In this document: one piece after another, positions 1 through 21,441 of the stretch
Position numbering within the stretch: the stretch's first letter is position 1
How the letters are laid out: every line of letters starts with the position of its first letter
DNA from: a virus
Taxonomy: Duplodnaviria > Heunggongvirae > Uroviricota > Caudoviricetes
Virus record (IMG/VR): IMGVR_UViG_2695420728_000017
Reading direction: 5' to 3' (one strand)
Length of the DNA stretch: 21,441 nt
Program-made: the position numbers and the translations under genes
The notes under the pieces: model-generated
What the model was told of the DNA's origin: nothing
What the model saw: the letters and a program-made list of their open reading frames with translations, nothing else
Database searches by the model: none

Positions 1-1719
1 CTGGAATGCCGGGCCAGCCACTCCATTCAGTTTCGGAGTAACCGTGGCACTGCCGGCGGTGAACACCAGCTCCAGCGTCTGCCAGTCGTTACCGTAATCG
101 CCGAACTCCCCCAGCTTCGTGTTTCCGGCTTTCCTGTGATGCATCAGATTCACTCTACCGTCAGTGGTCTGAGTGAAGTACGACATCAGGAACGGATTAC
201 CGGTACCCGTCATCGCCACACCATCAGGAACGGGAGCATCCGTATACAGATAAATCCCCAGCCCGAACTGATTGTTGGTCAGTGCGCCTGACAGGCGGAA
301 CTTACAGGTCAGTCTGCCGCCCTGTGTCAGCAGGGTAATTGCGTCATCCACCGGATGCGTCAGGGACCAGGTTTTATTGCTCTGCTTGGTGATCTTAAAT
401 ACACCATCTGACAACTGAATTCCGCCATCCTTAATGCTCCAGCCCTGCGCAGCAGCCTCTCCGGCTGCCGGCAGCAGGGAGATTGTGCGAACGGACGTAT
501 CTGCAGACGGACCCGATGGCGTGTTGCCGCCGGGCGAGGGTTTGATTTCCGGTGCCTTACCACTGATGAAGGCTGAGGTGCGCCCGGCTGCGTTCAGAAT
601 AGCGGTTGCCAGACGATCCGGAATAATGCTCCTGCGCGCCCATGAACTGAAATGTGTCGGGCGGTTTGATGATACCTGGTTTCCATTCGTTCTCGATGCC
701 GCACCGTAATATCCTGATGCCGGAATATCCGGATCTTCTGCCGGCGCGTTAGTGGCGGTATTGACGCCGTTACCGTCTGTCATGAAGGGCACAAAATAAA
801 CGCCCTCACTCTCCCTGTTTTTATACCCGCCGTACACGGTGTCGTACTGGGTAGCGTATGTATTTTTCCAGTAATACGTCGTGTCACCACAAATCCACGG
901 CACATCTGCAGCACTGCCACCATGGCACTGCGCGTTAAACACGGAGAGGTCAGCACGAAACTGTGTCAGCATGGCTGTAAACAGCGCAGGTTGCTGTGCG
1001 TGGGTGGCGGCGCTCATGTCAAACTCACCCTGCATCCAGCAGACGGCCAGCAGAACGTTTTTGGGATTTTTCTGCAATGCCGCTTTTGTGCGGGAAATCA
1101 GATCCTGATATAACGGCTTGCCCACCCCCCAGCGTGCCGAATCCTGACTGGCCCCCGTGGACTCGCTGAATGTCCCCTCCGCGCCCTGGGTAAATGCCGA
1201 ACCACCACGACAGCATGGTACCAGCAGGATCCCCGCGTTATTCGGGATATACGGGAGCAGTTTTTTGGCAATATGTAAACCCTGGCCGACACAGCCGTAC
1301 TGCCCTTTGCTCAGGTCAGCCCTCGGATGATTCAGCGTACTCATATCCTGCACATCATGCAGACAGTGGTCAGCCGGAATAATATCGTTATATCTGCAGG
1401 CAGCCCCGCCCGGCGTCACTGTACTGCGGCGCGCCAGCTGTTTAATGCGCGGATCCGGAGCATCGTATGAATCCGGCAGCGGAAGCCCTTCACCGTAAGC
1501 CATGGCATTGGACTGCCCGGCCAGTACGATGACGTAGTACCAATCCGGCTCAGATGAAGGGCCGACCTGTGGCTCTCCTTCAATAGCCACCGCCTGCATC
1601 AGTGTGTACGGCGTAATGGCAACCGGTCCGCCGTATGGCTGCCAGCCCTCTTTCAGTTTGTGTGTCAGCTTTTCCGCAAGGTCTGACGGCGACGCCGCCC
1701 TGACAACATCATAATTTTT
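1..1719 (-). pseudogene. 5'-truncated tandem paralog of nanS-p (sialate O-acetylesterase); 3' end runs off the window
   Basis: Bases 1-1719 align with 1846-3564 (offset 1845). ORF-track peptides 360-563/2205-2408 and 434-709/2279-2554 are identical; 881-1108 vs 2726-2953 differ at several residues. Minus-strand frame is open from 1719 to the window edge and keeps the GQSNAMAYG block, but has no start codon: it begins KNYDVV directly in frame after TAA-TAA (1720-1725) ending the upstream copy. First in-frame ATG is about codon 44. Confidence 0.5.
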
Positions 1720-1722
1720 TTA

Positions 1723-3573
1723 TTATGCTGCCGGTGCATTTATCTCCAGCATCAGACTTTCTATCTCAACGCCATACGCTGCATTTTTTGTAACATCCGT
1801 CAGCGTCAGCGCATTCAGTCCCAGTGTCAGACTGTCTTTTATAACCTGGAATGCCGGGCCAGCCACTCCATTCAGTTTCGGAGTAACCGTGGCACTGCCG
1901 GCGGTGAACACCAGCTCCAGCGTCTGCCAGTCGTTACCGTAATCGCCGAACTCCCCCAGCTTCGTGTTTCCGGCTTTCCTGTGATGCATCAGATTCACCC
2001 TGCCGTCAGTGGTCTGAGTGAAGTACGACATCAGGAACGGATTACCGGTACCCGTCATCGCCACACCATCAGGAACGGGAGCATCCGTATACAGATAAAT
2101 CCCCAGCCCGAACTGATTGTTGGTCAGTGCGCCTGACAGGCGGAACTTACAGGTCAGTCTGCCGCCCTGTGTCAGCAGGGTAATTGCGTCATCCACCGGA
2201 TGCGTCAGGGACCAGGTTTTATTGCTCTGCTTGGTGATCTTAAATACACCATCTGACAACTGAATTCCGCCATCCTTAATGCTCCAGCCCTGCGCAGCAG
2301 CCTCTCCGGCTGCCGGCAGCAGGGAGATTGTGCGAACGGACGTATCTGCAGACGGACCCGATGGCGTGTTGCCGCCGGGCGAGGGTTTGATTTCCGGTGC
2401 CTTACCACTGATGAAGGCTGAGGTGCGCCCGGCTGCGTTCAGAATAGCGGTTGCCAGACGATCCGGAATAATGCTCCTGCGCGCCCATGAACTGAAATGT
2501 GTCGGGCGGTTTGATGATACCTGGTTTCCATTCGTTCTCGATGCCGCACCGTAATATCCTGATGCCGGAATATCCGGATCTTCTGCCGGCGCGTTAGTGG
2601 CGGTATTGACGCCGTTACCGTCTGTCATGAAGGGCACAAAATAAACGCCCTCACTCTCCCTGTTTTTATACCCGCCGTACACGGTGTCGTACTGGGTAGC
2701 GTATGTATTTTTCCAGTAATACGTCGTGTCACCACAAATCCACGGCACATTTACAGCACTGCCACCATGGCACTGCGCGTTAAACACAGTGAGGTCAGCA
2801 CGAAACTGCTTCAGCATGGCTGTAAACAGCGCAGGTTGCTGTGCGTGGGTGGCGGCGCTCATGTCAAACTCTCCCTGCATCCAGCACACCGCCAGCAACA
2901 CATTTTTCGGGTTCTTCTGTAATGCAGCTTTAGTGCGCGCAATCAGGTCCTGATATAACGGTTTACCCACACCCCAGCGTGCCGAATCCTGGCTGGCCCC
3001 CGTGTCCGCACTGAATGTCCCCTCCGCGCCCTGGGTGAATGCCGAACCACCACGACAGCATGGTACCAGCAGGATCCCCGCGTTATTCGGGATATACGGG
3101 AGCAGTTTTTTGGCAATATGTAAGCCCTGGCCGACACAGCCGTACTGCCCTTTGCTCAGGTCTGCCTTCGGATGATTCAGCGTACTCATATCCTGCACAT
3201 CATGCAGGCAGTGGTCGGCCGGAATAATATCGTTATATCTGCATGCAGCCCCACCCGGCGTAACTGTACTGCGGCGCGCCAGCTGTTTAATGCGCGGATC
3301 CGGAGCATCGTATGAATCCGGCAGCGGAAGCCCTTCACCGTAAGCCATGGCATTGGACTGCCCGGCCAGTACGATGACGTAGTACCAATCCGGCTCAGTT
3401 GCACCACTGACCACCACATCACCTTCTGCTGTAATCGCCTGCATCAGGGTATAAGGGGTTATGGCCACCGGACTACCAAACGGCTGCCAGCCCTCTTTCA
3501 GTTTGTGTGTCAGCTTTTCCGCAAGGTCTGACGGCGACGCCGCCCTGACAACATCATAATGTTTAAATGTCAT
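1723..3573 (-). CDS. nanS-p: prophage-encoded sialate O-acetylesterase NanS-p (SGNH/SASA esterase with N-terminal DUF1737-like and C-terminal lectin-like regions)
   Basis: 616-aa ORF with ATG at 3571-3573; contains the LAGQSNAMAYGEG esterase block. Size and domain order match the nanS-p genes found downstream of stx/tRNA in lambdoid prophages. Sits downstream of the tRNA trio on the same strand. Confidence 0.85.
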   Translation of the reverse strand: MTFKHYDVVRAASPSDLAEKLTHKLKEGWQPFGSPVAITPYTLMQAITAEGDVVVSGATEPDWYYVIVLAGQSNAMAYGEGLPLPDSYDAPDPRIKQLARRSTVTPGGAACRYNDIIPADHCLHDVQDMSTLNHPKADLSKGQYGCVGQGLHIAKKLLPYIPNNAGILLVPCCRGGSAFTQGAEGTFSADTGASQDSARWGVGKPLYQDLIARTKAALQKNPKNVLLAVCWMQGEFDMSAATHAQQPALFTAMLKQFRADLTVFNAQCHGGSAVNVPWICGDTTYYWKNTYATQYDTVYGGYKNRESEGVYFVPFMTDGNGVNTATNAPAEDPDIPASGYYGAASRTNGNQVSSNRPTHFSSWARRSIIPDRLATAILNAAGRTSAFISGKAPEIKPSPGGNTPSGPSADTSVRTISLLPAAGEAAAQGWSIKDGGIQLSDGVFKITKQSNKTWSLTHPVDDAITLLTQGGRLTCKFRLSGALTNNQFGLGIYLYTDAPVPDGVAMTGTGNPFLMSYFTQTTDGRVNLMHHRKAGNTKLGEFGDYGNDWQTLELVFTAGSATVTPKLNGVAGPAFQVIKDSLTLGLNALTLTDVTKNAAYGVEIESLMLEINAPAA

Positions 3574-3756
3574 TATTCCTCCCGGCCGGGATAGTGTATT
3601 AAATCAGATATGGAGTGGGCTGTAGTCCGGAAGCCTGAATGACACACGGGGACTACAGCCCAAGAAATGAAAAAAGGCCACGCAGTTGCGCAGCCTGATA
3701 AACCCTGGTTAAAATCCACACGATAACAACACAACAATATCAGTATCTCATGCTAT

Positions 3757-3782
3757 TGCCCGAACCCATTCGGGCATTTTTT
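3757..3782 (+). terminator. intrinsic terminator, plus strand only
   Basis: Perfect 8-bp stem TGCCCGAA/TTCGGGCA with CCCA loop followed by TTTTTT. The minus-strand version has no U-tract. Confidence 0.5.
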
Positions 3783-3787
3783 ACCCA

Positions 3788-3815
3788 TAAAAAATGCCCC
3801 TCCGGAGAGGGGCAT
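3788..3815 (-). terminator. intrinsic terminator, minus strand (between TerB operon and nanS-p)
   Basis: 9-bp stem ATGCCCCTC/GAGGGGCAT with 4-nt loop; on the minus strand it is followed by TTTTTTAT. Plus-strand side has only GTTTG. Confidence 0.55.
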
Positions 3816-3980
3816 GTTTGCATGCACATTCTTTTTCTTGCATGGTGCCGGGTGCCTCCCGGTGAATTCAGTATCAGCACCTGAATCCGCGATTATCCCA
3901 TATACCTGGTTGCTGATCGCCCCTCCGCACAGGGGGATTCACCATGCAGAAGTGTTTTTAATAAACAGCAAACAAAAAAA

Positions 3981-4148
3981 TCAAGCATTATGCAGGCTGT
4001 TTCTTTTTATCACCGGCCACAGCAATACCACAATGCCGCAGACCAGCACCCCATCCGCCAGCACCGACATGATTCTGCTGGTGAGATCCACCATCACCAC
4101 CAGAAACAGCAGGAGTGCAGCCACAGCCAGGCGCAGTTTTACCGTCAC
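3981..4148 (-). CDS. small hydrophobic protein (~55 aa, two predicted TM segments), translationally coupled to TerB-family gene
   Basis: GTG start at 4146-4148 overlaps the TGA stop of the upstream gene. Translation VTVKLRLAVAALLLFLVVMVDLTSRIMSVLADGVLVCGIVVLLWPVIKRNSLHNA; stop at 3981-3983. Not in ORF track (<60 aa). Confidence 0.25.
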   Translation of the reverse strand: MTVKLRLAVAALLLFLVVMVDLTSRIMSVLADGVLVCGIVVLLWPVIKRNSLHNA

Positions 4149-4576
4149 AGGTGATTCTCCAGACGAAGACCCAGAACACCGGCAATCTCTTCCAGCACCT
4201 TGCGCTCTTCCGGCTCAATTTCGCCGTCTGCCTCCGCAATGGCCACCGCCACATCCAGCACATCTTCCGCTTCACGCGTATCGTGTTTCACATCCTCAAT
4301 CTCGCGTAACGCGGCACGACGACCAATTTTAAAATTGGTATCCAGCTGACCGATAATGGTTGCGCTAATCGCATTAATTTCCGAGGTAAACGCAGACAAC
4401 GCAGGCTGATTACGTAAGACCTGTTCGATCTTCGCTTTCTCGGATGCCTCGCATTCACCATCTGCATAGGCCACCAGGTATGCAGCGTTAATCACCGCCT
4501 GTGCCAGATCGCGTTTCTCAAACTTTTTAATTTCCGCTGCCGCTCTGCGGGTTTTCTTTTTGAAGATTCCAAACAT
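4145..4576 (-). CDS. TerB-family (tellurite-resistance TerB-like) protein
   Basis: Internal ATG at 4574-4576 preceded by AAGGAA RBS gives a 143-aa protein MFGIFKKKTRR...; paired acidic motifs (AYADGECEASEK and AEADGEIEPEER) match TerB architecture. The ORF-track 24-codon N-terminal extension (GTG at 4648) lacks an RBS. Confidence 0.65.
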   Translation of the reverse strand: MFGIFKKKTRRAAAEIKKFEKRDLAQAVINAAYLVAYADGECEASEKAKIEQVLRNQPALSAFTSEINAISATIIGQLDTNFKIGRRAALREIEDVKHDTREAEDVLDVAVAIAEADGEIEPEERKVLEEIAGVLGLRLENHL

Positions 4577-4708
4577 CGTGACGTTCCTTTGGGTGGGTGA
4601 GCCAACGCCCGGGAGCGATCTGCCCACAGAGAAAGTCACACTGACCACTCCGTAAGCTCACCCCCGAAAGGCTCTGTGGTTGATATGCGCCGGGCGTGGC
4701 GCAGATAC

Positions 4709-4732
4709 AAAAAAGGCCCGCCGAAGCGAGCC
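4709..4732 (-). terminator. intrinsic terminator just 3' of the tRNA cluster
   Basis: On the minus strand: 7-bp stem GGCTCGC/GCGGGCC (one G-U) with UUCG tetraloop followed by TTTTTT (plus-strand A-run 4709-4714). Confidence 0.45.
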
Positions 4733-4745
4733 TGGAAAATAAGTG

Positions 4746-4822
4746 TGGCGCGTTGTAGTGGAGTCTAACCACTGACCGATTGCTTAGAAGGCAATTGCTC
4801 TGTCCGACTGAGCTAACAACGC
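4746..4822 (-). tRNA. argO: tRNA-Arg (anticodon TCT, decodes AGA/AGG); atypical T-loop
   Basis: 77-nt cloverleaf by hand: acceptor GCGTTGT/ACAACGC, D-arm GCTC/GAGC, anticodon stem ATTGC/GCAAT with loop CT-TCT-AA, T-stem AGTGG/CCACT, encoded CCA. T-loop is TTAGACT (A at position 56 instead of C). Third position in an Ile-Arg-Arg trio as in Stx-phage ileZ-argN-argO. Confidence 0.6.
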
Positions 4823-4835
4823 ATGATGCTGATAA

Positions 4836-4912
4836 TGGACCGCCATCGGGGACTTGAACCCCGCGCAGCCAGCTTCGAAGGCTGGCGCTCTGTCCCGATG
4901 AGCTAATAGCGG
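4836..4912 (-). tRNA. argN: tRNA-Arg (anticodon TCG, decodes CGA/CGG)
   Basis: 77-nt cloverleaf: acceptor CCGCTAT/ATGGCGG (one G-U), D-arm GCTC/GAGC, anticodon stem CCAGC/GCTGG with loop CT-TCG-AA, T-arm CGGGG-TTCAAGT-CCCCG, encoded CCA. Confidence 0.75.
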
Positions 4913-4921
4913 TATGTAATA

Positions 4922-4997
4922 TGGTGGCCCTTGCTGGATTTGAACCAGCGACCTGGCGATTATGAGTCGCTCGCTCTCACCACTGAGCTAAAGGGCC
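4922..4997 (-). tRNA. ileZ: tRNA-Ile2-like (anticodon CAT, lysidine type; close to ileX/ileY)
   Basis: 76-nt cloverleaf: acceptor GGCCCTT/AAGGGCC, D-arm GCTC-AGTGGTGA-GAGC, anticodon loop CT-CAT-AA, T-arm GCTGG-TTCAAAT-CCAGC, discriminator A, CCA. Near-identical in layout to E. coli ileX as I recall it. A CAT anticodon alone cannot exclude tRNA-Met. Confidence 0.8.
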
Positions 4998-5025
4998 GAG
5001 CCAAAAAATAATAATCAGATGAAAA

Positions 5026-5739
5026 TCAATAATCAAGCCCTTGCCTGGATACATATCTGTCTGGCGGGAAGCCATAATAGCGGTGAAATACAGAAATAAA
5101 GTAGGACCTGCTTGAATAACCGCATTTTTCTGCTATAGCCTGTCCATATCCATGCCGGGAACATAACATATTTACAGCAACACGCATCCGCTCTTCCAGC
5201 AACAAGCGACTGAACATGCCCCCTTCATTTTTCAGTTTTGTCTTTAACAAACTCTCACTCATATGCAACTGTAGAGCAATCGCACCAAGCGTCCAGCTTG
5301 CTGATATATCTGTCTGAATTATCGCCCTGACTTTGGCACTTATGCTGGATAAACATCCACTTAAAAACAATGACATCCGTTCATCTGTTTCAAACAGAGA
5401 CAGGCAGGCCATCATAAGAAACATATCCGTGGCCTCTCCGGAAAATCCCTGGCTGGTAATTAAAGCCGCAGCCAACGCAGGATTGTTGGGTTCCAGCAAC
5501 AGGTAAAGCGGAATGTCAGTCAGACGAGTCCTCGTCAGCTTATGCTGACTTTCCAGATATTGACTTACGACGGATTCGCTTATATCGACAATTTTAACTT
5601 TGCCATAATGCATAAGGAAAAGCTCCCTGATGCATTTGGTGGCCAGAACAACTGAGCCTGGCTTAAGTGACAACGTATCCTTTTCAAGAAAAATATTAAT
5701 TGGGGAGCAAACCATGATAACTGAACAGACAACAGCCAT
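5026..5739 (-). CDS. AraC/XylS-family transcriptional regulator (prophage moron; AppY/PatE-like class)
   Basis: 237-aa ORF; C-terminal dual HTH region (…AIALQLHMSESLLKTKLKNEGGMFSRLLLEERM… and …GYSSRSYFISVFHRYYGFPP) is typical of AraC family. Stop lies 28 bp upstream of the tRNA-Ile 5' end. Confidence 0.75.
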   Translation of the reverse strand: MAVVCSVIMVCSPINIFLEKDTLSLKPGSVVLATKCIRELFLMHYGKVKIVDISESVVSQYLESQHKLTRTRLTDIPLYLLLEPNNPALAAALITSQGFSGEATDMFLMMACLSLFETDERMSLFLSGCLSSISAKVRAIIQTDISASWTLGAIALQLHMSESLLKTKLKNEGGMFSRLLLEERMRVAVNMLCSRHGYGQAIAEKCGYSSRSYFISVFHRYYGFPPDRYVSRQGLDY

Positions 5740-5873
5740 TATAATTTTACTTTCATTAGCAATTGGTTAGCTCAATTATAGCCCCAAAAGGTAAATTATC
5801 ATCAACACATAAGCAAAGGACTGACAGGTGTCGCCCCCCCACCAGCCGCCCATTCACCACAAATAAAAAGCCT

Positions 5874-6071
5874 TCAGGACTGAAGGCGTCTGTAACAACC
5901 GCACTGATAGTCTGCCAGACCCGCCATAACAAGCTGGGTCAGTATTAACTGGCAGCGTTCGCGTGAAAGGTAAGTATTCTGCGCAATCTCCCCGACTGTC
6001 GCCGGTTCGGTGACGCTTAATTCATCAAACACAACTCTGGCGGTTTCTGTCATATCCTGCTGTTTCAGCAT
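5874..6071 (-). CDS. small putative DNA-binding protein (65 aa, HTH/winged-helix-like)
   Basis: ATG at 6069-6071 with AAAGGG about 8 nt upstream; the segment TVGEIAQNTYLSRERCQLILTQLVMAGLA resembles a recognition-helix region. Family not recognised. Confidence 0.3.
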   Translation of the reverse strand: MLKQQDMTETARVVFDELSVTEPATVGEIAQNTYLSRERCQLILTQLVMAGLADYQCGCYRRLQS

Positions 6072-6349
6072 GTCTTTTTACCCTTTCCGGTTAACGTGAC
6101 ATACCAATAACTCTTGTCTAAAAAGCCAGCAAGATAAAAAGCCAGTATTCACGACCACCAGCGTGTTTACTGTACTGCACCAGGTTTACAGGTACAAAAA
6201 AACCGCTCAGCGGCGGGTTTAAGTTGTGTGGCGAAGTAACCACTCTTAACACACTAATAGCATTTTTGTTATAACACAAGTAGCTCATTCAGTATTTTTA
6301 GAATCTTGACTTTCTTAAGCACGGAGAACTCTGAATACCAAACATAAAA

Positions 6350-6968
6350 TCAATTATCTTCCAGGCCGGATGCTATCAACGAAAGCCTCTCAAAAAACGC
6401 TGTAGCAGCCTTGTCCAAAGTTGAATAAGTACTGTATTCTCCGTGTTCGGGACCAACCACTACCCATGGTCGTCTTTTTGGGATTCGGGACTTCTCAGAA
6501 ATCACTGTTCCAGATATACCAATATCAATTGTTACACCTGTTATTATTTTCTCTTCATCTCTTTCCCTGAACTCAATTGCCATAAATGCCGTTTTTTTTT
6601 CGTTTCCCGTTTTTAAAAAAATCAAATAAAGCAAAGCGATGCTCATTAAAATCAACACCCCATCGTCCTTCAGGATAAAGGGCATGAAAGTTGTCATTTA
6701 CGCTCTGCATCGTCTCATAAGCTTTAACTTCTAAATCTCCATAGTGCATAGATACCGCGCAGGAGTCACTGGGTAACTGTATTTTCCCAAGATTGAAAAC
6801 CTTTACTGCTCCAGAACTATGGCATCTTGCCCGCAATTTATCCCCATTTATACTAATCGGAGAAATATTCCTTAATGTTCCGGGCTGGCTCCCTCCTAAG
6901 TAAACGACTGTTAAAGATTGCTTATTTTCAATTGCATCAACTAATACATGCTCTACATTTTTATCCAT
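6350..6968 (-). pseudogene. frameshifted gene of unknown function (possible WYL-like fold); frames switch at an A9 homopolymer
   Basis: ATG at 6966-6968 with GGGAGG RBS 7 nt upstream. The N-terminal frame (126 codons, ends TGA at 6573-6575) and the C-terminal frame (continues to 6350) overlap at 6573-6697 and are joined by a 1-nt shift at the T9 run 6592-6600 (A9 in the mRNA). Deleting one A gives a continuous ~206-aa protein. Confidence 0.5.
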
Positions 6969-7043
6969 AATAACCTCCCAATGAACAGGTATCATCAGGA
7001 GGTTATTATAAAATATGATTATTTACTTTGATTGAATTTATTA

Positions 7044-7415
7044 CTATATGTAACAATCAATTTCTAAAGATACCCCCAACATTGCCAGACAACCGTCAAT
7101 AAACCCTTCAGCTTTCTGCAGTCTGATAACAACCTGATTAAGTGATATCCCCAGTTTTACCCCCAACGCCCGTAATGTAACCCCATACACATAATACATT
7201 TCCAGTAATTCGTATTGATACGGTTCCTTTTTCTTAAGAACTGTCATCGCAGAGCTAATGATCAGGCCATCGTCATCGCTACATTGCGGGCGGGATTTTA
7301 CTTTCGAAGGAATTAATCCCTTAAAACCTGCAGCAACAGATGACCATTCCACATCCTCGTGATTATTTGCCACCCATGCCCCCCAACGTTCAAGAACCAT
7401 TTGAATATCACGCAT
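7044..7415 (-). CDS. late-gene antiterminator Q (lambdoid Q family, QuuD-like)
   Basis: ATG at 7413-7415 with GGAGAAAG RBS gives 123 aa starting MRDIQMVLERWGAWVANNHEDV, which matches my recollection of DLP12 QuuD. The ORF-track start at 7430 is a TTG with no RBS. Confidence 0.8.
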   Translation of the reverse strand: MRDIQMVLERWGAWVANNHEDVEWSSVAAGFKGLIPSKVKSRPQCSDDDGLIISSAMTVLKKKEPYQYELLEMYYVYGVTLRALGVKLGISLNQVVIRLQKAEGFIDGCLAMLGVSLEIDCYI

Positions 7416-7432
7416 CAACTTTCTCCACAAAA

Positions 7433-8428
7433 TCAGGCCAGCACGCCTATTGCCAGCGCACGATCGATAAAACGAAATATCAGCTCCAGCTGGGAGCCAT
7501 ACTTCTCTTCAAATGCCACGGTATCCGCATGCAGCTCGTCGTGATGCTTTCTGCACAAAGGCAACACAAAGAGGTCATGCGCTTTTGTAGCCATTCCACC
7601 CTGACCGTGACCTATCAGGTGGTGGGGATCATCAGCAGGCTTTCCACAACATGCGCACGGCTGCGTCTTAACCCAGCGCGTGTACTTTTCATTAACCCAG
7701 CGGCGACGTTTTGGGCGTAACATAAAAGACTCCGGCGACTCCGGATCCACTTTCAGCGCCAGCACCTTTTTTGCCTTATCCTGGATGATGCTGGTGGCAG
7801 GAACCGAAGGCACAAGGTCACTTTCCCGGGTGACAGACGGCACAACAGGCTTTGGTAATCTCAGTGCCTTACGGGCTGCACTTTCCGGTAAGACATCCGC
7901 CAGGTCATTACGAATCAGCCACCAGCACAGTTCCGGCATTGTCACAACGTGACTATCATCAAAACCGAGATCCCGACGCACAACAGACAACACCCAGCGG
8001 GCACAGTTATCCGTTGCCATTGATTCCAGTCGTTCCGTGAACTGATCGCGCAGCTGGTTATCGCAGTGCCAGCACAGACGGATTGCGCCCGGCGCGTGCC
8101 GCATTGTTGTCATGTTCTCGCTGTGCCAGTCGGAATGAGGCCACTGGCAGCCTTTTTCACGAAGTAACCAGCTTTCAAGACATTCCACGCCACCAGCACG
8201 ACGGATCACTGCCTCATTGCGGAACACGGCCCGAACGGCAGGATCATCCGCCAGCGGTTGTGATGCCGCCGGTACGGCACCACTGGCGAAAGATGAATAA
8301 CGTTCCGGCTCAGGCTCCAACAGGACACGCCCCTGCATAAACAGGGGCATCAGCTCTGAACCTGGTCTGAACAATACGATCCCCATACGCGGGGCAATTT
8401 CAGGGGTCAGTAGTGCTCTCACGGTCAC
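7433..8428 (-). CDS. DUF968-family prophage protein (YdfU-like; C-terminal Cys/His HNH-like motif)
   Basis: 331-aa ORF, GTG start abutting the upstream stop; C-terminus QPCACCGKPADDPHHLIGHGQGG…CRKHHDELH. Typical position between rusA/kilA-N and Q. Confidence 0.5.
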   Translation of the reverse strand: MTVRALLTPEIAPRMGIVLFRPGSELMPLFMQGRVLLEPEPERYSSFASGAVPAASQPLADDPAVRAVFRNEAVIRRAGGVECLESWLLREKGCQWPHSDWHSENMTTMRHAPGAIRLCWHCDNQLRDQFTERLESMATDNCARWVLSVVRRDLGFDDSHVVTMPELCWWLIRNDLADVLPESAARKALRLPKPVVPSVTRESDLVPSVPATSIIQDKAKKVLALKVDPESPESFMLRPKRRRWVNEKYTRWVKTQPCACCGKPADDPHHLIGHGQGGMATKAHDLFVLPLCRKHHDELHADTVAFEEKYGSQLELIFRFIDRALAIGVLA

Positions 8429-8429
8429 C

Positions 8430-9239
8430 TCAATGAACGGTATCGAGCAGCTTTAACAGCTCAGGGAATCGGGATTCGAAGAAATGCGGCTGCGTCTCGC
8501 GCGGATTTGCAGGACTGGTGATGTTCTTGCCGAACATGCAGCCTTTCGCGGTCAGCGACCAGAATTTTTTGATGTTGTTAATCGCGGTACGACTGTATCG
8601 TTCGCGTTGTTCAACGATCCCCAGCTTCGCCATCTGGTGATATGCCTGATTAGCTGTCAGGCGGATACCATACTGCTTCAGCAGTGCACTCAGTGACAGC
8701 GTGGGGCGGCTTGAGCCATCAGGCGCGTCAGCAGGAGCATCAATGGCATAGCGCGGTGCCAGATTCGGTAAGCCAACAGCCTCCTGGAGTTTCTGACAGG
8801 CACCAAGCACTGAAGAGTTAGACAGGTTTAATTCCCGGCGCATAAAGTCCAGCAGAATCACACCAGCCTGCATCTTGTCAGCAGCCTGTCCGGATAATTT
8901 TTCCGGTGCGCTGGTTACCATGTCGAAAGTACGGATCACCTTCAGATGGAATGACGGGCTGATCCACATTGCATAGGCATACACCAGTTCCTTGCAGACA
9001 TACGTTCCCCGTTCATTTCCCCCATGAATCACACTCACCGGGTCAACACCCAAATTCTGGGTGTTGGTCAATTCATGAACAAGCTCAACAGTTTGTTGGC
9101 TGGAAAGAAACTTTCCTGGCTCCTTGGTTCTGGCATTTGCACCAGATGCTACTGCTGCGCGATGTAGATCGTTCAGGCTGTAACGCCCATAAACATCACG
9201 ACGAACTTCAATACCATCAATGACCATCAGATTATTCAT
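8430..9239 (-). CDS. KilA-N domain protein (antirepressor-like)
   Basis: ATG at 9237-9239 with GAGGAG RBS 9 nt upstream; N-terminus MNNLMVIDGIEVRRDVYGRYSLNDLHRAAV…YVCKELVYAYAMWISPSFHLKV is KilA-N-like. Confidence 0.55.
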   Translation of the reverse strand: MNNLMVIDGIEVRRDVYGRYSLNDLHRAAVASGANARTKEPGKFLSSQQTVELVHELTNTQNLGVDPVSVIHGGNERGTYVCKELVYAYAMWISPSFHLKVIRTFDMVTSAPEKLSGQAADKMQAGVILLDFMRRELNLSNSSVLGACQKLQEAVGLPNLAPRYAIDAPADAPDGSSRPTLSLSALLKQYGIRLTANQAYHQMAKLGIVEQRERYSRTAINNIKKFWSLTAKGCMFGKNITSPANPRETQPHFFESRFPELLKLLDTVH

Positions 9240-9258
9240 ACTTCGTTTCTCCTCTTGA

Positions 9259-9648
9259 TCAGGCGGCTGCACCCGCCGTTTTCTCGTACTTACTGATAGT
9301 GATCTCGACCTTCCCTTTCGGGATAACCGGTCCCCACTCCACCAGCATTCTTTTCACCTGACTGTCGTCTTCCCACACACCCGCGTGGGTCAGGGCGTCA
9401 AACAGCGCCTTGTTATAGTTGTCCAGATCGCGGATCCTGTTATCCGGAGGAAACAACACGATCTCCACTGAAGCAGGTGCCGACGTTGGTTTCGGCAGAC
9501 GACGTAACTGCTCAATGATGGCGGCACACGCCGCGCTCTGAAATTTTCGCCCCGCCTCGCTTATCAGGCTCTTACCAGCAAATGCCCCTTTGTTGGGGTG
9601 TCGCCAGTACGTGTTCACGCTGGGCGGAAAAGGCAGTATTAGCTTCAT
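9259..9648 (-). CDS. rusA: Holliday-junction resolvase RusA
   Basis: 129 aa; LPFPPSVNTYWRH and RIRDLDNYNKALFDALTHAGVWEDDSQV align with the E. coli RusA blocks (PPSNNRYYRH; RDLDN…FDALT…DDAQV). Its ATG overlaps the stop of the upstream MTase (ATGA). Confidence 0.8.
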   Translation of the reverse strand: MKLILPFPPSVNTYWRHPNKGAFAGKSLISEAGRKFQSAACAAIIEQLRRLPKPTSAPASVEIVLFPPDNRIRDLDNYNKALFDALTHAGVWEDDSQVKRMLVEWGPVIPKGKVEITISKYEKTAGAAA

Positions 9649-10298
9649 GCCACCATCTCCCTGACCAGTTTTTCCGCCTGCTGGCGAACCTGCGCCAGAA
9701 ATGCCTCACCACATGCCTCAAGTTCATCGCGCCCGATGTAGCTGATTGCCGGTCCCTTCCAGGTCTTGTCGAAAACAGCAATAGCACCAGCGAAGAAAGC
9801 ACCTGTTGGCACCTGCTTTTCGTCTTTCGGGATAAACCAGGCAGGCAGTTCAAAACCAATACGCCCGCGAATAAAAGCAATATGATCTGCATCTTCCGGC
9901 CACCACACTTCGCTGGTGGCAGCTTTGATCAGGAAAACATAGCGCCCGCCTTTATCACGCATGGCACTGGCATGCTTCATGATGTAACGCATGCCGGTGA
10001 TGTATTGCCCCTCATGCTGACTGGCGCGGCTGTACGGGGGATTGCCAAAGGCAGCACCTTTAAGCTCCGCAAGACGTTCTGACCAGTCATGCGCCAGCGC
10101 GTTGTCTTCCGCCGTGTAATACGCGGCACATTTGGCGTTATCACCGTCAGTGAACAGATCCAGAACAAACGGACCAAACAAGGTGTTAATTCCCCAGAAA
10201 ATGTTGTCCGGCGTGCGCCACTGATCGCCCACTTCCTTCAGTTCATGGGCTGGTTTGTTCCGCAGTTCTACCAGCGCCTGGCAATATTTATTACTCAT
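9645..10298 (-). CDS. phage-type DNA N6-adenine methyltransferase (orphan, Dam-like)
   Basis: 217 aa with FGNPPYS, a (D/N)PPY motif IV, and typical phage Dam-family length. No adjacent restriction endonuclease gene. Confidence 0.7.
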   Translation of the reverse strand: MSNKYCQALVELRNKPAHELKEVGDQWRTPDNIFWGINTLFGPFVLDLFTDGDNAKCAAYYTAEDNALAHDWSERLAELKGAAFGNPPYSRASQHEGQYITGMRYIMKHASAMRDKGGRYVFLIKAATSEVWWPEDADHIAFIRGRIGFELPAWFIPKDEKQVPTGAFFAGAIAVFDKTWKGPAISYIGRDELEACGEAFLAQVRQQAEKLVREMVA

Positions 10299-10390
10299 TA
10301 AGCCCCCACGTAAAAAGCATCCGCAATGTCTCCGGAAGTACAGCCCGGATGGGCTTCAATGAATTTCTGAACGTCATTTAACAGACTCAT
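10298..10390 (-). CDS. small hypothetical protein (30 aa), translationally coupled
   Basis: ATG at 10388-10390 (GGGGGTG upstream) to TAA at 10298-10300: MSLLNDVQKFIEAHPGCTSGDIADAFYVGA. Its stop overlaps the MTase ATG (TAATG) and it begins 2 nt after the O-like stop. Not in ORF track. Confidence 0.25.
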   Translation of the reverse strand: MSLLNDVQKFIEAHPGCTSGDIADAFYVGA

Positions 10391-10392
10391 GA

Positions 10393-11211
10393 TCACCCCC
10401 TGAATCCTGCCGGGATCTGGCTGTAGTCCACGTTGTCGTAACTGGCTTTGAAGTACGGGTCCTCGCGTCTGGCTGCAGATACCGCAGGAACTTCCCAGGA
10501 CTCTTCGAAATGACGATCCGGGCCAAAGAACGTGACAGCCTGTTTCACAAATTGTGTGCCGCTGTTACCCATCGCAGATACCCAGCCCGCGTAGCGTTTC
10601 ACACCTTCCAGCATGGTTTCGGGTTTTACCCCCTCATTCAAACGGGCTTTCCAGGCTTTGAAGGCTGCAGATTTTGAATTGCCACCAGCACGTTTGGGGT
10701 ATGCCAGCCATGCCTGCTCAAACTCCGGAGAGTATTCCGGTCGGTTTGAACGAACTCGCACAGACTCATCAGCAGATGCACCAACAGCTATTGGTTCATT
10801 GACTGGTTCTTTGACTGGTTCAAAAGAGTGACTGGTTCTGGGTGAATCTCCTGCACCACCCCCTGGTGCAACTCCTGCACTACCTGGTGAATTTGCTGCA
10901 CCAGATAGTGAATTATTTGCACTACCCCCTAGTGAATCTCCTGCACCATCAAGATGAAGGAGATAGATATTACTTGAGTTACCTTTTTCACCTTTCCGGG
11001 TGACTTTTTTTACCAGTCCGGAATCACAAAGAGCCGCAATATGATTCATCACAGAACGTTTGCTAATCTCGCACTGGTCAGCAATATGCTGGTAGCTGGG
11101 CCAGCACTCACCCTGATCGCTGGCATTATCAGCCAGCTTGATCAGAACCAGTTTTCGCAATGGATTACCCACTCGAATTTTCATCGCTTTAACCATCAGC
11201 TCCATACTCAT
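10393..11211 (-). CDS. replication initiator, lambda O-like (N-terminal HTH, Gly/Ser/Pro linker encoded by iterons)
   Basis: 272 aa; N-terminal HTH (…SYQHIADQCEISKRSVMNHIAALCDSGLV…); the central linker GDSLGGSANNSLSGAANSPGSAGVAPGGGAGDSP is encoded by direct DNA repeats, as for the lambda O gene that contains ori. Confidence 0.55.
   Translation of the reverse strand: MSMELMVKAMKIRVGNPLRKLVLIKLADNASDQGECWPSYQHIADQCEISKRSVMNHIAALCDSGLVKKVTRKGEKGNSSNIYLLHLDGAGDSLGGSANNSLSGAANSPGSAGVAPGGGAGDSPRTSHSFEPVKEPVNEPIAVGASADESVRVRSNRPEYSPEFEQAWLAYPKRAGGNSKSAAFKAWKARLNEGVKPETMLEGVKRYAGWVSAMGNSGTQFVKQAVTFFGPDRHFEESWEVPAVSAARREDPYFKASYDNVDYSQIPAGFRG
10841..10950. repeat. five imperfect ~21-bp direct repeats with internal dyad symmetry (candidate origin iterons), inside the O-like gene
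   Basis: Units about GGTGAATCTCCTGCACCA at 10841-10862, 10864-10884, 10885-10907, 10908-10929, 10930-10950; e.g. TGGTGCA-ACTCC-TGCACTA. A second set TGACTGGTTC x3 lies at 10801-10838. Confidence 0.45.
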
Positions 11212-11432
11212 GCTGCACCTCCGAGATGCTTCATGTTTTTTCCGGAGCGAAAGGCTATAAGCGGCATACTGACGCGGTAATTACGGCCAAGCGGTTCACA
11301 AATCACCTTCTGACATTCACGGTCAACCAGGCTAACACGTAGAACATGCCCTGCAGGTGTGGTGTACCACTGACCCGGACGAGGACAACGGAAAGTCTGA
11401 TTGGTAAACCGTTTGAAAATATTCCGGATCAT
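11208..11432 (-). CDS. hypothetical protein (74 aa)
   Basis: Its ATG overlaps the Rha stop (ATGA at 11429-11432) and its stop overlaps the O-like ATG (ATGA at 11208-11211). No family recognised. Confidence 0.4.
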   Translation of the reverse strand: MIRNIFKRFTNQTFRCPRPGQWYTTPAGHVLRVSLVDRECQKVICEPLGRNYRVSMPLIAFRSGKNMKHLGGAA

Positions 11433-11986
11433 TTGCGCCCCCTTACCTCTGAAGGGTTCAGCGACAAATTTATGAGGCAGGCCAGCGCCGAAGCATCATT
11501 AATATAATCATATAAGCTAACAGCCAGCGGAGATTCAGCTTTTGCCAACATAGGATAAAGCTGCTGCAGCCAGACCTTGTGGATTACCGACAGGTGGGAG
11601 TAAAGCACGCTGGCGTTATCTGCGGCATCGCTCAGCGTGGATGGCTTTGAAAGCAGTTTTTCCATCTGGTTAAAGGCATTGATGTATGCCTCTTTGAACC
11701 GGGCAGCACGTTTACCCGTGAAACCCATAGCAAGAAACGCAAAACCGTCTCGTGTGATTTGATAGCAAGGGAGCTTGCGTGTACCACCGTTCGGTTGATT
11801 TACCGAAATCGATGTCTCCGCAAAATTGCGGGCACAAAACTCAGGGGAACAATCCAGAGTGCGGATCTTTTTCAGCACATCGTCGTGACGCTTGGAGAAG
11901 AAGTTGGCAACAGCCAAAGAAGTGGTAACGGCCTGGCCGTTGTCAATGGTGATTTCAGGTTGAGTGAGGGCTTGGATCGTAGCCAT
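11429..11986 (-). CDS. phage regulatory protein Rha
   Basis: ATG at 11984-11986 with GGAGG 8 nt upstream; MATIQALTQPEITIDNGQAVTTSLAVANFFSKRHDDVLKKI…KLPCYQITRDGFAFLAMGFTGKRAARFKEAYINAFNQME is a canonical Rha N-terminal domain (185 aa). Confidence 0.7.
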   Translation of the reverse strand: MATIQALTQPEITIDNGQAVTTSLAVANFFSKRHDDVLKKIRTLDCSPEFCARNFAETSISVNQPNGGTRKLPCYQITRDGFAFLAMGFTGKRAARFKEAYINAFNQMEKLLSKPSTLSDAADNASVLYSHLSVIHKVWLQQLYPMLAKAESPLAVSLYDYINDASALACLINLSLNPSEVRGRK

Positions 11987-12589
11987 GATGGCAGCCTCCG
12001 TTGACAGTGAAAAACTTCCACCACCGGAAACGCCAATTTCACTGGTGGTGAACTGGACGGGGTTGGCGTAACCGGCGTCAACGGAGACCGGCGCACCTTT
12101 CGGTGCCCCCGCCCAGCCCACCATAATCTGGATGTGAGCAAATGCGGACGATAAAAAAGACGCTGGCGCGTCATACATCGCCGTTGACAATTTCAGGACG
12201 CCAATCCCGGCACCCGCTTTATAAGGTGCCTGAACAGTGTAACGTCCCGGAATTGCAGAGTCAATATGCTGGTGGTCCTTCACACTCAACAAAATCACGC
12301 CTGAATTTCCACAAAGGACTAAAGCACTCATGCGGGTAGTCTTTGCGAAGATAGATAACGCGCTGTGTTTCTGGCTCCCAACGAATAACATGAACATAAA
12401 GTCCTCTTCCGTCACGAAACCAGCGGTTAAGTTCCTGCACAACTCGCCCCCCACAGTCAGGTAAAGTTCTCTGTGGTTACTTACAGCCAGGTGATTTGGT
12501 AATCTGCATTCATGCCGTAACAACAGGTGTGCAGCGACACTGACCACCAGCTGTTGCGACAAACGGTTATTTGCCGTTAAACTGTTCAT
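11987..12589 (-). CDS. unassigned 201-codon open frame, in frame with and directly upstream of Rha (possible separate gene or N-terminal extension)
   Basis: ATG at 12587-12589 overlaps the stop of the upstream YdaT-like gene (ATGA) and has GGAGA about 10 nt upstream. The frame stays open for 201 codons into the Rha ATG while the other two minus frames are full of stops (hand translation). No family recognised; composition is unusual. Confidence 0.3.
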
Positions 12590-13137
12590 GCGTTAGTTTC
12601 TCCACAGACACAAAACGCCACGACGCCCGGAGCTGCACACTCGCGGGCGTTACTCTTTTCTGGAGCGCAGAAGATTTTGTAGACCAGTGCTGCATGCTCC
12701 TGGAGCTTCGAAATTGACAGATACAACTCATCATTAATTGCTGTCTGCTCGTGTGGCTCCACTACCCCATCTTCGATTGCCGAACGAATCTGCTTTGAGT
12801 AACTCCCGATCTGTTCGATGACTTCCAGCAGGCGCTGGTTTATATCGGCGTTCTCTACTTCCTCAATTTCTGGAAGTGATACAAACACCCCACCAGCAGA
12901 CTGTGCGACAGCATCCGCAATGTGGTGAGTACCAGCCGCACGCTGTAAAACCATTGCCCATCCCAACGGAAAAAACTGATCGCCATCGGCACGAAGGCGG
13001 TTGAATAAAGCGTTCTCTGTTACATCCAGCCACTCAGCAGCTTCAGCGTAACCCCCCGGCAACGCCGCGATAGTTTTTCTGACAGCTTTCACGTACCACT
13101 CAGGCTGTTTTTCCACTTTCCAGTGATGCTTACCCAC
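12586..13137 (-). CDS. YdaT-like / phage CII-type regulatory protein
   Basis: 183-aa ORF (GTG start) immediately after the Cro-like gene, the position and size class of ydaT in Rac-type immunity regions. Family call is from memory only. Confidence 0.4.
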   Translation of the reverse strand: MGKHHWKVEKQPEWYVKAVRKTIAALPGGYAEAAEWLDVTENALFNRLRADGDQFFPLGWAMVLQRAAGTHHIADAVAQSAGGVFVSLPEIEEVENADINQRLLEVIEQIGSYSKQIRSAIEDGVVEPHEQTAINDELYLSISKLQEHAALVYKIFCAPEKSNARECAAPGVVAFCVCGETNA

Positions 13138-13390
13138 GGCTTACCTCCTGTTCCTGTGGTTTTAACTCATTCCGGTTTTGACTAGATTGAAAGCGTGCAG
13201 GATAGAGAATCTGCATTTCGCTGATTTCTCCCTTAAAAAAATTGGCCAGACGTTCTGCAAGCTCGATAGATGGAATTTGTTCCAGTCTTTCAATACGACT
13301 CAGCGTCGCTGGATTGACCTGAACGCCCGCAGCAACATGCTGCAAAGTAAATCCGTGCGCCTTACGCACATTCCGTAATGGTGATTGCAT
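13130..13390 (-). CDS. Cro-like HTH regulator (YdaS-like), divergent from the CI-like repressor
   Basis: 86 aa with an XRE-type HTH (…HVAAGVQVNPATLSRIERLEQ…). ATG at 13388-13390, 97 bp from the divergent repressor ATG. Confidence 0.65.
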   Translation of the reverse strand: MQSPLRNVRKAHGFTLQHVAAGVQVNPATLSRIERLEQIPSIELAERLANFFKGEISEMQILYPARFQSSQNRNELKPQEQEVSRG

Positions 13391-13404
13391 ATAACCTCCA
13401 CATA

Positions 13405-13467
13405 TTGCGTGATGAGCATATTATTTCACGCAAATATTTTGCGCAAGTTGATTTGCTTAACGCGCAA
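13405..13467. promoter_or_regulatory. OR-type operator cluster between cro-like and cI-like genes
   Basis: Three dyad sites sharing TTGC…GCAA half-sites: TTGCGTGA-N13-TCACGCAA (13405-13433), TTGCGCAA (13439-13446), TTGCTTAACGCGCAA (13453-13467). Confidence 0.5.
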
Positions 13468-13487
13468 TAAAGAAATGTAATAAACGC

Positions 13488-14180
13488 ATGAACATAGGAA
13501 ATCGAGTCAGACAACTTCGCCAGGCGAAGAACATGAAAATCGCCGATCTCGCTGAAGCAATAGGAGTGGATGCGGCGAATATCTCGCGCCTCGAAACAGG
13601 TAAGCAGAAACAATTCACTGAACAAGCCCTGAGTAATATTGCCAGGAGCTTAGGTGTTGATATTGCTGATCTCTTTACCTCAGACTTCAAAAGTAATACT
13701 GTATGTAAAAACAGTATTAGTGAGGATATTGCGCAGGTGAAGGATGTATTCCGTATTGAAATGCTGGATATCAGTGCCAGTGCGGGAAATGGCCTTATCC
13801 AGGGCGGAGATGTCATTGATGTGATTCATGCCATTGAATACAGAACTGATAATGCTGTATCGATGTTTGGCGGACGGCCAGCAAATCACATTAAAGTTAT
13901 CAACGTTCGTGGGGACAGTATGTGTCCAACCATTGAGCCAGGAGATCTCATCTTCGTTGATGTCAGTATCAATCAGTTTGATGGAGATGGTATCTATGTA
14001 TTTGGTTTTGATGATAAAATTTATGTCAAACGACTGCAAATGATACCTGACAAACTACTGGTGATTTCTGATAACCAGATTTATCGTGAATGGGGAATTA
14101 CCAGCGAAAATGAACACCGGTTTATGGTCTTTGGAAAGGTCTTAATCAGCCAGTCACAAACCCTTAAGCGACACAATTAA
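13488..14180 (+). CDS. CI-like prophage repressor (N-terminal HTH plus C-terminal S24/LexA-type autopeptidase)
   Basis: 230 aa; HTH KIADLAEAIGVDAANISRLETGK; peptidase block GDSMCPTIEPGDLIFVD with downstream Lys (KIYVKRL), i.e. the Ser-Lys dyad of RecA-stimulated self-cleaving repressors. Confidence 0.85.
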   Translation: MNIGNRVRQLRQAKNMKIADLAEAIGVDAANISRLETGKQKQFTEQALSNIARSLGVDIADLFTSDFKSNTVCKNSISEDIAQVKDVFRIEMLDISASAGNGLIQGGDVIDVIHAIEYRTDNAVSMFGGRPANHIKVINVRGDSMCPTIEPGDLIFVDVSINQFDGDGIYVFGFDDKIYVKRLQMIPDKLLVISDNQIYREWGITSENEHRFMVFGKVLISQSQTLKRHN

Positions 14181-14200
14181 CCCTTACCTCCTCATCAATT

Positions 14201-14226
14201 AGCCACCCGAAGGTGGCTTTTCATTA
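14201..14226 (+). terminator. intrinsic terminator after the repressor gene
   Basis: Stem AGCCACC/GGTGGCT with CGAA loop followed by TTTTCATT, 20 nt after the cI stop. Confidence 0.5.
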
Positions 14227-14235
14227 CCCATCAAA

Positions 14236-14288
14236 TTGCATATCTCGCAACAAAAATACTTGCATAATACGCAACTTCATTTTATCTT
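14236..14288 (+). promoter_or_regulatory. OL-type operators overlapping a candidate pL promoter
   Basis: Two 15-bp sites matching the OR motif: TTGCATATCTCGCAA (14236-14250) and TTGCATAATACGCAA (14260-14274). Candidate -35 TTGCAT (14260-14265), 17-nt spacer, -10 TATCTT (14283-14288). Confidence 0.35.
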
Positions 14289-14719
14289 TCTTTCCAGACC
14301 AACAAACAAGGTACTAACAAAATTTGGTTGTAACACGGCGTATGGCACATGCGTCGTTAGCGGTCTGGGGACGTTAAAGGGGACAATCCACTCCTTGCTC
14401 GGGCAAACAAACCAGGTAGCCGGAATGTGCAAGTCAATGATGATGCTGATAAGACGCCTAACCAGCGTGGCGATTCGGTTTGACGCCTGGGAAGAGACCA
14501 GGGTGCAACTATGAGGGCATTTATGGAACCGCGACAAAGTGTGGTGCCGTAACTGGCTAAGTGCTCTCAGCGTTGTGGTGAATGCGCAGGCTGATGCGCG
14601 AAAGACATTGCAGCTATTGCGGAAAAGAGCTGTTCGGCGGGGCAATTAAATGCCCGTGAGAGTCTGAAATAACCGCAAGCCGGAGATCATCACCGATCAC
14701 CACAACAGCCACTGCTTTG

Positions 14720-14766
14720 GCGGTACCAGTTTGTACACTTGCTTCCGGCTGGTACCGCTCTTTTTA
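14720..14766 (+). terminator. intrinsic terminator in the early-left leader (tL-like); 3' side resembles boxA
   Basis: Perfect 10-bp stem GCGGTACCAG/CTGGTACCGC with 19-nt loop, followed by TCTTTTT. The 3' arm plus U-tract reads CGCTCTTTTTA, like the nut boxA consensus CGCTCTT(T)A. Confidence 0.5.
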
Positions 14767-14902
14767 CAAAACAGAGAAGAGCATCACCGGACGACGGGCT
14801 CATAACCCAATCCATCCGGGCGGCTGCCACCGCAGGTGTTCTTCTCTGTTTTGTGGAGAAACCAACCGACCTTGCAGGGTCGATATGATGAGGAGCAGCA
14901 AA

Positions 14903-15265
14903 ATGGCTAGCGAACGCAGTACTGATGTGCAGGCATTTATCGGGGAGCTGGACGGCGGCGTATTTGAAACCAAAATCGGCGCAGTTCTCAGTGAAGTCGC
15001 TTCCGGTGTGATGAACACGAAAACCAAAGGTAAGGTCTCACTCAACCTGGAAATCGAACCATTTGATGAGAACCGTGTGAAAATCAAACACAAACTCTCA
15101 TATGTTCGCCCGACTAACCGCGGGAAAATTTCCGAAGAAGACACCACCGAAACGCCGATGTATGTCAATCGCGGTGGTCGCCTGACTATTCTGCAGGAAG
15201 ACCAGGGACAATTACTGACTCTTGCCGGTGAACCTGACGGAAAACTACGCGCAGCAGGTCATTAA
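14903..15265 (+). CDS. YfdP-like hypothetical protein (120 aa)
   Basis: ATG at 14903 with AGGAG 8 nt upstream (MASERSTDVQAF…); the 120-aa size and the following 274/178/120-aa genes match the K-12 CPS-53 yfdP-yfdQ-yfdR-yfdS series as I recall it. The ORF-track N-terminal extension runs through terminator hairpins. Confidence 0.5.
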   Translation: MASERSTDVQAFIGELDGGVFETKIGAVLSEVASGVMNTKTKGKVSLNLEIEPFDENRVKIKHKLSYVRPTNRGKISEEDTTETPMYVNRGGRLTILQEDQGQLLTLAGEPDGKLRAAGH

Positions 15266-15330
15266 TATCGTTCTTAATTAACTGATTATTTATCTCATCA
15301 CTGAATATCTTTATATAGTGAGGACTTATT

Positions 15331-16155
15331 ATGTCTCAGAACTTAGACGCAACCGCAATTAATCAAATCCATGCCCTTATTTCTGCTCAGGGTGTTAATG
15401 AAATTATCAGTAAGATTGGTGCCGATGCTGTGGCATTGCCTGAGAATTTCCGCATTCATGATCTGGAAAAATTTAATTTAAATCGCTTCCGTTTCCGTGG
15501 TGCGCTTTCCACTGCCAGCATCGATGACTTTACCCGTTATTCTAAAGATCTTGCAGATGAAGGCACCCGCTGCTTTATCGATGCCGATAATATGCGTGCC
15601 GTCAGTGTGCTTAACCTGGGTACTATTGATGAACCAGGTCACGCAGATAACACTGCCACTCTCAAACTGAAAAAGACAGCACCGTTCTCTGCTCTGTTGT
15701 CTGTTAATGGCGAGCGTAACTCCCAGAAGTCACTGGCAGAATGGATCGAAGACTGGGCCGACTACCTTGTAGGCTTTGATGCTAATGGTGACACCATTCA
15801 GGCAACAAAAGCGGCTGCGGCAGTCCGTAAAATCACGATTGAAGCAAACCAGACCGCTGATTTTGAAGATAATGACTTCAGCGGCAAACGCTCCCTGATG
15901 GAGTCTGTCGAAGCGAAGACCAAAGACATTATGCCAGTGGCATTTGAATTTAAATGCGTTCCGTTTGAAGGCCTGAAAGAACGTCCGTTTAAATTACGCC
16001 TCAGCATTATCACTGGCGATCGTCCTGTACTGGTTCTGCGCATTATTCAGCTGGAAGCAGTCCAGGAAGAAATGGCTAACGAATTTCGTGATCTGCTTGT
16101 TGAGAAATTCAAGGACAGCAAAGTAGAAACCTTTATTGGTACTTTCACCGCCTGA
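15331..16155 (+). CDS. YfdQ-like protein (DUF2303-type, 274 aa)
   Basis: ATG at 15331 with GAGGA RBS; length and position match yfdQ. Function unknown. Confidence 0.55.
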
Positions 16156-16282
16156 TTTCATTACTGCAAATGCCCCTGCGGGGGCATTTATGGAAACGTA
16201 ATTGACTCAATAATCGCCGGATGGTGAGGGCTTCCTTTTACCCGAGCTCAGCGCAGTGCAGCGCATATACGTGGAGAACAAA

Positions 16283-16819
16283 ATGTCATTTATTAAAACT
16301 TTTTCCGGGAAGCATTTTTATTATGACAGGATAAATAAAGACAACATCGATATTAACGATATCGCAGTTTCCCTTTCAAATATCTGTCGCTTTGCAGGAC
16401 ATCTTTCACACTTCTACAGTGTCGCCCAGCATGCGGTGCTTTGCAGCCAGCTGGTGCCGCAAGAATTTGCTTTTGAAGCGTTAATGCATGATGCAACAGA
16501 AGCATATTGCCAGGACATCCCCGCGCCACTGAAACGACTTCTTCCTGACTATAAACGGATGGAAGAAAAAATAGACGCCGTAATCCGTGAGAAATACGGG
16601 TTACCTCCTGTTATGAGCACGCCAGTGAAATATGCCGATCTCATTATGCTGGCAACCGAACGCCGTGATCTCGGGCTTGATGATGGCTCTTTCTGGCCTG
16701 TTCTGGAAGGTATCCCGGCAACAGAGATGTTCAAAGTTATTCCACTGTCGCCAGGCCATGCCTACGGGATGTTTATGGAACGTTTTAACGAGTTATCGGA
16801 GTTACGCAAATGCGCATGA
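16283..16819 (+). CDS. HD-domain phosphohydrolase, YfdR-like (5'-deoxynucleotidase class)
   Basis: ATG at 16283 with GGAGAA RBS gives 178 aa (MSFIKTFSGKHFYYDR…); HD signature …HAVLCSQL…ALMHDATEAY…. Confidence 0.6.
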   Translation: MSFIKTFSGKHFYYDRINKDNIDINDIAVSLSNICRFAGHLSHFYSVAQHAVLCSQLVPQEFAFEALMHDATEAYCQDIPAPLKRLLPDYKRMEEKIDAVIREKYGLPPVMSTPVKYADLIMLATERRDLGLDDGSFWPVLEGIPATEMFKVIPLSPGHAYGMFMERFNELSELRKCA

Positions 16820-17172
16820 ATGTTTTCGAAATGGAAGGGTTTCTTCGCGGGAAATGTGTACCGCGAGATCTGAAAGTGAATGAAACAAATGCTGAGTACC
16901 TGGTACGTAAATTCGATGCGCTTGAAGCTAAATGTGCGGCACTGGAAAACAAAATAATACCAGTGTCAGCTGAACTGCCGCCAGCAAATGAAAGTGTTCT
17001 GTTATTTGATGCTAACGGAGAAGGCTGGCTAATTGGCTGGCGTTCTCTCTGGTACACCTGGGGACAAAAAGAAACCGGAGAATGGCAGTGGACATTTCAG
17101 GTCGGGGACCTTGAAAACGTCAATATCACTCACTGGGCAGTAATGCCGAAAGCACCGGAGAATAAGAAATGA
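16810..17172 (+). CDS. YfdS-like hypothetical protein (120 aa)
   Basis: Overlaps the yfdR-like 3' end by 10 nt; size matches yfdS. Confidence 0.45.
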   Translation: MRMNVFEMEGFLRGKCVPRDLKVNETNAEYLVRKFDALEAKCAALENKIIPVSAELPPANESVLLFDANGEGWLIGWRSLWYTWGQKETGEWQWTFQVGDLENVNITHWAVMPKAPENKK

Positions 17173-17372
17173 GCGTGATAAAAACTCATACGGGAATTGT
17201 TATCACCCGAGACGGTCCGCAGGTAAAAAAACTGCACCAGACAAAGCGGATGTGGGTCGTCGGAAAAAACGAGTTTTACCACAAAGAAAACGGACGCCGC
17301 CACTTTGCAGAAAATACTCGCCGCCGACTGCTGATCGATACCATCAAGCCTATCGAGGTGAAGCATATTTAA
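17169..17372 (+). CDS. hypothetical protein (67 aa; possibly the N-terminal part of a yfdT-like gene)
   Basis: ATGA overlap with the preceding gene. A second open frame (+1) continues from 17362 to TGA at 17602-17604 with its first ATG only at 17431. Confidence 0.35.
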   Translation: MSVIKTHTGIVITRDGPQVKKLHQTKRMWVVGKNEFYHKENGRRHFAENTRRRLLIDTIKPIEVKHI

Positions 17373-17739
17373 ACAGAACGAAAAATCTATCGCTCAAATT
17401 GCTGAGTATATCCCGCGTGCGTGCCGGGGTATGCAGTTGCAGGAAGCCAAAGCACGCCTGGAGAAAAAAATTGCGCTCTATATCGATGACGGCTGTGATA
17501 CTGCCGTTCTTAACGCGGCGTTCGCGCCAGCTCTTAACAGTCATACGCGAGAGTCTTTTTTTTCGTGCATCGCAGCGCAGATCCGCAAAGGAGGCAGCCA
17601 GTGAGTAGGTTCGTAAGGTTACAGATACGTATATCTGAATAATTAAATTCAGTTCTGTAAATAAAATTTAATCCTTAACCGGAGGGATTCCTGCACCCTC
17701 AGAACATCAGGAGACCGCCCGAAAGGGCGGTAATGAAAA

Positions 17740-18207
17740 ATGGCTGAATTAACCAAATGGCTACAAAACACGATTACCGGAATTGAAACGGTAGTAGACG
17801 ATAAATCGTTTGTATGTGATGAAATAGTATTCAAAATCGATGTGGTTAAAAACGTACTTACCGCATTTAAAGTCGCGCTGGCATCGCTGGAAGCCGAACC
17901 GGTGACATGGCGATATCGCTACGTGAGAAAAGGCGTTACGAACTTTCAGGAGAAGCCGTGGGTTGGTGACTGGAAATATGTACCGACAAAAGAGGATTGC
18001 AACGACAGGCCGAACTATGAAATTCAGGCGTTATTCACGGCCCAGCCTGTGCCACTGACACCCGAAGGATTGATTAAAGCGGTGCGCTTCTATGAACAGG
18101 TTAAGAGTGAAAATCCGCCAGTCGAAACCGGAGCATGGAAAGACGCTGTTGACTGGGTGCTCAAAGAGGCTTGTCAGGCTGTAAACATTGGCATCAAAGG
18201 AGAGTGA
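17740..18207 (+). CDS. ea-region hypothetical protein (155 aa)
   Basis: ORF-track ORF; its N-terminal ~45 aa (LTKWLQNTITGIE…VLTAFKVALASLEA) is paralogous to the N-terminus of the 18403-19302 product. Confidence 0.5.
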   Translation: MAELTKWLQNTITGIETVVDDKSFVCDEIVFKIDVVKNVLTAFKVALASLEAEPVTWRYRYVRKGVTNFQEKPWVGDWKYVPTKEDCNDRPNYEIQALFTAQPVPLTPEGLIKAVRFYEQVKSENPPVETGAWKDAVDWVLKEACQAVNIGIKGE

Positions 18208-18208
18208 G

Positions 18209-18400
18209 ATGAACGGACAAATATCAATTGTTCGACCGGGAGCATGTGACGATCGCGAGATACGAATGATTATTCGTCTGGCGATGGGGAAAACAATAAC
18301 AGCTCTCATTACTCCTGAAAATCTCGCATTAGCATTAACAGGAAAGTCAGACTTGCCAGTAGAGCTAAAGCTGCGAAATGTTGAGATTAAGGTGAAATAG
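18209..18400 (+). CDS. small hypothetical protein (63 aa)
   Basis: ATG at 18209 with AAGGAGAG RBS, 1 nt after the upstream stop (MNGQISIVRPGACDDREIRMII…). Confidence 0.4.
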   Translation: MNGQISIVRPGACDDREIRMIIRLAMGKTITALITPENLALALTGKSDLPVELKLRNVEIKVK

Positions 18401-18402
18401 TT

Positions 18403-19302
18403 ATGAATACTCTTACCAAAGAATGGTTACAGAACACGATTACCAGCATTGAGTCAGCACGGGATGAAATACCGTTCGGACTCGATGAAGATCAAAACAA
18501 CATGCTTACCGCATTAAAAATTGCACTGGCATCACTGGCAGCAGTATCGGATGAACGAGCAGCCTATGAATTATTTATGGAGAAGCGTTTCGGGGAATCT
18601 GTAGATCGCCGTAGGGCAAAAAATGGCGATAGAGAATACATGGCATGGGATATGGCGCTTGGCTGGATTATCTGGTGTCACCGCGCCTCCATGCTTCAGG
18701 GTAGCCAACCTGTAAGCCAAACTTACAACTTGCCAGAATTAATCGAAGGCATGGAAGTTTCCATTGATGTAAGCACTTGTGATGCTGATTTAGGTAATCG
18801 CTATTTCGGCACCGTCACCGAGGCGTTAGAACTTGATACTGCCAAGAATGGTTACATCCTCCTGGTTCAGGACGCAGAGCCAAACTTCGATATAAATGGC
18901 AACTCTCCGGTAATTCCGGATGGTTTATCCACGGTATGCGCTGAGGCTTATCAGGTTGTAGGAGTTATGGCAGATGCGCTTGGTGTATTCGGTGATGCAG
19001 CAGTACAGAAAGTTCTGGATAACCTGTCACAGCAAAAACTTGTTCACAGAGATGTGCTGCCGTTCTCGCTTCCGGTAACTCCGGATGGTTGGATAAGCTG
19101 TAGTGAGCGAATGCCGGAAAAGGGCCAGAACGTGCTCATTTCGGTGAATTTCGATAGCTCTCTGGTTGAACCGCTAATATGCTCCGCACGCTATACCGGA
19201 AGCACTTTTCGGCGCGGAGATGCAACGATTAAGCCGGGTAATGGTATTGAGCAAGCAACTCACTGGATGCCGCTACCGGAACCGCCGCAGGAGGTGAAGT
19301 GA
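18403..19302 (+). CDS. ea-region protein with C-terminal DUF551-like domain (299 aa)
   Basis: AAGGTGA RBS; C-terminus …DGWISCSERMPEKGQNVLISVNFD…THWMPLPEPP is typical of DUF551 phage proteins. Confidence 0.5.
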   Translation: MNTLTKEWLQNTITSIESARDEIPFGLDEDQNNMLTALKIALASLAAVSDERAAYELFMEKRFGESVDRRRAKNGDREYMAWDMALGWIIWCHRASMLQGSQPVSQTYNLPELIEGMEVSIDVSTCDADLGNRYFGTVTEALELDTAKNGYILLVQDAEPNFDINGNSPVIPDGLSTVCAEAYQVVGVMADALGVFGDAAVQKVLDNLSQQKLVHRDVLPFSLPVTPDGWISCSERMPEKGQNVLISVNFDSSLVEPLICSARYTGSTFRRGDATIKPGNGIEQATHWMPLPEPPQEVK

Positions 19303-19874
19303 TGAACAACTTAATGATCGACCTTGAGACGATGGGGAAAAATAAGGATGCACCGATCGTTTCCATTGGCGCGGTGTTCTTCACTCCAGAAACCGGAGAC
19401 ATCGGACAAGAATTTTATGCGGTTGTCAGCCTGGACAGTGCTATGGAGCAAGGGGCCACACCTGACGGCGATACCATCCTGTGGTGGTTGAAACAAAGCC
19501 CTGAAGCACGAGCTGCAATCTGTATTGATGATACTTTGTCGATCAGCGATGCACTCTCTGAACTGAGCCATTTCATTAATCGGCACGCAGACAATACGAA
19601 ATATTTAAAAGTTTGGGGTAACGGGGCCACCTTCGACAACGTAATTTTACGCGGAGCTTATGAACGAGCAGGACAAATCTGCCCATGGGCGTACTGGAAT
19701 GATCACGATGTACGCACGATCGTTACGCTTGGGCGTTCCATCGGATTCGACCCCAAAATGGACATGCCTTTCGATGGCGAACGGCACAACGCCCTGGCTG
19801 ATGCTCGTCATCAGGCAAAATATGTTTCAGCTATCTGGCAGAAATTAATTCCTGCCACCAGCACAGAATTATGA
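19299..19874 (+). CDS. DEDDh-type 3'-5' exonuclease (DnaQ-like fold)
   Basis: Exo I MIDLETMG, Exo II WGNGATFDNVIL, Exo III HNALADARH motifs; GGAGG RBS upstream of the tandem ATGs (19299/19302). Confidence 0.7.
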   Translation: MMNNLMIDLETMGKNKDAPIVSIGAVFFTPETGDIGQEFYAVVSLDSAMEQGATPDGDTILWWLKQSPEARAAICIDDTLSISDALSELSHFINRHADNTKYLKVWGNGATFDNVILRGAYERAGQICPWAYWNDHDVRTIVTLGRSIGFDPKMDMPFDGERHNALADARHQAKYVSAIWQKLIPATSTEL

Positions 19875-19910
19875 TTTTCCCGGGTGCAGCCGGTTTTGAT
19901 GGAGAAAATT

Positions 19911-20192
19911 ATGAACACCTTGTTTTTACTGATGGCTGAATTCAATACCCCAAATATTGAACTCTCAGCAGTTAGCCAAAAGTACTTTGGTATGAGTCCA
20001 GCCACGGCAGAAGCAAAAGCAAACGCTTGTAAGTTGCCCGTTCCAACATATCGCATCGGCACATCACAAAAAGCAAAACGTTGCATCAATATTCAAGATC
20101 TTGCGGAATACATAGACAAAAGGCGAGAAGAAGGACGTATCGAGTGGGAACAGGTCAGAACAGTCAAACAGAAGGGCAAAGAACATCACTAA
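19911..20192 (+). CDS. PrtN-family DNA-binding protein (pyocin-activator/excisionase-like)
   Basis: ATG at 19911 with GGAG 6 nt upstream (93 aa); …QKYFGMSPATAEAKANACKLPVPTYRIGTSQKAKRCINIQDLAEYIDKRREE matches the PrtN-family pattern. Confidence 0.5.
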   Translation: MNTLFLLMAEFNTPNIELSAVSQKYFGMSPATAEAKANACKLPVPTYRIGTSQKAKRCINIQDLAEYIDKRREEGRIEWEQVRTVKQKGKEHH

Positions 20193-20197
20193 AGAAA

Positions 20198-20226
20198 AAA
20201 CCCGCCTGAAGGCGGGTTTTCAAAAA
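20198..20226. terminator. bidirectional intrinsic terminator between convergent genes
   Basis: Stem AAACCCGCC/GGCGGGTTT with TGAA loop, flanked by an A-run on the left and T-run on the right, so a U-tract follows the hairpin on both strands. Confidence 0.6.
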
Positions 20227-20239
20227 GCACCAGCTATGA

Positions 20240-20413
20240 TCATGCTGCTTTGCGACGACGAAGCTTACCCTGCTGCTCTTTACCAGAGACAGTAGCGTGA
20301 GTGAACGCATTAGGAGCAGCCTTCATCAGAACTTCAACAGCAGCACCCATACCTGCGAATGCTTTCATTGTGTCGAACTTAACCTGTGGCTTGGTTGCTT
20401 TTTGATCTTCCAT
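20240..20413 (-). CDS. small hypothetical protein (57 aa, Lys/Ala-rich)
   Basis: ATG at 20411-20413 with GGAG 6 nt upstream; MEDQKATKPQVKFDTMKAFAGMGAAVEVLMKAAPNAFTHATVSGKEQQGKLRRRKAA; ends just before the bidirectional terminator. Not in ORF track (<60 aa). Confidence 0.35.
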   Translation of the reverse strand: MEDQKATKPQVKFDTMKAFAGMGAAVEVLMKAAPNAFTHATVSGKEQQGKLRRRKAA

Positions 20414-20452
20414 AGAAAACTCCAGAAGTTATACCGAAACAATTCCTGTTGT

Positions 20453-20872
20453 TTACTCATCATCAATAGATGATACGCAATATTTATTTTTAAATTTAAG
20501 GTTCTTTGGCGTAACTTCATCAGATATATCAAAACCGTCCAGAATTCTATTGAATGTAGCTTCTGGCATATCATCATGAACAGAAATCTCACCCGATTGC
20601 TGCTTTCTAACCATGTTATCCACTCGCCAAATTATAGCTTCAGCGTAAACAACATAACTTGGATGCTTGATAAAGCGATGATCACCTGAATTCAAGACGC
20701 AAGACGGATCGTGGGGAACCCCATCCTTGATACTAGAAATATTAACAACTAAAACACAATAACAATCGTTAACGGGGTAATAAACAGGATCATTACAAAT
20801 CACATGAAGATGATTGCATGGCCCAGTTGGGGCAAGCACAGTTCCTTTCCTGTATGGCTGATAATCCGTCAT
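20453..20872 (-). CDS. hypothetical Cys/His-rich protein (139 aa), candidate partner of the upstream Panacea-domain gene
   Basis: Its ATG overlaps the stop of the upstream gene by 4 nt (20869-20872). No family recognised; Cys/His cluster …GPCNHLHVICNDP…NDCYCVL…HDPSCVLNSGDHRFIKHP…. AT-rich. Confidence 0.5.
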   Translation of the reverse strand: MTDYQPYRKGTVLAPTGPCNHLHVICNDPVYYPVNDCYCVLVVNISSIKDGVPHDPSCVLNSGDHRFIKHPSYVVYAEAIIWRVDNMVRKQQSGEISVHDDMPEATFNRILDGFDISDEVTPKNLKFKNKYCVSSIDDE

Positions 20873-21441
20873 GATAATTGCAAAGAAAATTCCTTAAGTT
20901 TCTGAGATTCTTCCATTTTGCCAATTATGCGATTAGCCTCATCCTCGCTTTTACCCTCACTGATCAGCATTTCTTTCAGGTCTATAGGCTTACGAGAATT
21001 GCCAGGATTGTGCCACTCTGGACAAACGCTTTCTAAATGCGTCATGTTTGCGAGATCAAATCGGTTCATATGCCCATACAGAGAATAGATTTCATCTAAA
21101 ATCCGGATATCTGCACGGCTCAACTCATCAAAGACCTCGTCTGCATCCATTTCCCTCGGATCTGAACGCAACAACACATCATGCCCGTTCGTCTCTATCA
21201 AGTTGTACCAGTAGTCACCAATGCCTTCAGCCTTACCACGAATCAAGTTCAGCGTATTCGACATGACTGGACCAAATTTCATAGAGTAAAGGCTATCTTC
21301 GCCGATCATCCTGCCATGCTTCAAAATCGACTTGCGGTTAGACAGATAGAGCAGCTTCATCAATTTCAGATATGCCATGCGCCCACCTCGCTTAAGAAGT
21401 AGGTATGCAGCCATTTGAGCTACTTTTTCTTCGCAAAACAT
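20869..21441 (-). CDS. Panacea-domain (DUF4065/SocA/GepA-like) protein; may be 5'-partial at the window edge
   Basis: …YLKLMKLLYLSNRKSILKHGRMIGEDSLYSMKFGPVMSNTLNLIRG… and …MTHLESVCPEW… fit the Panacea pattern (KLxKLLY…W/F-x-YGPV…). The listed ATG is the last codon of the window, so the true start may lie beyond it. Confidence 0.5.
   Translation of the reverse strand: MFCEEKVAQMAAYLLLKRGGRMAYLKLMKLLYLSNRKSILKHGRMIGEDSLYSMKFGPVMSNTLNLIRGKAEGIGDYWYNLIETNGHDVLLRSDPREMDADEVFDELSRADIRILDEIYSLYGHMNRFDLANMTHLESVCPEWHNPGNSRKPIDLKEMLISEGKSEDEANRIIGKMEESQKLKEFSLQLS

What the first reader, a model, noticed from the sequence alone, without database searches (positions are those of the whole stretch)
1..3573. 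Tandem nanS-p esterase paralogs; distal copy has no start codon and sits in frame behind a TAA-TAA
The two copies are 1845 bp apart. Their C-terminal halves are identical (bases 1 to about 900 vs 1846 to about 2745) and their N-terminal halves diverge by roughly 10%, with a 37-nt replaced patch near 1555/3400, a pattern that suggests gene conversion. Copy 1 has lost its first five codons: its frame continues from copy 2 across two stop codons (1720-1725) and the next ATG is about codon 44. Either copy 1 is a recombination-scarred pseudogene, it is expressed by read-through or reinitiation, or the repeat is an assembly artefact at a contig edge.
Basis: seen in the sequence. Interest (0 to 1): 0.5.

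Follow-up and report, generated by a model that had tools for sequence, protein, structure and literature searches.

The report
Scaffold-gap artefact joining two nanS-p genes
The apparent tandem pair of phage sialate-esterase genes is most likely a draft-assembly artefact: in the public record the base that joins them is an unsequenced 'N' at a contig end, so the start-less, in-frame second copy has no sequence support.

Summary
An intact 616-aa nanS-p gene lies at 1723-3573 (minus strand). A second copy lies at 1-1719, offset by 1845 nt, and reads in frame after TAA-TAA. The window is the first 21,441 nt of the draft contig CYAF01000026.1 (GCA_001285745.1), so position 1 is a real contig end. 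In that record the base at window 1714, exactly at the junction, is 'N'. It is the only N in the terminal 9.6 kb. Left of the N, the sequence follows natural nanS-p alleles through the stop codon and an A7 run, and stops where natural 3' flanks diverge. Right of the N is an internal fragment (gene nt 16-1728) of a different, O157-type allele (1709/1713 identical). No contiguous junction was found in 5,426 complete E. coli genomes, GTDB representative genomes, IMG/VR or JGI metagenomes. Four complete genomes carry the same prophage backbone (one identical over 17.9 kb), and each has one nanS-p followed by the holin gene. nanS-p is multi-copy in many E. coli genomes and commonly breaks short-read assemblies. 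My verdict is a scaffolding or gap-filling join between paralogs, not a real feature. Low interest.

The parts
1723..3573 (-). Intact nanS-p-type sialate O-acetylesterase gene ('copy 2'), 616 aa, with domains DUF1737-SASA-DUF6645. A GGAGG ribosome-binding site lies 6 nt upstream of the ATG (window 3580-3584, cctcc on the + strand).
   Evidence: ORF and translation. Pfam hits: DUF1737 1.1e-15, SASA 1.2e-12, DUF6645 4.6e-18. It is 99.6% identical over 1926 nt, including the 5' UTR and the 3' A7 run, to single-copy genes in complete genomes. It differs from strain 99-3311 at only 7 positions. The exact protein (WP_053904911.1) is seen on this one contig only.
1715..1725 (-). TAA TAA followed by the rest of an A7 run. 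These are the last sequenced bases of the left-hand contig, and this is the point where the 3' flanks of natural nanS-p paralogs diverge.
   Evidence: Natural alleles read GCAGCATAATAAAAAAA and then differ: GCCAGCGCCC (L001), CAGCCAGTAC (L003), GCCAGCGACT (L005). In many complete genomes, 100% matches to window 1715-1800 stop at 1715.
1714..1714 (.). Placeholder base. It is 'N' in the public record CYAF01000026.1, i.e. an unsequenced scaffold or gap-fill join.
   Evidence: L004 sequence. Alignment of the window to the record. It gives the only X in the translation of the terminal 9,575 nt.
1..1713 (-). Internal fragment ('copy 1') of a second nanS-p allele of O157 type, covering gene nt 16-1728. 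It lacks the first 5 codons and the last 41 codons and stop codon (123 nt), and it ends at the contig end.
   Evidence: 1709/1713 nt are identical to the nanS-p of O157:H7 strain PV15-279 (WP_000023255.1), starting at offset 15. The natural 5' end there is ATGTCGATTAAACAT|TATGATG. Contig end shown.
1..905 (-). C-terminal-half sequence that is nearly identical to 1846-2750 (2 mismatches, at 154 and 157). This part is shared among paralogs and cannot be resolved from short reads.
   Evidence: The same C-terminal half occurs in the natural alleles L003 and L005.
1554..1590 (-). Hypervariable linker between DUF1737 and SASA (copy 1: AVAIEGEPQVGPSSEPDWYY; copy 2 at 3399-3435: AITAEGDVVVSGATEPDWYY). 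This is an allelic difference, not a scar.
   Evidence: 20 mismatches in 37 nt. The copy 1 version is the natural O157-type sequence and the copy 2 version is the natural Z1323HEC0108/99-3311 sequence.

Best explanation
The 'tandem' is a join made by an assembly scaffolder or gap-filler, not a sequenced arrangement. The source is a short-read draft genome with at least two prophage nanS-p paralogs that share an almost identical C-terminal half.

- One assembled piece runs from the prophage late region (Q, tRNAs, TerB, DUF3927) through a complete nanS-p. It stops in the A7 run just after the stop codon, where the paralogs' 3' flanks diverge.
- The other piece is a 1,713-nt internal fragment of a second, O157-type allele that belongs to another prophage. 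Both of its ends lie close to sites where natural alleles vary or cease to match.
- The two pieces were placed end to end with a single N, as happens when a gap is estimated at zero or less, or is filled from both sides without finding an overlap.

Copy 2 is an ordinary, functional-looking phage sialate O-acetylesterase gene. Copy 1 is not a start-less gene at this locus, and its reading frame relative to copy 2 has no meaning.

Shown: the N, the contig end, the allele identities, and the absence of the junction elsewhere. Inferred: which program made the join and why.
For: 1. The window is the first 21,441 nt of CYAF01000026.1, so position 1 is the contig end.
2. The record has an N exactly at the junction. 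It is the only N in 9,575 nt. A real junction would be unique sequence and would be called normally.
3. Both sides follow natural sequence right up to the N. The left side ends after TAATAAAAAAA, where natural 3' flanks diverge. The right side starts at gene nt 16 of an allele that is 99.8% identical to one in O157:H7.
4. A 161-nt junction probe found no colinear hit in 5,426 complete E. coli genomes. The 15 two-piece hits have the same span and annotation as H31 (the one I inspected), which is a deletion remnant with the two pieces in the opposite order.
5. Exact and gapped (N{0,30}) junction patterns found nothing in GTDB representatives, IMG/VR or JGI metagenomes.
6. Z1323HEC0108 is 100.0% identical over window 3574-21441 and has one nanS-p followed by the holin gene 150 nt downstream. 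Three more complete genomes with this backbone also have one copy.
7. Among 356 phage records with a match there are only 358 places.
8. nanS-p is multi-copy (median 2, up to 16 places per genome). Its 90% cluster is full of 'partial' proteins from short contigs, so it typically breaks assemblies.
9. The published Sanger pipeline paper states that SSPACE and GapFiller are greedy and can make false joins, and that joins carry N gaps (PMC5320598). GapFiller extends base by base from both gap edges, and the gaps it leaves open are mainly in repeats (PMC3446322).
Against: - I could not read the raw reads or the rest of the assembly, so the join is not directly disproved.
- A read-pair scaffolder needs pairs linking a gene's 3' end to a gene's 5' start to place the pieces in this order. 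I cannot reconstruct a simple mis-mapping that would give that. Runaway gap-filling over many iterations is a plausible route but is inferred.
- I do not know for certain which pipeline built this assembly. The ENA-style accession and the product name 'YjhS' are only suggestive.
- The period being a multiple of 3 is compatible with chance (1 in 3) but is not explained.
Confidence: 0.88

Rival explanations
1. A real head-to-tail duplication or illegitimate recombination places an O157-type nanS-p, cut at codon 6, directly behind the resident nanS-p. The N is only an ambiguous base call at a true junction. Copy 1 would then be a promoter-less, start-less pseudogene at a recombination scar.
For: - The two pieces are joined in the record in the same orientation and with an apparent gap of 1 nt.
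- There is weak microhomology: AAAAA in the 3' flank against AAACA in the gene's 5' end.
- nanS-p alleles are clearly mosaic, so recombination among paralogs is common (PMC10462455).
Against: - An N exactly at the breakpoint, the only one in 9.6 kb, is what a join looks like. A unique junction sequence would be assembled without ambiguity.
- No such junction occurs in 5,426 complete E. coli genomes or three other collections.
- The complete genomes with the same prophage backbone each have one copy.
- The fragment also ends at the contig end inside the gene.
Confidence: 0.08
2. A real tandem in which copy 1 is expressed, either by stop-codon read-through of TAA-TAA to give a 1,200-aa double esterase, or by reinitiation at Met44.
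For: Only the apparent frame continuity in the window.
Against: - The frame rests on an N placeholder.
- Two consecutive TAA codons are the strongest termination context.
- There is no canonical start codon before the ATG at 1599-1597 and no Shine-Dalgarno sequence in front of it.
- Starting at that ATG would remove most of DUF1737.
- All the evidence against a real tandem also applies.
Confidence: 0.01
3. A single true gene was artificially duplicated by runaway gap-filling. The contig originally broke at the start of the shared C-terminal half. Iterated extension from both gap edges then rebuilt a C-terminal half on the left and a paralog's N-terminal half on the right, until each side hit a branch point, leaving 1 N. 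This is a sub-case of the best explanation in which window 1-905 belongs to this prophage.
For: - GapFiller extends both edges base by base with majority voting and leaves repeat gaps open (PMC3446322).
- The Sanger pipeline runs 120 iterations (PMC5320598).
- Deleting window 906-2750 gives one uninterrupted gene. The Z1323HEC0108 single copy has a similar make-up: it matches copy 2 up to gene nt 763 and copy 1 at the variant sites nt 764-823.
- The odd 60-nt variant patch in copy 2 (gene nt 764-823) sits at that boundary.
Against: - Left-edge extension should have overlapped the right flank at once and closed the gap.
- The pipeline used for this assembly is not established.
- It cannot be told apart from a mis-scaffolded separate contig without the reads.
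Confidence: 0.3

Closest known systems
Prophage-encoded NanS-p sialate O-acetylesterases of EHEC/STEC (e.g. 933W NanS-p/Z1466, phi24B vb_24B_21)
   Same: - The same three-domain build, DUF1737-SASA-DUF6645.
- The same place in a lambdoid late region, between Q/tRNAs and the class II holin.
- 97-99.8% identity to genes annotated as SASA family carbohydrate esterase or yjhS in STEC genomes and Stx phages.
- Multi-copy per genome and allelic in each domain, as described in PMC10462455.
   Different: - Nothing biological differs for copy 2.
- This prophage carries no stx between Q and nanS-p.
- The 616-aa alleles are shorter than the 645-aa 933W type listed in PMC10462455.
- The tandem arrangement is not described in that paper and was not found in any collection searched.
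False joins and single-N gaps from short-read scaffolding and gap closing (SSPACE/GapFiller type) in repeated prophage genes
   Same: - A lone N sits at the exact point where homology switches from one paralog's 3' end to another paralog's interior.
- Both pieces end close to sites where natural alleles vary or cease to match.
- The location is at a contig end.
- The pipeline paper itself warns of false joins.
   Different: I could not establish which software made this assembly. The behaviour of leaving a single N is from my own knowledge of these tools, not from a text I could quote.
Internally deleted nanS-p remnants (DUF1737 N-terminus fused to the C-terminal end), e.g. E. coli RM14723
   Same: These were the only complete-genome loci where both halves of the junction probe lie within a few hundred bases.
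   Different: The order is N-terminus then C-terminus within one decayed gene, not 3' end then 5' start. PGAP annotates them as pseudogene fragments. They are not tandems.

Membership tests
NanS-p (prophage sialate O-acetylesterase) | N-terminal DUF1737 domain (PF08410) | tested here: met
   Copy 2 residues 3-50, E=1.1e-15. The copy 1 fragment scores 1.5e-14 but lacks the first 5 codons.
NanS-p (prophage sialate O-acetylesterase) | Central SASA/SGNH-type carbohydrate esterase domain (PF03629) with the GQSN nucleophile block | tested here: met
   SASA E=1.2e-12 for copy 2 and 8.2e-13 for copy 1. The motif LAGQSNAMAYGEG is present in both translations.
NanS-p (prophage sialate O-acetylesterase) | C-terminal lectin-like domain (DUF6645, PF20350) | tested here: met
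   E=4.6e-18 for copy 2 and 1.1e-17 for copy 1. In copy 1 the domain is cut by the contig end.
NanS-p (prophage sialate O-acetylesterase) | Location in the lambdoid late operon, downstream of Q/tRNAs (and stx where present) and upstream of holin S | tested here: met
   Upstream context in the window: Q, AraC-type HTH, three tRNAs, TerB, DUF3927. The holin gene follows directly in all four complete genomes with this backbone. In the window itself the downstream side is replaced by the joined fragment.
NanS-p (prophage sialate O-acetylesterase) | De-O-acetylation of Neu5,9Ac2 | not testable with these tools
   Activity is reported for EDL933 and O104:H4 alleles in the literature cited by PMC10462455. 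It was not assayed for these alleles.
Genuine tandem gene duplication | A contiguous, sequenced junction between the 3' end of unit 1 and the 5' end of unit 2 | tested here: not met
   The junction base is N in the record.
Genuine tandem gene duplication | The same arrangement recurs in independent, closed genomes of related strains or phages | tested here: not met
   No colinear junction in 5,426 complete E. coli genomes. None in GTDB representatives, IMG/VR or JGI metagenomes. One copy in each of the four closest prophages.
Programmed stop-codon read-through or reinitiation | A defined reading-frame relation, a leaky stop context or a restart codon with a ribosome-binding site | tested here: not met
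   The frame depends on an N. The stops are a double TAA. The first in-frame ATG is 41 codons downstream and has no Shine-Dalgarno sequence.

The most novel reading that the evidence does not exclude
The two nanS-p genes really are adjacent in this isolate: an illegitimate, microhomology-poor recombination fused the 3' flank of the resident gene to codon 6 of an O157-type paralog, and the N is just an uncalled base. This would be a snapshot of how prophage esterase paralogs exchange modules through a tandem intermediate. Unequal crossover within such a tandem could then give mosaic single copies like the one in Z1323HEC0108.
Probability: 0.08. Interest if true: 0.3.

Novelty: not a real feature. 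Interest (0 to 1): 0.05.

Why it matters
The value is mainly as a caution. Multi-copy prophage genes such as nanS-p are routinely mis-joined or truncated in short-read drafts. Replacing an N with a base before the sequence is read can create convincing-looking 'in-frame, start-less' genes. If windows are prepared this way, N positions should be kept or flagged. Biologically, copy 2 is an ordinary nanS-p in an stx-negative lambdoid prophage. If the tandem were real, it would be a modest example of paralog recombination, not a new mechanism.

Tried and rejected
1. I looked for the junction elsewhere and found nothing:
   - a 161-nt probe against complete E. coli genomes;
   - an exact 39-mer in GTDB representatives and IMG/VR;
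   - a gapped pattern allowing 0-30 unknown bases in GTDB representatives, IMG/VR and JGI metagenomes.
   The exact 39-mer scans contained the placeholder base, which is why I repeated them with a gap.
2. The 15 two-piece hits looked like candidate tandems. H31, the one I inspected, is an internally deleted single gene with the pieces in the opposite order. The other 14 have the same span and annotation, so I rejected them too.
3. I tested whether copy 2 is itself an assembly chimera:
   - its exact protein occurs on this contig only;
   - a hypothetical version with the Z1323HEC0108 C-terminus is not in the 15-billion-protein collection;
   - however, copy 2 is 99.6% identical end to end to natural alleles, and half of its odd 60-nt patch occurs in the UTAK-6 allele.
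   So this is unresolved, and a chimera is not needed.
4. Gene conversion as the cause of identical C-terminal halves is rejected as unnecessary, because natural alleles in different prophages already share that half.
5. A search for the assembly accession (CYAF01) in the literature gave only unrelated hits.
6. I could not reach other contigs of the source assembly or its reads with these tools.
7. Loci L002, L004 and L007 were not exposed to the Python sandbox, so I made those comparisons with the alignment, translation and BLASTP tools instead.
Full report
**What is in the window.** Both genes lie on the minus strand.
- Copy 2 is an intact ORF at 1723-3573 (616 aa, ATG start).
- Continuing in the same frame past GCA TAA TAA (1725-1720), the sequence reads KNYDVVRAASP... 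to the window start. This is copy 1 (1-1719), and it runs off the window.
- At an ungapped offset of 1845 nt there are 80 mismatches in 1728 nt. Two of them fall in 1-905. The rest cluster in the N-terminal half, with 20 in the 37-nt patch at 1554-1590.
- Both copies carry DUF1737, SASA and DUF6645, which is the NanS-p domain set described in PMC10462455.
- The first canonical in-frame start of copy 1 is the ATG at 1599-1597 (Met44 equivalent). No Shine-Dalgarno sequence precedes it.

**Where the window comes from.** An exact look-up of the copy 2 protein found it on a single contig, NCBI GCA_001285745.1 CYAF01000026.1 (72,382 nt). The locus covers record positions 1-9575. Window position 1 is therefore the physical end of a draft contig, and copy 1 is cut by that end.

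**The decisive observation.** In the record the junction reads ...GCACCGGCAGCATAATAAAAAAA N TATGATGTTGTCAGG....
- Aligning the window to the record shows one difference: window base 1714 (A on +, T on -) is N in the record.
- Translating all 9,575 nt of the locus gives a single X, in "APAA**KXYDVV". It is the only N in the terminal 9.6 kb, and it sits exactly at the breakpoint.

A lone N at a join marks a scaffold gap that was estimated at zero or less, or was filled from both sides without finding an overlap. That description of tool behaviour is my own knowledge of SSPACE/GapFiller-type tools. The pipeline paper confirms that joins carry N gaps and that these greedy tools "can lead to false joins" (PMC5320598). 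The GapFiller paper describes base-by-base extension from both edges, with the gaps left open lying mainly in repeats (PMC3446322). I could not establish which software built this assembly.

**Both sides of the N are natural sequence that stops near sites where paralogs differ.**
- On the copy 2 side, natural alleles read GCAGCATAATAAAAAAA and then diverge at once: GCCAGCGCCC in RM14723, CAGCCAGTAC in O157:H7 PV15-279, GCCAGCGACT in 99-3311. In many complete genomes the 100% matches to window 1715-1800 end at 1715.
- On the copy 1 side, 1-1713 is gene nt 16-1728 of an O157-type allele. It shares 1709/1713 nt with WP_000023255.1 of PV15-279, whose natural 5' end is ATGTCGATTAAACAT|TATGATG.
- The contig end (gene nt 1728) lies 3 nt before a site that varies among natural alleles (GGTTATA versus GGTCATA).

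Ends close to sites where paralogs differ are what collapsed repeats in a short-read graph produce.

**Copy 2 is an ordinary allele.** With its 5' UTR and through the A7 run it is 99.6% identical to single-copy genes in complete genomes. It differs from 99-3311 at 7 positions, six of them in a 60-nt patch at gene nt 764-823. Part of that patch variant (MLKQFRADLT) occurs naturally in the UTAK-6 allele.

**Population evidence.**
- Window 3574-21441 is 100.0% identical to a prophage of the complete genome Z1323HEC0108. That genome has one nanS-p (617 aa) followed 150 nt later by a class II holin gene.
- Its gene matches copy 2 up to nt 763, matches copy 1 at the variant sites nt 764-823, and has a different 3' end.
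- UTAK-6, 96_1414B and SCPM-O-B-7615 carry the same backbone at 99.9-100.0% identity. Each has one nanS-p followed by the holin gene.
- A 161-nt junction probe found no colinear match in 5,426 complete E. coli genomes. The 15 records that cover both halves have the same span and annotation as H31, the one I inspected. H31 is an internally deleted single gene with the halves in the opposite order. That search would have joined pieces up to about 580 nt apart, so tandems with a short natural spacer are also absent.
- Exact and gapped junction patterns found nothing in GTDB representatives, IMG/VR or JGI metagenomes.
- In 356 phage records with a match there are 358 places.

**Why nanS-p is prone to this.** It occurs at a median of 2 and up to 16 places per genome that has it. 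Its 90% identity cluster has 13,211 members, and many of those listed are 'partial' proteins from contigs of 0.7-6 kb. The shared C-terminal stretch here is 748 nt of perfect identity (158-905 against 2003-2750), longer than typical Illumina inserts.

**Best explanation (confidence about 0.88).** The source genome has at least two nanS-p paralogs. This is supported by two distinct C-terminal variants, at window 154/157, and two N-terminal alleles. The assembler or its improvement step placed an internal fragment of the second paralog behind the complete gene of this prophage and bridged them with one N. Alternatively, it rebuilt paralog sequence by extension from both edges of a gap. The frame continuity (1845 = 3 x 615) depends on the arbitrary one-base gap and has a one-in-three chance of arising by accident. 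What I cannot explain in detail is which read-pair evidence led to this order. That needs the reads.

**Rivals.**
- A real tandem with an uncalled base at the junction remains possible (about 0.08). Recombination among nanS-p paralogs is evidently common, as the mosaic alleles show. However, a unique junction should assemble cleanly, and nothing similar exists in closed genomes.
- Read-through or reinitiation (about 0.01) additionally faces a double TAA and the lack of a start codon and ribosome-binding site.

**Comparison with known systems.** Copy 2 meets every sequence-level criterion of the NanS-p family and sits in the expected late-operon position, here in an stx-negative lambdoid prophage. 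[quoted passage not shown] Activity of these particular alleles was not tested.

**Verdict.** Interest is low (0.05).

Noticed in passing
window 1714: This base is 'N' in the public record (CYAF01000026.1) but 'A' in the window. Ambiguous bases appear to have been converted to A during window preparation, which can create false codons and false frame continuity.
   Followed up: yes
window 3721-3782 (+) and 3783-3976 (-): Rfam matches to the prophage sRNAs AgvB (anti-GcvB, 96.5 bits) and STnc100 (142.7 bits). They lie back to back in the gap between the DUF3927 gene and nanS-p.
   Followed up: no
window 4746-4997 (-): Three phage tRNA genes: Arg(tct), Arg(tcg) and a CAT-anticodon tRNA. ARAGORN calls the last one Met, but PGAP annotates it as Ile in the identical prophage. 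This is the ileZ-argN-argO-like cluster typical of Stx-type late regions. No stx genes follow it here.
   Followed up: partly
window 12041-12229 (-): C4 antisense RNA (81.4 bits) and isrK (62.2 bits) lie next to a Rha-family regulator gene. This resembles a P1/P7-type antirepressor immunity module inside a lambdoid prophage.
   Followed up: no
window 2750-2810 (gene nt 764-823 of copy 2): A 60-nt patch with six substitutions (protein K/T/VN instead of T/S/AD) sets copy 2 apart from the otherwise nearly identical alleles of 99-3311 and Z1323HEC0108. Half of the variant occurs in the UTAK-6 allele. It could be natural mosaicism or a consensus mixed from several paralogs.
   Followed up: partly
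L002, L007, L008, L009 (complete genomes with the same prophage backbone): The same prophage backbone (99.9-100.0% identical early and late-regulatory region) carries different nanS-p alleles and different 5' UTRs in different strains (WP_032362312.1 versus WP_052933980.1). This shows cassette-like exchange of the esterase gene between prophages.
   Followed up: partly
L001 4009-4355 (E. coli RM14723) and 14 similar records: Recurrent internally deleted nanS-p remnants, with about 165 nt of the DUF1737 start joined to about 170 nt of the C-terminal end. They are found in dog, chicken and human isolates and on a 108-kb plasmid.
   Followed up: partly
window 20869-21441 (-): A Panacea-domain protein gene (a domain linked to toxin-antitoxin antitoxins) lies at the far end of the window and is annotated in the identical Z1323HEC0108 prophage.
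   Followed up: no

Follow-up and report, generated by a model that had tools for sequence, protein, structure and literature searches.

A tciA–tciB accessory gene pair in the stxAB interval of a lambdoid prophage late operon, preceded by a candidate structured leader

Which genes occupy the interval of stxAB in a lambdoid prophage late operon that carries other cargo at this site, and what might they do there? The question was raised by two open reading frames in a virus of the Caudoviricetes (IMG/VR record IMGVR_UViG_2695420728_000017), for which a DNA stretch of 21,441 nucleotides, here called the window, was analyzed. Both ORFs lie on the minus strand (4576..4145 and 4148..3981), and the ORF list gave exactly the coordinates of the original prediction. 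The locus is, as judged from its sequence, a copy of the phage accessory module tciA–tciB; this pair is already known, being named in phage P1, annotated and widespread. RefSeq annotates the pair as well, and one RefSeq record holds a 100% identical copy.

The gene tciA (4145..4576, minus strand; ATG start) encodes a protein of 143 amino acids, which carries a TerB domain and is predicted to be cytoplasmic and all-helical. The proposed membership in the TerB family was borne out by a profile search: TciA matched Pfam TerB (PF05099) with E=2.9e-16 and 60.2 bits (cut-off 24.4) over residues 26–138, and phrog_632 over its full length (E=1.7e-69). Further matches were KP-TerB in the PDB (2JXU; E=4.4e-8, residues 14–137) and TciA of P1 (42% identity); the matches to DjlA (NCBIfam, 1e-6) and DUF533 (Pfam, 3.4e-5) were weak, both far under the family cut-offs. 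The AlphaFold2 model of TciA is all-helical (pLDDT 88.7), and its best Foldseek matches in the PDB were the TerB-like structures 2h5n and 2ou3, at only E=0.02–1.2 and a TM score of about 0.55. TerB proteins reportedly contain paired acidic DG....E motifs with a proposed metal site, as described by Anantharaman and colleagues in 2012. By sequence, TciA has two conserved acidic DG...E motifs that match these paired motifs of the TerB family; residues D39, G40, E46, D117, G118 and E124 were invariant or at least 90% conserved among 17 homologues, down to 51% identity. Relative to PPyecE, tciA carries 41 synonymous and three non-synonymous codon changes.

The gene tciB (3981..4148, minus strand) starts with GTG and encodes a DUF3927 protein of 55 amino acids with two predicted transmembrane (TM) segments, located at the two Kyte–Doolittle peaks (about residues 8–19 and 31–44). 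TciB matched Pfam DUF3927 (PF13064; E=4.9e-16, 58.9 bits, cut-off 25) and, over its full length, phrog_1470 ('TciB-like'; E=1.9e-28). Its start codon overlaps the tciA stop by 4 nt (GTGA; CTGTGACG); the GTG-coupled, 55-aa, two-TM ORF that had been proposed was thus recovered in each of its parts. Conservation of this small ORF, without which the prediction would have failed, was shown by two comparisons, which support it as a genuine gene: the GTG start and the 4-nt overlap are kept in 78 of 80 viral contigs, and in 15 of 17 genomes from other species the TerB gene is followed by a coupled TciB-like ORF. The tight coupling is kept in E. coli prophages, P1, N4-like phages and jumbo Erwinia phages, and the TciB family comprises 52 clusters at 50% identity, with a motif (LLFLVV..DFTS..S.LADG.LV...WP..K) that is retained in P1, Pollock, Asesino and Fostie.

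Since the tciB start codon overlaps the tciA stop, the two proteins are presumably made together. Phage 434 contains TciB without TciA, and TerB genes of Pseudomonas and Paracoccus are coupled to a different small protein; the partnership of TciA and TciB is therefore not obligatory. Candidate natural TerB–DUF3927 fusions were considered as evidence for interaction and were discarded: P0124 (197 aa) and P0186 (170 aa) are apparent frameshift joins of overlapping genes, and the 176-aa match P0249 is an unrelated fragment.

Within the late operon of a lambdoid prophage, the pair sits at the cargo site, in the interval that is occupied by stxAB in Stx2 phages. Its upstream flank is a tRNA trio common to Stx2 phages (4746..4997; ileZ-type CAT, Arg-TCG and Arg-TCT, found by ARAGORN and Rfam tRNA), and its downstream flank includes a nanS-p type sialate O-acetylesterase gene (1723..3573; Pfam DUF1737, SASA, DUF6645), which is homologous to L0105 of 933W and is named 'SASA family carbohydrate esterase' in RefSeq; as predicted, both flanks are encoded on the same strand as the pair, i.e. 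the minus strand. When compared to 933W by blastn, positions 4698–5001 of the window (ileZ-argN-argO and the terminator) were 93.8% identical and positions 3466–3965 were 74.8% identical. The homology ends at 4698 and resumes at 3965 (at 3961–3965 for Stx phages in general), so that the claimed stxAB position of the cassette is confirmed by both flanks and both junctions. The segment replacing the stx2AB stretch of 933W (3966..4697, minus strand) measures 732 bp, versus 1369 bp with stxA2/stxB2 in 933W, and has a GC content of 0.53 versus 0.49 for the whole window; it contains a leader, tciA, tciB and the first 11 nt of the sRNA gene STnc100. Clean junctions were also obtained against BP-4795. 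Elsewhere, the same cassette is located behind different Q genes and tRNA sets, and before nanS-p or directly before a holin gene.

The upstream boundary of the slot is an intrinsic-terminator-like hairpin (4733..4714) with a T-run (together 4703..4733, minus strand), which is annotated as a terminator in 933W and shows a C:G to U:A compensatory change in PPyecE. Downstream, terminator-like hairpins were found at 3815..3794 and 3696..3675; the terminator scan returned 17 sites, versus 3.9 expected from shuffles. Of the terminators predicted on both sides of the pair, the upstream one holds for the cassette, whereas the downstream one belongs to STnc100. The upstream terminator weakly resembles the 3' end of STnc100.

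The STnc100 gene (3783..3976, minus strand; Rfam RF02076, full length, 142.7 bits versus a gathering score of 47) ends at the terminator 3815..3794 and belongs to the backbone on the downstream side of the slot. Convergent with it is an AgvB anti-GcvB sRNA gene (3721..3782, plus strand; Rfam RF02702, 96.5 bits, full length), with a plus-strand terminator at 3757..3776. In Stx2 phages, STnc100 likewise follows stx2, at a distance of 75 nt (PMC12370729). A moron slot of this kind has been on record since 2014, when Tree et al. (PMC4104026) reported that in eight Sakai prophages morons are inserted downstream of PR' and that convergent sRNAs lie 3' of their CDS; the function of AgvB was described there too. 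The stxAB genes and other PR'-proximal moron cargo share the interval observed here, with the tRNA/terminator side and the convergent sRNAs (AgvB/AsxR type, STnc100) before nanS-p; stx has its own promoters and no structured leader, whereas tciAB has a leader.

A classical moron has its own promoter. The locus had been put forward as an alternative moron cassette, and as an insertion at the slot with clean junctions it stands; an own promoter, however, was not found by the consensus scan. No sigma-70-like minus-strand promoter was detected between the terminator and the ATG (4745–4577) in this crude scan, which weak or non-sigma-70 sites could escape. A candidate picked by eye inside the leader (TTGTAT-N17-CATATC) was rejected for its poor -10 element and its absence from other leader variants. 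Because there are terminators on both sides and no detectable own promoter, we infer expression within the late operon: transcription of tciAB would probably depend mainly on Q-antiterminated read-through from PR' after induction. Homologues are present in virulent phages (N4-like, jumbo Erwinia, Pseudomonas and Vibrio), and tciABC of P1 lies within the C1-repressed ban operon; this occurrence in strictly virulent phages and in the ban operon argues for a role in lytic growth, and not only in lysogenic conversion.

Between the upstream terminator and tciA, folding, covariation and a covariance model indicated a structured 5' leader of about 130 nt (4577..4710, minus strand). Its predicted parts are a pseudoknot helix, H1 (arms CCACAGAG and CTCTGTGG), a helix H2 (arms GGGTGAGC and GCTCACCC), a hairpin H0, a helix H3, and an anti-SD CCUUU that is able to pair with the AAAGG of the ribosome-binding site. 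The fold has a z-score of -3.7, the structure is backed by compensatory changes in covariation tests, and the covariance model scored 102 bits at this position, which is the single copy in the window. In the minimum-energy fold of the single leader the SD is unpaired, and its pairing comes from the alignment consensus only. Across homologues, pairing was maintained at 89.1% for the nested minimum-energy fold versus 92.3% for the pseudoknot model, with two-sided changes at three versus seven pairs; for its fewer two-sided changes, the nested fold was set aside as the main model and was kept as a possible alternative conformer.

Copies of this leader stand before at least 15 unrelated families of phage cargo genes, a count that is a lower bound, as the pattern scans of IMG/VR returned only part of the known motif contigs and missed E. 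coli-type copies. Besides tciA, these include genes for a TAXI/NMT1-like binding protein, for a glycosyltransferase and for membrane proteins, together with the antirepressor gene ant and several unknown PHROGs. A riboswitch specific for tciA was rejected on these grounds, and the lack of functional relation among the downstream genes argues against a metabolite riboswitch in general. The leader gave no match in Rfam 15 at gathering level, and at E<=10 only noise was returned, in addition to the likeness of the terminator to the STnc100 3' end. A search of the literature for a described moron leader gave none, and the leader appears to be undescribed.

Known leaders that combine a pseudoknot or a comparable structure with sequestration of the SD are the T4 gene 32 leader pseudoknot, the fourU thermometers and the SAM-II and preQ1-II riboswitches. 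The leader found here would resemble them as a compact 5' UTR whose U-rich anti-SD may pair with the ribosome-binding site beside a pseudoknot; it differs in that it matches none of the Rfam families, either by sequence or by covariance model. We tentatively propose, at somewhat less than even confidence, that it represents an undescribed class of portable, pseudoknotted, cis-acting phage 5' UTR, which follows a terminator, sequesters the ribosome-binding site, and occurs in temperate and virulent phages of Enterobacterales. If so, the leader would be a common translational gate for inserted genes; the signal that opens it might be temperature, an sRNA or a protein, or else the RNA might fold co-transcriptionally behind the Q-modified polymerase and so open the gate. 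A real and regulatory leader would explain the silencing or switching of cargo between late-operon terminators, and would help to recognize cargo genes when phage genomes are searched.

For the function of the pair, the best explanation combines its position in the Stx slot, expression with the late operon, the leader as a gate, and a TciA with a membrane partner; we consider this explanation to have an even chance of being correct. Translation of tciA would probably be gated by the structured leader, through the anti-SD on the ribosome-binding site. The proposed function is the least certain part: TciB would anchor or partner TciA at the inner membrane, and the two proteins together would correspond to a membrane-tethered TerB-like protein, e.g. 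DjlA, that has been split in two. While the phage develops, this complex would serve as a module for membrane or ion stress; it might keep the membrane of the infected cell working, or might resist pore-forming colicins or superinfecting phage, and it would not confer tellurite resistance. The role in phage exclusion or envelope stress that had been put forward may thus apply. DjlA consists of a TM helix, a TerB-like domain and a J domain; TerB is a reported partner of TerC; and TerB proteins have been described as amphitropic, with a possible membrane-surveillance role suggested by the authors of a TerB-containing defense system (Dionysus). In the literature searched, tciA/tciB and DUF3927 are mentioned in silico only, with no functional experiment on tciAB. 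The genes tciA, tciB and tciC of P1 were non-essential in a CRISPRi screen, and any role in lytic growth is therefore conditional.

The closest known system is the tciA–tciB(–tciC) locus of P1 (GenBank AF234173) and of P1-like and D6-like phage-plasmids, in which a TerB gene is followed by a gene for a two-TM protein of about 54 aa with the same TciB motif. The P1 pair likewise adjoins tRNA genes, including tRNA-Ile2 (CAT), and is accessory and non-essential. It differs in that tciA and tciB overlap by 1 nt (versus the GTGA overlap here), in its location in the C1-controlled ban operon (versus the Q-dependent late operon), in having no structured leader, and in a third gene, tciC (35 aa), where here the sRNA gene STnc100 follows 3' of tciB. 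An ORF of 31 aa (3988..3893) was considered as an equivalent of tciC and rejected; it overlaps the tciB stop, lies inside STnc100 and is unlike P1 TciC when placed side by side.

Among cellular TerB proteins, KP-TerB (2JXU) of the terZABCDEF cluster belongs to the same Pfam family and shares the acidic motifs of TciA and its predicted all-helical fold, but TciA occurs here without TerC, TerD, TerE and TerZ and with a small membrane partner, and it is carried by phages, some of them virulent. DjlA and YebE/DUF533 of E. coli place a TerB-like domain at the cytoplasmic face of the inner membrane; in TciAB, any anchor would be a second protein that is translated together with TciA, a J domain is lacking, and the likeness is an analogy and not family membership. 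SngA of Shango, BnzA of Bunzi and DinB of Dionysus combine a TerB domain with membrane proteins, as in TciAB; these systems also include helicases, ATPases or pore-forming proteins, none of which is present here, TciAB is phage-borne and not located in defense islands, and TciA is not recognized by the PADLOC models.

Several other explanations were weighed. One, which we regard as unlikely, is lysogenic conversion: TciAB made in the prophage state would protect the lysogen, in that TciA, as a TerB-type sensor, would register perturbed membranes and TciB would be the small effector in the membrane. The outcome, doubtful to the same degree, would be exclusion of superinfecting phage or resistance to colicins that form pores, comparable to what the ter operon confers as Phi and PacB. 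The ter cluster is documented to give phage inhibition and colicin resistance, TerB domains are present in the validated defense systems Shango, Bunzi and Dionysus, and the pair occupies a classical moron site, is assigned by PHROGs (phrog_632 and phrog_1470) to the category 'moron', is multi-copy in EHEC, and has neighboring sRNA genes that are expressed without induction. However, PADLOC gave no significant match even though its models include TerB-containing systems (PADLOC-DB v2: for TciA, only PDC-S48 with E=0.0035 over 35 residues; for TciB, none), no own promoter was found and a terminator stands directly upstream of tciAB, and the pair is present also in strictly virulent phages, which have no lysogen to protect, and, in P1, within a repressor-controlled lytic operon. 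The occurrence in many phages, both virulent and temperate, where the genes lie in lytic transcription units of the early or late phase, would suit a counter-defense decoy instead, in which TciA mimics host TerB sensors (of the Ter island, of Shango/Bunzi/Dionysus type, or DjlA) and blocks their signaling. Host defense systems do use TerB domains, and P1 tciABC is non-essential in a laboratory host without such systems; still, a decoy leaves the conserved membrane partner unexplained, and TciA is closer to TerB of the ter operon than to the TerB models of defense systems, and we hold this reading to be improbable.

It is also hardly probable that the pair is an accessory for lysis timing, with TciB and cytoplasmic TciA tuning membrane energization before the holin is triggered. 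Evi, Fostie and Klebsiella phages have tciAB directly between Q and the holin/endolysin genes, and TciB of phage 434 is encoded upstream of the lysis cassette together with further small membrane proteins, but P1, N4-like and jumbo phages have the pair in early regions, a long way from their lysis genes, and in the present window nanS-p and two sRNA genes stand between tciAB and the lysis genes. Finally, a genuine tellurite-resistance determinant, as suggested by the database name, was rejected for the missing other ter genes and is considered most improbable, despite the homology of TciA to TerB and the many carriers among tellurite-resistant EHEC strains: terC, terD, terE and terZ are absent from the window, and no terC/D/E were found in the identical RefSeq prophage either. 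Published work requires sets of at least the terBCDE type, and the resistance constructs all include terC–E; the authors of one phage paper hold terB by itself to be inactive; and the resistance of EHEC maps to a separate ter island (PMC8193136).

The finding itself is the rediscovery of a named cargo pair in a published insertion site and alone changes little. TerB domains occur in tellurite resistance, in DjlA and in several anti-phage systems; tciAB is a very small form, with one domain and a 55-aa membrane partner, which is found in virulent phages too, and TciAB could serve as an easily handled, minimal two-protein model for learning what TerB does at membranes.

Of 5426 complete E. coli genomes, 802 contain the pair, and often more than once. 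EHEC genomes contain many tciAB copies, at a median of four places per genome, and this multi-copy state fits a phage-autonomous role and a host-benefit role alike.

The interval between the tRNA genes and the nanS-p esterase gene corresponds to the position of stxAB in Stx2 phages. Three tRNA genes (4997..4746), tciA (TerB family, 4576..4145), tciB (DUF3927 family, 4148..3981) and an SASA/nanS-p esterase gene (3573..1723) follow one another on the minus strand, and a terminator scan returned hairpins on the same strand at 4733..4714, 3815..3794 and 3696..3675; the coordinates, strand and flanks of the original prediction were all recovered. Direct comparison with the Stx2 phage 933W gave 93.8% identity over 4698-5001, which comprises ileZ-argN-argO and the hairpin annotated in 933W as 'terminator upstream of the stx genes', and a second match of 74.8% identity over 3466-3965. 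Between the two matches 933W carries stxA2 and stxB2, and the window carries 732 bp (3966-4697) with the tciA leader, tciA and tciB, which bears out the predicted alternative cargo in the toxin slot. Stx1 phages have only the downstream side (3574-3961) in common with the window.

Downstream of tciB, Rfam profiles identified a full-length STnc100 sRNA gene (3976..3783, minus strand; 142.7 bits) and, convergent with it, an AgvB sRNA gene (3721..3782, plus strand; 96.5 bits). Hairpins are thus found on both sides of the pair, as predicted, but the downstream one is the terminator of STnc100. A -10-like box (CATAAT, 3990..3985) overlaps the last tciB codons at a distance that fits the modelled 5' end of STnc100, so the STnc100 promoter may lie inside the tciAB cassette. 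Convergent sRNA genes 3' of moron coding sequence are known from Sp3, 4, 5, 9, 10, 11, 15 and 17, and moron insertions are tolerated 3' of PR', the Q-antiterminated promoter (Tree et al. 2014, PMC4104026); a second report places STnc100 75 nt 3' of stx2 as well (PMC12370729). Because of these two reports, alternative cargo in the toxin slot is an idea already published, without naming TerB.

The genes are likewise known. GenBank names the pair tciA/tciB in phage JLK-2012 and uses 'TciA/TerB-like protein' in PPyecE_EH1910, and the RefSeq label is 'tellurite resistance TerB family protein | DUF3927 family protein'. The names originate from phage P1, whose C1-controlled ban operon contains tciA-tciB-tciC, flanked by tRNA-Asn/Thr and tRNA-Ile2; P1 TciA is 42% identical to TciA of the window, and the TciB proteins have a family motif in common. 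A 100% identical tciAB copy is found in the dusA-integrated prophage of strain Z1323HEC0108 (RefSeq), and at least 80% of 3981-4576 is present in 802 of 5426 complete E. coli genomes; the positive ones have a median of 4 such places each. In many non-EHEC genomes the tciA 5' end survives only as a 75-nt remnant, e.g. among IS elements in E. coli FDAARGOS_403 (L006, 2977-3090), annotated in RefSeq as a partial 'DUF3927 domain-containing protein' pseudogene. With gene pair, family names and slot concept all known and annotated, the cassette by itself is an ordinary finding; what remains of interest is the function of a minimal TerB module, and its leader RNA.

TciA (ATG start, 143 aa) matches the Pfam TerB profile with 60.2 bits (cut-off 24.4), as predicted, and phrog_632 ('tellurite resistance') over its full length (E=1.7e-69). 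An AlphaFold2 model with 17 homologues as input is all-helical (pLDDT 88.7; the basic N-terminal helix is less confident); in the PDB, the TerB-like folds 2h5n and 2ou3 matched best, though weakly, and the closest solved relative by sequence is KP-TerB (2JXU, E=4.4e-8). The protein has two conserved acidic motifs (D39-G40…E46 and D117-G118…E124). The 41 synonymous and 3 non-synonymous codon changes relative to the PPyecE copy indicate strong purifying selection on tciA; for tciB the counts are 6 and 4, and selection is less clear.

TciB (GTG start, 55 aa) matches Pfam DUF3927 (58.9 bits, cut-off 25) and phrog_1470 'TciB-like inhibition of cell division or resistance to colicin' (E=1.9e-28); clustered at 50% identity, the TciB family is small (52 clusters). 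Its start codon overlaps the tciA stop codon (…CTGTGACG…), and hydropathy analysis gave two hydrophobic segments. GTG start and 4-nt overlap are kept in 78 of 80 viral contigs, a near-identical set, and in 15 of 17 genomes of other genera (including Franconibacter, Pantoea, Pseudescherichia, Buttiauxella, Dryocola, Serratia, Pectobacterium and an Aeromonadaceae member) the end of the TerB gene shares 1, 4 or 8 nt with a TciB-like ORF that has the motif ..DF(T/S)S….S(V/I)L(A/S)DG... The predicted coupled two-TM ORF accordingly appears to be real, and its pairing with the TerB gene is conserved. TciB of the window has an F22L change in its conserved DFTS motif (VDLTS), a variant seen in only 4 of 80 loci. 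Two database proteins resembling TerB-DUF3927 fusions (P0124, 197 aa; P0186, 170 aa), one with the wrong label 'zinc-finger family protein', were rejected as single-frameshift joins of the overlapping genes. Phage 434 (L009, 2606-3838) has TciB without TciA, upstream of nanS-p and between predicted membrane proteins of 248 aa and 62 aa, so DUF3927 can work with partners other than TerB. In Pseudomonas juntendi (L106) and Paracoccus (L110), at about 3400-3650, the protein translationally coupled to TerB is a different one, conserved and about 67 aa long, with a single N-terminal hydrophobic segment (C..(W/F)YGY…VGC.VKT..G), which suggests that the conserved theme is TerB plus a small membrane partner, rather than TciB as such.

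The surroundings of the cassette vary: it follows other tRNA genes (Asn/Thr/Gly) in JLK-2012, has no tRNAs ahead in PPyecE_EH1910, and lies immediately 5' of the holin gene in Evi, Fostie and Klebsiella phage 5. Pollock, a virulent N4-like phage, and Asesino, an Erwinia phage of 246 kb, also have the pair, again beside tRNA genes. Among the 80 near-identical viral contigs, homology breaks recurrently at the upstream hairpin (about 4729-4733), at the 3' end of tciB (4000-4021) and at 3840; the second of these breakpoints falls at the C-terminal tail of TciB (3981-4020), which has three alleles among the 80 IMG/VR loci L014-L093 (…WPVIKRNSLHNA, …FPLVKKDMPGS and …FPLLKKKASGD). By these comparisons tciAB is a mobile, mosaic cargo unit at a recombination-prone site. 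Four phage lineages that are unrelated to one another (lambdoid, P1, D6-like, jumbo Erwinia; window 4746-4997, L004 6964-7197, L007 1616-3276, L012 612-1082) have tRNA genes, in differing sets, beside the pair, and tRNAs are found within 600 nt upstream in 55 of 80 IMG/VR loci; the adjacency could reflect co-mobilization or simply a common cargo site.

The tciA leader (4710..4577, minus strand) is a conserved, putatively pseudoknotted RNA of about 130 nt that folds better than shuffled sequences (z = -3.7). It comprises, from 5' to 3', hairpin H0, the H1 5' arm (CCACAGAG), the anti-SD CCUUU, helix H2 (GGGTGAGC…GCTCACCC) enclosing H3, the AAAGGAA element and the start codon; the H3 loop contains the H1 3' arm (CTCTGTGG), which creates the pseudoknot. 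Conservation of the leader extends to phages whose TciA has just 42% identity (Fostie, Klebsiella phage 5), to other genera and to Asesino. Scored on structures derived from the very sequences tested, which are related to one another, 17 diverse class-I leaders had 86.2% of cells paired, against 42-54% with partners slid, 12 pairs changed on both sides (reached by 0 of 500 shuffles) and a covariation score of 0.190 (shuffles 0.136±0.009); 15 class-II leaders, scored likewise, had 90.7% (28-55% slid), 7 such pairs (reached by 4 of 500 shuffles) and 0.120 (0.075±0.009). One H3 pair occurs as GC, CG, UG and UA in the class-II set. The alignment of H3 across subclasses is poor. For H1, 22 different 5' arms were seen, each with a 3' arm to match (e.g. 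CCGTAGAG/CTCTACGG, CCTGCAGA/TCTGCAGG, CGAGAG/CTCTCG, GAAAG/CTTTC). RNAalifold on both classes combined recovered H2 and the anti-SD:SD helix; SD pairing is absent from the single-sequence minimum-energy fold, and a nested alternative achieves nearly the same pairing as the pseudoknot model. Both the many G·U pairs and the covariance-model scores, which are far lower for the opposite strand, indicate an RNA of the same sense as the gene.

The leader matches no Rfam family, and a text search of the literature found no description of it. Its occurrence is not restricted to tciA: at least 15 unrelated phage cargo protein families lie downstream of 119 distinct copies, 105 of them preceded by a T-run; these families include an NMT1/TAXI-like binding protein (phrog_6856, which in Asesino also occurs 3' of tciB), a glycosyltransferase (phrog_1579), membrane proteins and several PHROGs of unknown function. 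Copies outside the window are in L010 (4987-5106), L003 (1937-2078), L002 (4575-4716), L012 (1091-1218) and about 100 IMG/VR loci (L111-L249). The covariance model located exactly one copy in the window, and others 5' of the ant gene within the lysis cassettes of BP-4795 and PPyecE, both outside the seed. The leader is a good candidate for an undescribed cis-regulatory element of phage cargo genes.

We infer that tciAB would be made during lytic development via read-through, and not constitutively in the lysogen, because a hairpin terminator lies immediately 5' of the leader, a consensus scan found no sigma-70-like promoter in the 170 nt 5' of the tciA ATG, Q (7430..7044) lies upstream on the same strand, as does a stretch (6191-6251) with homology to the qut/tR' region of 933W, and the pair also occurs in P1 and virulent phages. 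The best-supported guess for TciAB is a membrane-associated role in the development of the phage. Weak matches of TciA to DjlA and DUF533 recall the frequent membrane tethering of TerB-like domains, and TerB is a reported partner of TerC. The main rival is exclusion exerted in the prophage state. In its favour, some defence systems contain TerB domains; against it, the PADLOC models recognized neither TciA nor TciB, and the expression proposed here points away from the lysogen. Tellurite resistance is unlikely. No functional test of tciA or tciB was found in the literature searched; P1 tciA, tciB and tciC were all non-essential in a CRISPRi screen (PMC10695390).

Elsewhere in the window, nanS-p is tandemly duplicated (1-3573, minus strand): the full copy (3573..1723) is followed by a second that begins at 1719 with codon 6, has neither start codon nor RBS, and extends beyond the window. 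The two represent different alleles, with 99.7% and 95.6% identity to the gene of phage 434, and no single contiguous match to the junction was found among complete E. coli genomes. An AraC-family gene (5026-5739, minus strand) between the PR'-proximal region and the tRNA genes is most similar to YdeO/GadX (NCBIfam, below cut-off), and presumably resembles the prophage-borne acid-resistance and T3SS regulators of EHEC. A WYL-domain gene (phrog_8498, 6350-6995), split into two overlapping ORFs, sits between Q and the qut/tR'-homologous stretch, which puts about 800 bp between Q and its presumed target site. Finally, Rfam profiles placed a C4 antisense RNA (81 bits) beside an isrK Hfq-binding RNA (62 bits) at 12041-12229 (minus strand), inside or adjoining a gene annotated as Rha family phage regulatory protein in an identical RefSeq prophage.

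What the first reader, a model, noticed from the sequence alone, without database searches (positions are those of the whole stretch)
6350..6968. AT-rich moron gene split by a +1 frameshift exactly at an A9 run: pseudogene, phase switch or transcriptional slippage
The two halves of a ~206-aa protein are in frames offset by one nucleotide and meet at the only long homopolymer (T9 at 6592-6600, A9 in the mRNA). Removing one A fuses them. Runs of 9 A/T are known RNA-polymerase slippage sites in E. coli, so a fraction of transcripts could encode the full protein; alternatively this is slipped-strand phase variation or a sequencing indel. The N-terminal half (…TVVYLGGSQPGTLRNISPISINGDKLRARCHSSGAVKVFNLGKI…) weakly resembles a WYL-type ligand-sensing fold, which is speculative. 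The gene is the first ORF after Q, with a GGGAGG RBS and a TATAAT (7005-7010) upstream.
Basis: partly seen in the sequence, partly recalled or inferred. Interest (0 to 1): 0.5.

Follow-up and report, generated by a model that had tools for sequence, protein, structure and literature searches.

The report
Frameshifted prophage WYL gene at A-run
An accessory prophage gene for a WYL-domain protein, normally one 205-codon reading frame, is broken here by a real one-base expansion (A8 to A9) of a mutation-prone run of A's; this is an ordinary, already described kind of frameshift allele and not a programmed recoding device.

Summary
On the minus strand, a gene starting at 6968 is split at an A9 run (6592-6600), and deleting one A restores a 205-aa protein identical to WP_000360285.1.

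The A9 is a real allele, not an assembly error. It occurs in dozens of independent assemblies. The window's closest A8 relative differs by one mismatch plus this single base over 5.7 kb.

A8 with one ORF is the normal state:
- 47 of 52 complete E. coli genomes carrying the gene
- 48 of 49 viral and metagenome contigs
- at least 1000 contigs holding the exact intact protein

About 490 family representatives are single ~195-aa proteins. The run encodes Lys124-Lys125 inside a conserved FKNGKxxK motif, in the middle of the C-terminal domain. It is not kept in a 39%-identical homologue, and no RNA structure flanks it. Programmed slippage is therefore not supported.

The tract is a recurrent indel hot spot: A9, A7 and A6 alleles occur on several haplotypes. 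An independent K119* nonsense allele also circulates. The best reading is slipped-strand pseudogenisation of a dispensable moron. It may be leaky through RNA-polymerase slippage, the "pseudo-pseudogene" class of Baranov et al. 2005.

The WYL guess is supported by fold. The "TATAAT" is one arm of a 21-bp hairpin that masks the RBS.

The parts
6350..6968 (-). Whole frameshifted gene. It is the A9 allele of a 205-codon prophage accessory gene (phrog_8498; WYL domain plus an alpha/beta C-terminal domain).
   Evidence: Removing one A gives a protein identical to WP_000360285.1. It matches phrog_8498 over its full length, 205/205, E=2.9e-126.
6573..6968 (-). ORF1: 131 codons plus stop. It holds residues 1-125 of the normal protein followed by NGIYGN*. 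That is the WYL barrel plus the helix and first two strands of the C-terminal domain.
   Evidence: PGAP annotates it as 'WYL domain-containing protein' WP_249439678.1 in NZ_CP148374.1. This exact product is seen on 39 contigs, plus 35 as the longer 140-aa gene call. Domain limits come from the AlphaFold model.
6592..6600 (-). A9 run in the mRNA sense (T9 on the + strand). It is a +1 expansion of the normal A8 (CGA AAA AAA ACG) that encodes Arg123-Lys124-Lys125-Thr126.
   Evidence: A8 is found in 48 of 49 viral and metagenome contigs and, by inference from alignment span and annotation, in 51 of 52 complete genomes (read directly in a subset). K125 is at least 90% conserved across the family.
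6350..6583 (-). Downstream frame from an internal ATG (6583-6581): 77 codons covering residues 129-205 of the normal protein. This ATG lies 5 nt upstream of ORF1's TGA, so the two reading frames overlap by 11 nt (6583-6573). No well-placed SD precedes it.
   Evidence: PGAP annotates it as WP_235837343.1. The same 77-aa ORF is also called in the K119* alleles. The exact sequence is seen on 169 contigs.
6974..6979 (-). Shine-Dalgarno GGGAGG, 5 nt upstream of the ATG at 6968.
6964..7012 (-). 21-bp hairpin. Its 3' arm contains the SD and the AUG. It could be a translation-masking structure in read-through transcripts from Q, or a DNA palindrome.
   Evidence: -26.9 kcal/mol, z=-6.7, 0 of 200 shuffles as stable. 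The 72%-identical allele keeps a hairpin with a different sequence: -18.9 kcal/mol, z=-4.3. The SNP at -11 (U to C) turns a G.U pair into G-C (the pairing is my own reading of the fold).
6192..6214 (-). Intrinsic-terminator-like hairpin plus T-run (GCCGCTGAGCGGT TTTTTTGTAC), about 135 nt after the gene's stop.
7044..7415 (-). Q antiterminator gene (Q21 family), immediately upstream.
   Evidence: Pfam Phage_antitermQ is recorded for the same gene in related loci.

Best explanation
This is a genuine, heritable +1 slipped-strand insertion (A8 to A9) in a prophage accessory gene that is normally a single 205-codon ORF.

The gene encodes an N-terminal WYL (Sm-like) ligand-binding barrel and a C-terminal alpha-beta5-alpha domain of unknown function.

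The A8 tract exists because it encodes conserved Lys124-Lys125 of an FKNGKxxK motif, using AAA codons in an AT-rich gene. As a side effect it is a replication-slippage hot spot. A9, A7 and A6 alleles have arisen repeatedly on different prophage haplotypes.

In this window the gene is genetically OFF. Translation ends 6 codons after the run, giving a 131-aa product that lacks the last three strands and the final helix of the C-terminal domain.

Full-length protein could arise in only two ways. One is reversion to A8. The other is rare RNA-polymerase slippage (-1 A, or +2 A giving an extra Lys) or ribosomal +1/-2 slips on the A9. This is the 'pseudo-pseudogene' situation of Baranov et al. 2005.

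Shown: the allele is real, A8 with one ORF is ancestral, indels at the tract recur, and the break falls inside a folded domain. Inferred: replication slippage as the mutational mechanism, loss of function, and low-level leaky rescue.
For: Anatomy:
- Sequence and ORFs.

Census of run length:
- 52 complete E. coli genomes carry the gene. 47 are intact with A8, 1 has A9 (NZ_CP148374.1), and 4 have A8 plus a K119* nonsense codon. Run length was read directly in a subset. For the rest it is inferred from the 240-nt alignment span and a single annotated CDS.
- IMG/VR: 41 A8 and 1 A9. Metagenomes: 7 A8.

Not an artefact:
- The window differs from its closest A8 relative, L027, by 1 mismatch and 1 gap in 5764 nt.
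- The window matches CYAF01000026.1 with 1 mismatch over 14,968 nt, A9 included.
- A9 occurs in at least 3 clean haplotypes or prophage mosaics (the window lineage, L068, L073). A7 occurs in at least 4.

One gene, not two:
- 487 family representatives, almost all 180-230 aa and matching along their whole length.
- The run lies inside the conserved FKNGKxxK motif.
- AlphaFold model with pLDDT 86: the break falls between strands 111-115 and 129-133 of the C-terminal domain.

Not programmed:
- A 39%-identical homologue encodes the same lysines as AAG AAA AAG.
- The RNA around the run is unstructured: -4.3 kcal/mol, z=+2.0.

Literature:
- The A8-to-A9 'pseudo pseudogene' class is described in PMC1088944.
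- Runs of 9 A or T are slippage-prone in bacteria (PMC5009743).
Against: - No raw reads for the window's own source could be examined.
- Some A9 and A7 assemblies are visibly noisy long-read assemblies (L067, L069, L070, L076), so contig counts overstate clean observations.
- A9 is at the accepted threshold for RNA-polymerase slippage, so 'OFF' may be leaky to an unknown degree.
- Frameshift alleles are commoner here than at a control T8 run in the same prophage, where T9 is on 1 contig and T8 on 400. Together with the K119* allele, this could mean selection for inactivation or switching rather than neutral decay.
Confidence: 0.8

Rival explanations
1. Contingency locus. The A tract is an adaptive ON/OFF switch for the WYL gene. 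Lineages toggle between A8 (ON) and A7/A9 (OFF) under fluctuating selection, for example a cost or benefit during phage attack or prophage induction.
For: - Run-length polymorphism (A6, A7, A8, A9) occurs among near-identical prophages. Haplotype 1 alone carries all of A7, A8 and A9.
- +1 and -1 events each occur on several haplotypes.
- Variants are more frequent than at a control T8 run in the same prophage.
- An independent nonsense allele shows that loss of function is tolerated or favoured.
- The 72%-identical allele also keeps A8 despite synonymous changes in the flanking codons.
Against: - More than 90% of copies are A8.
- The tract is short, and E. coli is mismatch-repair proficient. 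From general knowledge, such tracts mutate orders of magnitude more slowly than classical contingency tracts.
- Lysine conservation explains the AAA AAA codons.
- The tract is absent from a more distant homologue.
- The K119* allele shows that inactivation does not depend on the tract.
- Contig counts are not independent events.
Confidence: 0.1
2. Programmed transcriptional slippage or recoding. The A9 allele is expressed as two useful products from one gene: a truncated WYL protein and a full-length protein. This would be like Thermus dnaX or Shigella mxiE.
For: - A9 is a slippage-prone length in bacteria (PMC1088944, PMC5009743).
- The truncated product retains an intact WYL barrel.
- In the intact A8 allele, the in-frame A_AAA_AAA heptamer could by a -1 shift give the same 131-aa product (my reading of the sequence).
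Against: - Neither the two-ORF layout nor the A9 length is conserved. A8 with one ORF dominates and a distant homologue lacks the run.
- Rescue needs -1 or +2 A. Koscielniak et al. 2018 (PMC6260861) detected no deletion-type rescue by E. coli RNA polymerase on the poly(A) runs they tested.
- There is no stimulatory RNA structure.
- The break is inside a domain.
Confidence: 0.05
3. Sequencing or assembly homopolymer error. The real genome has A8 and an intact gene.
For: - Homopolymers are the classic site of long-read errors.
- Several A9 or A7 assemblies show many other indels (L067, L069, L070, L076).
Against: - The A9 product is recorded on 39 (+35) contigs from NCBI, ENA and Logan assemblies.
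- The clean assemblies carrying A9 show no other indel against A8 relatives over 3.7-6 kb.
- The window shows no other indel relative to L004, L005, L027 or L071.
Confidence: 0.03
4. Split gene. The two ORFs are separately translated and reassemble into a functional two-chain protein.
For: - The internal ATG (6583) lies 5 nt upstream of ORF1's stop codon, so the frames overlap and termination-reinitiation is conceivable.
- Two independent alleles (A9 and K119*) break the gene within 13 codons of each other and leave the same 77-aa ORF.
Against: - No homologue among 487 representatives is naturally split at this point. The short entries look like fragments.
- The cut falls within a beta-sheet and within the most conserved motif.
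- There is no SD before the internal ATG.
- Two breaks falling within 13 of 205 codons has a chance probability of roughly 0.13 (my estimate).
Confidence: 0.02

Closest known systems
'Pseudo-pseudogenes': frameshift alleles that extend A8 to A9 (Baranov, Hammer, Zhou, Gesteland, Atkins 2005, Genome Biol 6:R25; PMC1088944)
   Same: The configuration is the same. An orthologue with A8 is intact. A one-A insertion gives a slippage-prone A9 and a disrupted ORF. It is strain-specific and arose from a single mutation.
   Different: Those authors modelled rescue by inserting one or two A's. Here +1 A does not help: only -1 or +2 restores the frame, so rescue is expected to be weaker. No transcript data exist for this gene.
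Programmed transcriptional slippage sites (Thermus thermophilus dnaX A9, Shigella mxiE T9, IS-element A9 runs; reviewed in PMC5009743)
   Same: A run of nine A/T lies inside a coding region at the junction of two frames.
   Different: In those cases the run length and the two-frame layout are conserved among homologues. Here they are the minority state, and the run is missing in a distant homologue.
Slipped-strand phase-variable contingency genes (homopolymer tracts in Campylobacter, Neisseria and Haemophilus; Campylobacter is cited in PMC1088944)
   Same: A homopolymer in the coding sequence, with +1 and -1 length variants among closely related strains that switch the ORF on and off.
   Different: The tract is short, the host is mismatch-repair proficient, more than 90% of copies are ON, and no within-population switching has been shown. 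The tract is explained by conserved lysines.
wHTH-WYL-WCX regulators of defence and DNA-damage genes (CapW, BrxR, DriD, PafBC)
   Same: The N-terminal approximately 65 residues share the WYL/Sm-like barrel and the Y-GGS-PG-R-I-P signature. In CapW and DriD this domain binds ssDNA (PDB entry titles; PMC11662680 abstract).
Citrobacter rodentium tssM, interrupted gene rescued by transcriptional frameshifting (PMC4256274; title and abstract only)
   Same: A prematurely interrupted gene in an enterobacterium for which slippage yields length variants.
   Different: That case has experimental proof and a functional requirement. Neither exists here.

Membership tests
Frameshift pseudogene allele of an intact gene | The ORF is broken relative to intact orthologues by an indel. 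| tested here: met
   A9 against A8. Removing one A gives WP_000360285.1. 47 of 52 complete genomes are intact.
Frameshift pseudogene allele of an intact gene | The break removes or disrupts conserved, folded sequence. | tested here: met
   The break lies inside the FKNGKxxK motif and between strands of the C-terminal domain.
Frameshift pseudogene allele of an intact gene | The indel is real and not an assembly artefact. | tested here: met
   It is seen in many independent assemblies. It is the only indel against a near-identical A8 relative. Raw reads were not available.
Programmed transcriptional slippage / recoding site | A homopolymer of at least 9 A/T at the frame junction. | tested here: met
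   A9 at 6592-6600.
Programmed transcriptional slippage / recoding site | Run length and two-frame organisation are conserved among homologues. | tested here: not met
   A8 with one ORF is found in the great majority. The family is single-piece. A 39%-identical homologue uses AAG AAA AAG.
Programmed transcriptional slippage / recoding site | Stimulatory context (RNA hairpin or SD-like element). | tested here: not met
   The 106 nt around the run fold at -4.3 kcal/mol, z=+2.0.
Programmed transcriptional slippage / recoding site | Heterogeneous mRNA run lengths and a full-length product. | not testable with these tools
   This needs cDNA sequencing or protein analysis.
Slipped-strand phase-variable (contingency) locus | Tract-length polymorphism among closely related strains that changes the frame. 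| tested here: met
   A6, A7, A8 and A9 products exist. A7, A8 and A9 occur on the same haplotype, and there are multiple independent haplotypes.
Slipped-strand phase-variable (contingency) locus | High-frequency reversible switching within a clonal population. | not testable with these tools
   This needs a fluctuation assay or deep sequencing of single-colony populations.
Slipped-strand phase-variable (contingency) locus | The tract is maintained beyond what coding needs explain. | tested here: inconclusive
   A8 is kept in the 72%-identical allele with changed flanking codons. However, the lysines are conserved and the tract is absent at 39% identity.
WYL domain (Pfam PF13280) | Sequence match above Pfam's gathering score. 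| tested here: not met
   This protein scores 16.5 bits against a cut-off of 21.8. 31 of 80 family members match at E<0.01, and two longer relatives pass the cut-off with 24.3 and 22.3 bits.
WYL domain (Pfam PF13280) | Sm-like five-stranded barrel superimposable on solved WYL domains. | tested here: met
   [not shown]
wHTH-WYL-WCX transcription regulators (CapW/BrxR/DriD/PafBC) | An N-terminal winged helix-turn-helix DNA-binding domain. | tested here: not met
   The WYL domain starts at residue ~1-8. There is no HTH in Pfam or in the model.

The most novel reading that the evidence does not exclude
The A8 tract is a true contingency switch in a prophage of a mismatch-repair-proficient enterobacterium. 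Recurrent A7/A8/A9 toggling would turn a standalone WYL-domain sensor protein off and on under fluctuating selection, possibly linked to phage defence or counter-defence. A nonsense allele near the same position would lock the gene off. The A9 OFF state would be kept leaky by RNA-polymerase slippage, and the truncated WYL-only product might act as a dominant modulator.
Probability: 0.1. Interest if true: 0.6.

Novelty: new member of a known kind. Interest (0 to 1): 0.25.

Why it matters
As it stands, this matters mainly for annotation. PGAP calls two separate proteins here (WP_249439678.1 and WP_235837343.1), but they are the halves of one gene disabled by a homopolymer indel.

It is also a clean natural example of an A8 tract behaving as a recurrent indel hot spot in E. 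coli prophages. A6, A7 and A9 alleles appear on several haplotypes, at a higher frequency than at a control 8-nt run.

The gene family is uncharacterised: a standalone WYL domain plus an alpha/beta domain, with about 490 cluster representatives, sitting in accessory-gene (moron) positions in the phage contexts examined. WYL domains in CapW and DriD sense ssDNA, so a phage-borne WYL protein without a DNA-binding domain could be worth testing as a sensor or decoy. If it has such a role, the repeated natural knock-outs would become informative.

Tried and rejected
- DNA search of the region against 50,697 deposited phage genomes found no match.
- A pattern scan of GTDB species-representative genomes found no match.
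- NCBIfam gave only a spurious glutaredoxin hit.
- PADLOC gave only weak WYL-type Cas-associated hits, E 1e-3 to 7e-3, so the gene was not filed as a defence gene.
- Rfam found nothing in 4500-8000 except the three tRNAs and one sub-threshold hit.
- Longer relatives (P0110, P0092 and others) were scanned for fused domains that might hint at function. Nothing passed threshold apart from WYL itself.
- A fold search of BFVD viral structures gave no significant full-length match. The AFDB50 library was unavailable.
- Wagner et al. 1990 (PMC331007) is not held, so quantitative slippage rates for A9 in E. coli could not be quoted.
- The pR' paper (PMC6266700) gave no promoter sequence for Q21-type phages. 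Whether the gene lies between pR' and tR' therefore remains unresolved.
- The idea that the frameshift sits in an interdomain linker was rejected by the model.

Full report
**1. The observation**

Reading the minus strand, a gene starts at ATG 6968-6966. GGGAGG lies 5 nt upstream of it (6979-6974). The ORF runs 131 codons to TGA 6575-6573.

The frame displaced by one base continues to a stop at 6352-6350. The two frames meet at nine A's, which are T9 on the + strand at 6592-6600. This is the only homopolymer of 9 or more in the 21.4-kb window.

Deleting one A gives a 205-aa ORF. The region is AT-rich, 37-40% GC against 52-58% further upstream. It is the first ORF after a Q antiterminator gene (7415-7044), which is a Q21 homologue (E=2.6e-10 to PDB 6JNX/6P18). 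The description is therefore correct in every coordinate.

**2. A8 and one ORF is the normal state**

Megablast against 5,426 complete E. coli genomes finds the gene in 52.
- The other 51 align over 240 nt.
- In those I fetched, the run is A8 and the CDS is a single 618-nt gene, WP_000360285.1 or a near-identical variant.
- Four of the 51 (CFSAN029787, RMDEC332, RMDEC364, VL46) keep A8 but carry AAA-to-TAA at codon 119. This is an independent truncation.

A variable-length pattern scan gave similar results.
- IMG/VR: 41 contigs with A8 and 1 with A9.
- JGI/ENA metagenomes: 7 contigs with A8.

**3. The A9 is real**

It matches CYAF01000026.1 (GCA_001285745.1) with one mismatch over 14,968 nt, including that duplication and the A9. 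Its closest A8 relative, IMG/VR locus L027, differs by one mismatch and one gap over 5,764 nt, and that gap is the run. The window therefore shows no general homopolymer noise.

Exact-sequence look-ups in about 15 billion proteins gave these counts:

| Allele and product | Contigs |
|---|---|
| A9, 131 aa | 39, plus 35 as a longer 140-aa call |
| A7, 140 aa | 19, plus 18 as a 149-aa call |
| A6, 130 aa | 1 |
| A5, A10, A11, A12 | none |
| K119*, 118 aa | 90 |

**4. The tract is a recurrent indel hot spot**

I fetched contigs that encode the A9 and A7 products and compared haplotypes of the gene plus 76 nt upstream.
- A9 occurs on the window's haplotype, which is shared with A8 and A7 copies.
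- A9 also occurs on two other clean haplotypes in different prophage mosaics: L068, with a different immunity, methyltransferase and lysis set, and L073, with a DnaB/DnaC-type replication module.
- A7 occurs on at least four haplotypes, including a prophage with a quite different head and terminase module (L079).

Several clean cases differ from an A8 relative by that single gap only, for example L068, L081 and L082. Some others (L067, L069, L070, L076) are visibly noisy assemblies and were discounted.

As a control I used the T8 run at window 17556-17563, in a 79-aa gene of the same prophage. Its intact product is on 400 contigs, the T9 product on 1, and the T7 product on none. This control is crude, because contigs are not independent events and gene starts differ between callers. 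It does suggest that frameshift alleles persist more readily in the WYL gene. That fits a dispensable gene, or one whose loss is sometimes favoured.

**5. One protein, and the break is inside a domain**

A full HMMER scan of 1.84 billion cluster representatives finds 487 relatives at E<=1e-3. Nearly all are 180-230 aa and align over residues ~5-195 in a single stretch.

An 80-sequence alignment shows two conserved blocks.
- An N-terminal signature: Y23, G25, G26, P29, G30, R33, P37, A47, K56.
- A second motif, F-K-N-G-K-x-x-K, with K119, G121 and K125 at least 90% conserved.

The A run encodes K124-K125 of that second motif.

AlphaFold2 on this alignment (pLDDT 86) gives two domains.
- Residues 1-65: a helix followed by a beta-barrel.
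- Residues 87-202: helix 87-97, strands 104-107, 111-115, 129-133, 168-171 and 178-181, then helix 184-202.

The frameshift falls between the second and third strands of the second domain. It is not in a linker.

**6. The WYL guess holds**

- Pfam WYL is below threshold for this protein: 16.5 bits against 21.8, residues 8-64.
- 31 of 80 family members match at E<0.01, and two longer relatives pass the cut-off.
- The family profile hits the DriD, CapW and BrxR WYL domains in the PDB at E of 1e-4 to 1e-2.

phrog_8498 covers the whole protein. Relatives at 39% and 32% identity sit in accessory positions in other phages, one before the lysis cassette and one between tail genes and a Rha-family gene. 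The gene behaves as a phage moron.

**7. Not a programmed recoding site**

- The 72%-identical allele also has A8, as AGA AAA AAA ACA.
- The 39%-identical homologue encodes K-K-K as AAG AAA AAG, with no run. Most family members have other residues at position 124.
- The 106 nt around the run are less structured than shuffled controls: -4.3 kcal/mol, z=+2.0.
- Restoring the frame from A9 needs -1 A, or +2 A giving one extra Lys.

Baranov et al. 2005 (PMC1088944) describe this class exactly: frameshift mutations that extend a non-slippery A8 to a slippage-prone A9, which they call 'pseudo pseudogenes'. They note that such alleles arise from single mutations and vary between isolates. Atkins et al. 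2016 (PMC5009743) summarise that bacterial RNA polymerase slips efficiently on 9 A or T, mostly adding bases in diminishing proportion. Koscielniak et al. 2018 (PMC6260861) found that E. coli RNA polymerase gave no detectable deletion-type rescue on the poly(A) runs they tested. Some leakiness is therefore plausible, but it is probably small, and it cannot be measured here.

**8. Mechanism proposed**

- Replication slippage on the A8 tract added one A (inferred from the tract and the recurrence).
- Translation of the A9 mRNA ends at 6575-6573. The product is a 131-aa protein with an intact WYL barrel and a C-terminal domain lacking its last three strands and final helix (shown from the sequence and the model).
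- The downstream 77 codons have an internal ATG (6583-6581) 5 nt upstream of the stop codon but no good SD. Reinitiation is possible but unproven.
- Full-length protein requires reversion to A8 or rare RNA-polymerase or ribosome slips (inferred).

Rivals ranked below this are an adaptive contingency switch (about 0.1), programmed slippage (about 0.05), an assembly error (about 0.03) and a functional split gene (about 0.02).

**9.

The 'TATAAT' at 7010-7005 is part of the 5' arm of a 21-bp hairpin (7012-6964). The 3' arm of that hairpin contains the SD and the AUG.
- Stability: -26.9 kcal/mol, z=-6.7, with none of 200 shuffles as stable.
- The consensus scan finds no -35 for it.
- The commonest haplotype reads TATTAT at this position.
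- The 72%-identical allele has TACAGT there but still forms an SD-masking hairpin: -18.9 kcal/mol, z=-4.3.

The element may therefore regulate translation of read-through transcripts from Q, or act as a DNA palindrome, rather than simply being a -10 box. An intrinsic-terminator-like hairpin follows the gene at 6214-6192.

**10. Verdict**

This is a correct observation of an ordinary phenomenon. It is a real, lineage-borne A8-to-A9 frameshift allele of an uncharacterised phage WYL-domain gene, at a tract that mutates repeatedly in nature. It is a new instance of a known kind, of modest interest. The parts worth following up are the function of the gene family, the RBS-masking hairpin, and whether the repeated knock-outs reflect selection.

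Noticed in passing
window 6964-7012 (minus strand): A 21-bp hairpin (-26.9 kcal/mol, z=-6.7) pairs the 'TATAAT' region with the SD and AUG of the WYL gene. A diverged allele (L059) keeps an SD-masking hairpin with a different sequence. It could be a translational mask for read-through transcripts from Q, or an operator-like palindrome.
   Followed up: partly
L056/L057 (NZ_CP011416.1, NZ_CM177021.1), codon 119 of the gene; equivalent to window ~6612-6614: An independent inactivation of the same gene by AAA-to-TAA (K119*). It is found in 4 of 52 complete genomes, in a different prophage mosaic, and the exact 118-aa product is on 90 contigs. It leaves the same 77-aa downstream ORF as the A9 allele.
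   Followed up: partly
[not shown]
   Followed up: partly
window 4749-5739 and 5874-6071 (minus strand): Downstream of the WYL gene there is a 65-aa ORF with its own terminator (5887-5870). Next come an AraC-family regulator (5739-5026) and three tRNA genes (4997-4749), which a near-identical genome annotates as Ile, Arg, Arg. TerB and DUF3927 genes follow. This is a Stx-phage-like late-region layout without stx, built from a string of morons.
   Followed up: no
window 6601-6592 region in the intact (A8) allele: In the A8 allele the run forms an in-frame A_AAA_AAA slippery heptamer. A -1 ribosomal shift or a +1 A transcript would yield exactly the 131-aa product of the A9 allele. The -1-frame extension differs in length in the 72%-identical allele, and no stimulatory structure is present, so this is probably incidental.
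   Followed up: partly
window 17556-17563 (+ strand): A T8 run lies near the 3' end of a 79-aa hypothetical gene and was used as a control. The T9 product is on 1 contig, the intact product on 400, and the T7 product is absent. This is far less polymorphic than the WYL-gene tract.
   Followed up: yes
window 7044-7415 (minus strand): The Q antiterminator is a short (123-aa) Q21-family protein. The late promoter, QBE and pause site for this Q type were not located, so it is unknown whether the WYL gene lies between pR' and its terminator. If it does, the gene could be expressed in the lysogen.
   Followed up: no

Follow-up and report, generated by a model that had tools for sequence, protein, structure and literature searches.

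A candidate IsrK/C4-type antisense RNA switch and a small overlapping gene in the open frame leading into Rha of a lambdoid prophage

The minus-strand gene for Rha in the viral record IMGVR_UViG_2695420728_000017 (the window, the whole stretch of DNA analysed here, is 21,441 nucleotides long) is preceded by 201 further codons that are open in the same frame (frame 0, positions 11987-12589), which raises the question of what these 603 bases hold and why the frame across them is open. A sequence-only reading had left three options: a novel gene read through into Rha, an N-terminally extended Rha made from a second start, or the relic of a deleted gene. Judged by its matches to known families, the segment is an antisense-RNA switch of a known phage type (IsrK/C4) together with a small gene in another frame, and not a new protein (Table 1).

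Contents of the segment upstream of Rha

The open frame was confirmed as it had been described. The ORF list holds an uninterrupted frame of 386 codons that starts with ATG and ends as Rha, without a frame-0 stop in 11987-12589, and the longest plus-strand ORF in the segment is 81 aa. The ATG of the long ORF overlaps the TGA stop of the upstream gene (12588-12586, in gcATGAac) with a GGAGA 9 nt upstream, and Rha has its own Shine-Dalgarno sequence GGAGG (11999-11995) and ATG (11986-11984). The N-terminus from this ATG had been called canonical, and the PF09669 and TIGR02681 models indeed begin right at the short-form start, PF09669 covering residues 222-311 of the long ORF (21-110 of the short form) and TIGR02681 residues 12-114 of the 185-aa Rha, which place the Rha domain at the N-terminus of the 185-aa form as in the Rha family. 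In mononucleotide shuffling of the segment, a 201-codon frame stayed open about once per 10,000 shuffles (about 1e-4), so openness of this length is more than chance. The other two minus frames, described as rich in stops, do contain 12 and 8, but one of them holds a real 59-codon gene, DUF4222. Two further statements had to be revised: the upstream gene is not YdaT-like but YmfL/Phage_CP76 (CII-like) according to Pfam, NCBIfam and RefSeq, and the leader, which had seemed to match nothing, matches Pfam Phage_ASH, Rfam isrK and Rfam C4. NCBIfam models gave no match to the 201-aa leader or to DUF4222.

Table 1 Features of the segment upstream of Rha and of its flanks, with the evidence for each
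Feature	Position	Strand	Evidence
ymfL, CII-like regulator	12586..13137	(-)	Pfam Phage_CP76; NCBIfam YmfL equivalog 173 bits; RefSeq 'protein YmfL'
Putative long eta-like ORF, frame 0	11429..12589	(-)	ORF list; SD-like GGAGA; ATGA overlap; no stop in 41 relatives; P4 eta layout
ymfL-DUF4222 spacer	12441..12585	(-)	open in frame 0 only; no coding signature of its own
DUF4222 gene, 59 aa, GTG start, frame +2 relative to long ORF	12261..12440	(-)	Pfam PF13973, E = 9e-14; phrog_1343, E = 2e-36; RefSeq WP_001379286.1
Predicted sigma-70 promoter, TTGACT-17-TACACT	12236..12264	(-)	promoter scan; conserved in relatives
Predicted IsrK/seqA-like RNA with sites a1, b1 and intrinsic terminator	12153..12229	(-)	Rfam RF01394; terminator scan; fold
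Predicted C4/CI-type antisense RNA	12041..12128	(-)	Rfam RF01695; fold; a'/b' co-variation
In-frame ATG, homologous to Gifsy-1 orf45 start (MVGWAGAPKG...)	12122..12124	(-)	alignment and ORF comparison with Gifsy-1
Predicted C4 downstream target (a2 12036-12030, b2 12005-11996)	11995..12036	(-)	exact complementarity; 43 loop types
C-rich, G-poor transcript stretch (C 0.34-0.36, G 0.19-0.20)	11881..12000	(-)	composition scan
Rha, short form, 185 aa	11429..11986	(-)	PF09669, TIGR02681; PHROG matches to anti-repressor/Rha-like regulators

DUF4222 is under purifying selection in its own frame, with a pN/pS of 0.14 (0.13-0.15 against Salmonella relatives). The pN/pS comparison across relatives that had been suggested for the leader gave the opposite result for frame 0, where the ratio over DUF4222 is ~2 and the amino-acid sequence is not conserved. 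In phages of E. coli, Salmonella and Hafnia, homologues of DUF4222 are equally far from the module. The TGA stop of DUF4222 falls within the -35 box of the internal promoter. In the spacer between ymfL and DUF4222, variable columns are spread over the codon positions as 13/16/17 and the sole indel is 6 nt long; pN/pS is 0.4-0.5 in frame 0 and likewise in frame +2, so that coding and non-coding selection cannot be told apart there by this ratio.

The internal promoter sits 325 nt inside the long ORF, with a predicted transcription start at ~12229, and the Rfam isrK match begins 7 nt past its -10 box. This match (RF01394, 62.2 bits against a gathering score of 50) contains sites a1 (12204-12198) and b1 (12188-12181) and a terminator stem (12172-12159) followed by a T run; the covariance match, the 5' promoter and the 3' Rho-independent terminator are those of the IsrK/seqA/c4-a1b1 class (RF01394, RF03163). 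Downstream of it, RF01695 matched over model positions 1-87 of 87 with 81.4 bits against a gathering score of 45, and the predicted fold of this C4 region is far more stable than its shuffles (MFE -52.2 kcal/mol, z = -5.07), with an identical MFE shape consisting of a long closing stem and two internal hairpins. The isrK and target regions showed no significant extra stability over shuffled sequences (z = -1.17 and z = -1.66, respectively), so their support comes from Rfam and from co-variation. In the C4 class, exemplified by P1 C4 and P4 CI, the mature RNA is cut from the primary transcript by RNase P and other enzymes and represses the downstream gene.

The co-variation is extensive. In the window, the C4 loop b' (12086-12077) is exactly complementary to b1 over 8 nt and to b2 over 10 nt, and a' (12069-12063) is exactly complementary to a1 and a2 over 7 nt each. 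As expected of a C4 RNA, the complementary sites thus lie up- and downstream on the same transcript, with the downstream one over a ribosome-binding site, b2 covering the Shine-Dalgarno GGAGG of Rha. The 95 modules compared contain 43 distinct b' loops, and every one of these pairs with its own b1 and b2; mean pairing was 6.9 nt with the own b1 and 8.3 nt with the own b2, compared to 4.4 nt with mismatched partners, and several a' variants each occur with matched a1/a2. The order of the module is the same in Gifsy-1 and P4. By analogy, Rha would be the regulated gene, in the position held by kil in P4, anrP in Gifsy-1 and icd-ant in P1. In the composition scan, no part of 12640-11120 shows a stronger excess of C over G than the stretch around the Rha start, which makes this stretch a candidate site for Rho loading should the Rha start be untranslated. 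Since DUF4222, the promoter, two Rfam RNAs and the target sites fill the 201 codons, and purifying selection was not seen on the frame-0 amino acids, a novel gene read through into Rha finds no support.

Frame 0 among relatives

Frame 0 holds no stop in any of 41 relatives (37 unique) of the whole segment, whereas distinct stop sites number 28 in frame 1 and 23 in frame 2, with 19 polymorphic ones in either frame, although these contrasts overstate the number of independent events because the sequences are related and their variation is largely an exchange of cassettes between modules that were already open. Every indel among the relatives is 3 or 6 nt long and hence a multiple of three. Stops or indels in homologous prophages, which had been named as evidence against the long frame, thus do not disrupt it in this lineage; distant modules such as Gifsy-1 do close it. 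A single frame-0 stop occurs in one more relative, the diverged L074; it lies inside DUF4222, and an ATG follows 9 nt on. The 41 relatives had been picked by at least 150 open codons, which is circular, and a homology search found that only L074 had been left out by this choice.

The frame comparison was therefore repeated on samples retrieved by a C4 pattern that is independent of frame. In 21 of 44 IMG/VR clusters, frame 0 is open across the whole module, compared to 2 and 2 for the other frames. An independent sample of one genome per species gave a long ORF (≥50 codons upstream, ≥80 downstream) in frame 0 in 18 of 63 clusters, compared to 1 and 0. Upstream openness and downstream in-frame fusion go together in both samples, with counts of 21/4/5/14 for the 44 clusters and 18/10/9/26 for the 63. 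In six or more upstream contexts that are independent of one another, the long ORF has its ATG on or beside the upstream stop, mostly with an SD-like motif. Wherever a DUF4222 codon could give rise to a frame-0 stop, its third base is T or C, with a probability of 0.04 given the protein and E. coli codon usage; these codons vary by T/C transitions only, which are the commonest type of change anyway. The long ORF is present in only ~30-50% of module lineages and Gifsy-1 has a closed frame, so the switch can work without it.

Taken together, these comparisons of related sequences, which include one relative with a stop, suggest that openness of frame 0 and not its amino-acid sequence seems to be conserved. 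They point to selection rather than chance in maintaining it, with the same caveat of relatedness and of the stop in L074. The suggestion of an N-terminally extended Rha with a dual start is borne out as far as the frame is open in relatives, the ATG is coupled to the upstream stop and the layout is that of P4 eta/kil; the part that does not carry over is an extra domain, as the selected property is likely translation through the switch.

The 'Ash' family and alternative explanations

Could the 201 codons, or at least residues 117-201, be a genuine 'Ash' domain fused to Rha? Databases would lead a reader to think so: Pfam PF10554 (Phage_ASH) matches residues 117-212 of the 386-aa ORF with E = 1.9e-20 over profile positions 1-106 of 107, the PHROG families phrog_821 and phrog_3960 span the extension, and RefSeq annotates a 386-aa or 300-aa 'Rha family' protein from which the RNA genes are absent. 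Stx phage papers also list 'Rha/Ash' domain proteins of unknown function (10.1101/2021.11.24.469858). We nevertheless regard a true domain as very improbable. The stretch matched by PF10554 (nt 11954-12241) is that of isrK, C4 and the SD target, and the same profile also matches SfV orf37, the yong2 'Ash family protein' and, in P4, the obsolete 'cI' ORF that overlies the CI RNA, not epsilon. The RNA parts show no codon periodicity, their variable columns being distributed as 14/16/13 and 34/35/38, and selection on amino acids was not detected in the Ash frame, where conservation follows the three-way RNA pairing. The isrK and C4 parts lie in different frames in Gifsy-1; the region precedes unrelated genes (Rha here, a 77-aa ORF in SfV and yong2, kil in P4); and NCBIfam has no model for it. 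On this sequence evidence PF10554 'Ash' is the frame-0 translation of isrK, C4 and target and not an independently folding domain, which calls for a correction of annotation, the Pfam/PHROG 'Ash' domain being in reality a translated RNA switch. The region is matched in 3085 of 5426 complete E. coli genomes, more than half of them. A preprint statement equating Ash with the P4 epsilon antirepressor was ruled out by scanning both P4 ORFs, since epsilon is PF25738; a survey of P4 satellites took PF10554 as the epsilon marker.

The third option, a decayed remnant of a gene once fused to Rha or deleted beside it, is hardly credible. The translation does look unlike a protein, but decay brings stops and frameshifts, of which the 41 relatives have none, and the region is highly organised, conserved and co-varying, with its promoter and terminator, its two RNA families and a small gene on which purifying selection acts. 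More weight must be given to the explanation that the switch is real and the long frame is never translated, its openness being a passive outcome of a G+C-rich conserved RNA, of a DUF4222 that happens to lack +1 stops, and of common descent or recombination of open cassettes. It agrees with the unconstrained frame-0 amino acids, with the ~50-70% of module lineages that lack the long ORF, with the stop in L074, and with a chance per lineage of 0.04-0.17 that the +1 frame over DUF4222 is open; over the upstream 370 nt, moreover, close E. coli relatives share 97-100% identity, which leaves few independent trials. We still think it unlikely. In two independent samples, frame 0 is open ~10 times as often as the control frames, and the absence of frame-0 stop sites, set against their abundance in the other frames, comes from one lineage with many specificity cassettes. 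Passive openness would also have to account for the indels in multiples of three, for the start codons placed on upstream stops in unrelated contexts, and for the way in which upstream openness tracks downstream fusion. Finally, P4 eta is translated and needed by experiment, according to PMC10111431.

Proposed mechanism and comparison with known systems

We consider it probable that the 603 bases before the Rha ATG are an RNA switch of the P1-immI, P4-immunity and Gifsy-1-IsrK type plus a small gene, across which the frame is kept open by selection for translatability. As read from the sequence, the internal promoter would start the IsrK-like RNA, which would end at the intrinsic terminator, and read-through past this terminator would yield the C4-like RNA. 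In a lysogen, by inference from P1, P4 and Gifsy-1, C4 made from the constitutive promoter would block translation of Rha, and the untranslated RNA would then be terminated, probably by Rho at the C-rich stretch; we propose that as a result Rha and the replication genes behind it stay off. The ATG of the long frame is coupled to the ymfL stop and, by analogy with P4 eta/kil, would be present only on transcripts from the early (cro-ymfL) promoter. Ribosomes entering at 12589 would, as in P4, cross DUF4222 in another frame, the IsrK terminator, C4 and the target and run into Rha. This translation would keep the structures open and Rho off, so that transcription from the early promoter would extend into Rha and the replication genes whether or not C4 is present. 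The extended Rha of 386 aa would be a by-product or a minor isoform, and by analogy the selected property is likely the translatable frame, not the encoded product.

Whether many lambdoid prophages of Enterobacterales, this one included, use translation through the switch in this way, blinding their early transcripts to their own antisense immunity, we judge to be evenly balanced. If true, the same 600 bases would carry several codes, namely two structured RNAs (>43 loop types) and a stop-free frame, joined here by an entire DUF4222 gene in another frame whose choice of codons is limited by the need to avoid stops in the overlapping frame, and the 386-aa and 231-aa extended forms of Rha could be real isoforms with altered activity. 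By analogy with the known switches, the module would be a second, RNA-based layer of immunity, with many specificity types, that stands in front of both an antirepressor-like gene and the replication genes in a lambdoid prophage. It is thus relevant to the induction of prophages and to superinfection exclusion between Stx-type phages. Outside satellites, the conserved open frame provides a case in which the P4 eta mechanism can be tested, and one of overlapping constraints on RNA, ORF and a gene in another frame.

A close counterpart is the immunity region of P4, which shares the order of an internal constitutive promoter, an IsrK/seqA-like RNA, a C4/CI RNA and a downstream target; the promoter here corresponds to P4 PLE and to Gifsy-1 PisrK. 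P4 eta (199 aa, 8168-8767) begins at ATGATGATG, overlapping the stop of orf88, spans seqA, CI and seqC and ends as kil. The long ORF here likewise starts ahead of the internal promoter, on the stop codon of the preceding gene, and passes in frame 0 through isrK, C4 and a2/b2 to end as the first regulated gene, Rha, which has its own SD, an arrangement of the eta/kil type. The junction ...EAAIMAT... (GAGGCTGCCATCATGGCTAC) is conserved between the two, and in both the replication genes lie downstream in the same operon. According to PMC10111431, which summarises Forti et al. 1999 (J Bacteriol 181:5225, PMID 10464191), Eta is coupled to the alpA homologue that precedes it, is made from transcripts of the upstream promoter only, and prevents termination by being translated; what was shown in P4 would apply here by inference. 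P4 is a satellite, whereas the switch here belongs to a lambdoid prophage of the e14/SfV-like kind that carries cI, cro and ymfL, and the nested gene is kil (65 aa) in P4 and Rha (185 aa) here. P4 has extra sequence between seqA and CI; here the long ORF also crosses the DUF4222 gene and a 145-nt spacer, and there are therefore 201 codons upstream compared to ~134 in P4.

In the isrK-orf45-anrP module of Gifsy-1 (Salmonella), as here, an Rfam isrK with its own promoter and terminator is followed by a C4-like RNA (STnc1160) and then by an antirepressor-like gene, and an ORF runs from the conserved ATGGTGGGG over the C4-like RNA; in the window this ORF begins at the in-frame ATG listed in Table 1, which is in frame with Rha over 46 codons without an intervening stop. 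In Gifsy-1, orf45 is translated and required for anrP expression (Hershko-Shalev et al. 2016, PMC4825925), and IsrK is reported to bind Hfq and to activate the long transcript in trans (PMC4825925). The frame is open on both sides of this ATG here, whereas Gifsy-1 has a stop two codons before it, and the orf45 stop overlaps the ATG of anrP in another frame, for which there is no equivalent here. The Gifsy-1 module follows antQ in the late region and not in the early operon, and AnrP is outside the Rha family.

With the immI operon of P1/P7 (c4, icd, ant1/ant2) the switch shares a C4 made from the transcript that it regulates, a'/b' pairing over the next ribosome-binding site, an antirepressor or antirepressor-like product, and specificity variants (P1 versus P7, and likewise here). 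P1 has a small gene, icd, between c4 and ant, and is a plasmid prophage whose operon is under C1 control. Ant1 and Ant2 of P1 arise from in-frame starts. The immI operon with its c4 antisense RNA (Citron & Schuster 1990) is summarised in PMC8198154, which has Ant made as two forms, Ant1 and Ant2.

The open frame upstream of Rha

Frame 0 contained no stop over the 201 codons ahead of the Rha ATG (11987-12589), against 12 and 8 stops in the other two minus frames, and shuffling the segment left it open only about once in 10,000 trials. The open frame pointed out in the sequence-only reading is therefore real and not due to chance. The sequence features of both proposed starts were confirmed as well: the long ORF begins at an ATG that overlaps the upstream gene's stop (gcATGAac), with GGAGA 9 nt before it, and Rha has its own ribosome-binding site and ATG, with the beginnings of the PF09669 match (residues 222-311 of the long ORF) and the TIGR02681 match (residues 12-114 of the 185-aa Rha) both fitting the short form. 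The other two minus frames are stop-rich as claimed, but one of them holds a real 59-codon DUF4222 gene. The upstream gene, called YdaT-like, is actually YmfL / Phage_CP76 (CII-like) by profile matches and RefSeq naming, and the segment said to match nothing recognised gave Rfam C4 and isrK and Pfam Phage_ASH and DUF4222 matches. The gene order is cI (13488-14180, plus strand), cro-like, ymfL, the RNA module, Rha, a 74-aa ORF and a replication gene; the 74-aa ORF has an ATGA overlap at both ends, with the Rha stop and the replication-gene start.

Features of the window and of phage P4 (L133)
Feature	Position	Strand	Source
Long ORF, 386 codons	11429..12589	minus	ORF listing
DUF4222 gene, 59 codons, other frame than long ORF	12261-12440	minus	Pfam, E = 9e-14
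Near-consensus sigma-70 promoter, TTGACT-17-TACACT	12264-12236	minus	promoter scan
isrK RNA	12229-12153	minus	Rfam scan, 62 bits
a1, TTGGCGT, complement of a'	12204-12198	minus	complementarity
b1, GTCAACGG, in isrK, exact complement of b'	12188-12181	minus	complementarity
Terminator hairpin and T run, at isrK end	12172-12159	minus	terminator scan
C4 antisense RNA	12128-12041	minus	Rfam scan, 81 bits
C4 loop b', CTCCGTTGAC	12086-12077	minus	complementarity
C4 site a', ACGCCAA	12069-12063	minus	complementarity
a2, TTGGCGT, complement of a'	12036-12030	minus	complementarity
b2, GTCAACGGAG, complement of b', takes in Rha Shine-Dalgarno	12005-11996	minus	complementarity
Rha Shine-Dalgarno, GGAGG	11999-11995	minus	sequence
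Rha own ATG	11986	minus	sequence
74-aa ORF, phrog_1153, function unknown	11208-11432	minus	ORF listing, PHROG match
AgvB / STnc100 / three tRNA genes region	3721-3782, 3783-3976, 4749-4997	plus, minus, minus	Rfam
P4 'cI' ORF, PF10554 match	L133 8168-8584	minus	Pfam scan
P4 epsilon, PF25738 match	L133 7888-8175	minus	Pfam scan

An isrK-C4 module within the frame

The anatomy of the switch can be read directly from the DNA. The promoter ends 7 nt ahead of the first isrK base, C4 folds into its family structure (-52.2 kcal/mol, z = -5.07), and the a1b1 / a'b' / a2b2 layout is the one known from P1 immI and P4 seqA-CI-seqC. We regard the identification of both the RNA switch and the DUF4222 gene as almost certain. 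isrK followed by C4 was present in the close relatives (phages SfV, 2H10, Ayreon, cdtI, Stx2c phages and Salmonella phage 118970_sal3) and the more distant ones (Hafnia phage yong2 and Gifsy-1), and their alignment showed the b and a sites changing jointly at all three places. We then combined phage-record relatives with modules from 120 IMG/VR loci fetched by C4 sequence pattern, blind to reading frame. Among the resulting 95 modules there were 43 different b' loops, each fitting its own b1 and b2 (mean match 6.9 and 8.3 nt, compared to 4.4 nt for partners of other specificity), and several a' variants with matching a1/a2, from which it follows that the switch is real and evolves as a specificity system. 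On some viral contigs two or three isrK-C4-Rha/Bro modules stand in tandem (L044, L088, L111, L028), each with a different b' loop; L044 has three matches 656 nt apart, and in L028 a DUF4222 gene again precedes the first module. Such arrays could represent stacked immunity specificities.

The distance between DUF4222 homologues and the module is the same in phages of E. coli, Salmonella and Hafnia, suggesting that DUF4222 travels together with the switch. Its stop codon (12261-12263) lies inside the -35 box (12259-12264) of the isrK promoter. At the other end, a 20-nt junction, GAGGCTGCCATCATGGCTAC (11978-12000), comprises the Shine-Dalgarno, spacer, ATG and first codons, and was kept from P4 to the window (L001, L004, L133) irrespective of the next gene: Rha in the window, a ~77-aa ORF in SfV and yong2, kil in P4. 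The module appears to have its recombination boundary here. From the Rha start on, a C-rich, G-poor stretch (11881-12000, minus), the strongest in the transcript by composition scan (C/G ~1.8), is a possible Rho loading site by analogy with P4 timm.

Why the frame stays open

A novel coding sequence was one reading of the 201 codons, and it fared poorly when E. coli and Salmonella lineages (~84% identity) were compared. Over DUF4222, pN/pS was 0.13-0.15 in the DUF4222 frame and ~2 in frame 0, the variation falling at frame-0 position 2, the DUF4222 third position. Three-base periodicity was not found in the spacer between ymfL and DUF4222 (12441-12585) or the RNA parts (variable columns 13/16/17, 14/16/13 and 34/35/38). 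The Phage_ASH match covers residues 117-212 of the long ORF, exactly isrK, C4 and the Shine-Dalgarno target, and the P4 sequence that PF10554 hits is the old 'cI gene product' ORF over CI RNA (Rfam C4 at 8420-8507). What Pfam calls 'Ash' is therefore the switch translated in frame 0. The same comparison gave no sign of selection on 'Ash' amino acids, and a functional protein domain encoded by the long frame is unlikely. We rejected PF10554 as P4 epsilon, which has no PF10554 match and is PF25738; a survey of P4-like satellites took PF10554 as the epsilon profile (10.1101/2021.03.30.437493), and its marker in fact detects the immunity-RNA region.

Openness itself was conserved. Of 41 loci (37 unique) with homology across the entire segment, all 41 were open in frame 0; this set was first chosen by open length, a circular criterion, and later checked by homology search. 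Frames 1 and 2 had 28 and 23 distinct stop sites (19 polymorphic in each), and all indels were 3 or 6 nt. Stops or indels in homologues had been named as evidence against the frame; the search added only one relative, the diverged L074, which does have a frame-0 stop inside DUF4222, followed by an ATG 9 nt later. The module was wholly open in frame 0 in 21/44 IMG/VR clusters (other frames 2 and 2), and a long ORF (≥50 codons upstream, ≥80 downstream) occurred in frame 0 in 18/63 clusters of an independent one-genome-per-species sample (other frames 1 and 0), all counts among related sequences that exchange cassettes. Upstream openness went with in-frame downstream fusion (21/4/5/14 for the 44 clusters, 18/10/9/26 for the 63), and the first long-ORF ATG lay on or beside the upstream gene's stop in at least 6 unrelated contexts, mostly accompanied by an SD-like motif. 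A short ORF is all that many module lineages have, including Gifsy-1. In L026, L038, L053, L084 (P4-like) and in L017 and L059, the ATG next to the SD downstream of C4 (+137 or +140) lies in a different frame from the long ORF, and frame 0 still remains open for 147-416 codons across the 75-81-aa gene beginning there, in L017 continuing into integrase-like sequence; openness beyond the module therefore needs no in-frame fusion. At the four DUF4222 codons able to make a frame-0 stop (positions 4, 18, 28, 51), all lineages had T or C as the last base, the Hafnia homologue at 48% identity included, and the common CTG and GTG codons were never used there in any lineage compared. For the DUF4222 protein under E. 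coli codon usage, a +1 frame would be open with probability 0.04 (0.17 for yong2). We think it fairly probable that translation of the long frame is the reason for its being kept open.

Annotation and comparison with known systems

The main value of these results is annotation correction. The region was matched in 3085/5426 complete E. coli genomes. In RefSeq E. coli chromosomes L131 and L132, DNA identical to the window is annotated two ways: as a 386-aa Rha (WP_001087312.1) without DUF4222, or as a 300-aa Rha (WP_106377763.1) from inside DUF4222 plus DUF4222 (WP_001379286.1), with no RNA features annotated near either Rha. CI/seqA homologues inside satellite 'Bro network' genes have been noted (PMC10111431), as have 'Rha/Ash' proteins of unknown function in Stx phages (10.1101/2021.11.24.469858). 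Elsewhere in the window, Rfam found the anti-GcvB sRNA AgvB (96 bits) adjoining the sRNA STnc100 (143 bits) on the opposite strand, and three tRNA genes, typical EHEC/Stx-type lambdoid prophage cargo.

The system also offers a lambdoid setting in which translation-dependent bypass of RNA immunity can be tested. Given the gene order, early transcription can reach replication only by passing through the switch, which is also the case in the P4 left operon. We infer the functional steps from P4, P1 and Gifsy-1. In a lysogen, C4 from the internal promoter would block the Rha Shine-Dalgarno, and the untranslated RNA would then be terminated, perhaps by Rho at the C-rich 12000-11881. Upon induction, early-promoter transcripts would carry the ymfL-coupled start, and ribosomes in frame 0 would prevent the terminator, C4 and target from folding and would hold Rho off. 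In P1, icd/ant expression is blocked by C4 (PMC8198154). Gifsy-1 orf45, whose start and frame over a C4-like RNA match those in the window, is translated and required for expression of the antirepressor-like AnrP (PMC4825925); in contrast, the window's orf45-like frame has no stop on either side.

The precedent is P4, whose 199-aa ORF (8168-8767) begins at ATGATGATG, overlapping the orf88 stop, spans an isrK-like element, CI and the ...EAAIMAT... junction common to both long ORFs, and ends as the 65-aa kil. PMC10111431 gives this account of Forti et al. 1999: transcription from a constitutive promoter within eta is terminated via CI/seqA interactions, yielding CI; Kil is the truncated form; and ribosomes make full-length Eta only on transcripts from the upstream promoter, in coupling with the alpA homologue that lies upstream, and translating it prevents termination. 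The window system is of the same kind as P4 eta/kil with CI RNA, but it resides in a lambdoid e14/SfV-like prophage, has Rha as its nested gene, and includes a complete DUF4222 gene, in another frame, among the elements that the long ORF runs through.

Follow-up and report, generated by a model that had tools for sequence, protein, structure and literature searches.

The question raised by this locus is what is specified by the interval which separates a cI-like repressor gene from the first gene of an early-left operon, and in which no gene is apparent. The window, i.e., the whole 21,441-nucleotide stretch of viral DNA analyzed here (IMG/VR record IMGVR_UViG_2695420728_000017), belongs to the mEp460/SfV/e14 group of lambdoid prophages. 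It carries a cII-like open reading frame (ORF) on the minus strand (positions 12586 to 13137) and, on the plus strand, the ORF of a cI-like repressor in which HTH and S24 peptidase domains are combined (13488 to 14180), followed beyond the interval by yfdP (14903 to 15265) and the ORF of YfdQ (DUF2303; 15331 to 16155). The first gene of the early-left operon, which a preliminary description made from the sequence alone had termed yfdP-like, is named yfdP in an identical genome and matches phrog_204 at 1e-49; its start coordinate was corrected to 14903, preceded on the same strand by the ribosome-binding site GAGGAG (14890 to 14895) and, 5′ of that site, by a small hairpin (14867 to 14882).

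The repressor transcript is predicted to be closed by an intrinsic terminator (14201 to 14218, plus strand), which was detected in a terminator scan as a 7-bp stem followed by TTTCATT. In SfII and SfV, the corresponding position is likewise annotated as a terminator. The presumed pL region harbors a candidate OL, consisting of two 16-bp operator-like repeats, TTGCATANNNCGCAAC (14236 to 14275, plus strand), which match the pattern perfectly at 14236 and 14260; a related site is present at 13453 in the cro/cI intergenic region, and none of 100 shuffled sequences yielded the four matches obtained with this pattern. The putative OL/pL region of the preliminary description is thereby supported; no sigma-70 consensus promoter was recovered by scanning of this region.

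The interval between the cI-like gene and yfdP is devoid of annotated genes in the RefSeq/PGAP annotation of an E. coli chromosome sharing 100% identity with the window over positions 14181 to 14903, and none of its ORFs has a Pfam match. Stop-free stretches swap both strand and frame between homologues, and no frame is conserved among the homologues of the 5′ portion of the interval (termed module B and detailed below). Certain PHROG "families" do match short ORFs of the interval; these matches derive from both strands of one and the same hairpin, which is indicative of over-called ORFs. The earlier statements that no convincing ORF with a ribosome-binding site precedes yfdP, and that no N-like antiterminator gene was identified, are thus upheld: none is annotated ahead of yfdP in the identical genome, and the ORFs lack family support. 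The interval from 14181 to 14902 is, therefore, without a credible gene and represents a noncoding modular leader.

The RNA encoded by the plus strand of this leader corresponds in part to one which has been described. A 193-nt RNA, sRNA-17, was mapped by 5′/3′ rapid amplification of cDNA ends (RACE) and Northern analysis in an mEp460-like prophage of E. coli K1 RS218 by Sun et al. in 2020 (PMC7719688). The full-length primers given for sRNA-17 match positions 14572 to 14604 and the reverse complement of 14733 to 14764 of the window, and the 50-nt Northern probe equals the reverse complement of 14634 to 14683 with one mismatch (PMC7719688). As the 3′ RACE primers have plus-strand sense, and those for 5′ RACE, like the Northern probe, are complementary to that strand, sRNA-17 is placed on the plus strand, its equivalent in the window extending from 14571 to 14764. 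Judged by these primer and probe matches, the structured RNA described below as element C, together with the terminator that follows it, is the published sRNA-17, the two RNAs having the same locus, strand, and 3′ end within the terminator U-tract. An sRNA had been one of several possibilities offered in the preliminary description, and it is this possibility that the mapped RNA and its covarying core bear out. In the portions of the published report available to us, sRNA-17 is treated as an ArcA-controlled, trans-acting RNA restricted to Escherichia and Salmonella, and no mention is made there of the P1/H1/H2 fold, of the broad occurrence among phages, or of the position in a pL leader, all of which are outlined in the following paragraphs (PMC7719688).

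The published quantitative reverse transcription-PCR amplicon corresponds to positions 14322 to 14718 and spans the promoter as named in that report (PMC7719688), and a promoter scan found no sigma-70 consensus near 14571. Taken together, these observations make a longer precursor likely. The published deletion mutant, which was constructed with a cat cassette, also merits consideration. In pKD3, cat is read from priming site 2 towards priming site 1, which at this locus is towards yfdP. According to the RNA sequencing (RNA-seq) values provided for the RS218 lysogen, yfdP is nearly silent in the wild type (0.49 reads) and reaches 47 reads once the cassette replaces the equivalent of 14597 to 14716, a change reported as a 95-fold rise (PMC7719688). 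In view of the orientation of cat, we read this rise as transcription extending from the cassette rather than as the loss of a trans-acting regulator, and the yfdP upregulation in the mutant may thus be a cis effect.

All features noted in the preliminary description of 14289 to 14902 are present, although it missed both module B and a conserved structured RNA at 14572 to 14706 (plus strand), here termed element C. In the 5′-to-3′ direction, element C is composed of the first strand of a closing helix, P1 (14572 to 14580, paired with 14698 to 14706 through arms that are 100% complementary), an AAU linker (14581 to 14583), hairpin H1 with the loop GGCUGA (14584 to 14599), a hypervariable insert (14600 to 14678), and hairpin H2 with the loop AGAUCAUCA (14679 to 14697, with three mismatches to the consensus); it contains an exact match to the 19-nt core of the class. 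BLAST located matches of more than 90% identity to the first 40 nt of sRNA-17 in widely differing phages, for example, in the late leader of HK620 between qut and tQ, in the P1-like phage RCS47 after tRNA-Asn and tRNA-Thr, and in phages of Klebsiella, Enterobacter, Erwinia, and Edwardsiella. When these sequences were aligned, a variable middle was seen to be flanked by a conserved block on either side, and every good instance of the class follows a single plan, namely, a variable P1 strand, AAU, H1 (GCGCA-GGCUGA-UGCGC), the insert, H2 (consensus GCCGG-AGAUCAGCA-CCGGC), and the 3′ strand of P1, which adjoins H2 without a spacer. Across the class, the insert ranges from 26 to 351 nt, and P1 often comprises 15 to 25 bp, with a minimal form of 7 bp.

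This fold is supported by covariation, which is heavy in the closing helix. Among 116 distinct cores, each of six P1 pairs (alignment columns 4 to 9) occurs as at least four standard pair types with 20 to 62 double changes, and double changes are likewise present at all five H1 pairs and all five H2 pairs; the core-only alignment was selected for pairing, which inflates the percentage of paired cells but leaves the diversity of pair types unaffected. The covariation score of 0.340 compares with 0.099 in shuffled alignments, none of 500 of which reached the observed value, and with at most 0.13 in slid controls. The GCUGA of the H1 loop is, in addition, complementary to the UCAGC of the H2 loop, and these kissing pairs are invariant within the main class. 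Loop-loop complementarity is evident in three sequence classes (GCUGA:UCAGC, GCGA:UCGC, and UGC:GCA), examples being a tandem upstream copy at one locus (L201), in which GGCGA is paired with UUCGCAA, and the STnc100-type copies, in which (G/A)UGCGG is paired with AGGCA. Because complementarity is kept while the sequence changes from class to class, an interaction between the two loops is supported.

On sequence grounds, the window copy is a member of this class, albeit a deviant one, matching the core at 19 of 19 positions and P1 perfectly over 10 nt, and H2 at only 17 of 20. In its H2 (GCCGGAGAUCAUCACCGAUC), a G-to-U change in the loop abolishes one of the pairs that never vary in the 116 cores, and a G-to-A change in the stem creates a C-A mismatch; the H2 region of the window was encountered at a match of at least 99% in only 8 of 851 E. 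coli records, and the H2 sequences of mEp460 and UTI89 equal the consensus. Given that the two substitutions affect near-invariant positions, at which the window copy also differs from sRNA-17, this copy may be impaired. RS218 itself probably carries an intact element C, as suggested by the row for the closely related UTI89 in the supplement of the sRNA-17 report (PMC7719688).

The fold of element C also decides how the small ORF within it is to be viewed. The preliminary description proposed that a 25-codon ORF, MRRLMRERHCSYCGKELFGGAIKCP, starting near 14580 might be hidden here; such an ORF exists, with its ATG corrected to 14582 (14582 to 14659), and it is its reading as a peptide that fails. 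That the interval conceals a small protein, encoded either by this ORF or by the minus-strand ORFs annotated in mEp460, where gp36 and gp37 lie at the small-ORF region, has next to no likelihood, even though short ORFs overlapping the hairpin have been assigned to PHROG families. The ATG belongs to the invariant AAUGCGC of H1, so that the ORF represents a conserved hairpin read as codons. Family-wide, the frame which opens at this AUG extends for 6 to 216 codons (median, 19), nothing is conserved beyond MRRLMR (109 different continuations in 139 copies), the ATG is missing from 14 of 153 copies, a Shine-Dalgarno-like sequence accompanies only 20 of 170, and the third Cys of the small ORF is replaced by Arg in mEp460. 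Neither a conserved frame nor a conserved ribosome-binding site was thus found, nor is there a PGAP gene or Pfam match, and the short-peptide reading is largely refuted.

The 3′ end of sRNA-17 coincides with an intrinsic terminator, tL (14720 to 14766, plus strand), which would also form a barrier 5′ of yfdP. Its arms (14720 to 14729 and 14749 to 14758) are 100% complementary, and RNAfold predicts a 13-bp stem, followed by UCUUUUUA; the loop of 19 nt explains why a simple terminator scan missed it. In the window, tL begins 13 nt 3′ of P1, and a 3′ RACE end was mapped at its U-tract in the near-identical prophage (PMC7719688), in agreement with the strong terminator previously placed at these positions. 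The 3′ arm and U-tract do read CGCTCTTTTTA, as had been described; what does not hold is the significance of the boxA-like string CGCTCTT within them. In ST64B, F1055, LLS, and SfV, a different terminator stem is present at the same place and the string is not kept, from which it follows that CGCTCTT is not a conserved feature, and the terminator tail was consequently rejected as a boxA.

A long hairpin with a 25-bp stem (14761 to 14859, plus strand), the 5′ arm of which overlaps the U-tract of tL, separates the terminator from the yfdP ribosome-binding site. Its core is the 15-bp stem identified earlier, in which 14766 to 14780 pair perfectly with 14840 to 14854; when G-U pairs are allowed, the stem grows to 25 bp (14761 to 14785 with 14835 to 14859), with a predicted energy of −61.5 kcal/mol and a z score of −5.5, and none of 200 shuffled sequences folded equally well. 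The hairpin is conserved in ST64B, F1055, LLS, and SfV, with a few compensatory changes (named for ST64B and LLS) and with a terminator always directly 5′ of it. In the N leader of lambda, the RNase III site is a long hairpin located just before the ribosome-binding site of the first gene.

The lambda nutL/N leader occupies the same place as the window leader, between OL/pL and the first early-left gene, and a nut-like antitermination site was among the earlier suggestions for this interval. The window differs from lambda nutL, however, in that it has no N gene, H1 does not present a boxB-type loop, and the boxA-like strings are not conserved. The conserved boxA (CGCTCTTA-like) and 5-nt GNRA-like boxB of a lambda-type nut site are absent, the H1 loop being the 6-nt GGCUGA, and the alternative boxA candidate, GTGCTCTCA upstream of P1, was discarded as it is subfamily specific and its reverse-complement control is equally frequent. 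The nut-site suggestion is, accordingly, not supported.

Upstream of element C, the leader contains a second conserved structured RNA domain, module B (approximately 14333 to 14522, plus strand). Homologues with 78 to 99% identity, mostly unannotated, were found in phages P1, P7, and D6, in epsilon15-like phages, and in mEp390; in phage P1, module B begins 2 nt after tRNA-Ile and lies upstream of ban. RNAalifold analysis of seven sequences returned 33 pairs, 11 of which show compensatory changes, including those of a long-range GCACAU/AUGUGC helix and of the hairpin CCUSG-GAAGAGA-CSAGG, present in the window as CCUGG-GAAGAGA-CCAGG (14486 to 14502, plus strand). Of 153 unique copies of element C, 28, nonenteric ones included, are accompanied by this hairpin motif, for the most part on their upstream side, and 12 of the 29 motif matches are located 50 to 100 nt upstream of element C. 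Module B is thus regarded as a conserved noncoding RNA domain, on thinner evidence than that for element C. A possible pairing of its tail (14515 to 14523) with the element C insert (14647 to 14655) was rejected, as it showed no covariation in mEp460.

The distribution of element C extends well beyond enteric phages. Each of two exact-pattern scans returned at least 120 IMG/VR contigs carrying it, and the 19-nt core was found in at least 120 species genomes; among the 120 matches listed, 73 display the full fold and some are unrelated. The hosts among the matches listed are mostly Proteobacteria (Enterobacterales, Pseudomonas, Xanthomonadales, Burkholderiales, and alphaproteobacteria), the remainder including Desulfocarbo, a single Flavobacterium metagenome-assembled genome, and a single Coriobacteriia metagenome-assembled genome. 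Phages of alpha-, beta-, and gammaproteobacteria and of Desulfobacterota have in common a near-invariant core of approximately 45 nt. Within E. coli, the segment from 14640 to 14720 (which extends from the last part of the insert through H2 and the 3′ strand of P1) is present in 812 of 5,426 complete genomes, on chromosomes and on plasmids of phage P1 size. Searches of the full-text literature with the core sequences as strings found no occurrence, and keyword searches for a described phage motif matching element C returned nothing relevant.

Comparison with known RNA families did not yield a direct match. Rfam 15, applied at gathering and permissive thresholds to the window and 25 related loci, assigned neither element C nor module B to any family, and the Rfam model of STnc100 (RF02076) gave no match on 14100 to 15000 at E values up to 10, nor on a copy of element C with a short insert; a true STnc100 copy is present elsewhere in the window (3783 to 3976, minus strand, 142.7 bits). 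Two further candidates were rejected, namely, isrJ, for which a weak 26-bit match to the H2-plus-terminator part of one locus (L011) had no counterpart in six others, and the T4 species 1 and 2 RNAs, whose sequences, when read directly, lack the P1/H1/H2 architecture.

In terms of architecture, element C nonetheless resembles STnc100 closely. In the RF02076 consensus, too, the closing helix ends in GGUG and is followed by an AAU(C) linker and a 5-bp hairpin whose loop has 6 nt; beyond a variable middle come a second 5-bp hairpin, which adjoins CACC, and a terminator. The correspondence of element C with STnc100/PasD was apparent both in a comparison of consensus structures and in a generic architecture scan. 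STnc100 and PasD have been described as structural homologues situated near Q, esterase, and holin genes, PasD being an sRNA of enteropathogenic E. coli prophages recovered by Hfq RIL-seq; Hfq association has been shown for PasD only (2026 preprint). Loop-loop complementarity is common to STnc100-type copies and element C, and both STnc100/PasD and element C occur in lambdoid prophage leader regions near tRNAs. They differ in their loops (GUGCGG and AGGCA in STnc100 versus GGCUGA and AGAUCAGCA in element C) and in their range, as STnc100/PasD are described as gammaproteobacterial or as Escherichia/Shigella RNAs, whereas element C occurs across Proteobacteria and beyond. Since element C obtains no score with the Rfam model, the link depends on architecture and on short strings (GGUG-AAU and CACC), and it is by architecture, not by model score, that we group element C/sRNA-17 with STnc100/PasD, as a sequence class that is new.

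The genomic context of element C bears on whether it acts in trans or in cis. All 55 tRNA genes located within 600 nt of a copy are co-oriented with it, which is consistent with an RNA read from this strand, some of them beginning only 6 to 11 nt after P1, and among nonredundant entries element C was tallied upstream of tRNAs in approximately 19 locus types and downstream in approximately 5. A canonical terminator lies within 150 nt 3′ of 26 of 169 copies (in 16 of these, no more than 12 nt after P1), and many copies are positioned 26 to 31 nt 5′ of a start codon or ahead of tRNA arrays. Element C leaders belong to both early-left and late (holin/spanin) regions, and there is no common downstream partner gene, the neighbors being yfdP, holins, spanins, RecT-like proteins, and small unknown ORFs. 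On account of the placement ahead of start codons and tRNA arrays, coupled with the scarcity of terminators, a cis-acting or processing role fits these data at least as well as a trans-acting one.

One such role, which we consider rather unlikely, is that of an RNA-processing module, whereby element C would act as tRNA-like or RNase-recognized punctuation, or as a new self-cleaving ribozyme, to cut leader and tRNA transcripts and protect their ends. Its position within same-strand tRNA arrays, at times immediately ahead of a tRNA, is compatible with this role, as is the mapping of a 5′ RACE end to the base of P1 (PMC7719688). The minimal P1 of 7 bp is stacked immediately upon the 5-bp H2, with loops that can pair in the manner of a tRNA elbow, and near-invariant junction and loop nucleotides combined with variable peripheral domains are typical of ribozymes. 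One insert contains a hammerhead-like sequence and others contain whole tRNAs, which indicates that the core tolerates splitting. However, ARAGORN located tRNAs only beside the element or in its insert, never on the core, and detected no tmRNA, while Rfam tRNA and tmRNA models did not match the core and gave only a few low-scoring tmRNA matches elsewhere in the loci; a tRNA or tmRNA identity was, therefore, rejected. Moreover, no known Rfam ribozyme family matches element C, the frequent extension of P1 to 15 to 25 bp is unlike an acceptor stem, and no conserved CCA follows P1, the region being only C/A-rich.

Processive antitermination, which had also been raised in the preliminary description, would assign to element C, possibly with module B, the role of a cis-acting antitermination or anti-Rho RNA that modifies RNA polymerase and thereby allows read-through of tL and of untranslated tRNA arrays, in the manner of HK022 put or the rrn leader. 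Element C resembles put in being a phage structured RNA located 3′ of an early promoter and 5′ of terminators in the absence of an N gene, and the operon is blocked by a strong terminator, yet no N-like gene is annotated. The spacing of this terminator from P1 (13 nt in the window, and 12 nt or less in the 16 copies mentioned above), the usual position of element C ahead of co-oriented tRNA arrays, its presence in both early-left and late leaders, and the near-invariance of its core in phages with many different hosts, such as the binding of a universal machine would entail, all accord with such a function. In an enterobacterial subfamily, a boxA-like GCTCTT is, furthermore, found 11 to 12 nt upstream of P1; it is confined to 24 of 150 copies, however, and the reverse-complement control matches as often. 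As described, put is an RNA of approximately 70 nt in which two stem-loops are arranged in a V with a triplex, without a closing helix or variable insert (PMC9378689), and element C, compared with that description, does not belong to it. Some copies, moreover, resemble free-standing genes, in that P1 coincides with a promoter-like sequence and is immediately followed by a terminator (e.g., L089), and RNA of the RS218 lysogen ends at the adjacent terminator, with yfdP at approximately 0.5 reads (PMC7719688). On these grounds, antitermination is disfavored, and we judge it quite improbable.

A third cis-acting possibility, which is highly doubtful, is that element C is an aptamer which senses a ligand or factor, in a riboswitch-like manner, and so controls the terminator or ribosome-binding site after P1. 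The two parallel 5-bp hairpins, the loop-loop pairs, and the conserved junction nucleotides (AAU and A-A/U) invite this comparison, the layout of purine riboswitches resembling the element C junction, and a terminator or start codon often lies close on the 3′ side. Against this stand the great length and stability of P1 in many copies, the absence, in the examples read, of any alternative antiterminator pairing overlapping P1, the mutually unrelated nature of the downstream genes, and the occurrence of element C inside tRNA arrays; the only long-range complement found, that between the module B tail and the insert, is the noncovarying pairing already dismissed.

Our preferred reading, which we hold to be on balance probable, is that the interval is a noncoding modular leader RNA of the early-left operon in an mEp460/SfV-type prophage, within which element C constitutes a trans-acting scaffolded sRNA. 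Plus-strand transcription crosses module B and then element C before halting at the intrinsic terminator 13 nt past P1, the product in the near-identical prophage being the stable 193-nt sRNA-17 (PMC7719688). The 5′ end at the base of P1 would arise through processing of a longer, pL-derived transcript. By analogy with what has been proposed for the Hfq-associated STnc100/PasD RNAs, element C may be a stable small RNA acting in trans, in which the conserved core would provide stability, processing, or partner binding and the variable insert would confer the specific activity. The terminator may also serve as a barrier which keeps yfdP-yfdR silent in lysogens, and any RNA reading through it could fold into the 25-bp hairpin, conceivably a target of RNase III as in lambda, ahead of the yfdP ribosome-binding site.

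A broader proposal, put forward tentatively, is that element C, STnc100/PasD, and further variants form one superfamily of modular phage RNA scaffolds, built of a closing helix and two loop-kissed hairpins, carrying exchangeable cargo, and engaging a universal host partner. A variable RNA segment, an entire tRNA, or a hammerhead could each serve as the cargo, with module B as a frequently coupled second domain, and the near-invariance of the core would, under this proposal, reflect binding to, or processing by, a universal host component.

Taken as a whole, the data support the sRNA reading but neither a nut site nor a peptide, and processive antitermination and processing or ribozyme activity are minority readings, while the function of the RNA is something we infer. 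The RNA of the window had already been published as a virulence-linked sRNA of neonatal-meningitis E. coli and is treated, in the parts of that report available, as narrow and lineage specific (PMC7719688). What is new is the placement of sRNA-17 in a prophage early-left leader, where it is ended by the first terminator of the operon, the position of its core among the more widespread and conserved phage RNA folds in the collections searched, and an architecture held in common with STnc100/PasD, although no Rfam family scores sRNA-17. Caution is warranted with regard to the published rise of yfdP in the deletion mutant, which the inserted cassette possibly causes in cis. Should the scaffold-plus-cargo reading be true, many phage "intergenic leaders" would encode a common, exchangeable RNA platform.

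The element C core of sRNA-17 (window 14572-14706, plus strand), which is built from a closing helix (P1), an AAU linker and two hairpins (H1 and H2) separated by a variable insert, carries within that insert an 11-nt stretch, AAAAGAGCUGU, at positions 14623-14633, to which the terminator 3′ arm and U-tract at 14754-14764 are 91% complementary. Upstream of element C lies a second conserved structured RNA, module B (window 14333-14522), whose counterpart in phage P1 (71010-71194; positions 1501-1685 of the P1 locus compared here) starts 2 nt after tRNA-Ile and is located upstream of ban. No Rfam family was found to match module B.

Tandem elements were apparent in two of the related loci. The P1-like RCS47 harbors two copies of element C with differing inserts (at about 1514-1645 and 1943-2041) downstream of tRNA-Asn and tRNA-Thr, and an annotated “plp” lipoprotein ORF partially overlaps them on the opposite strand. 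In locus L201, the tandem elements, at about 398-500 and 524-742, possess different loop pairs, GGCGA with UUCGCAA in the first and GGCUGA with AGAUCAGCA in the second, the latter of which also accommodates tRNA-Pro in its insert.

Matches to other RNA families were also observed on copies of element C. In locus L012, the variable insert contains a sequence resembling a hammerhead at positions 3701-3779, which the HH9 model scored at 28 bits, short of its gathering score. Locus L011 returned a weak Rfam isrJ match (4558-4629; 26 bits, E = 0.005) to its element C copy, spanning H2, the 3′ strand of P1 and the terminator. Salmonella IsrJ might represent a fragment of a related RNA; the isrJ match was absent from the six other loci checked.

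Elsewhere in the window, matches to the C4 antisense RNA (12041-12128) and to isrK (12153-12229) both fall inside the annotated 386-aa Rha/Ash-family ORF (11429-12589), the start of which may have been over-called, or else these RNAs and the coding sequence may overlap. Positions 1-300 and 1846-2145 form a direct repeat of 99% identity with a spacing of 1,845 nt, and because this repeat falls in the region holding a 616-aa sialate-esterase-like ORF (SASA, DUF1737, and DUF6645), the sequence is suggestive of a tandemly duplicated esterase gene.

A full-score match to STnc100 (142.7 bits) was obtained on the minus strand at positions 3783-3976, adjoined by AgvB on the plus strand (3721-3782), with three minus-strand tRNA genes (4749-4997) upstream in the late leader. 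STnc100 displays the same architecture as element C, and the window therefore holds two members of the proposed superfamily, in which a closing helix would enclose two hairpins with a loop-loop kiss and an exchangeable insert.

Follow-up and report, generated by a model that had tools for sequence, protein, structure and literature searches.

A probable PanAT toxin-antitoxin pair of cluster T6 carried at the attachment-site end of a dusA-integrated lambdoid prophage of Escherichia coli

Results

A block of three genes at the end of the window

The window, by which we mean the whole stretch of 21,441 nucleotides of Caudoviricetes DNA that was analysed (IMG/VR record IMGVR_UViG_2695420728_000017), ends in a block of three open reading frames on the minus strand. 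The first of these in the direction of transcription, panA (20869-21441, 573 bp), encodes a Panacea protein of 190 aa assigned to Pfam PF13274. It is followed by panT (20453-20872), the product of which is a protein of 139 aa that is assigned below to the toxin cluster T6 of the PanT proteins, with a predicted MazF/Kid/CcdB-like fold. Reading of the sequence across the junction showed that the TGA stop codon of panA and the ATG start codon of panT are combined in the tetranucleotide ATGA on the minus strand (20869-20872), giving the overlap of 4 nt that had been noticed in the first-pass annotation of this DNA. The third gene (20240-20413) encodes a basic protein of 57 aa (pI 10.2), which matches PHROG 2741 with an E-value of 8e-36 and belongs to a sequence cluster present on more than 1000 contigs. 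A GGAG lies 6 nt upstream of its ATG, in keeping with the good ribosome-binding site ascribed to this ORF earlier.

The block is closed by a bidirectional intrinsic terminator, located at 20196-20221 and readable on both strands. The terminator scan, together with the sequence itself, revealed an 11-pair stem containing 6 GC pairs, with a T tail on one side and an A run on the opposite side. This terminator is common to the panA-panT-57-aa transcript on the minus strand and to the convergent early-left/xis transcript on the plus strand, which includes a DUF551 gene, a gene for a 3'-5' exonuclease, and a PrtN-type excisionase gene (xis), as identified with Pfam and PHROG. The GC content of the block is 0.40-0.43, as compared with about 0.50-0.57 across much of the window. 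The first-pass annotation had described an AT-rich block with a Panacea gene, a 139-aa ORF, and a 57-aa ORF, closed by a bidirectional terminator; all of these elements were recovered at their positions, on the minus strand, and the base composition and the flanked stem agreed with that description.

panA encodes a complete stand-alone Panacea protein

The assignment of a Panacea domain to the first gene, originally made without database searches, was borne out by an HMM search, in which its product matched SocA_Panacea (PF13274) with an E-value of 1.8e-18 and a score of 67.9 bits, against a Pfam gathering score of 25.7. The Panacea (DUF4065) domain covers residues 27-137 of PanA, without an extra N-terminal domain, and the protein ends in an acidic C-terminal tail (about residues 154-190, pI 4.7). 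It had been supposed that the upstream part of the cassette is cut by the edge of the window. We found, however, that the start codon of panA is formed by the final three bases of the window, that the N-terminal motif MF[CS]E.K.AQMA is kept in 23 orthologues, and that RefSeq gives the gene, whose product is named "Panacea domain-containing protein" (WP_000458583.1), the same length of 573 bp. Accordingly, panA is complete, and only its promoter region lies outside the window. Inspection of the DNA upstream of panA revealed no operator-like palindrome; a weak sigma-70-like site is located approximately 130 bp upstream of the gene.

PanT belongs to a large family without a Pfam model

The N-terminus of PanT, MTxYxPYRKGT, is kept in its homologues. 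Because of this conservation, the ATG at 20872 is the true start codon of panT, and the product given in RefSeq, which comprises 128 aa starting from an internal GTG at 20839 (WP_133253836.1), is probably 11 residues too short.

PanT matches PHROG 19071, a group of unknown function. No significant match was obtained for PanT in Pfam, NCBIfam, PADLOC, or the PDB sequences, the last of which were searched with the single sequence and with a profile. Matches to ICMT, DapC, and methionyl-tRNA synthetase fell far under the cut-offs and were disregarded as being at chance level. With the Pfam PemK_toxin and CcdB models, there was no match at E ≤ 1 for PanT of the window and none at E ≤ 0.1 for 32 diverse members of the PanT family; moreover, these 32 members matched no Pfam family at all at E ≤ 0.001. 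A word-indexed search recovered 63 clusters of PanT homologues, mostly from Enterobacterales, Vibrio, and Shewanella, and an exhaustive profile search recovered 2709 representatives at E ≤ 1e-3, of which 926 remained at E ≤ 1e-10. Nearly all of the profile matches listed were 120-150 aa in length, the range being 78-187 aa. Judging from the 2709 representatives and from the 32 diverse members lacking a Pfam match, PanT is a large family without a Pfam model.

The 139-aa protein had also been described as Cys/His-rich. This description holds across the family for H21, C58, and H65, which are invariant in distant members together with L22, Y76, G113, and S117; D55, F67, and S72 are near-invariant. 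It does not hold for C19, H23, C26, C38, and C40, which are specific to the lineage of the window protein.

PanT is predicted to adopt a MazF-like fold

An AlphaFold2 model of PanT, built from a 29-sequence alignment, showed a mean pLDDT of 88.6 and a pTM of 0.82, with a five-strand barrel-like core followed by three helices. When this model was searched with Foldseek, the resulting PDB list consisted almost entirely of MazF entries (best E-value 3e-3, probability 1.0), with TM-scores, normalised to target length, of 0.53-0.63, and the BFVD list was led by viral predicted structures named PemK-like or endoribonuclease. These results suggest that PanT has the SH3-like barrel fold of the CcdB/MazF superfamily. 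At the level of sequence, the PanT family profile did not find MazF in a search of the PDB sequences. An hhalign comparison of this profile with the sequences of E. coli MazF and Kid was not significant (probability below 1%) and aligned only the C-terminal helix and the segment of strands 2-3, which is equivalent in topology. The initial statement that the protein matches no toxin family stands with regard to Pfam, NCBIfam, PADLOC, and the PDB sequences, but not with regard to the fold, where MazF was found, or to the literature, where the protein falls into cluster T6 (see below).

In the model, H21 is placed at the start of strand 2, and D55, C58, and H65 are placed in a long loop (residues 48-71). 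We infer that H21, D55, C58, and H65 may line the groove that binds RNA in MazF, and that they may form an active or metal-binding site. The catalytic residues are Arg/Thr in MazF and Arg/Asp/His in Kid. RNA may be the target of PanT, although its conserved His/Cys/Asp/His residues are unlike the Arg/Thr pair found in MazF and PanT, at a pI of 5.4, is an acidic protein.

panA and panT are conserved together

A scan for relatives of the toxin over species-representative genomes yielded 26 loci, which span the Gamma-, Beta-, and Alphaproteobacteria. At all of the 24 loci with enough upstream DNA, an ORF of 184-195 aa is located immediately upstream of the toxin homologue, and these ORFs were Panacea-positive with Pfam in every case (24/24; best E-value 7e-28). 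The question raised with the initial annotation, whether the same pair occurs in other genomes, was thereby answered in the affirmative for three proteobacterial classes. In most Gammaproteobacteria the two genes share 4 or 1 nt, the 4-nt overlap of the window being found at most gammaproteobacterial loci, and in Alpha- and Betaproteobacteria they are separated by a gap of 3-27 nt. With no more than 100 nt between the genes, occurrence in at least two species, and a reciprocal association with PanA, the pair has the arrangement of PanAT systems. Since the flanking genes differ between loci (prophage excisionase, IS3 transposase, serine recombinase, phage baseplate-like genes, or plain chromosomal genes), the pair appears to move as a two-gene module. 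We also found that the identities of PanT and PanA homologues to the window proteins fall in parallel (r = 0.95, n = 22), a correlation that would be expected of co-inherited partners and by itself is no proof of interaction. The toxin is encoded in nine phage records, the hosts of which include Escherichia, Yersinia, Vibrio, Pseudomonas, Klebsiella, and Helicobacter.

In complete E. coli genomes, panA DNA was present in 208 out of 5426 (about 4%), with the gene at full length in 208/208. DNA of panT was likewise present in 208 complete genomes and reached at least 80% of its length in 203 of them. Among the five short cases, one has IS903B inserted inside panT, with panA intact, and another retains a 5' remnant of panT, of which only the 137 bp next to panA are left. 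Thus, the toxin gene was truncated or IS-disrupted in 5 and panA in 0 of the 208 genomes, numbers that are small and that score gene length. A toxin-antitoxin pair would be expected to show just such an asymmetry, in which the toxin is lost while the antitoxin is retained and not the other way round.

The pair occupies a variable position next to the attachment site

The prophage that carries the block is lambdoid and is integrated in dusA of E. coli, and its end lies about 250 bp from the block. Several E. coli chromosomes match the last 1642 bases of the window at 100% identity, and the temperate phage Lys8385Vzw matches them at 98.5%. In this phage, approximately 450 bp separate panA from the integrase gene that follows it, which places attP between the two genes; panAT therefore comes last before the attachment site. 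Phage mEp460 has in common with the window the excisionase gene and, beside it, the 57-aa gene. Its homology to the window stops 13 nt upstream of the ATG of the 57-aa gene, and an unrelated gene for a 177-aa protein is found in place of panAT. With panAT at this place in some phages and another gene in mEp460, the comparison of these genomes indicates that the slot between xis and attP is a variable cargo position of dusA-integrating lambdoid phages. On the other side of panA, the displaced 5' fragment of dusA is oriented as panA, with no terminator-like site between them; read-through from the host dusA promoter into panAT is for these reasons possible.

PanT falls into the published toxin cluster T6

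In a survey of DUF4065/Panacea gene neighbourhoods, Kurata et al. (2022, PNAS 119:e2102212119, PMC8832971) described 88 toxin clusters. Among the entries of their Dataset S1 listed for cluster T6, the order is antitoxin-first, with overlaps of -4 or -1 in many entries, and the members include Pluralibacter gergoviae, Proteus vulgaris, Photorhabdus, Pantoea septica LMG 5345, and "Yersiniaceae bacterium 2016Iso4" (PanA WP_101821908.1, toxin WP_101821906.1). PanT of the window is 57% identical to WP_101821906.1 (P0288 in our set, at locus L007), and another of our loci, L009, is the contig of the listed strain P. septica LMG 5345. On the basis of this identity and this shared strain, PanT of the window belongs to cluster T6. 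The entries also contain the T6 pair of Pseudomonas moraviensis (WP_083354365.1/WP_083201923.1), which is flagged "TA" and annotated by HHpred as "EndoA/PemK/MazF-family RNAses"; its link to the window pair runs via the cluster assignment of Kurata et al. The P. moraviensis toxin was toxic in E. coli and its cognate PanA rescued growth, the two proteins were pulled down as a complex, and the toxin selectively inhibited the incorporation of 35S-methionine (PMC8832971). Neither WP_000458583 nor WP_133253836 was among the supplementary entries listed, nor was any T6 pair of E. coli among the Dataset S1 entries listed. A search for later literature specific to this pair, or to prophage defence by Panacea proteins, found none.

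Discussion

A member of the PanAT family in E. coli prophages

The first-pass annotation had proposed an antitoxin-first bicistron with a Panacea antitoxin, carried as AT-rich cargo. The Panacea domain match, the co-conservation at 24/24 loci, and the membership in a family with a validated Pseudomonas representative speak in favor of this proposal. The further suggestion of an uncharacterised toxin or system was not upheld, as the partner falls into a published PanT cluster and has a predicted MazF/PemK-like fold. From these comparisons, the window pair is an E. coli prophage-borne member of the known and experimentally validated PanAT family, and the system is not new. We therefore favor, with a probability of roughly 80%, the reading that panA and panT form a type II PanAT module, in which a translation-blocking toxin with a MazF fold would be bound directly by PanA, and that a lambdoid prophage of the dusA-integrating type carries this module as accessory cargo at its att-proximal end.

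In the proposed mechanism, panA and panT would be translated as a coupled bicistron, the ATGA overlap implying translational coupling. Free PanT, as a MazF/Kid-like SH3-barrel protein, would block protein synthesis, most likely through RNA cleavage, and so bring growth to a halt, and PanA, as a stand-alone Panacea protein, would bind PanT directly and thereby render it inactive. Neutralisation may be brought about by the Panacea core, perhaps aided by the acidic C-terminal helices. Ernits et al. (2023, PMC10440598) report direct neutralisation for stand-alone Panacea antitoxins, with which such a mode would be in line; it presumes that the E. coli pair behaves like the T6 pair of P. moraviensis.

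Comparison with related systems

The T6 pairs share with the window pair a stand-alone Panacea antitoxin without an N-terminal domain, an antitoxin-first order with a 4-nt or 1-nt overlap, and a toxin of approximately 130-140 aa that has no CDD/Pfam match and a predicted MazF/PemK-like fold. In addition, the N-terminus of PanA in the window, MFCEEKVAQ, resembles the ten residues MIFSEQKVAQ that Kurata et al. restored to the P. moraviensis PanA (PMC8832971), and these ten residues also agree with the N-terminal motif kept in the PanA orthologues. The genomic settings differ: the window pair sits at dusA of E. coli within a lambdoid prophage, and the validated P. moraviensis pair is flagged "NotPhage" in its supplementary entry.

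With MazF, Kid (PemK), and EndoA, PanT shares its small size and, by analogy, the role of toxin in a two-gene module, and the T6 family member likewise inhibits translation. Within the toxin-antitoxin network, MazF/PemK also ranks among the toxin folds that occur most often (Ernits et al., 2023, PMC10440598). In contrast, PanT has no detectable sequence similarity to these proteins, carries approximately 30 extra C-terminal residues that form two further helices in the model, has His/Asp/Cys/His as its conserved residues in place of the Arg/Thr of MazF, and is partnered by a Panacea protein, not by an antitoxin of the MazE/Kis/PemI type. SocAB of Caulobacter, a type VI toxin-antitoxin system with the founding Panacea/DUF4065 antitoxin, has the same Pfam domain, SocA_Panacea, as PanA. 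However, PanA of the window scored 13.5 bits against a cut-off of 190 on the NCBIfam SocA equivalog NF047745, and its partner has a MazF-like predicted fold and is not SocB. According to the literature, SocA serves ClpXP as an adaptor through which the toxin is degraded, and PanAT pairs differ in that they act by stable complex formation.

Cluster T1, which includes the pairs of an E. coli MOD1-EC5558 prophage and Salmonella phage Emek among the entries listed, resembles the window in that a Panacea antitoxin precedes a small predicted mRNase and in that the pair is borne by prophages of Enterobacteriaceae. It differs in that its toxins form another cluster, its overlaps are 20 and 62 nt, and its toxins are reported as not toxic. 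Phage Emek was not among the tblastn matches of the window toxin. An identity of the window pair with the non-toxic MOD1 pair was considered and rejected, the latter being listed in T1. The PADLOC-DB v2 defence models gave no match at E ≤ 1 for any of the three proteins of the block.

Alternative explanations

Two alternatives concern the composition of the block. The first-pass annotation had named, as an outcome that would count against a pair, that both ORFs are parts of one larger disrupted gene. Only the 4-nt overlap fits this, and the comparative data refute it to the point that we give it practically no credence: separate starts and stops are conserved at 24 loci in three proteobacterial classes, the two ORFs differ in domain and fold, and no longer fused homologue occurs among the profile matches listed (78-187 aa). 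It is also very improbable that three genes make up the system, with the basic protein of 57 aa as a third component, such as a chaperone, a regulator, or a second toxin. The 57-aa ORF begins 39 nt past panT, with a good ribosome-binding site, no terminator between the genes, and the terminator at 20196-20221 in common; because of this spacing and the lack of an intervening terminator, the 57-aa gene is probably co-transcribed with panT, and hence with panAT, in this prophage. Its distribution, however, largely refutes a role as third component, as it occurs without panAT in mEp460 and is missing from all 26 toxin-homologue loci outside E. coli (L003-L028). These include the prophage copies of Pluralibacter and Kosakonia (87% identical), in which panT abuts the excisionase gene directly. 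The comparison thus shows the 57-aa ORF, which had been noted next to the candidate pair, to be a separate and independent lambdoid gene and not a component of the panAT pair.

The other alternatives accept the pair and concern what it does. The pair may be conserved and yet not work as a toxin-antitoxin system in E. coli; the toxin would then be harmless or act only on a phage or foreign target, with the Panacea protein as its partner or sensor. Eight of the 25 PanTs tested were non-toxic in E. coli, including those of E. coli MOD1 and Salmonella phage Emek (PMC8832971), and Ernits et al. (PMC10440598) propose that Panacea is mainly a sensor. However, these two pairs belong to T1 and not T6 in the entries listed, the T6 representative was toxic in E. 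coli and was neutralised (PMC8832971), and in E. coli it is the toxin gene and never panA that is found truncated or IS-disrupted (5 vs 0 of 208); we consider this alternative unlikely. Poisoning of DNA gyrase in the manner of CcdB, instead of RNA cleavage in the manner of MazF, is a further alternative; CcdB and MazF share one fold, and we see only a slim chance for gyrase as the target. A tentative and rather doubtful possibility is that the T6 PanT proteins are not ordinary MazF-type RNases, that their invariant His-Asp-Cys-His set (H21, D55, C58, and H65), borne on a MazF scaffold, is a metal site or another catalytic centre with another target, and that the pair acts as a prophage abortive-infection system in which the Panacea domain senses an incoming phage. 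As the displaced dusA promoter points into the operon, its expression could be driven from the host side of the attachment site.

Possible role in the lysogen and significance

On the preferred reading of a type II PanAT module, its role in the lysogen is probably abortive infection or superinfection defence, which is our leading guess, or alternatively stabilisation of the prophage. There is precedent for prophage toxin-antitoxin systems acting in phage defence, and it is this precedent, together with the position of the pair as AT-rich cargo at the prophage end, that places defence first.

Both the family and its action, described as a translation inhibitor that is neutralised through complex formation, have been in the literature since 2022 (PMC8832971), so that the scientific novelty is small. 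The questions that follow are genuine though incremental: which molecule the toxin attacks, what the conserved His/Cys/Asp residues do, how the pair is triggered, and whether it acts in phage defence. The analysis corrects the RefSeq start of the toxin gene, and it would assign a function to two genes that are annotated as hypothetical or by domain only in about 4% of complete E. coli genomes (208/5426), as well as in several temperate phages of Escherichia, Yersinia, Vibrio, Pseudomonas, and Klebsiella.

Loss of the Toxin and Retention of the Antitoxin

Among the 208 complete E. coli genomes carrying panA DNA, the toxin gene panT was shortened in five and the antitoxin gene panA in none. In E. 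coli AR_0089 (L031 1591-2559), panA was intact and the toxin gene was interrupted by IS903B, and in strain 7_33_46A (hit H121) panT was reduced to 137 bp adjoining panA. In the Bathymodiolus platifrons symbiont (L028 4001-4273), the toxin homologue was represented by two overlapping tblastn fragments without a long ORF, and this apparently broken homologue adjoined an intact PanA of 190 aa. The symbiont locus looks like a decaying module retaining its antitoxin.

Annotation of PanT and PanA in the Databases

RefSeq/PGAP gives the toxin as a 128-aa protein (WP_133253836.1) that starts at an internal GTG (window 20839-20872 region, minus strand). Since the 11 residues upstream of this start, MTDYQPYRKGT, are conserved family-wide, and the toxin is annotated in its 139-aa form in the phage record, RefSeq has probably placed the start wrongly. 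We also found that the 90%-identity protein database cluster containing the window PanA includes the 139-aa toxin, which is unrelated to PanA, and additionally an N-terminally extended PanA call of 232 aa. The joint placement of PanA and the toxin looks like a clustering artefact, and because of it the exact E. coli toxin was not the top match in the first homologue search.

The Cargo Slot and Other Regions of the Prophage

The slot extending from the 57-aa gene/xis to attP-int is variable cargo. In phage mEp460, the stretch corresponding to window 20453-21441 (L029 4311-4844) holds an unrelated hypothetical gene of 177 aa in place of panAT. The 57-aa gene (window 20240-20413, minus strand) encodes a basic, Ala-rich protein of PHROG 2741 with a pI of 10.2, which occurs very commonly in lambdoid prophages of E. 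coli and Shigella (more than 1000 contigs) and always neighbours the PrtN-type excisionase. On the other side, the displaced native dusA 5' end (MHGNSEMQKINQ...) lies approximately 250 bp upstream of panA in the same orientation; the region concerned (L001 9896-10000 and 9643-9895) is about 130-360 bp past the window end. No terminator-like site was found between the displaced dusA 5' end and panA, and a weak sigma-70-like site (TTGACC-17-TAAACT) is present approximately 130 bp upstream of panA. The cargo operon may receive read-through from the host dusA promoter.

Elsewhere in the window, three phage tRNA genes are clustered on the minus strand (4746-4997), namely Arg-UCU, Arg-UCG and a CAU-anticodon tRNA, the last being assigned to Met by ARAGORN whereas RefSeq assigns it to Ile. 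The Q antiterminator gene is followed downstream by a second AT-rich block (about 5000-7500; GC 0.38-0.44), with minus-strand ORFs such as 6573-6995 and 6350-6697. Because the matching RefSeq record places small genes for hypothetical proteins there, together with a WYL-domain protein, this block may be a further cargo region.
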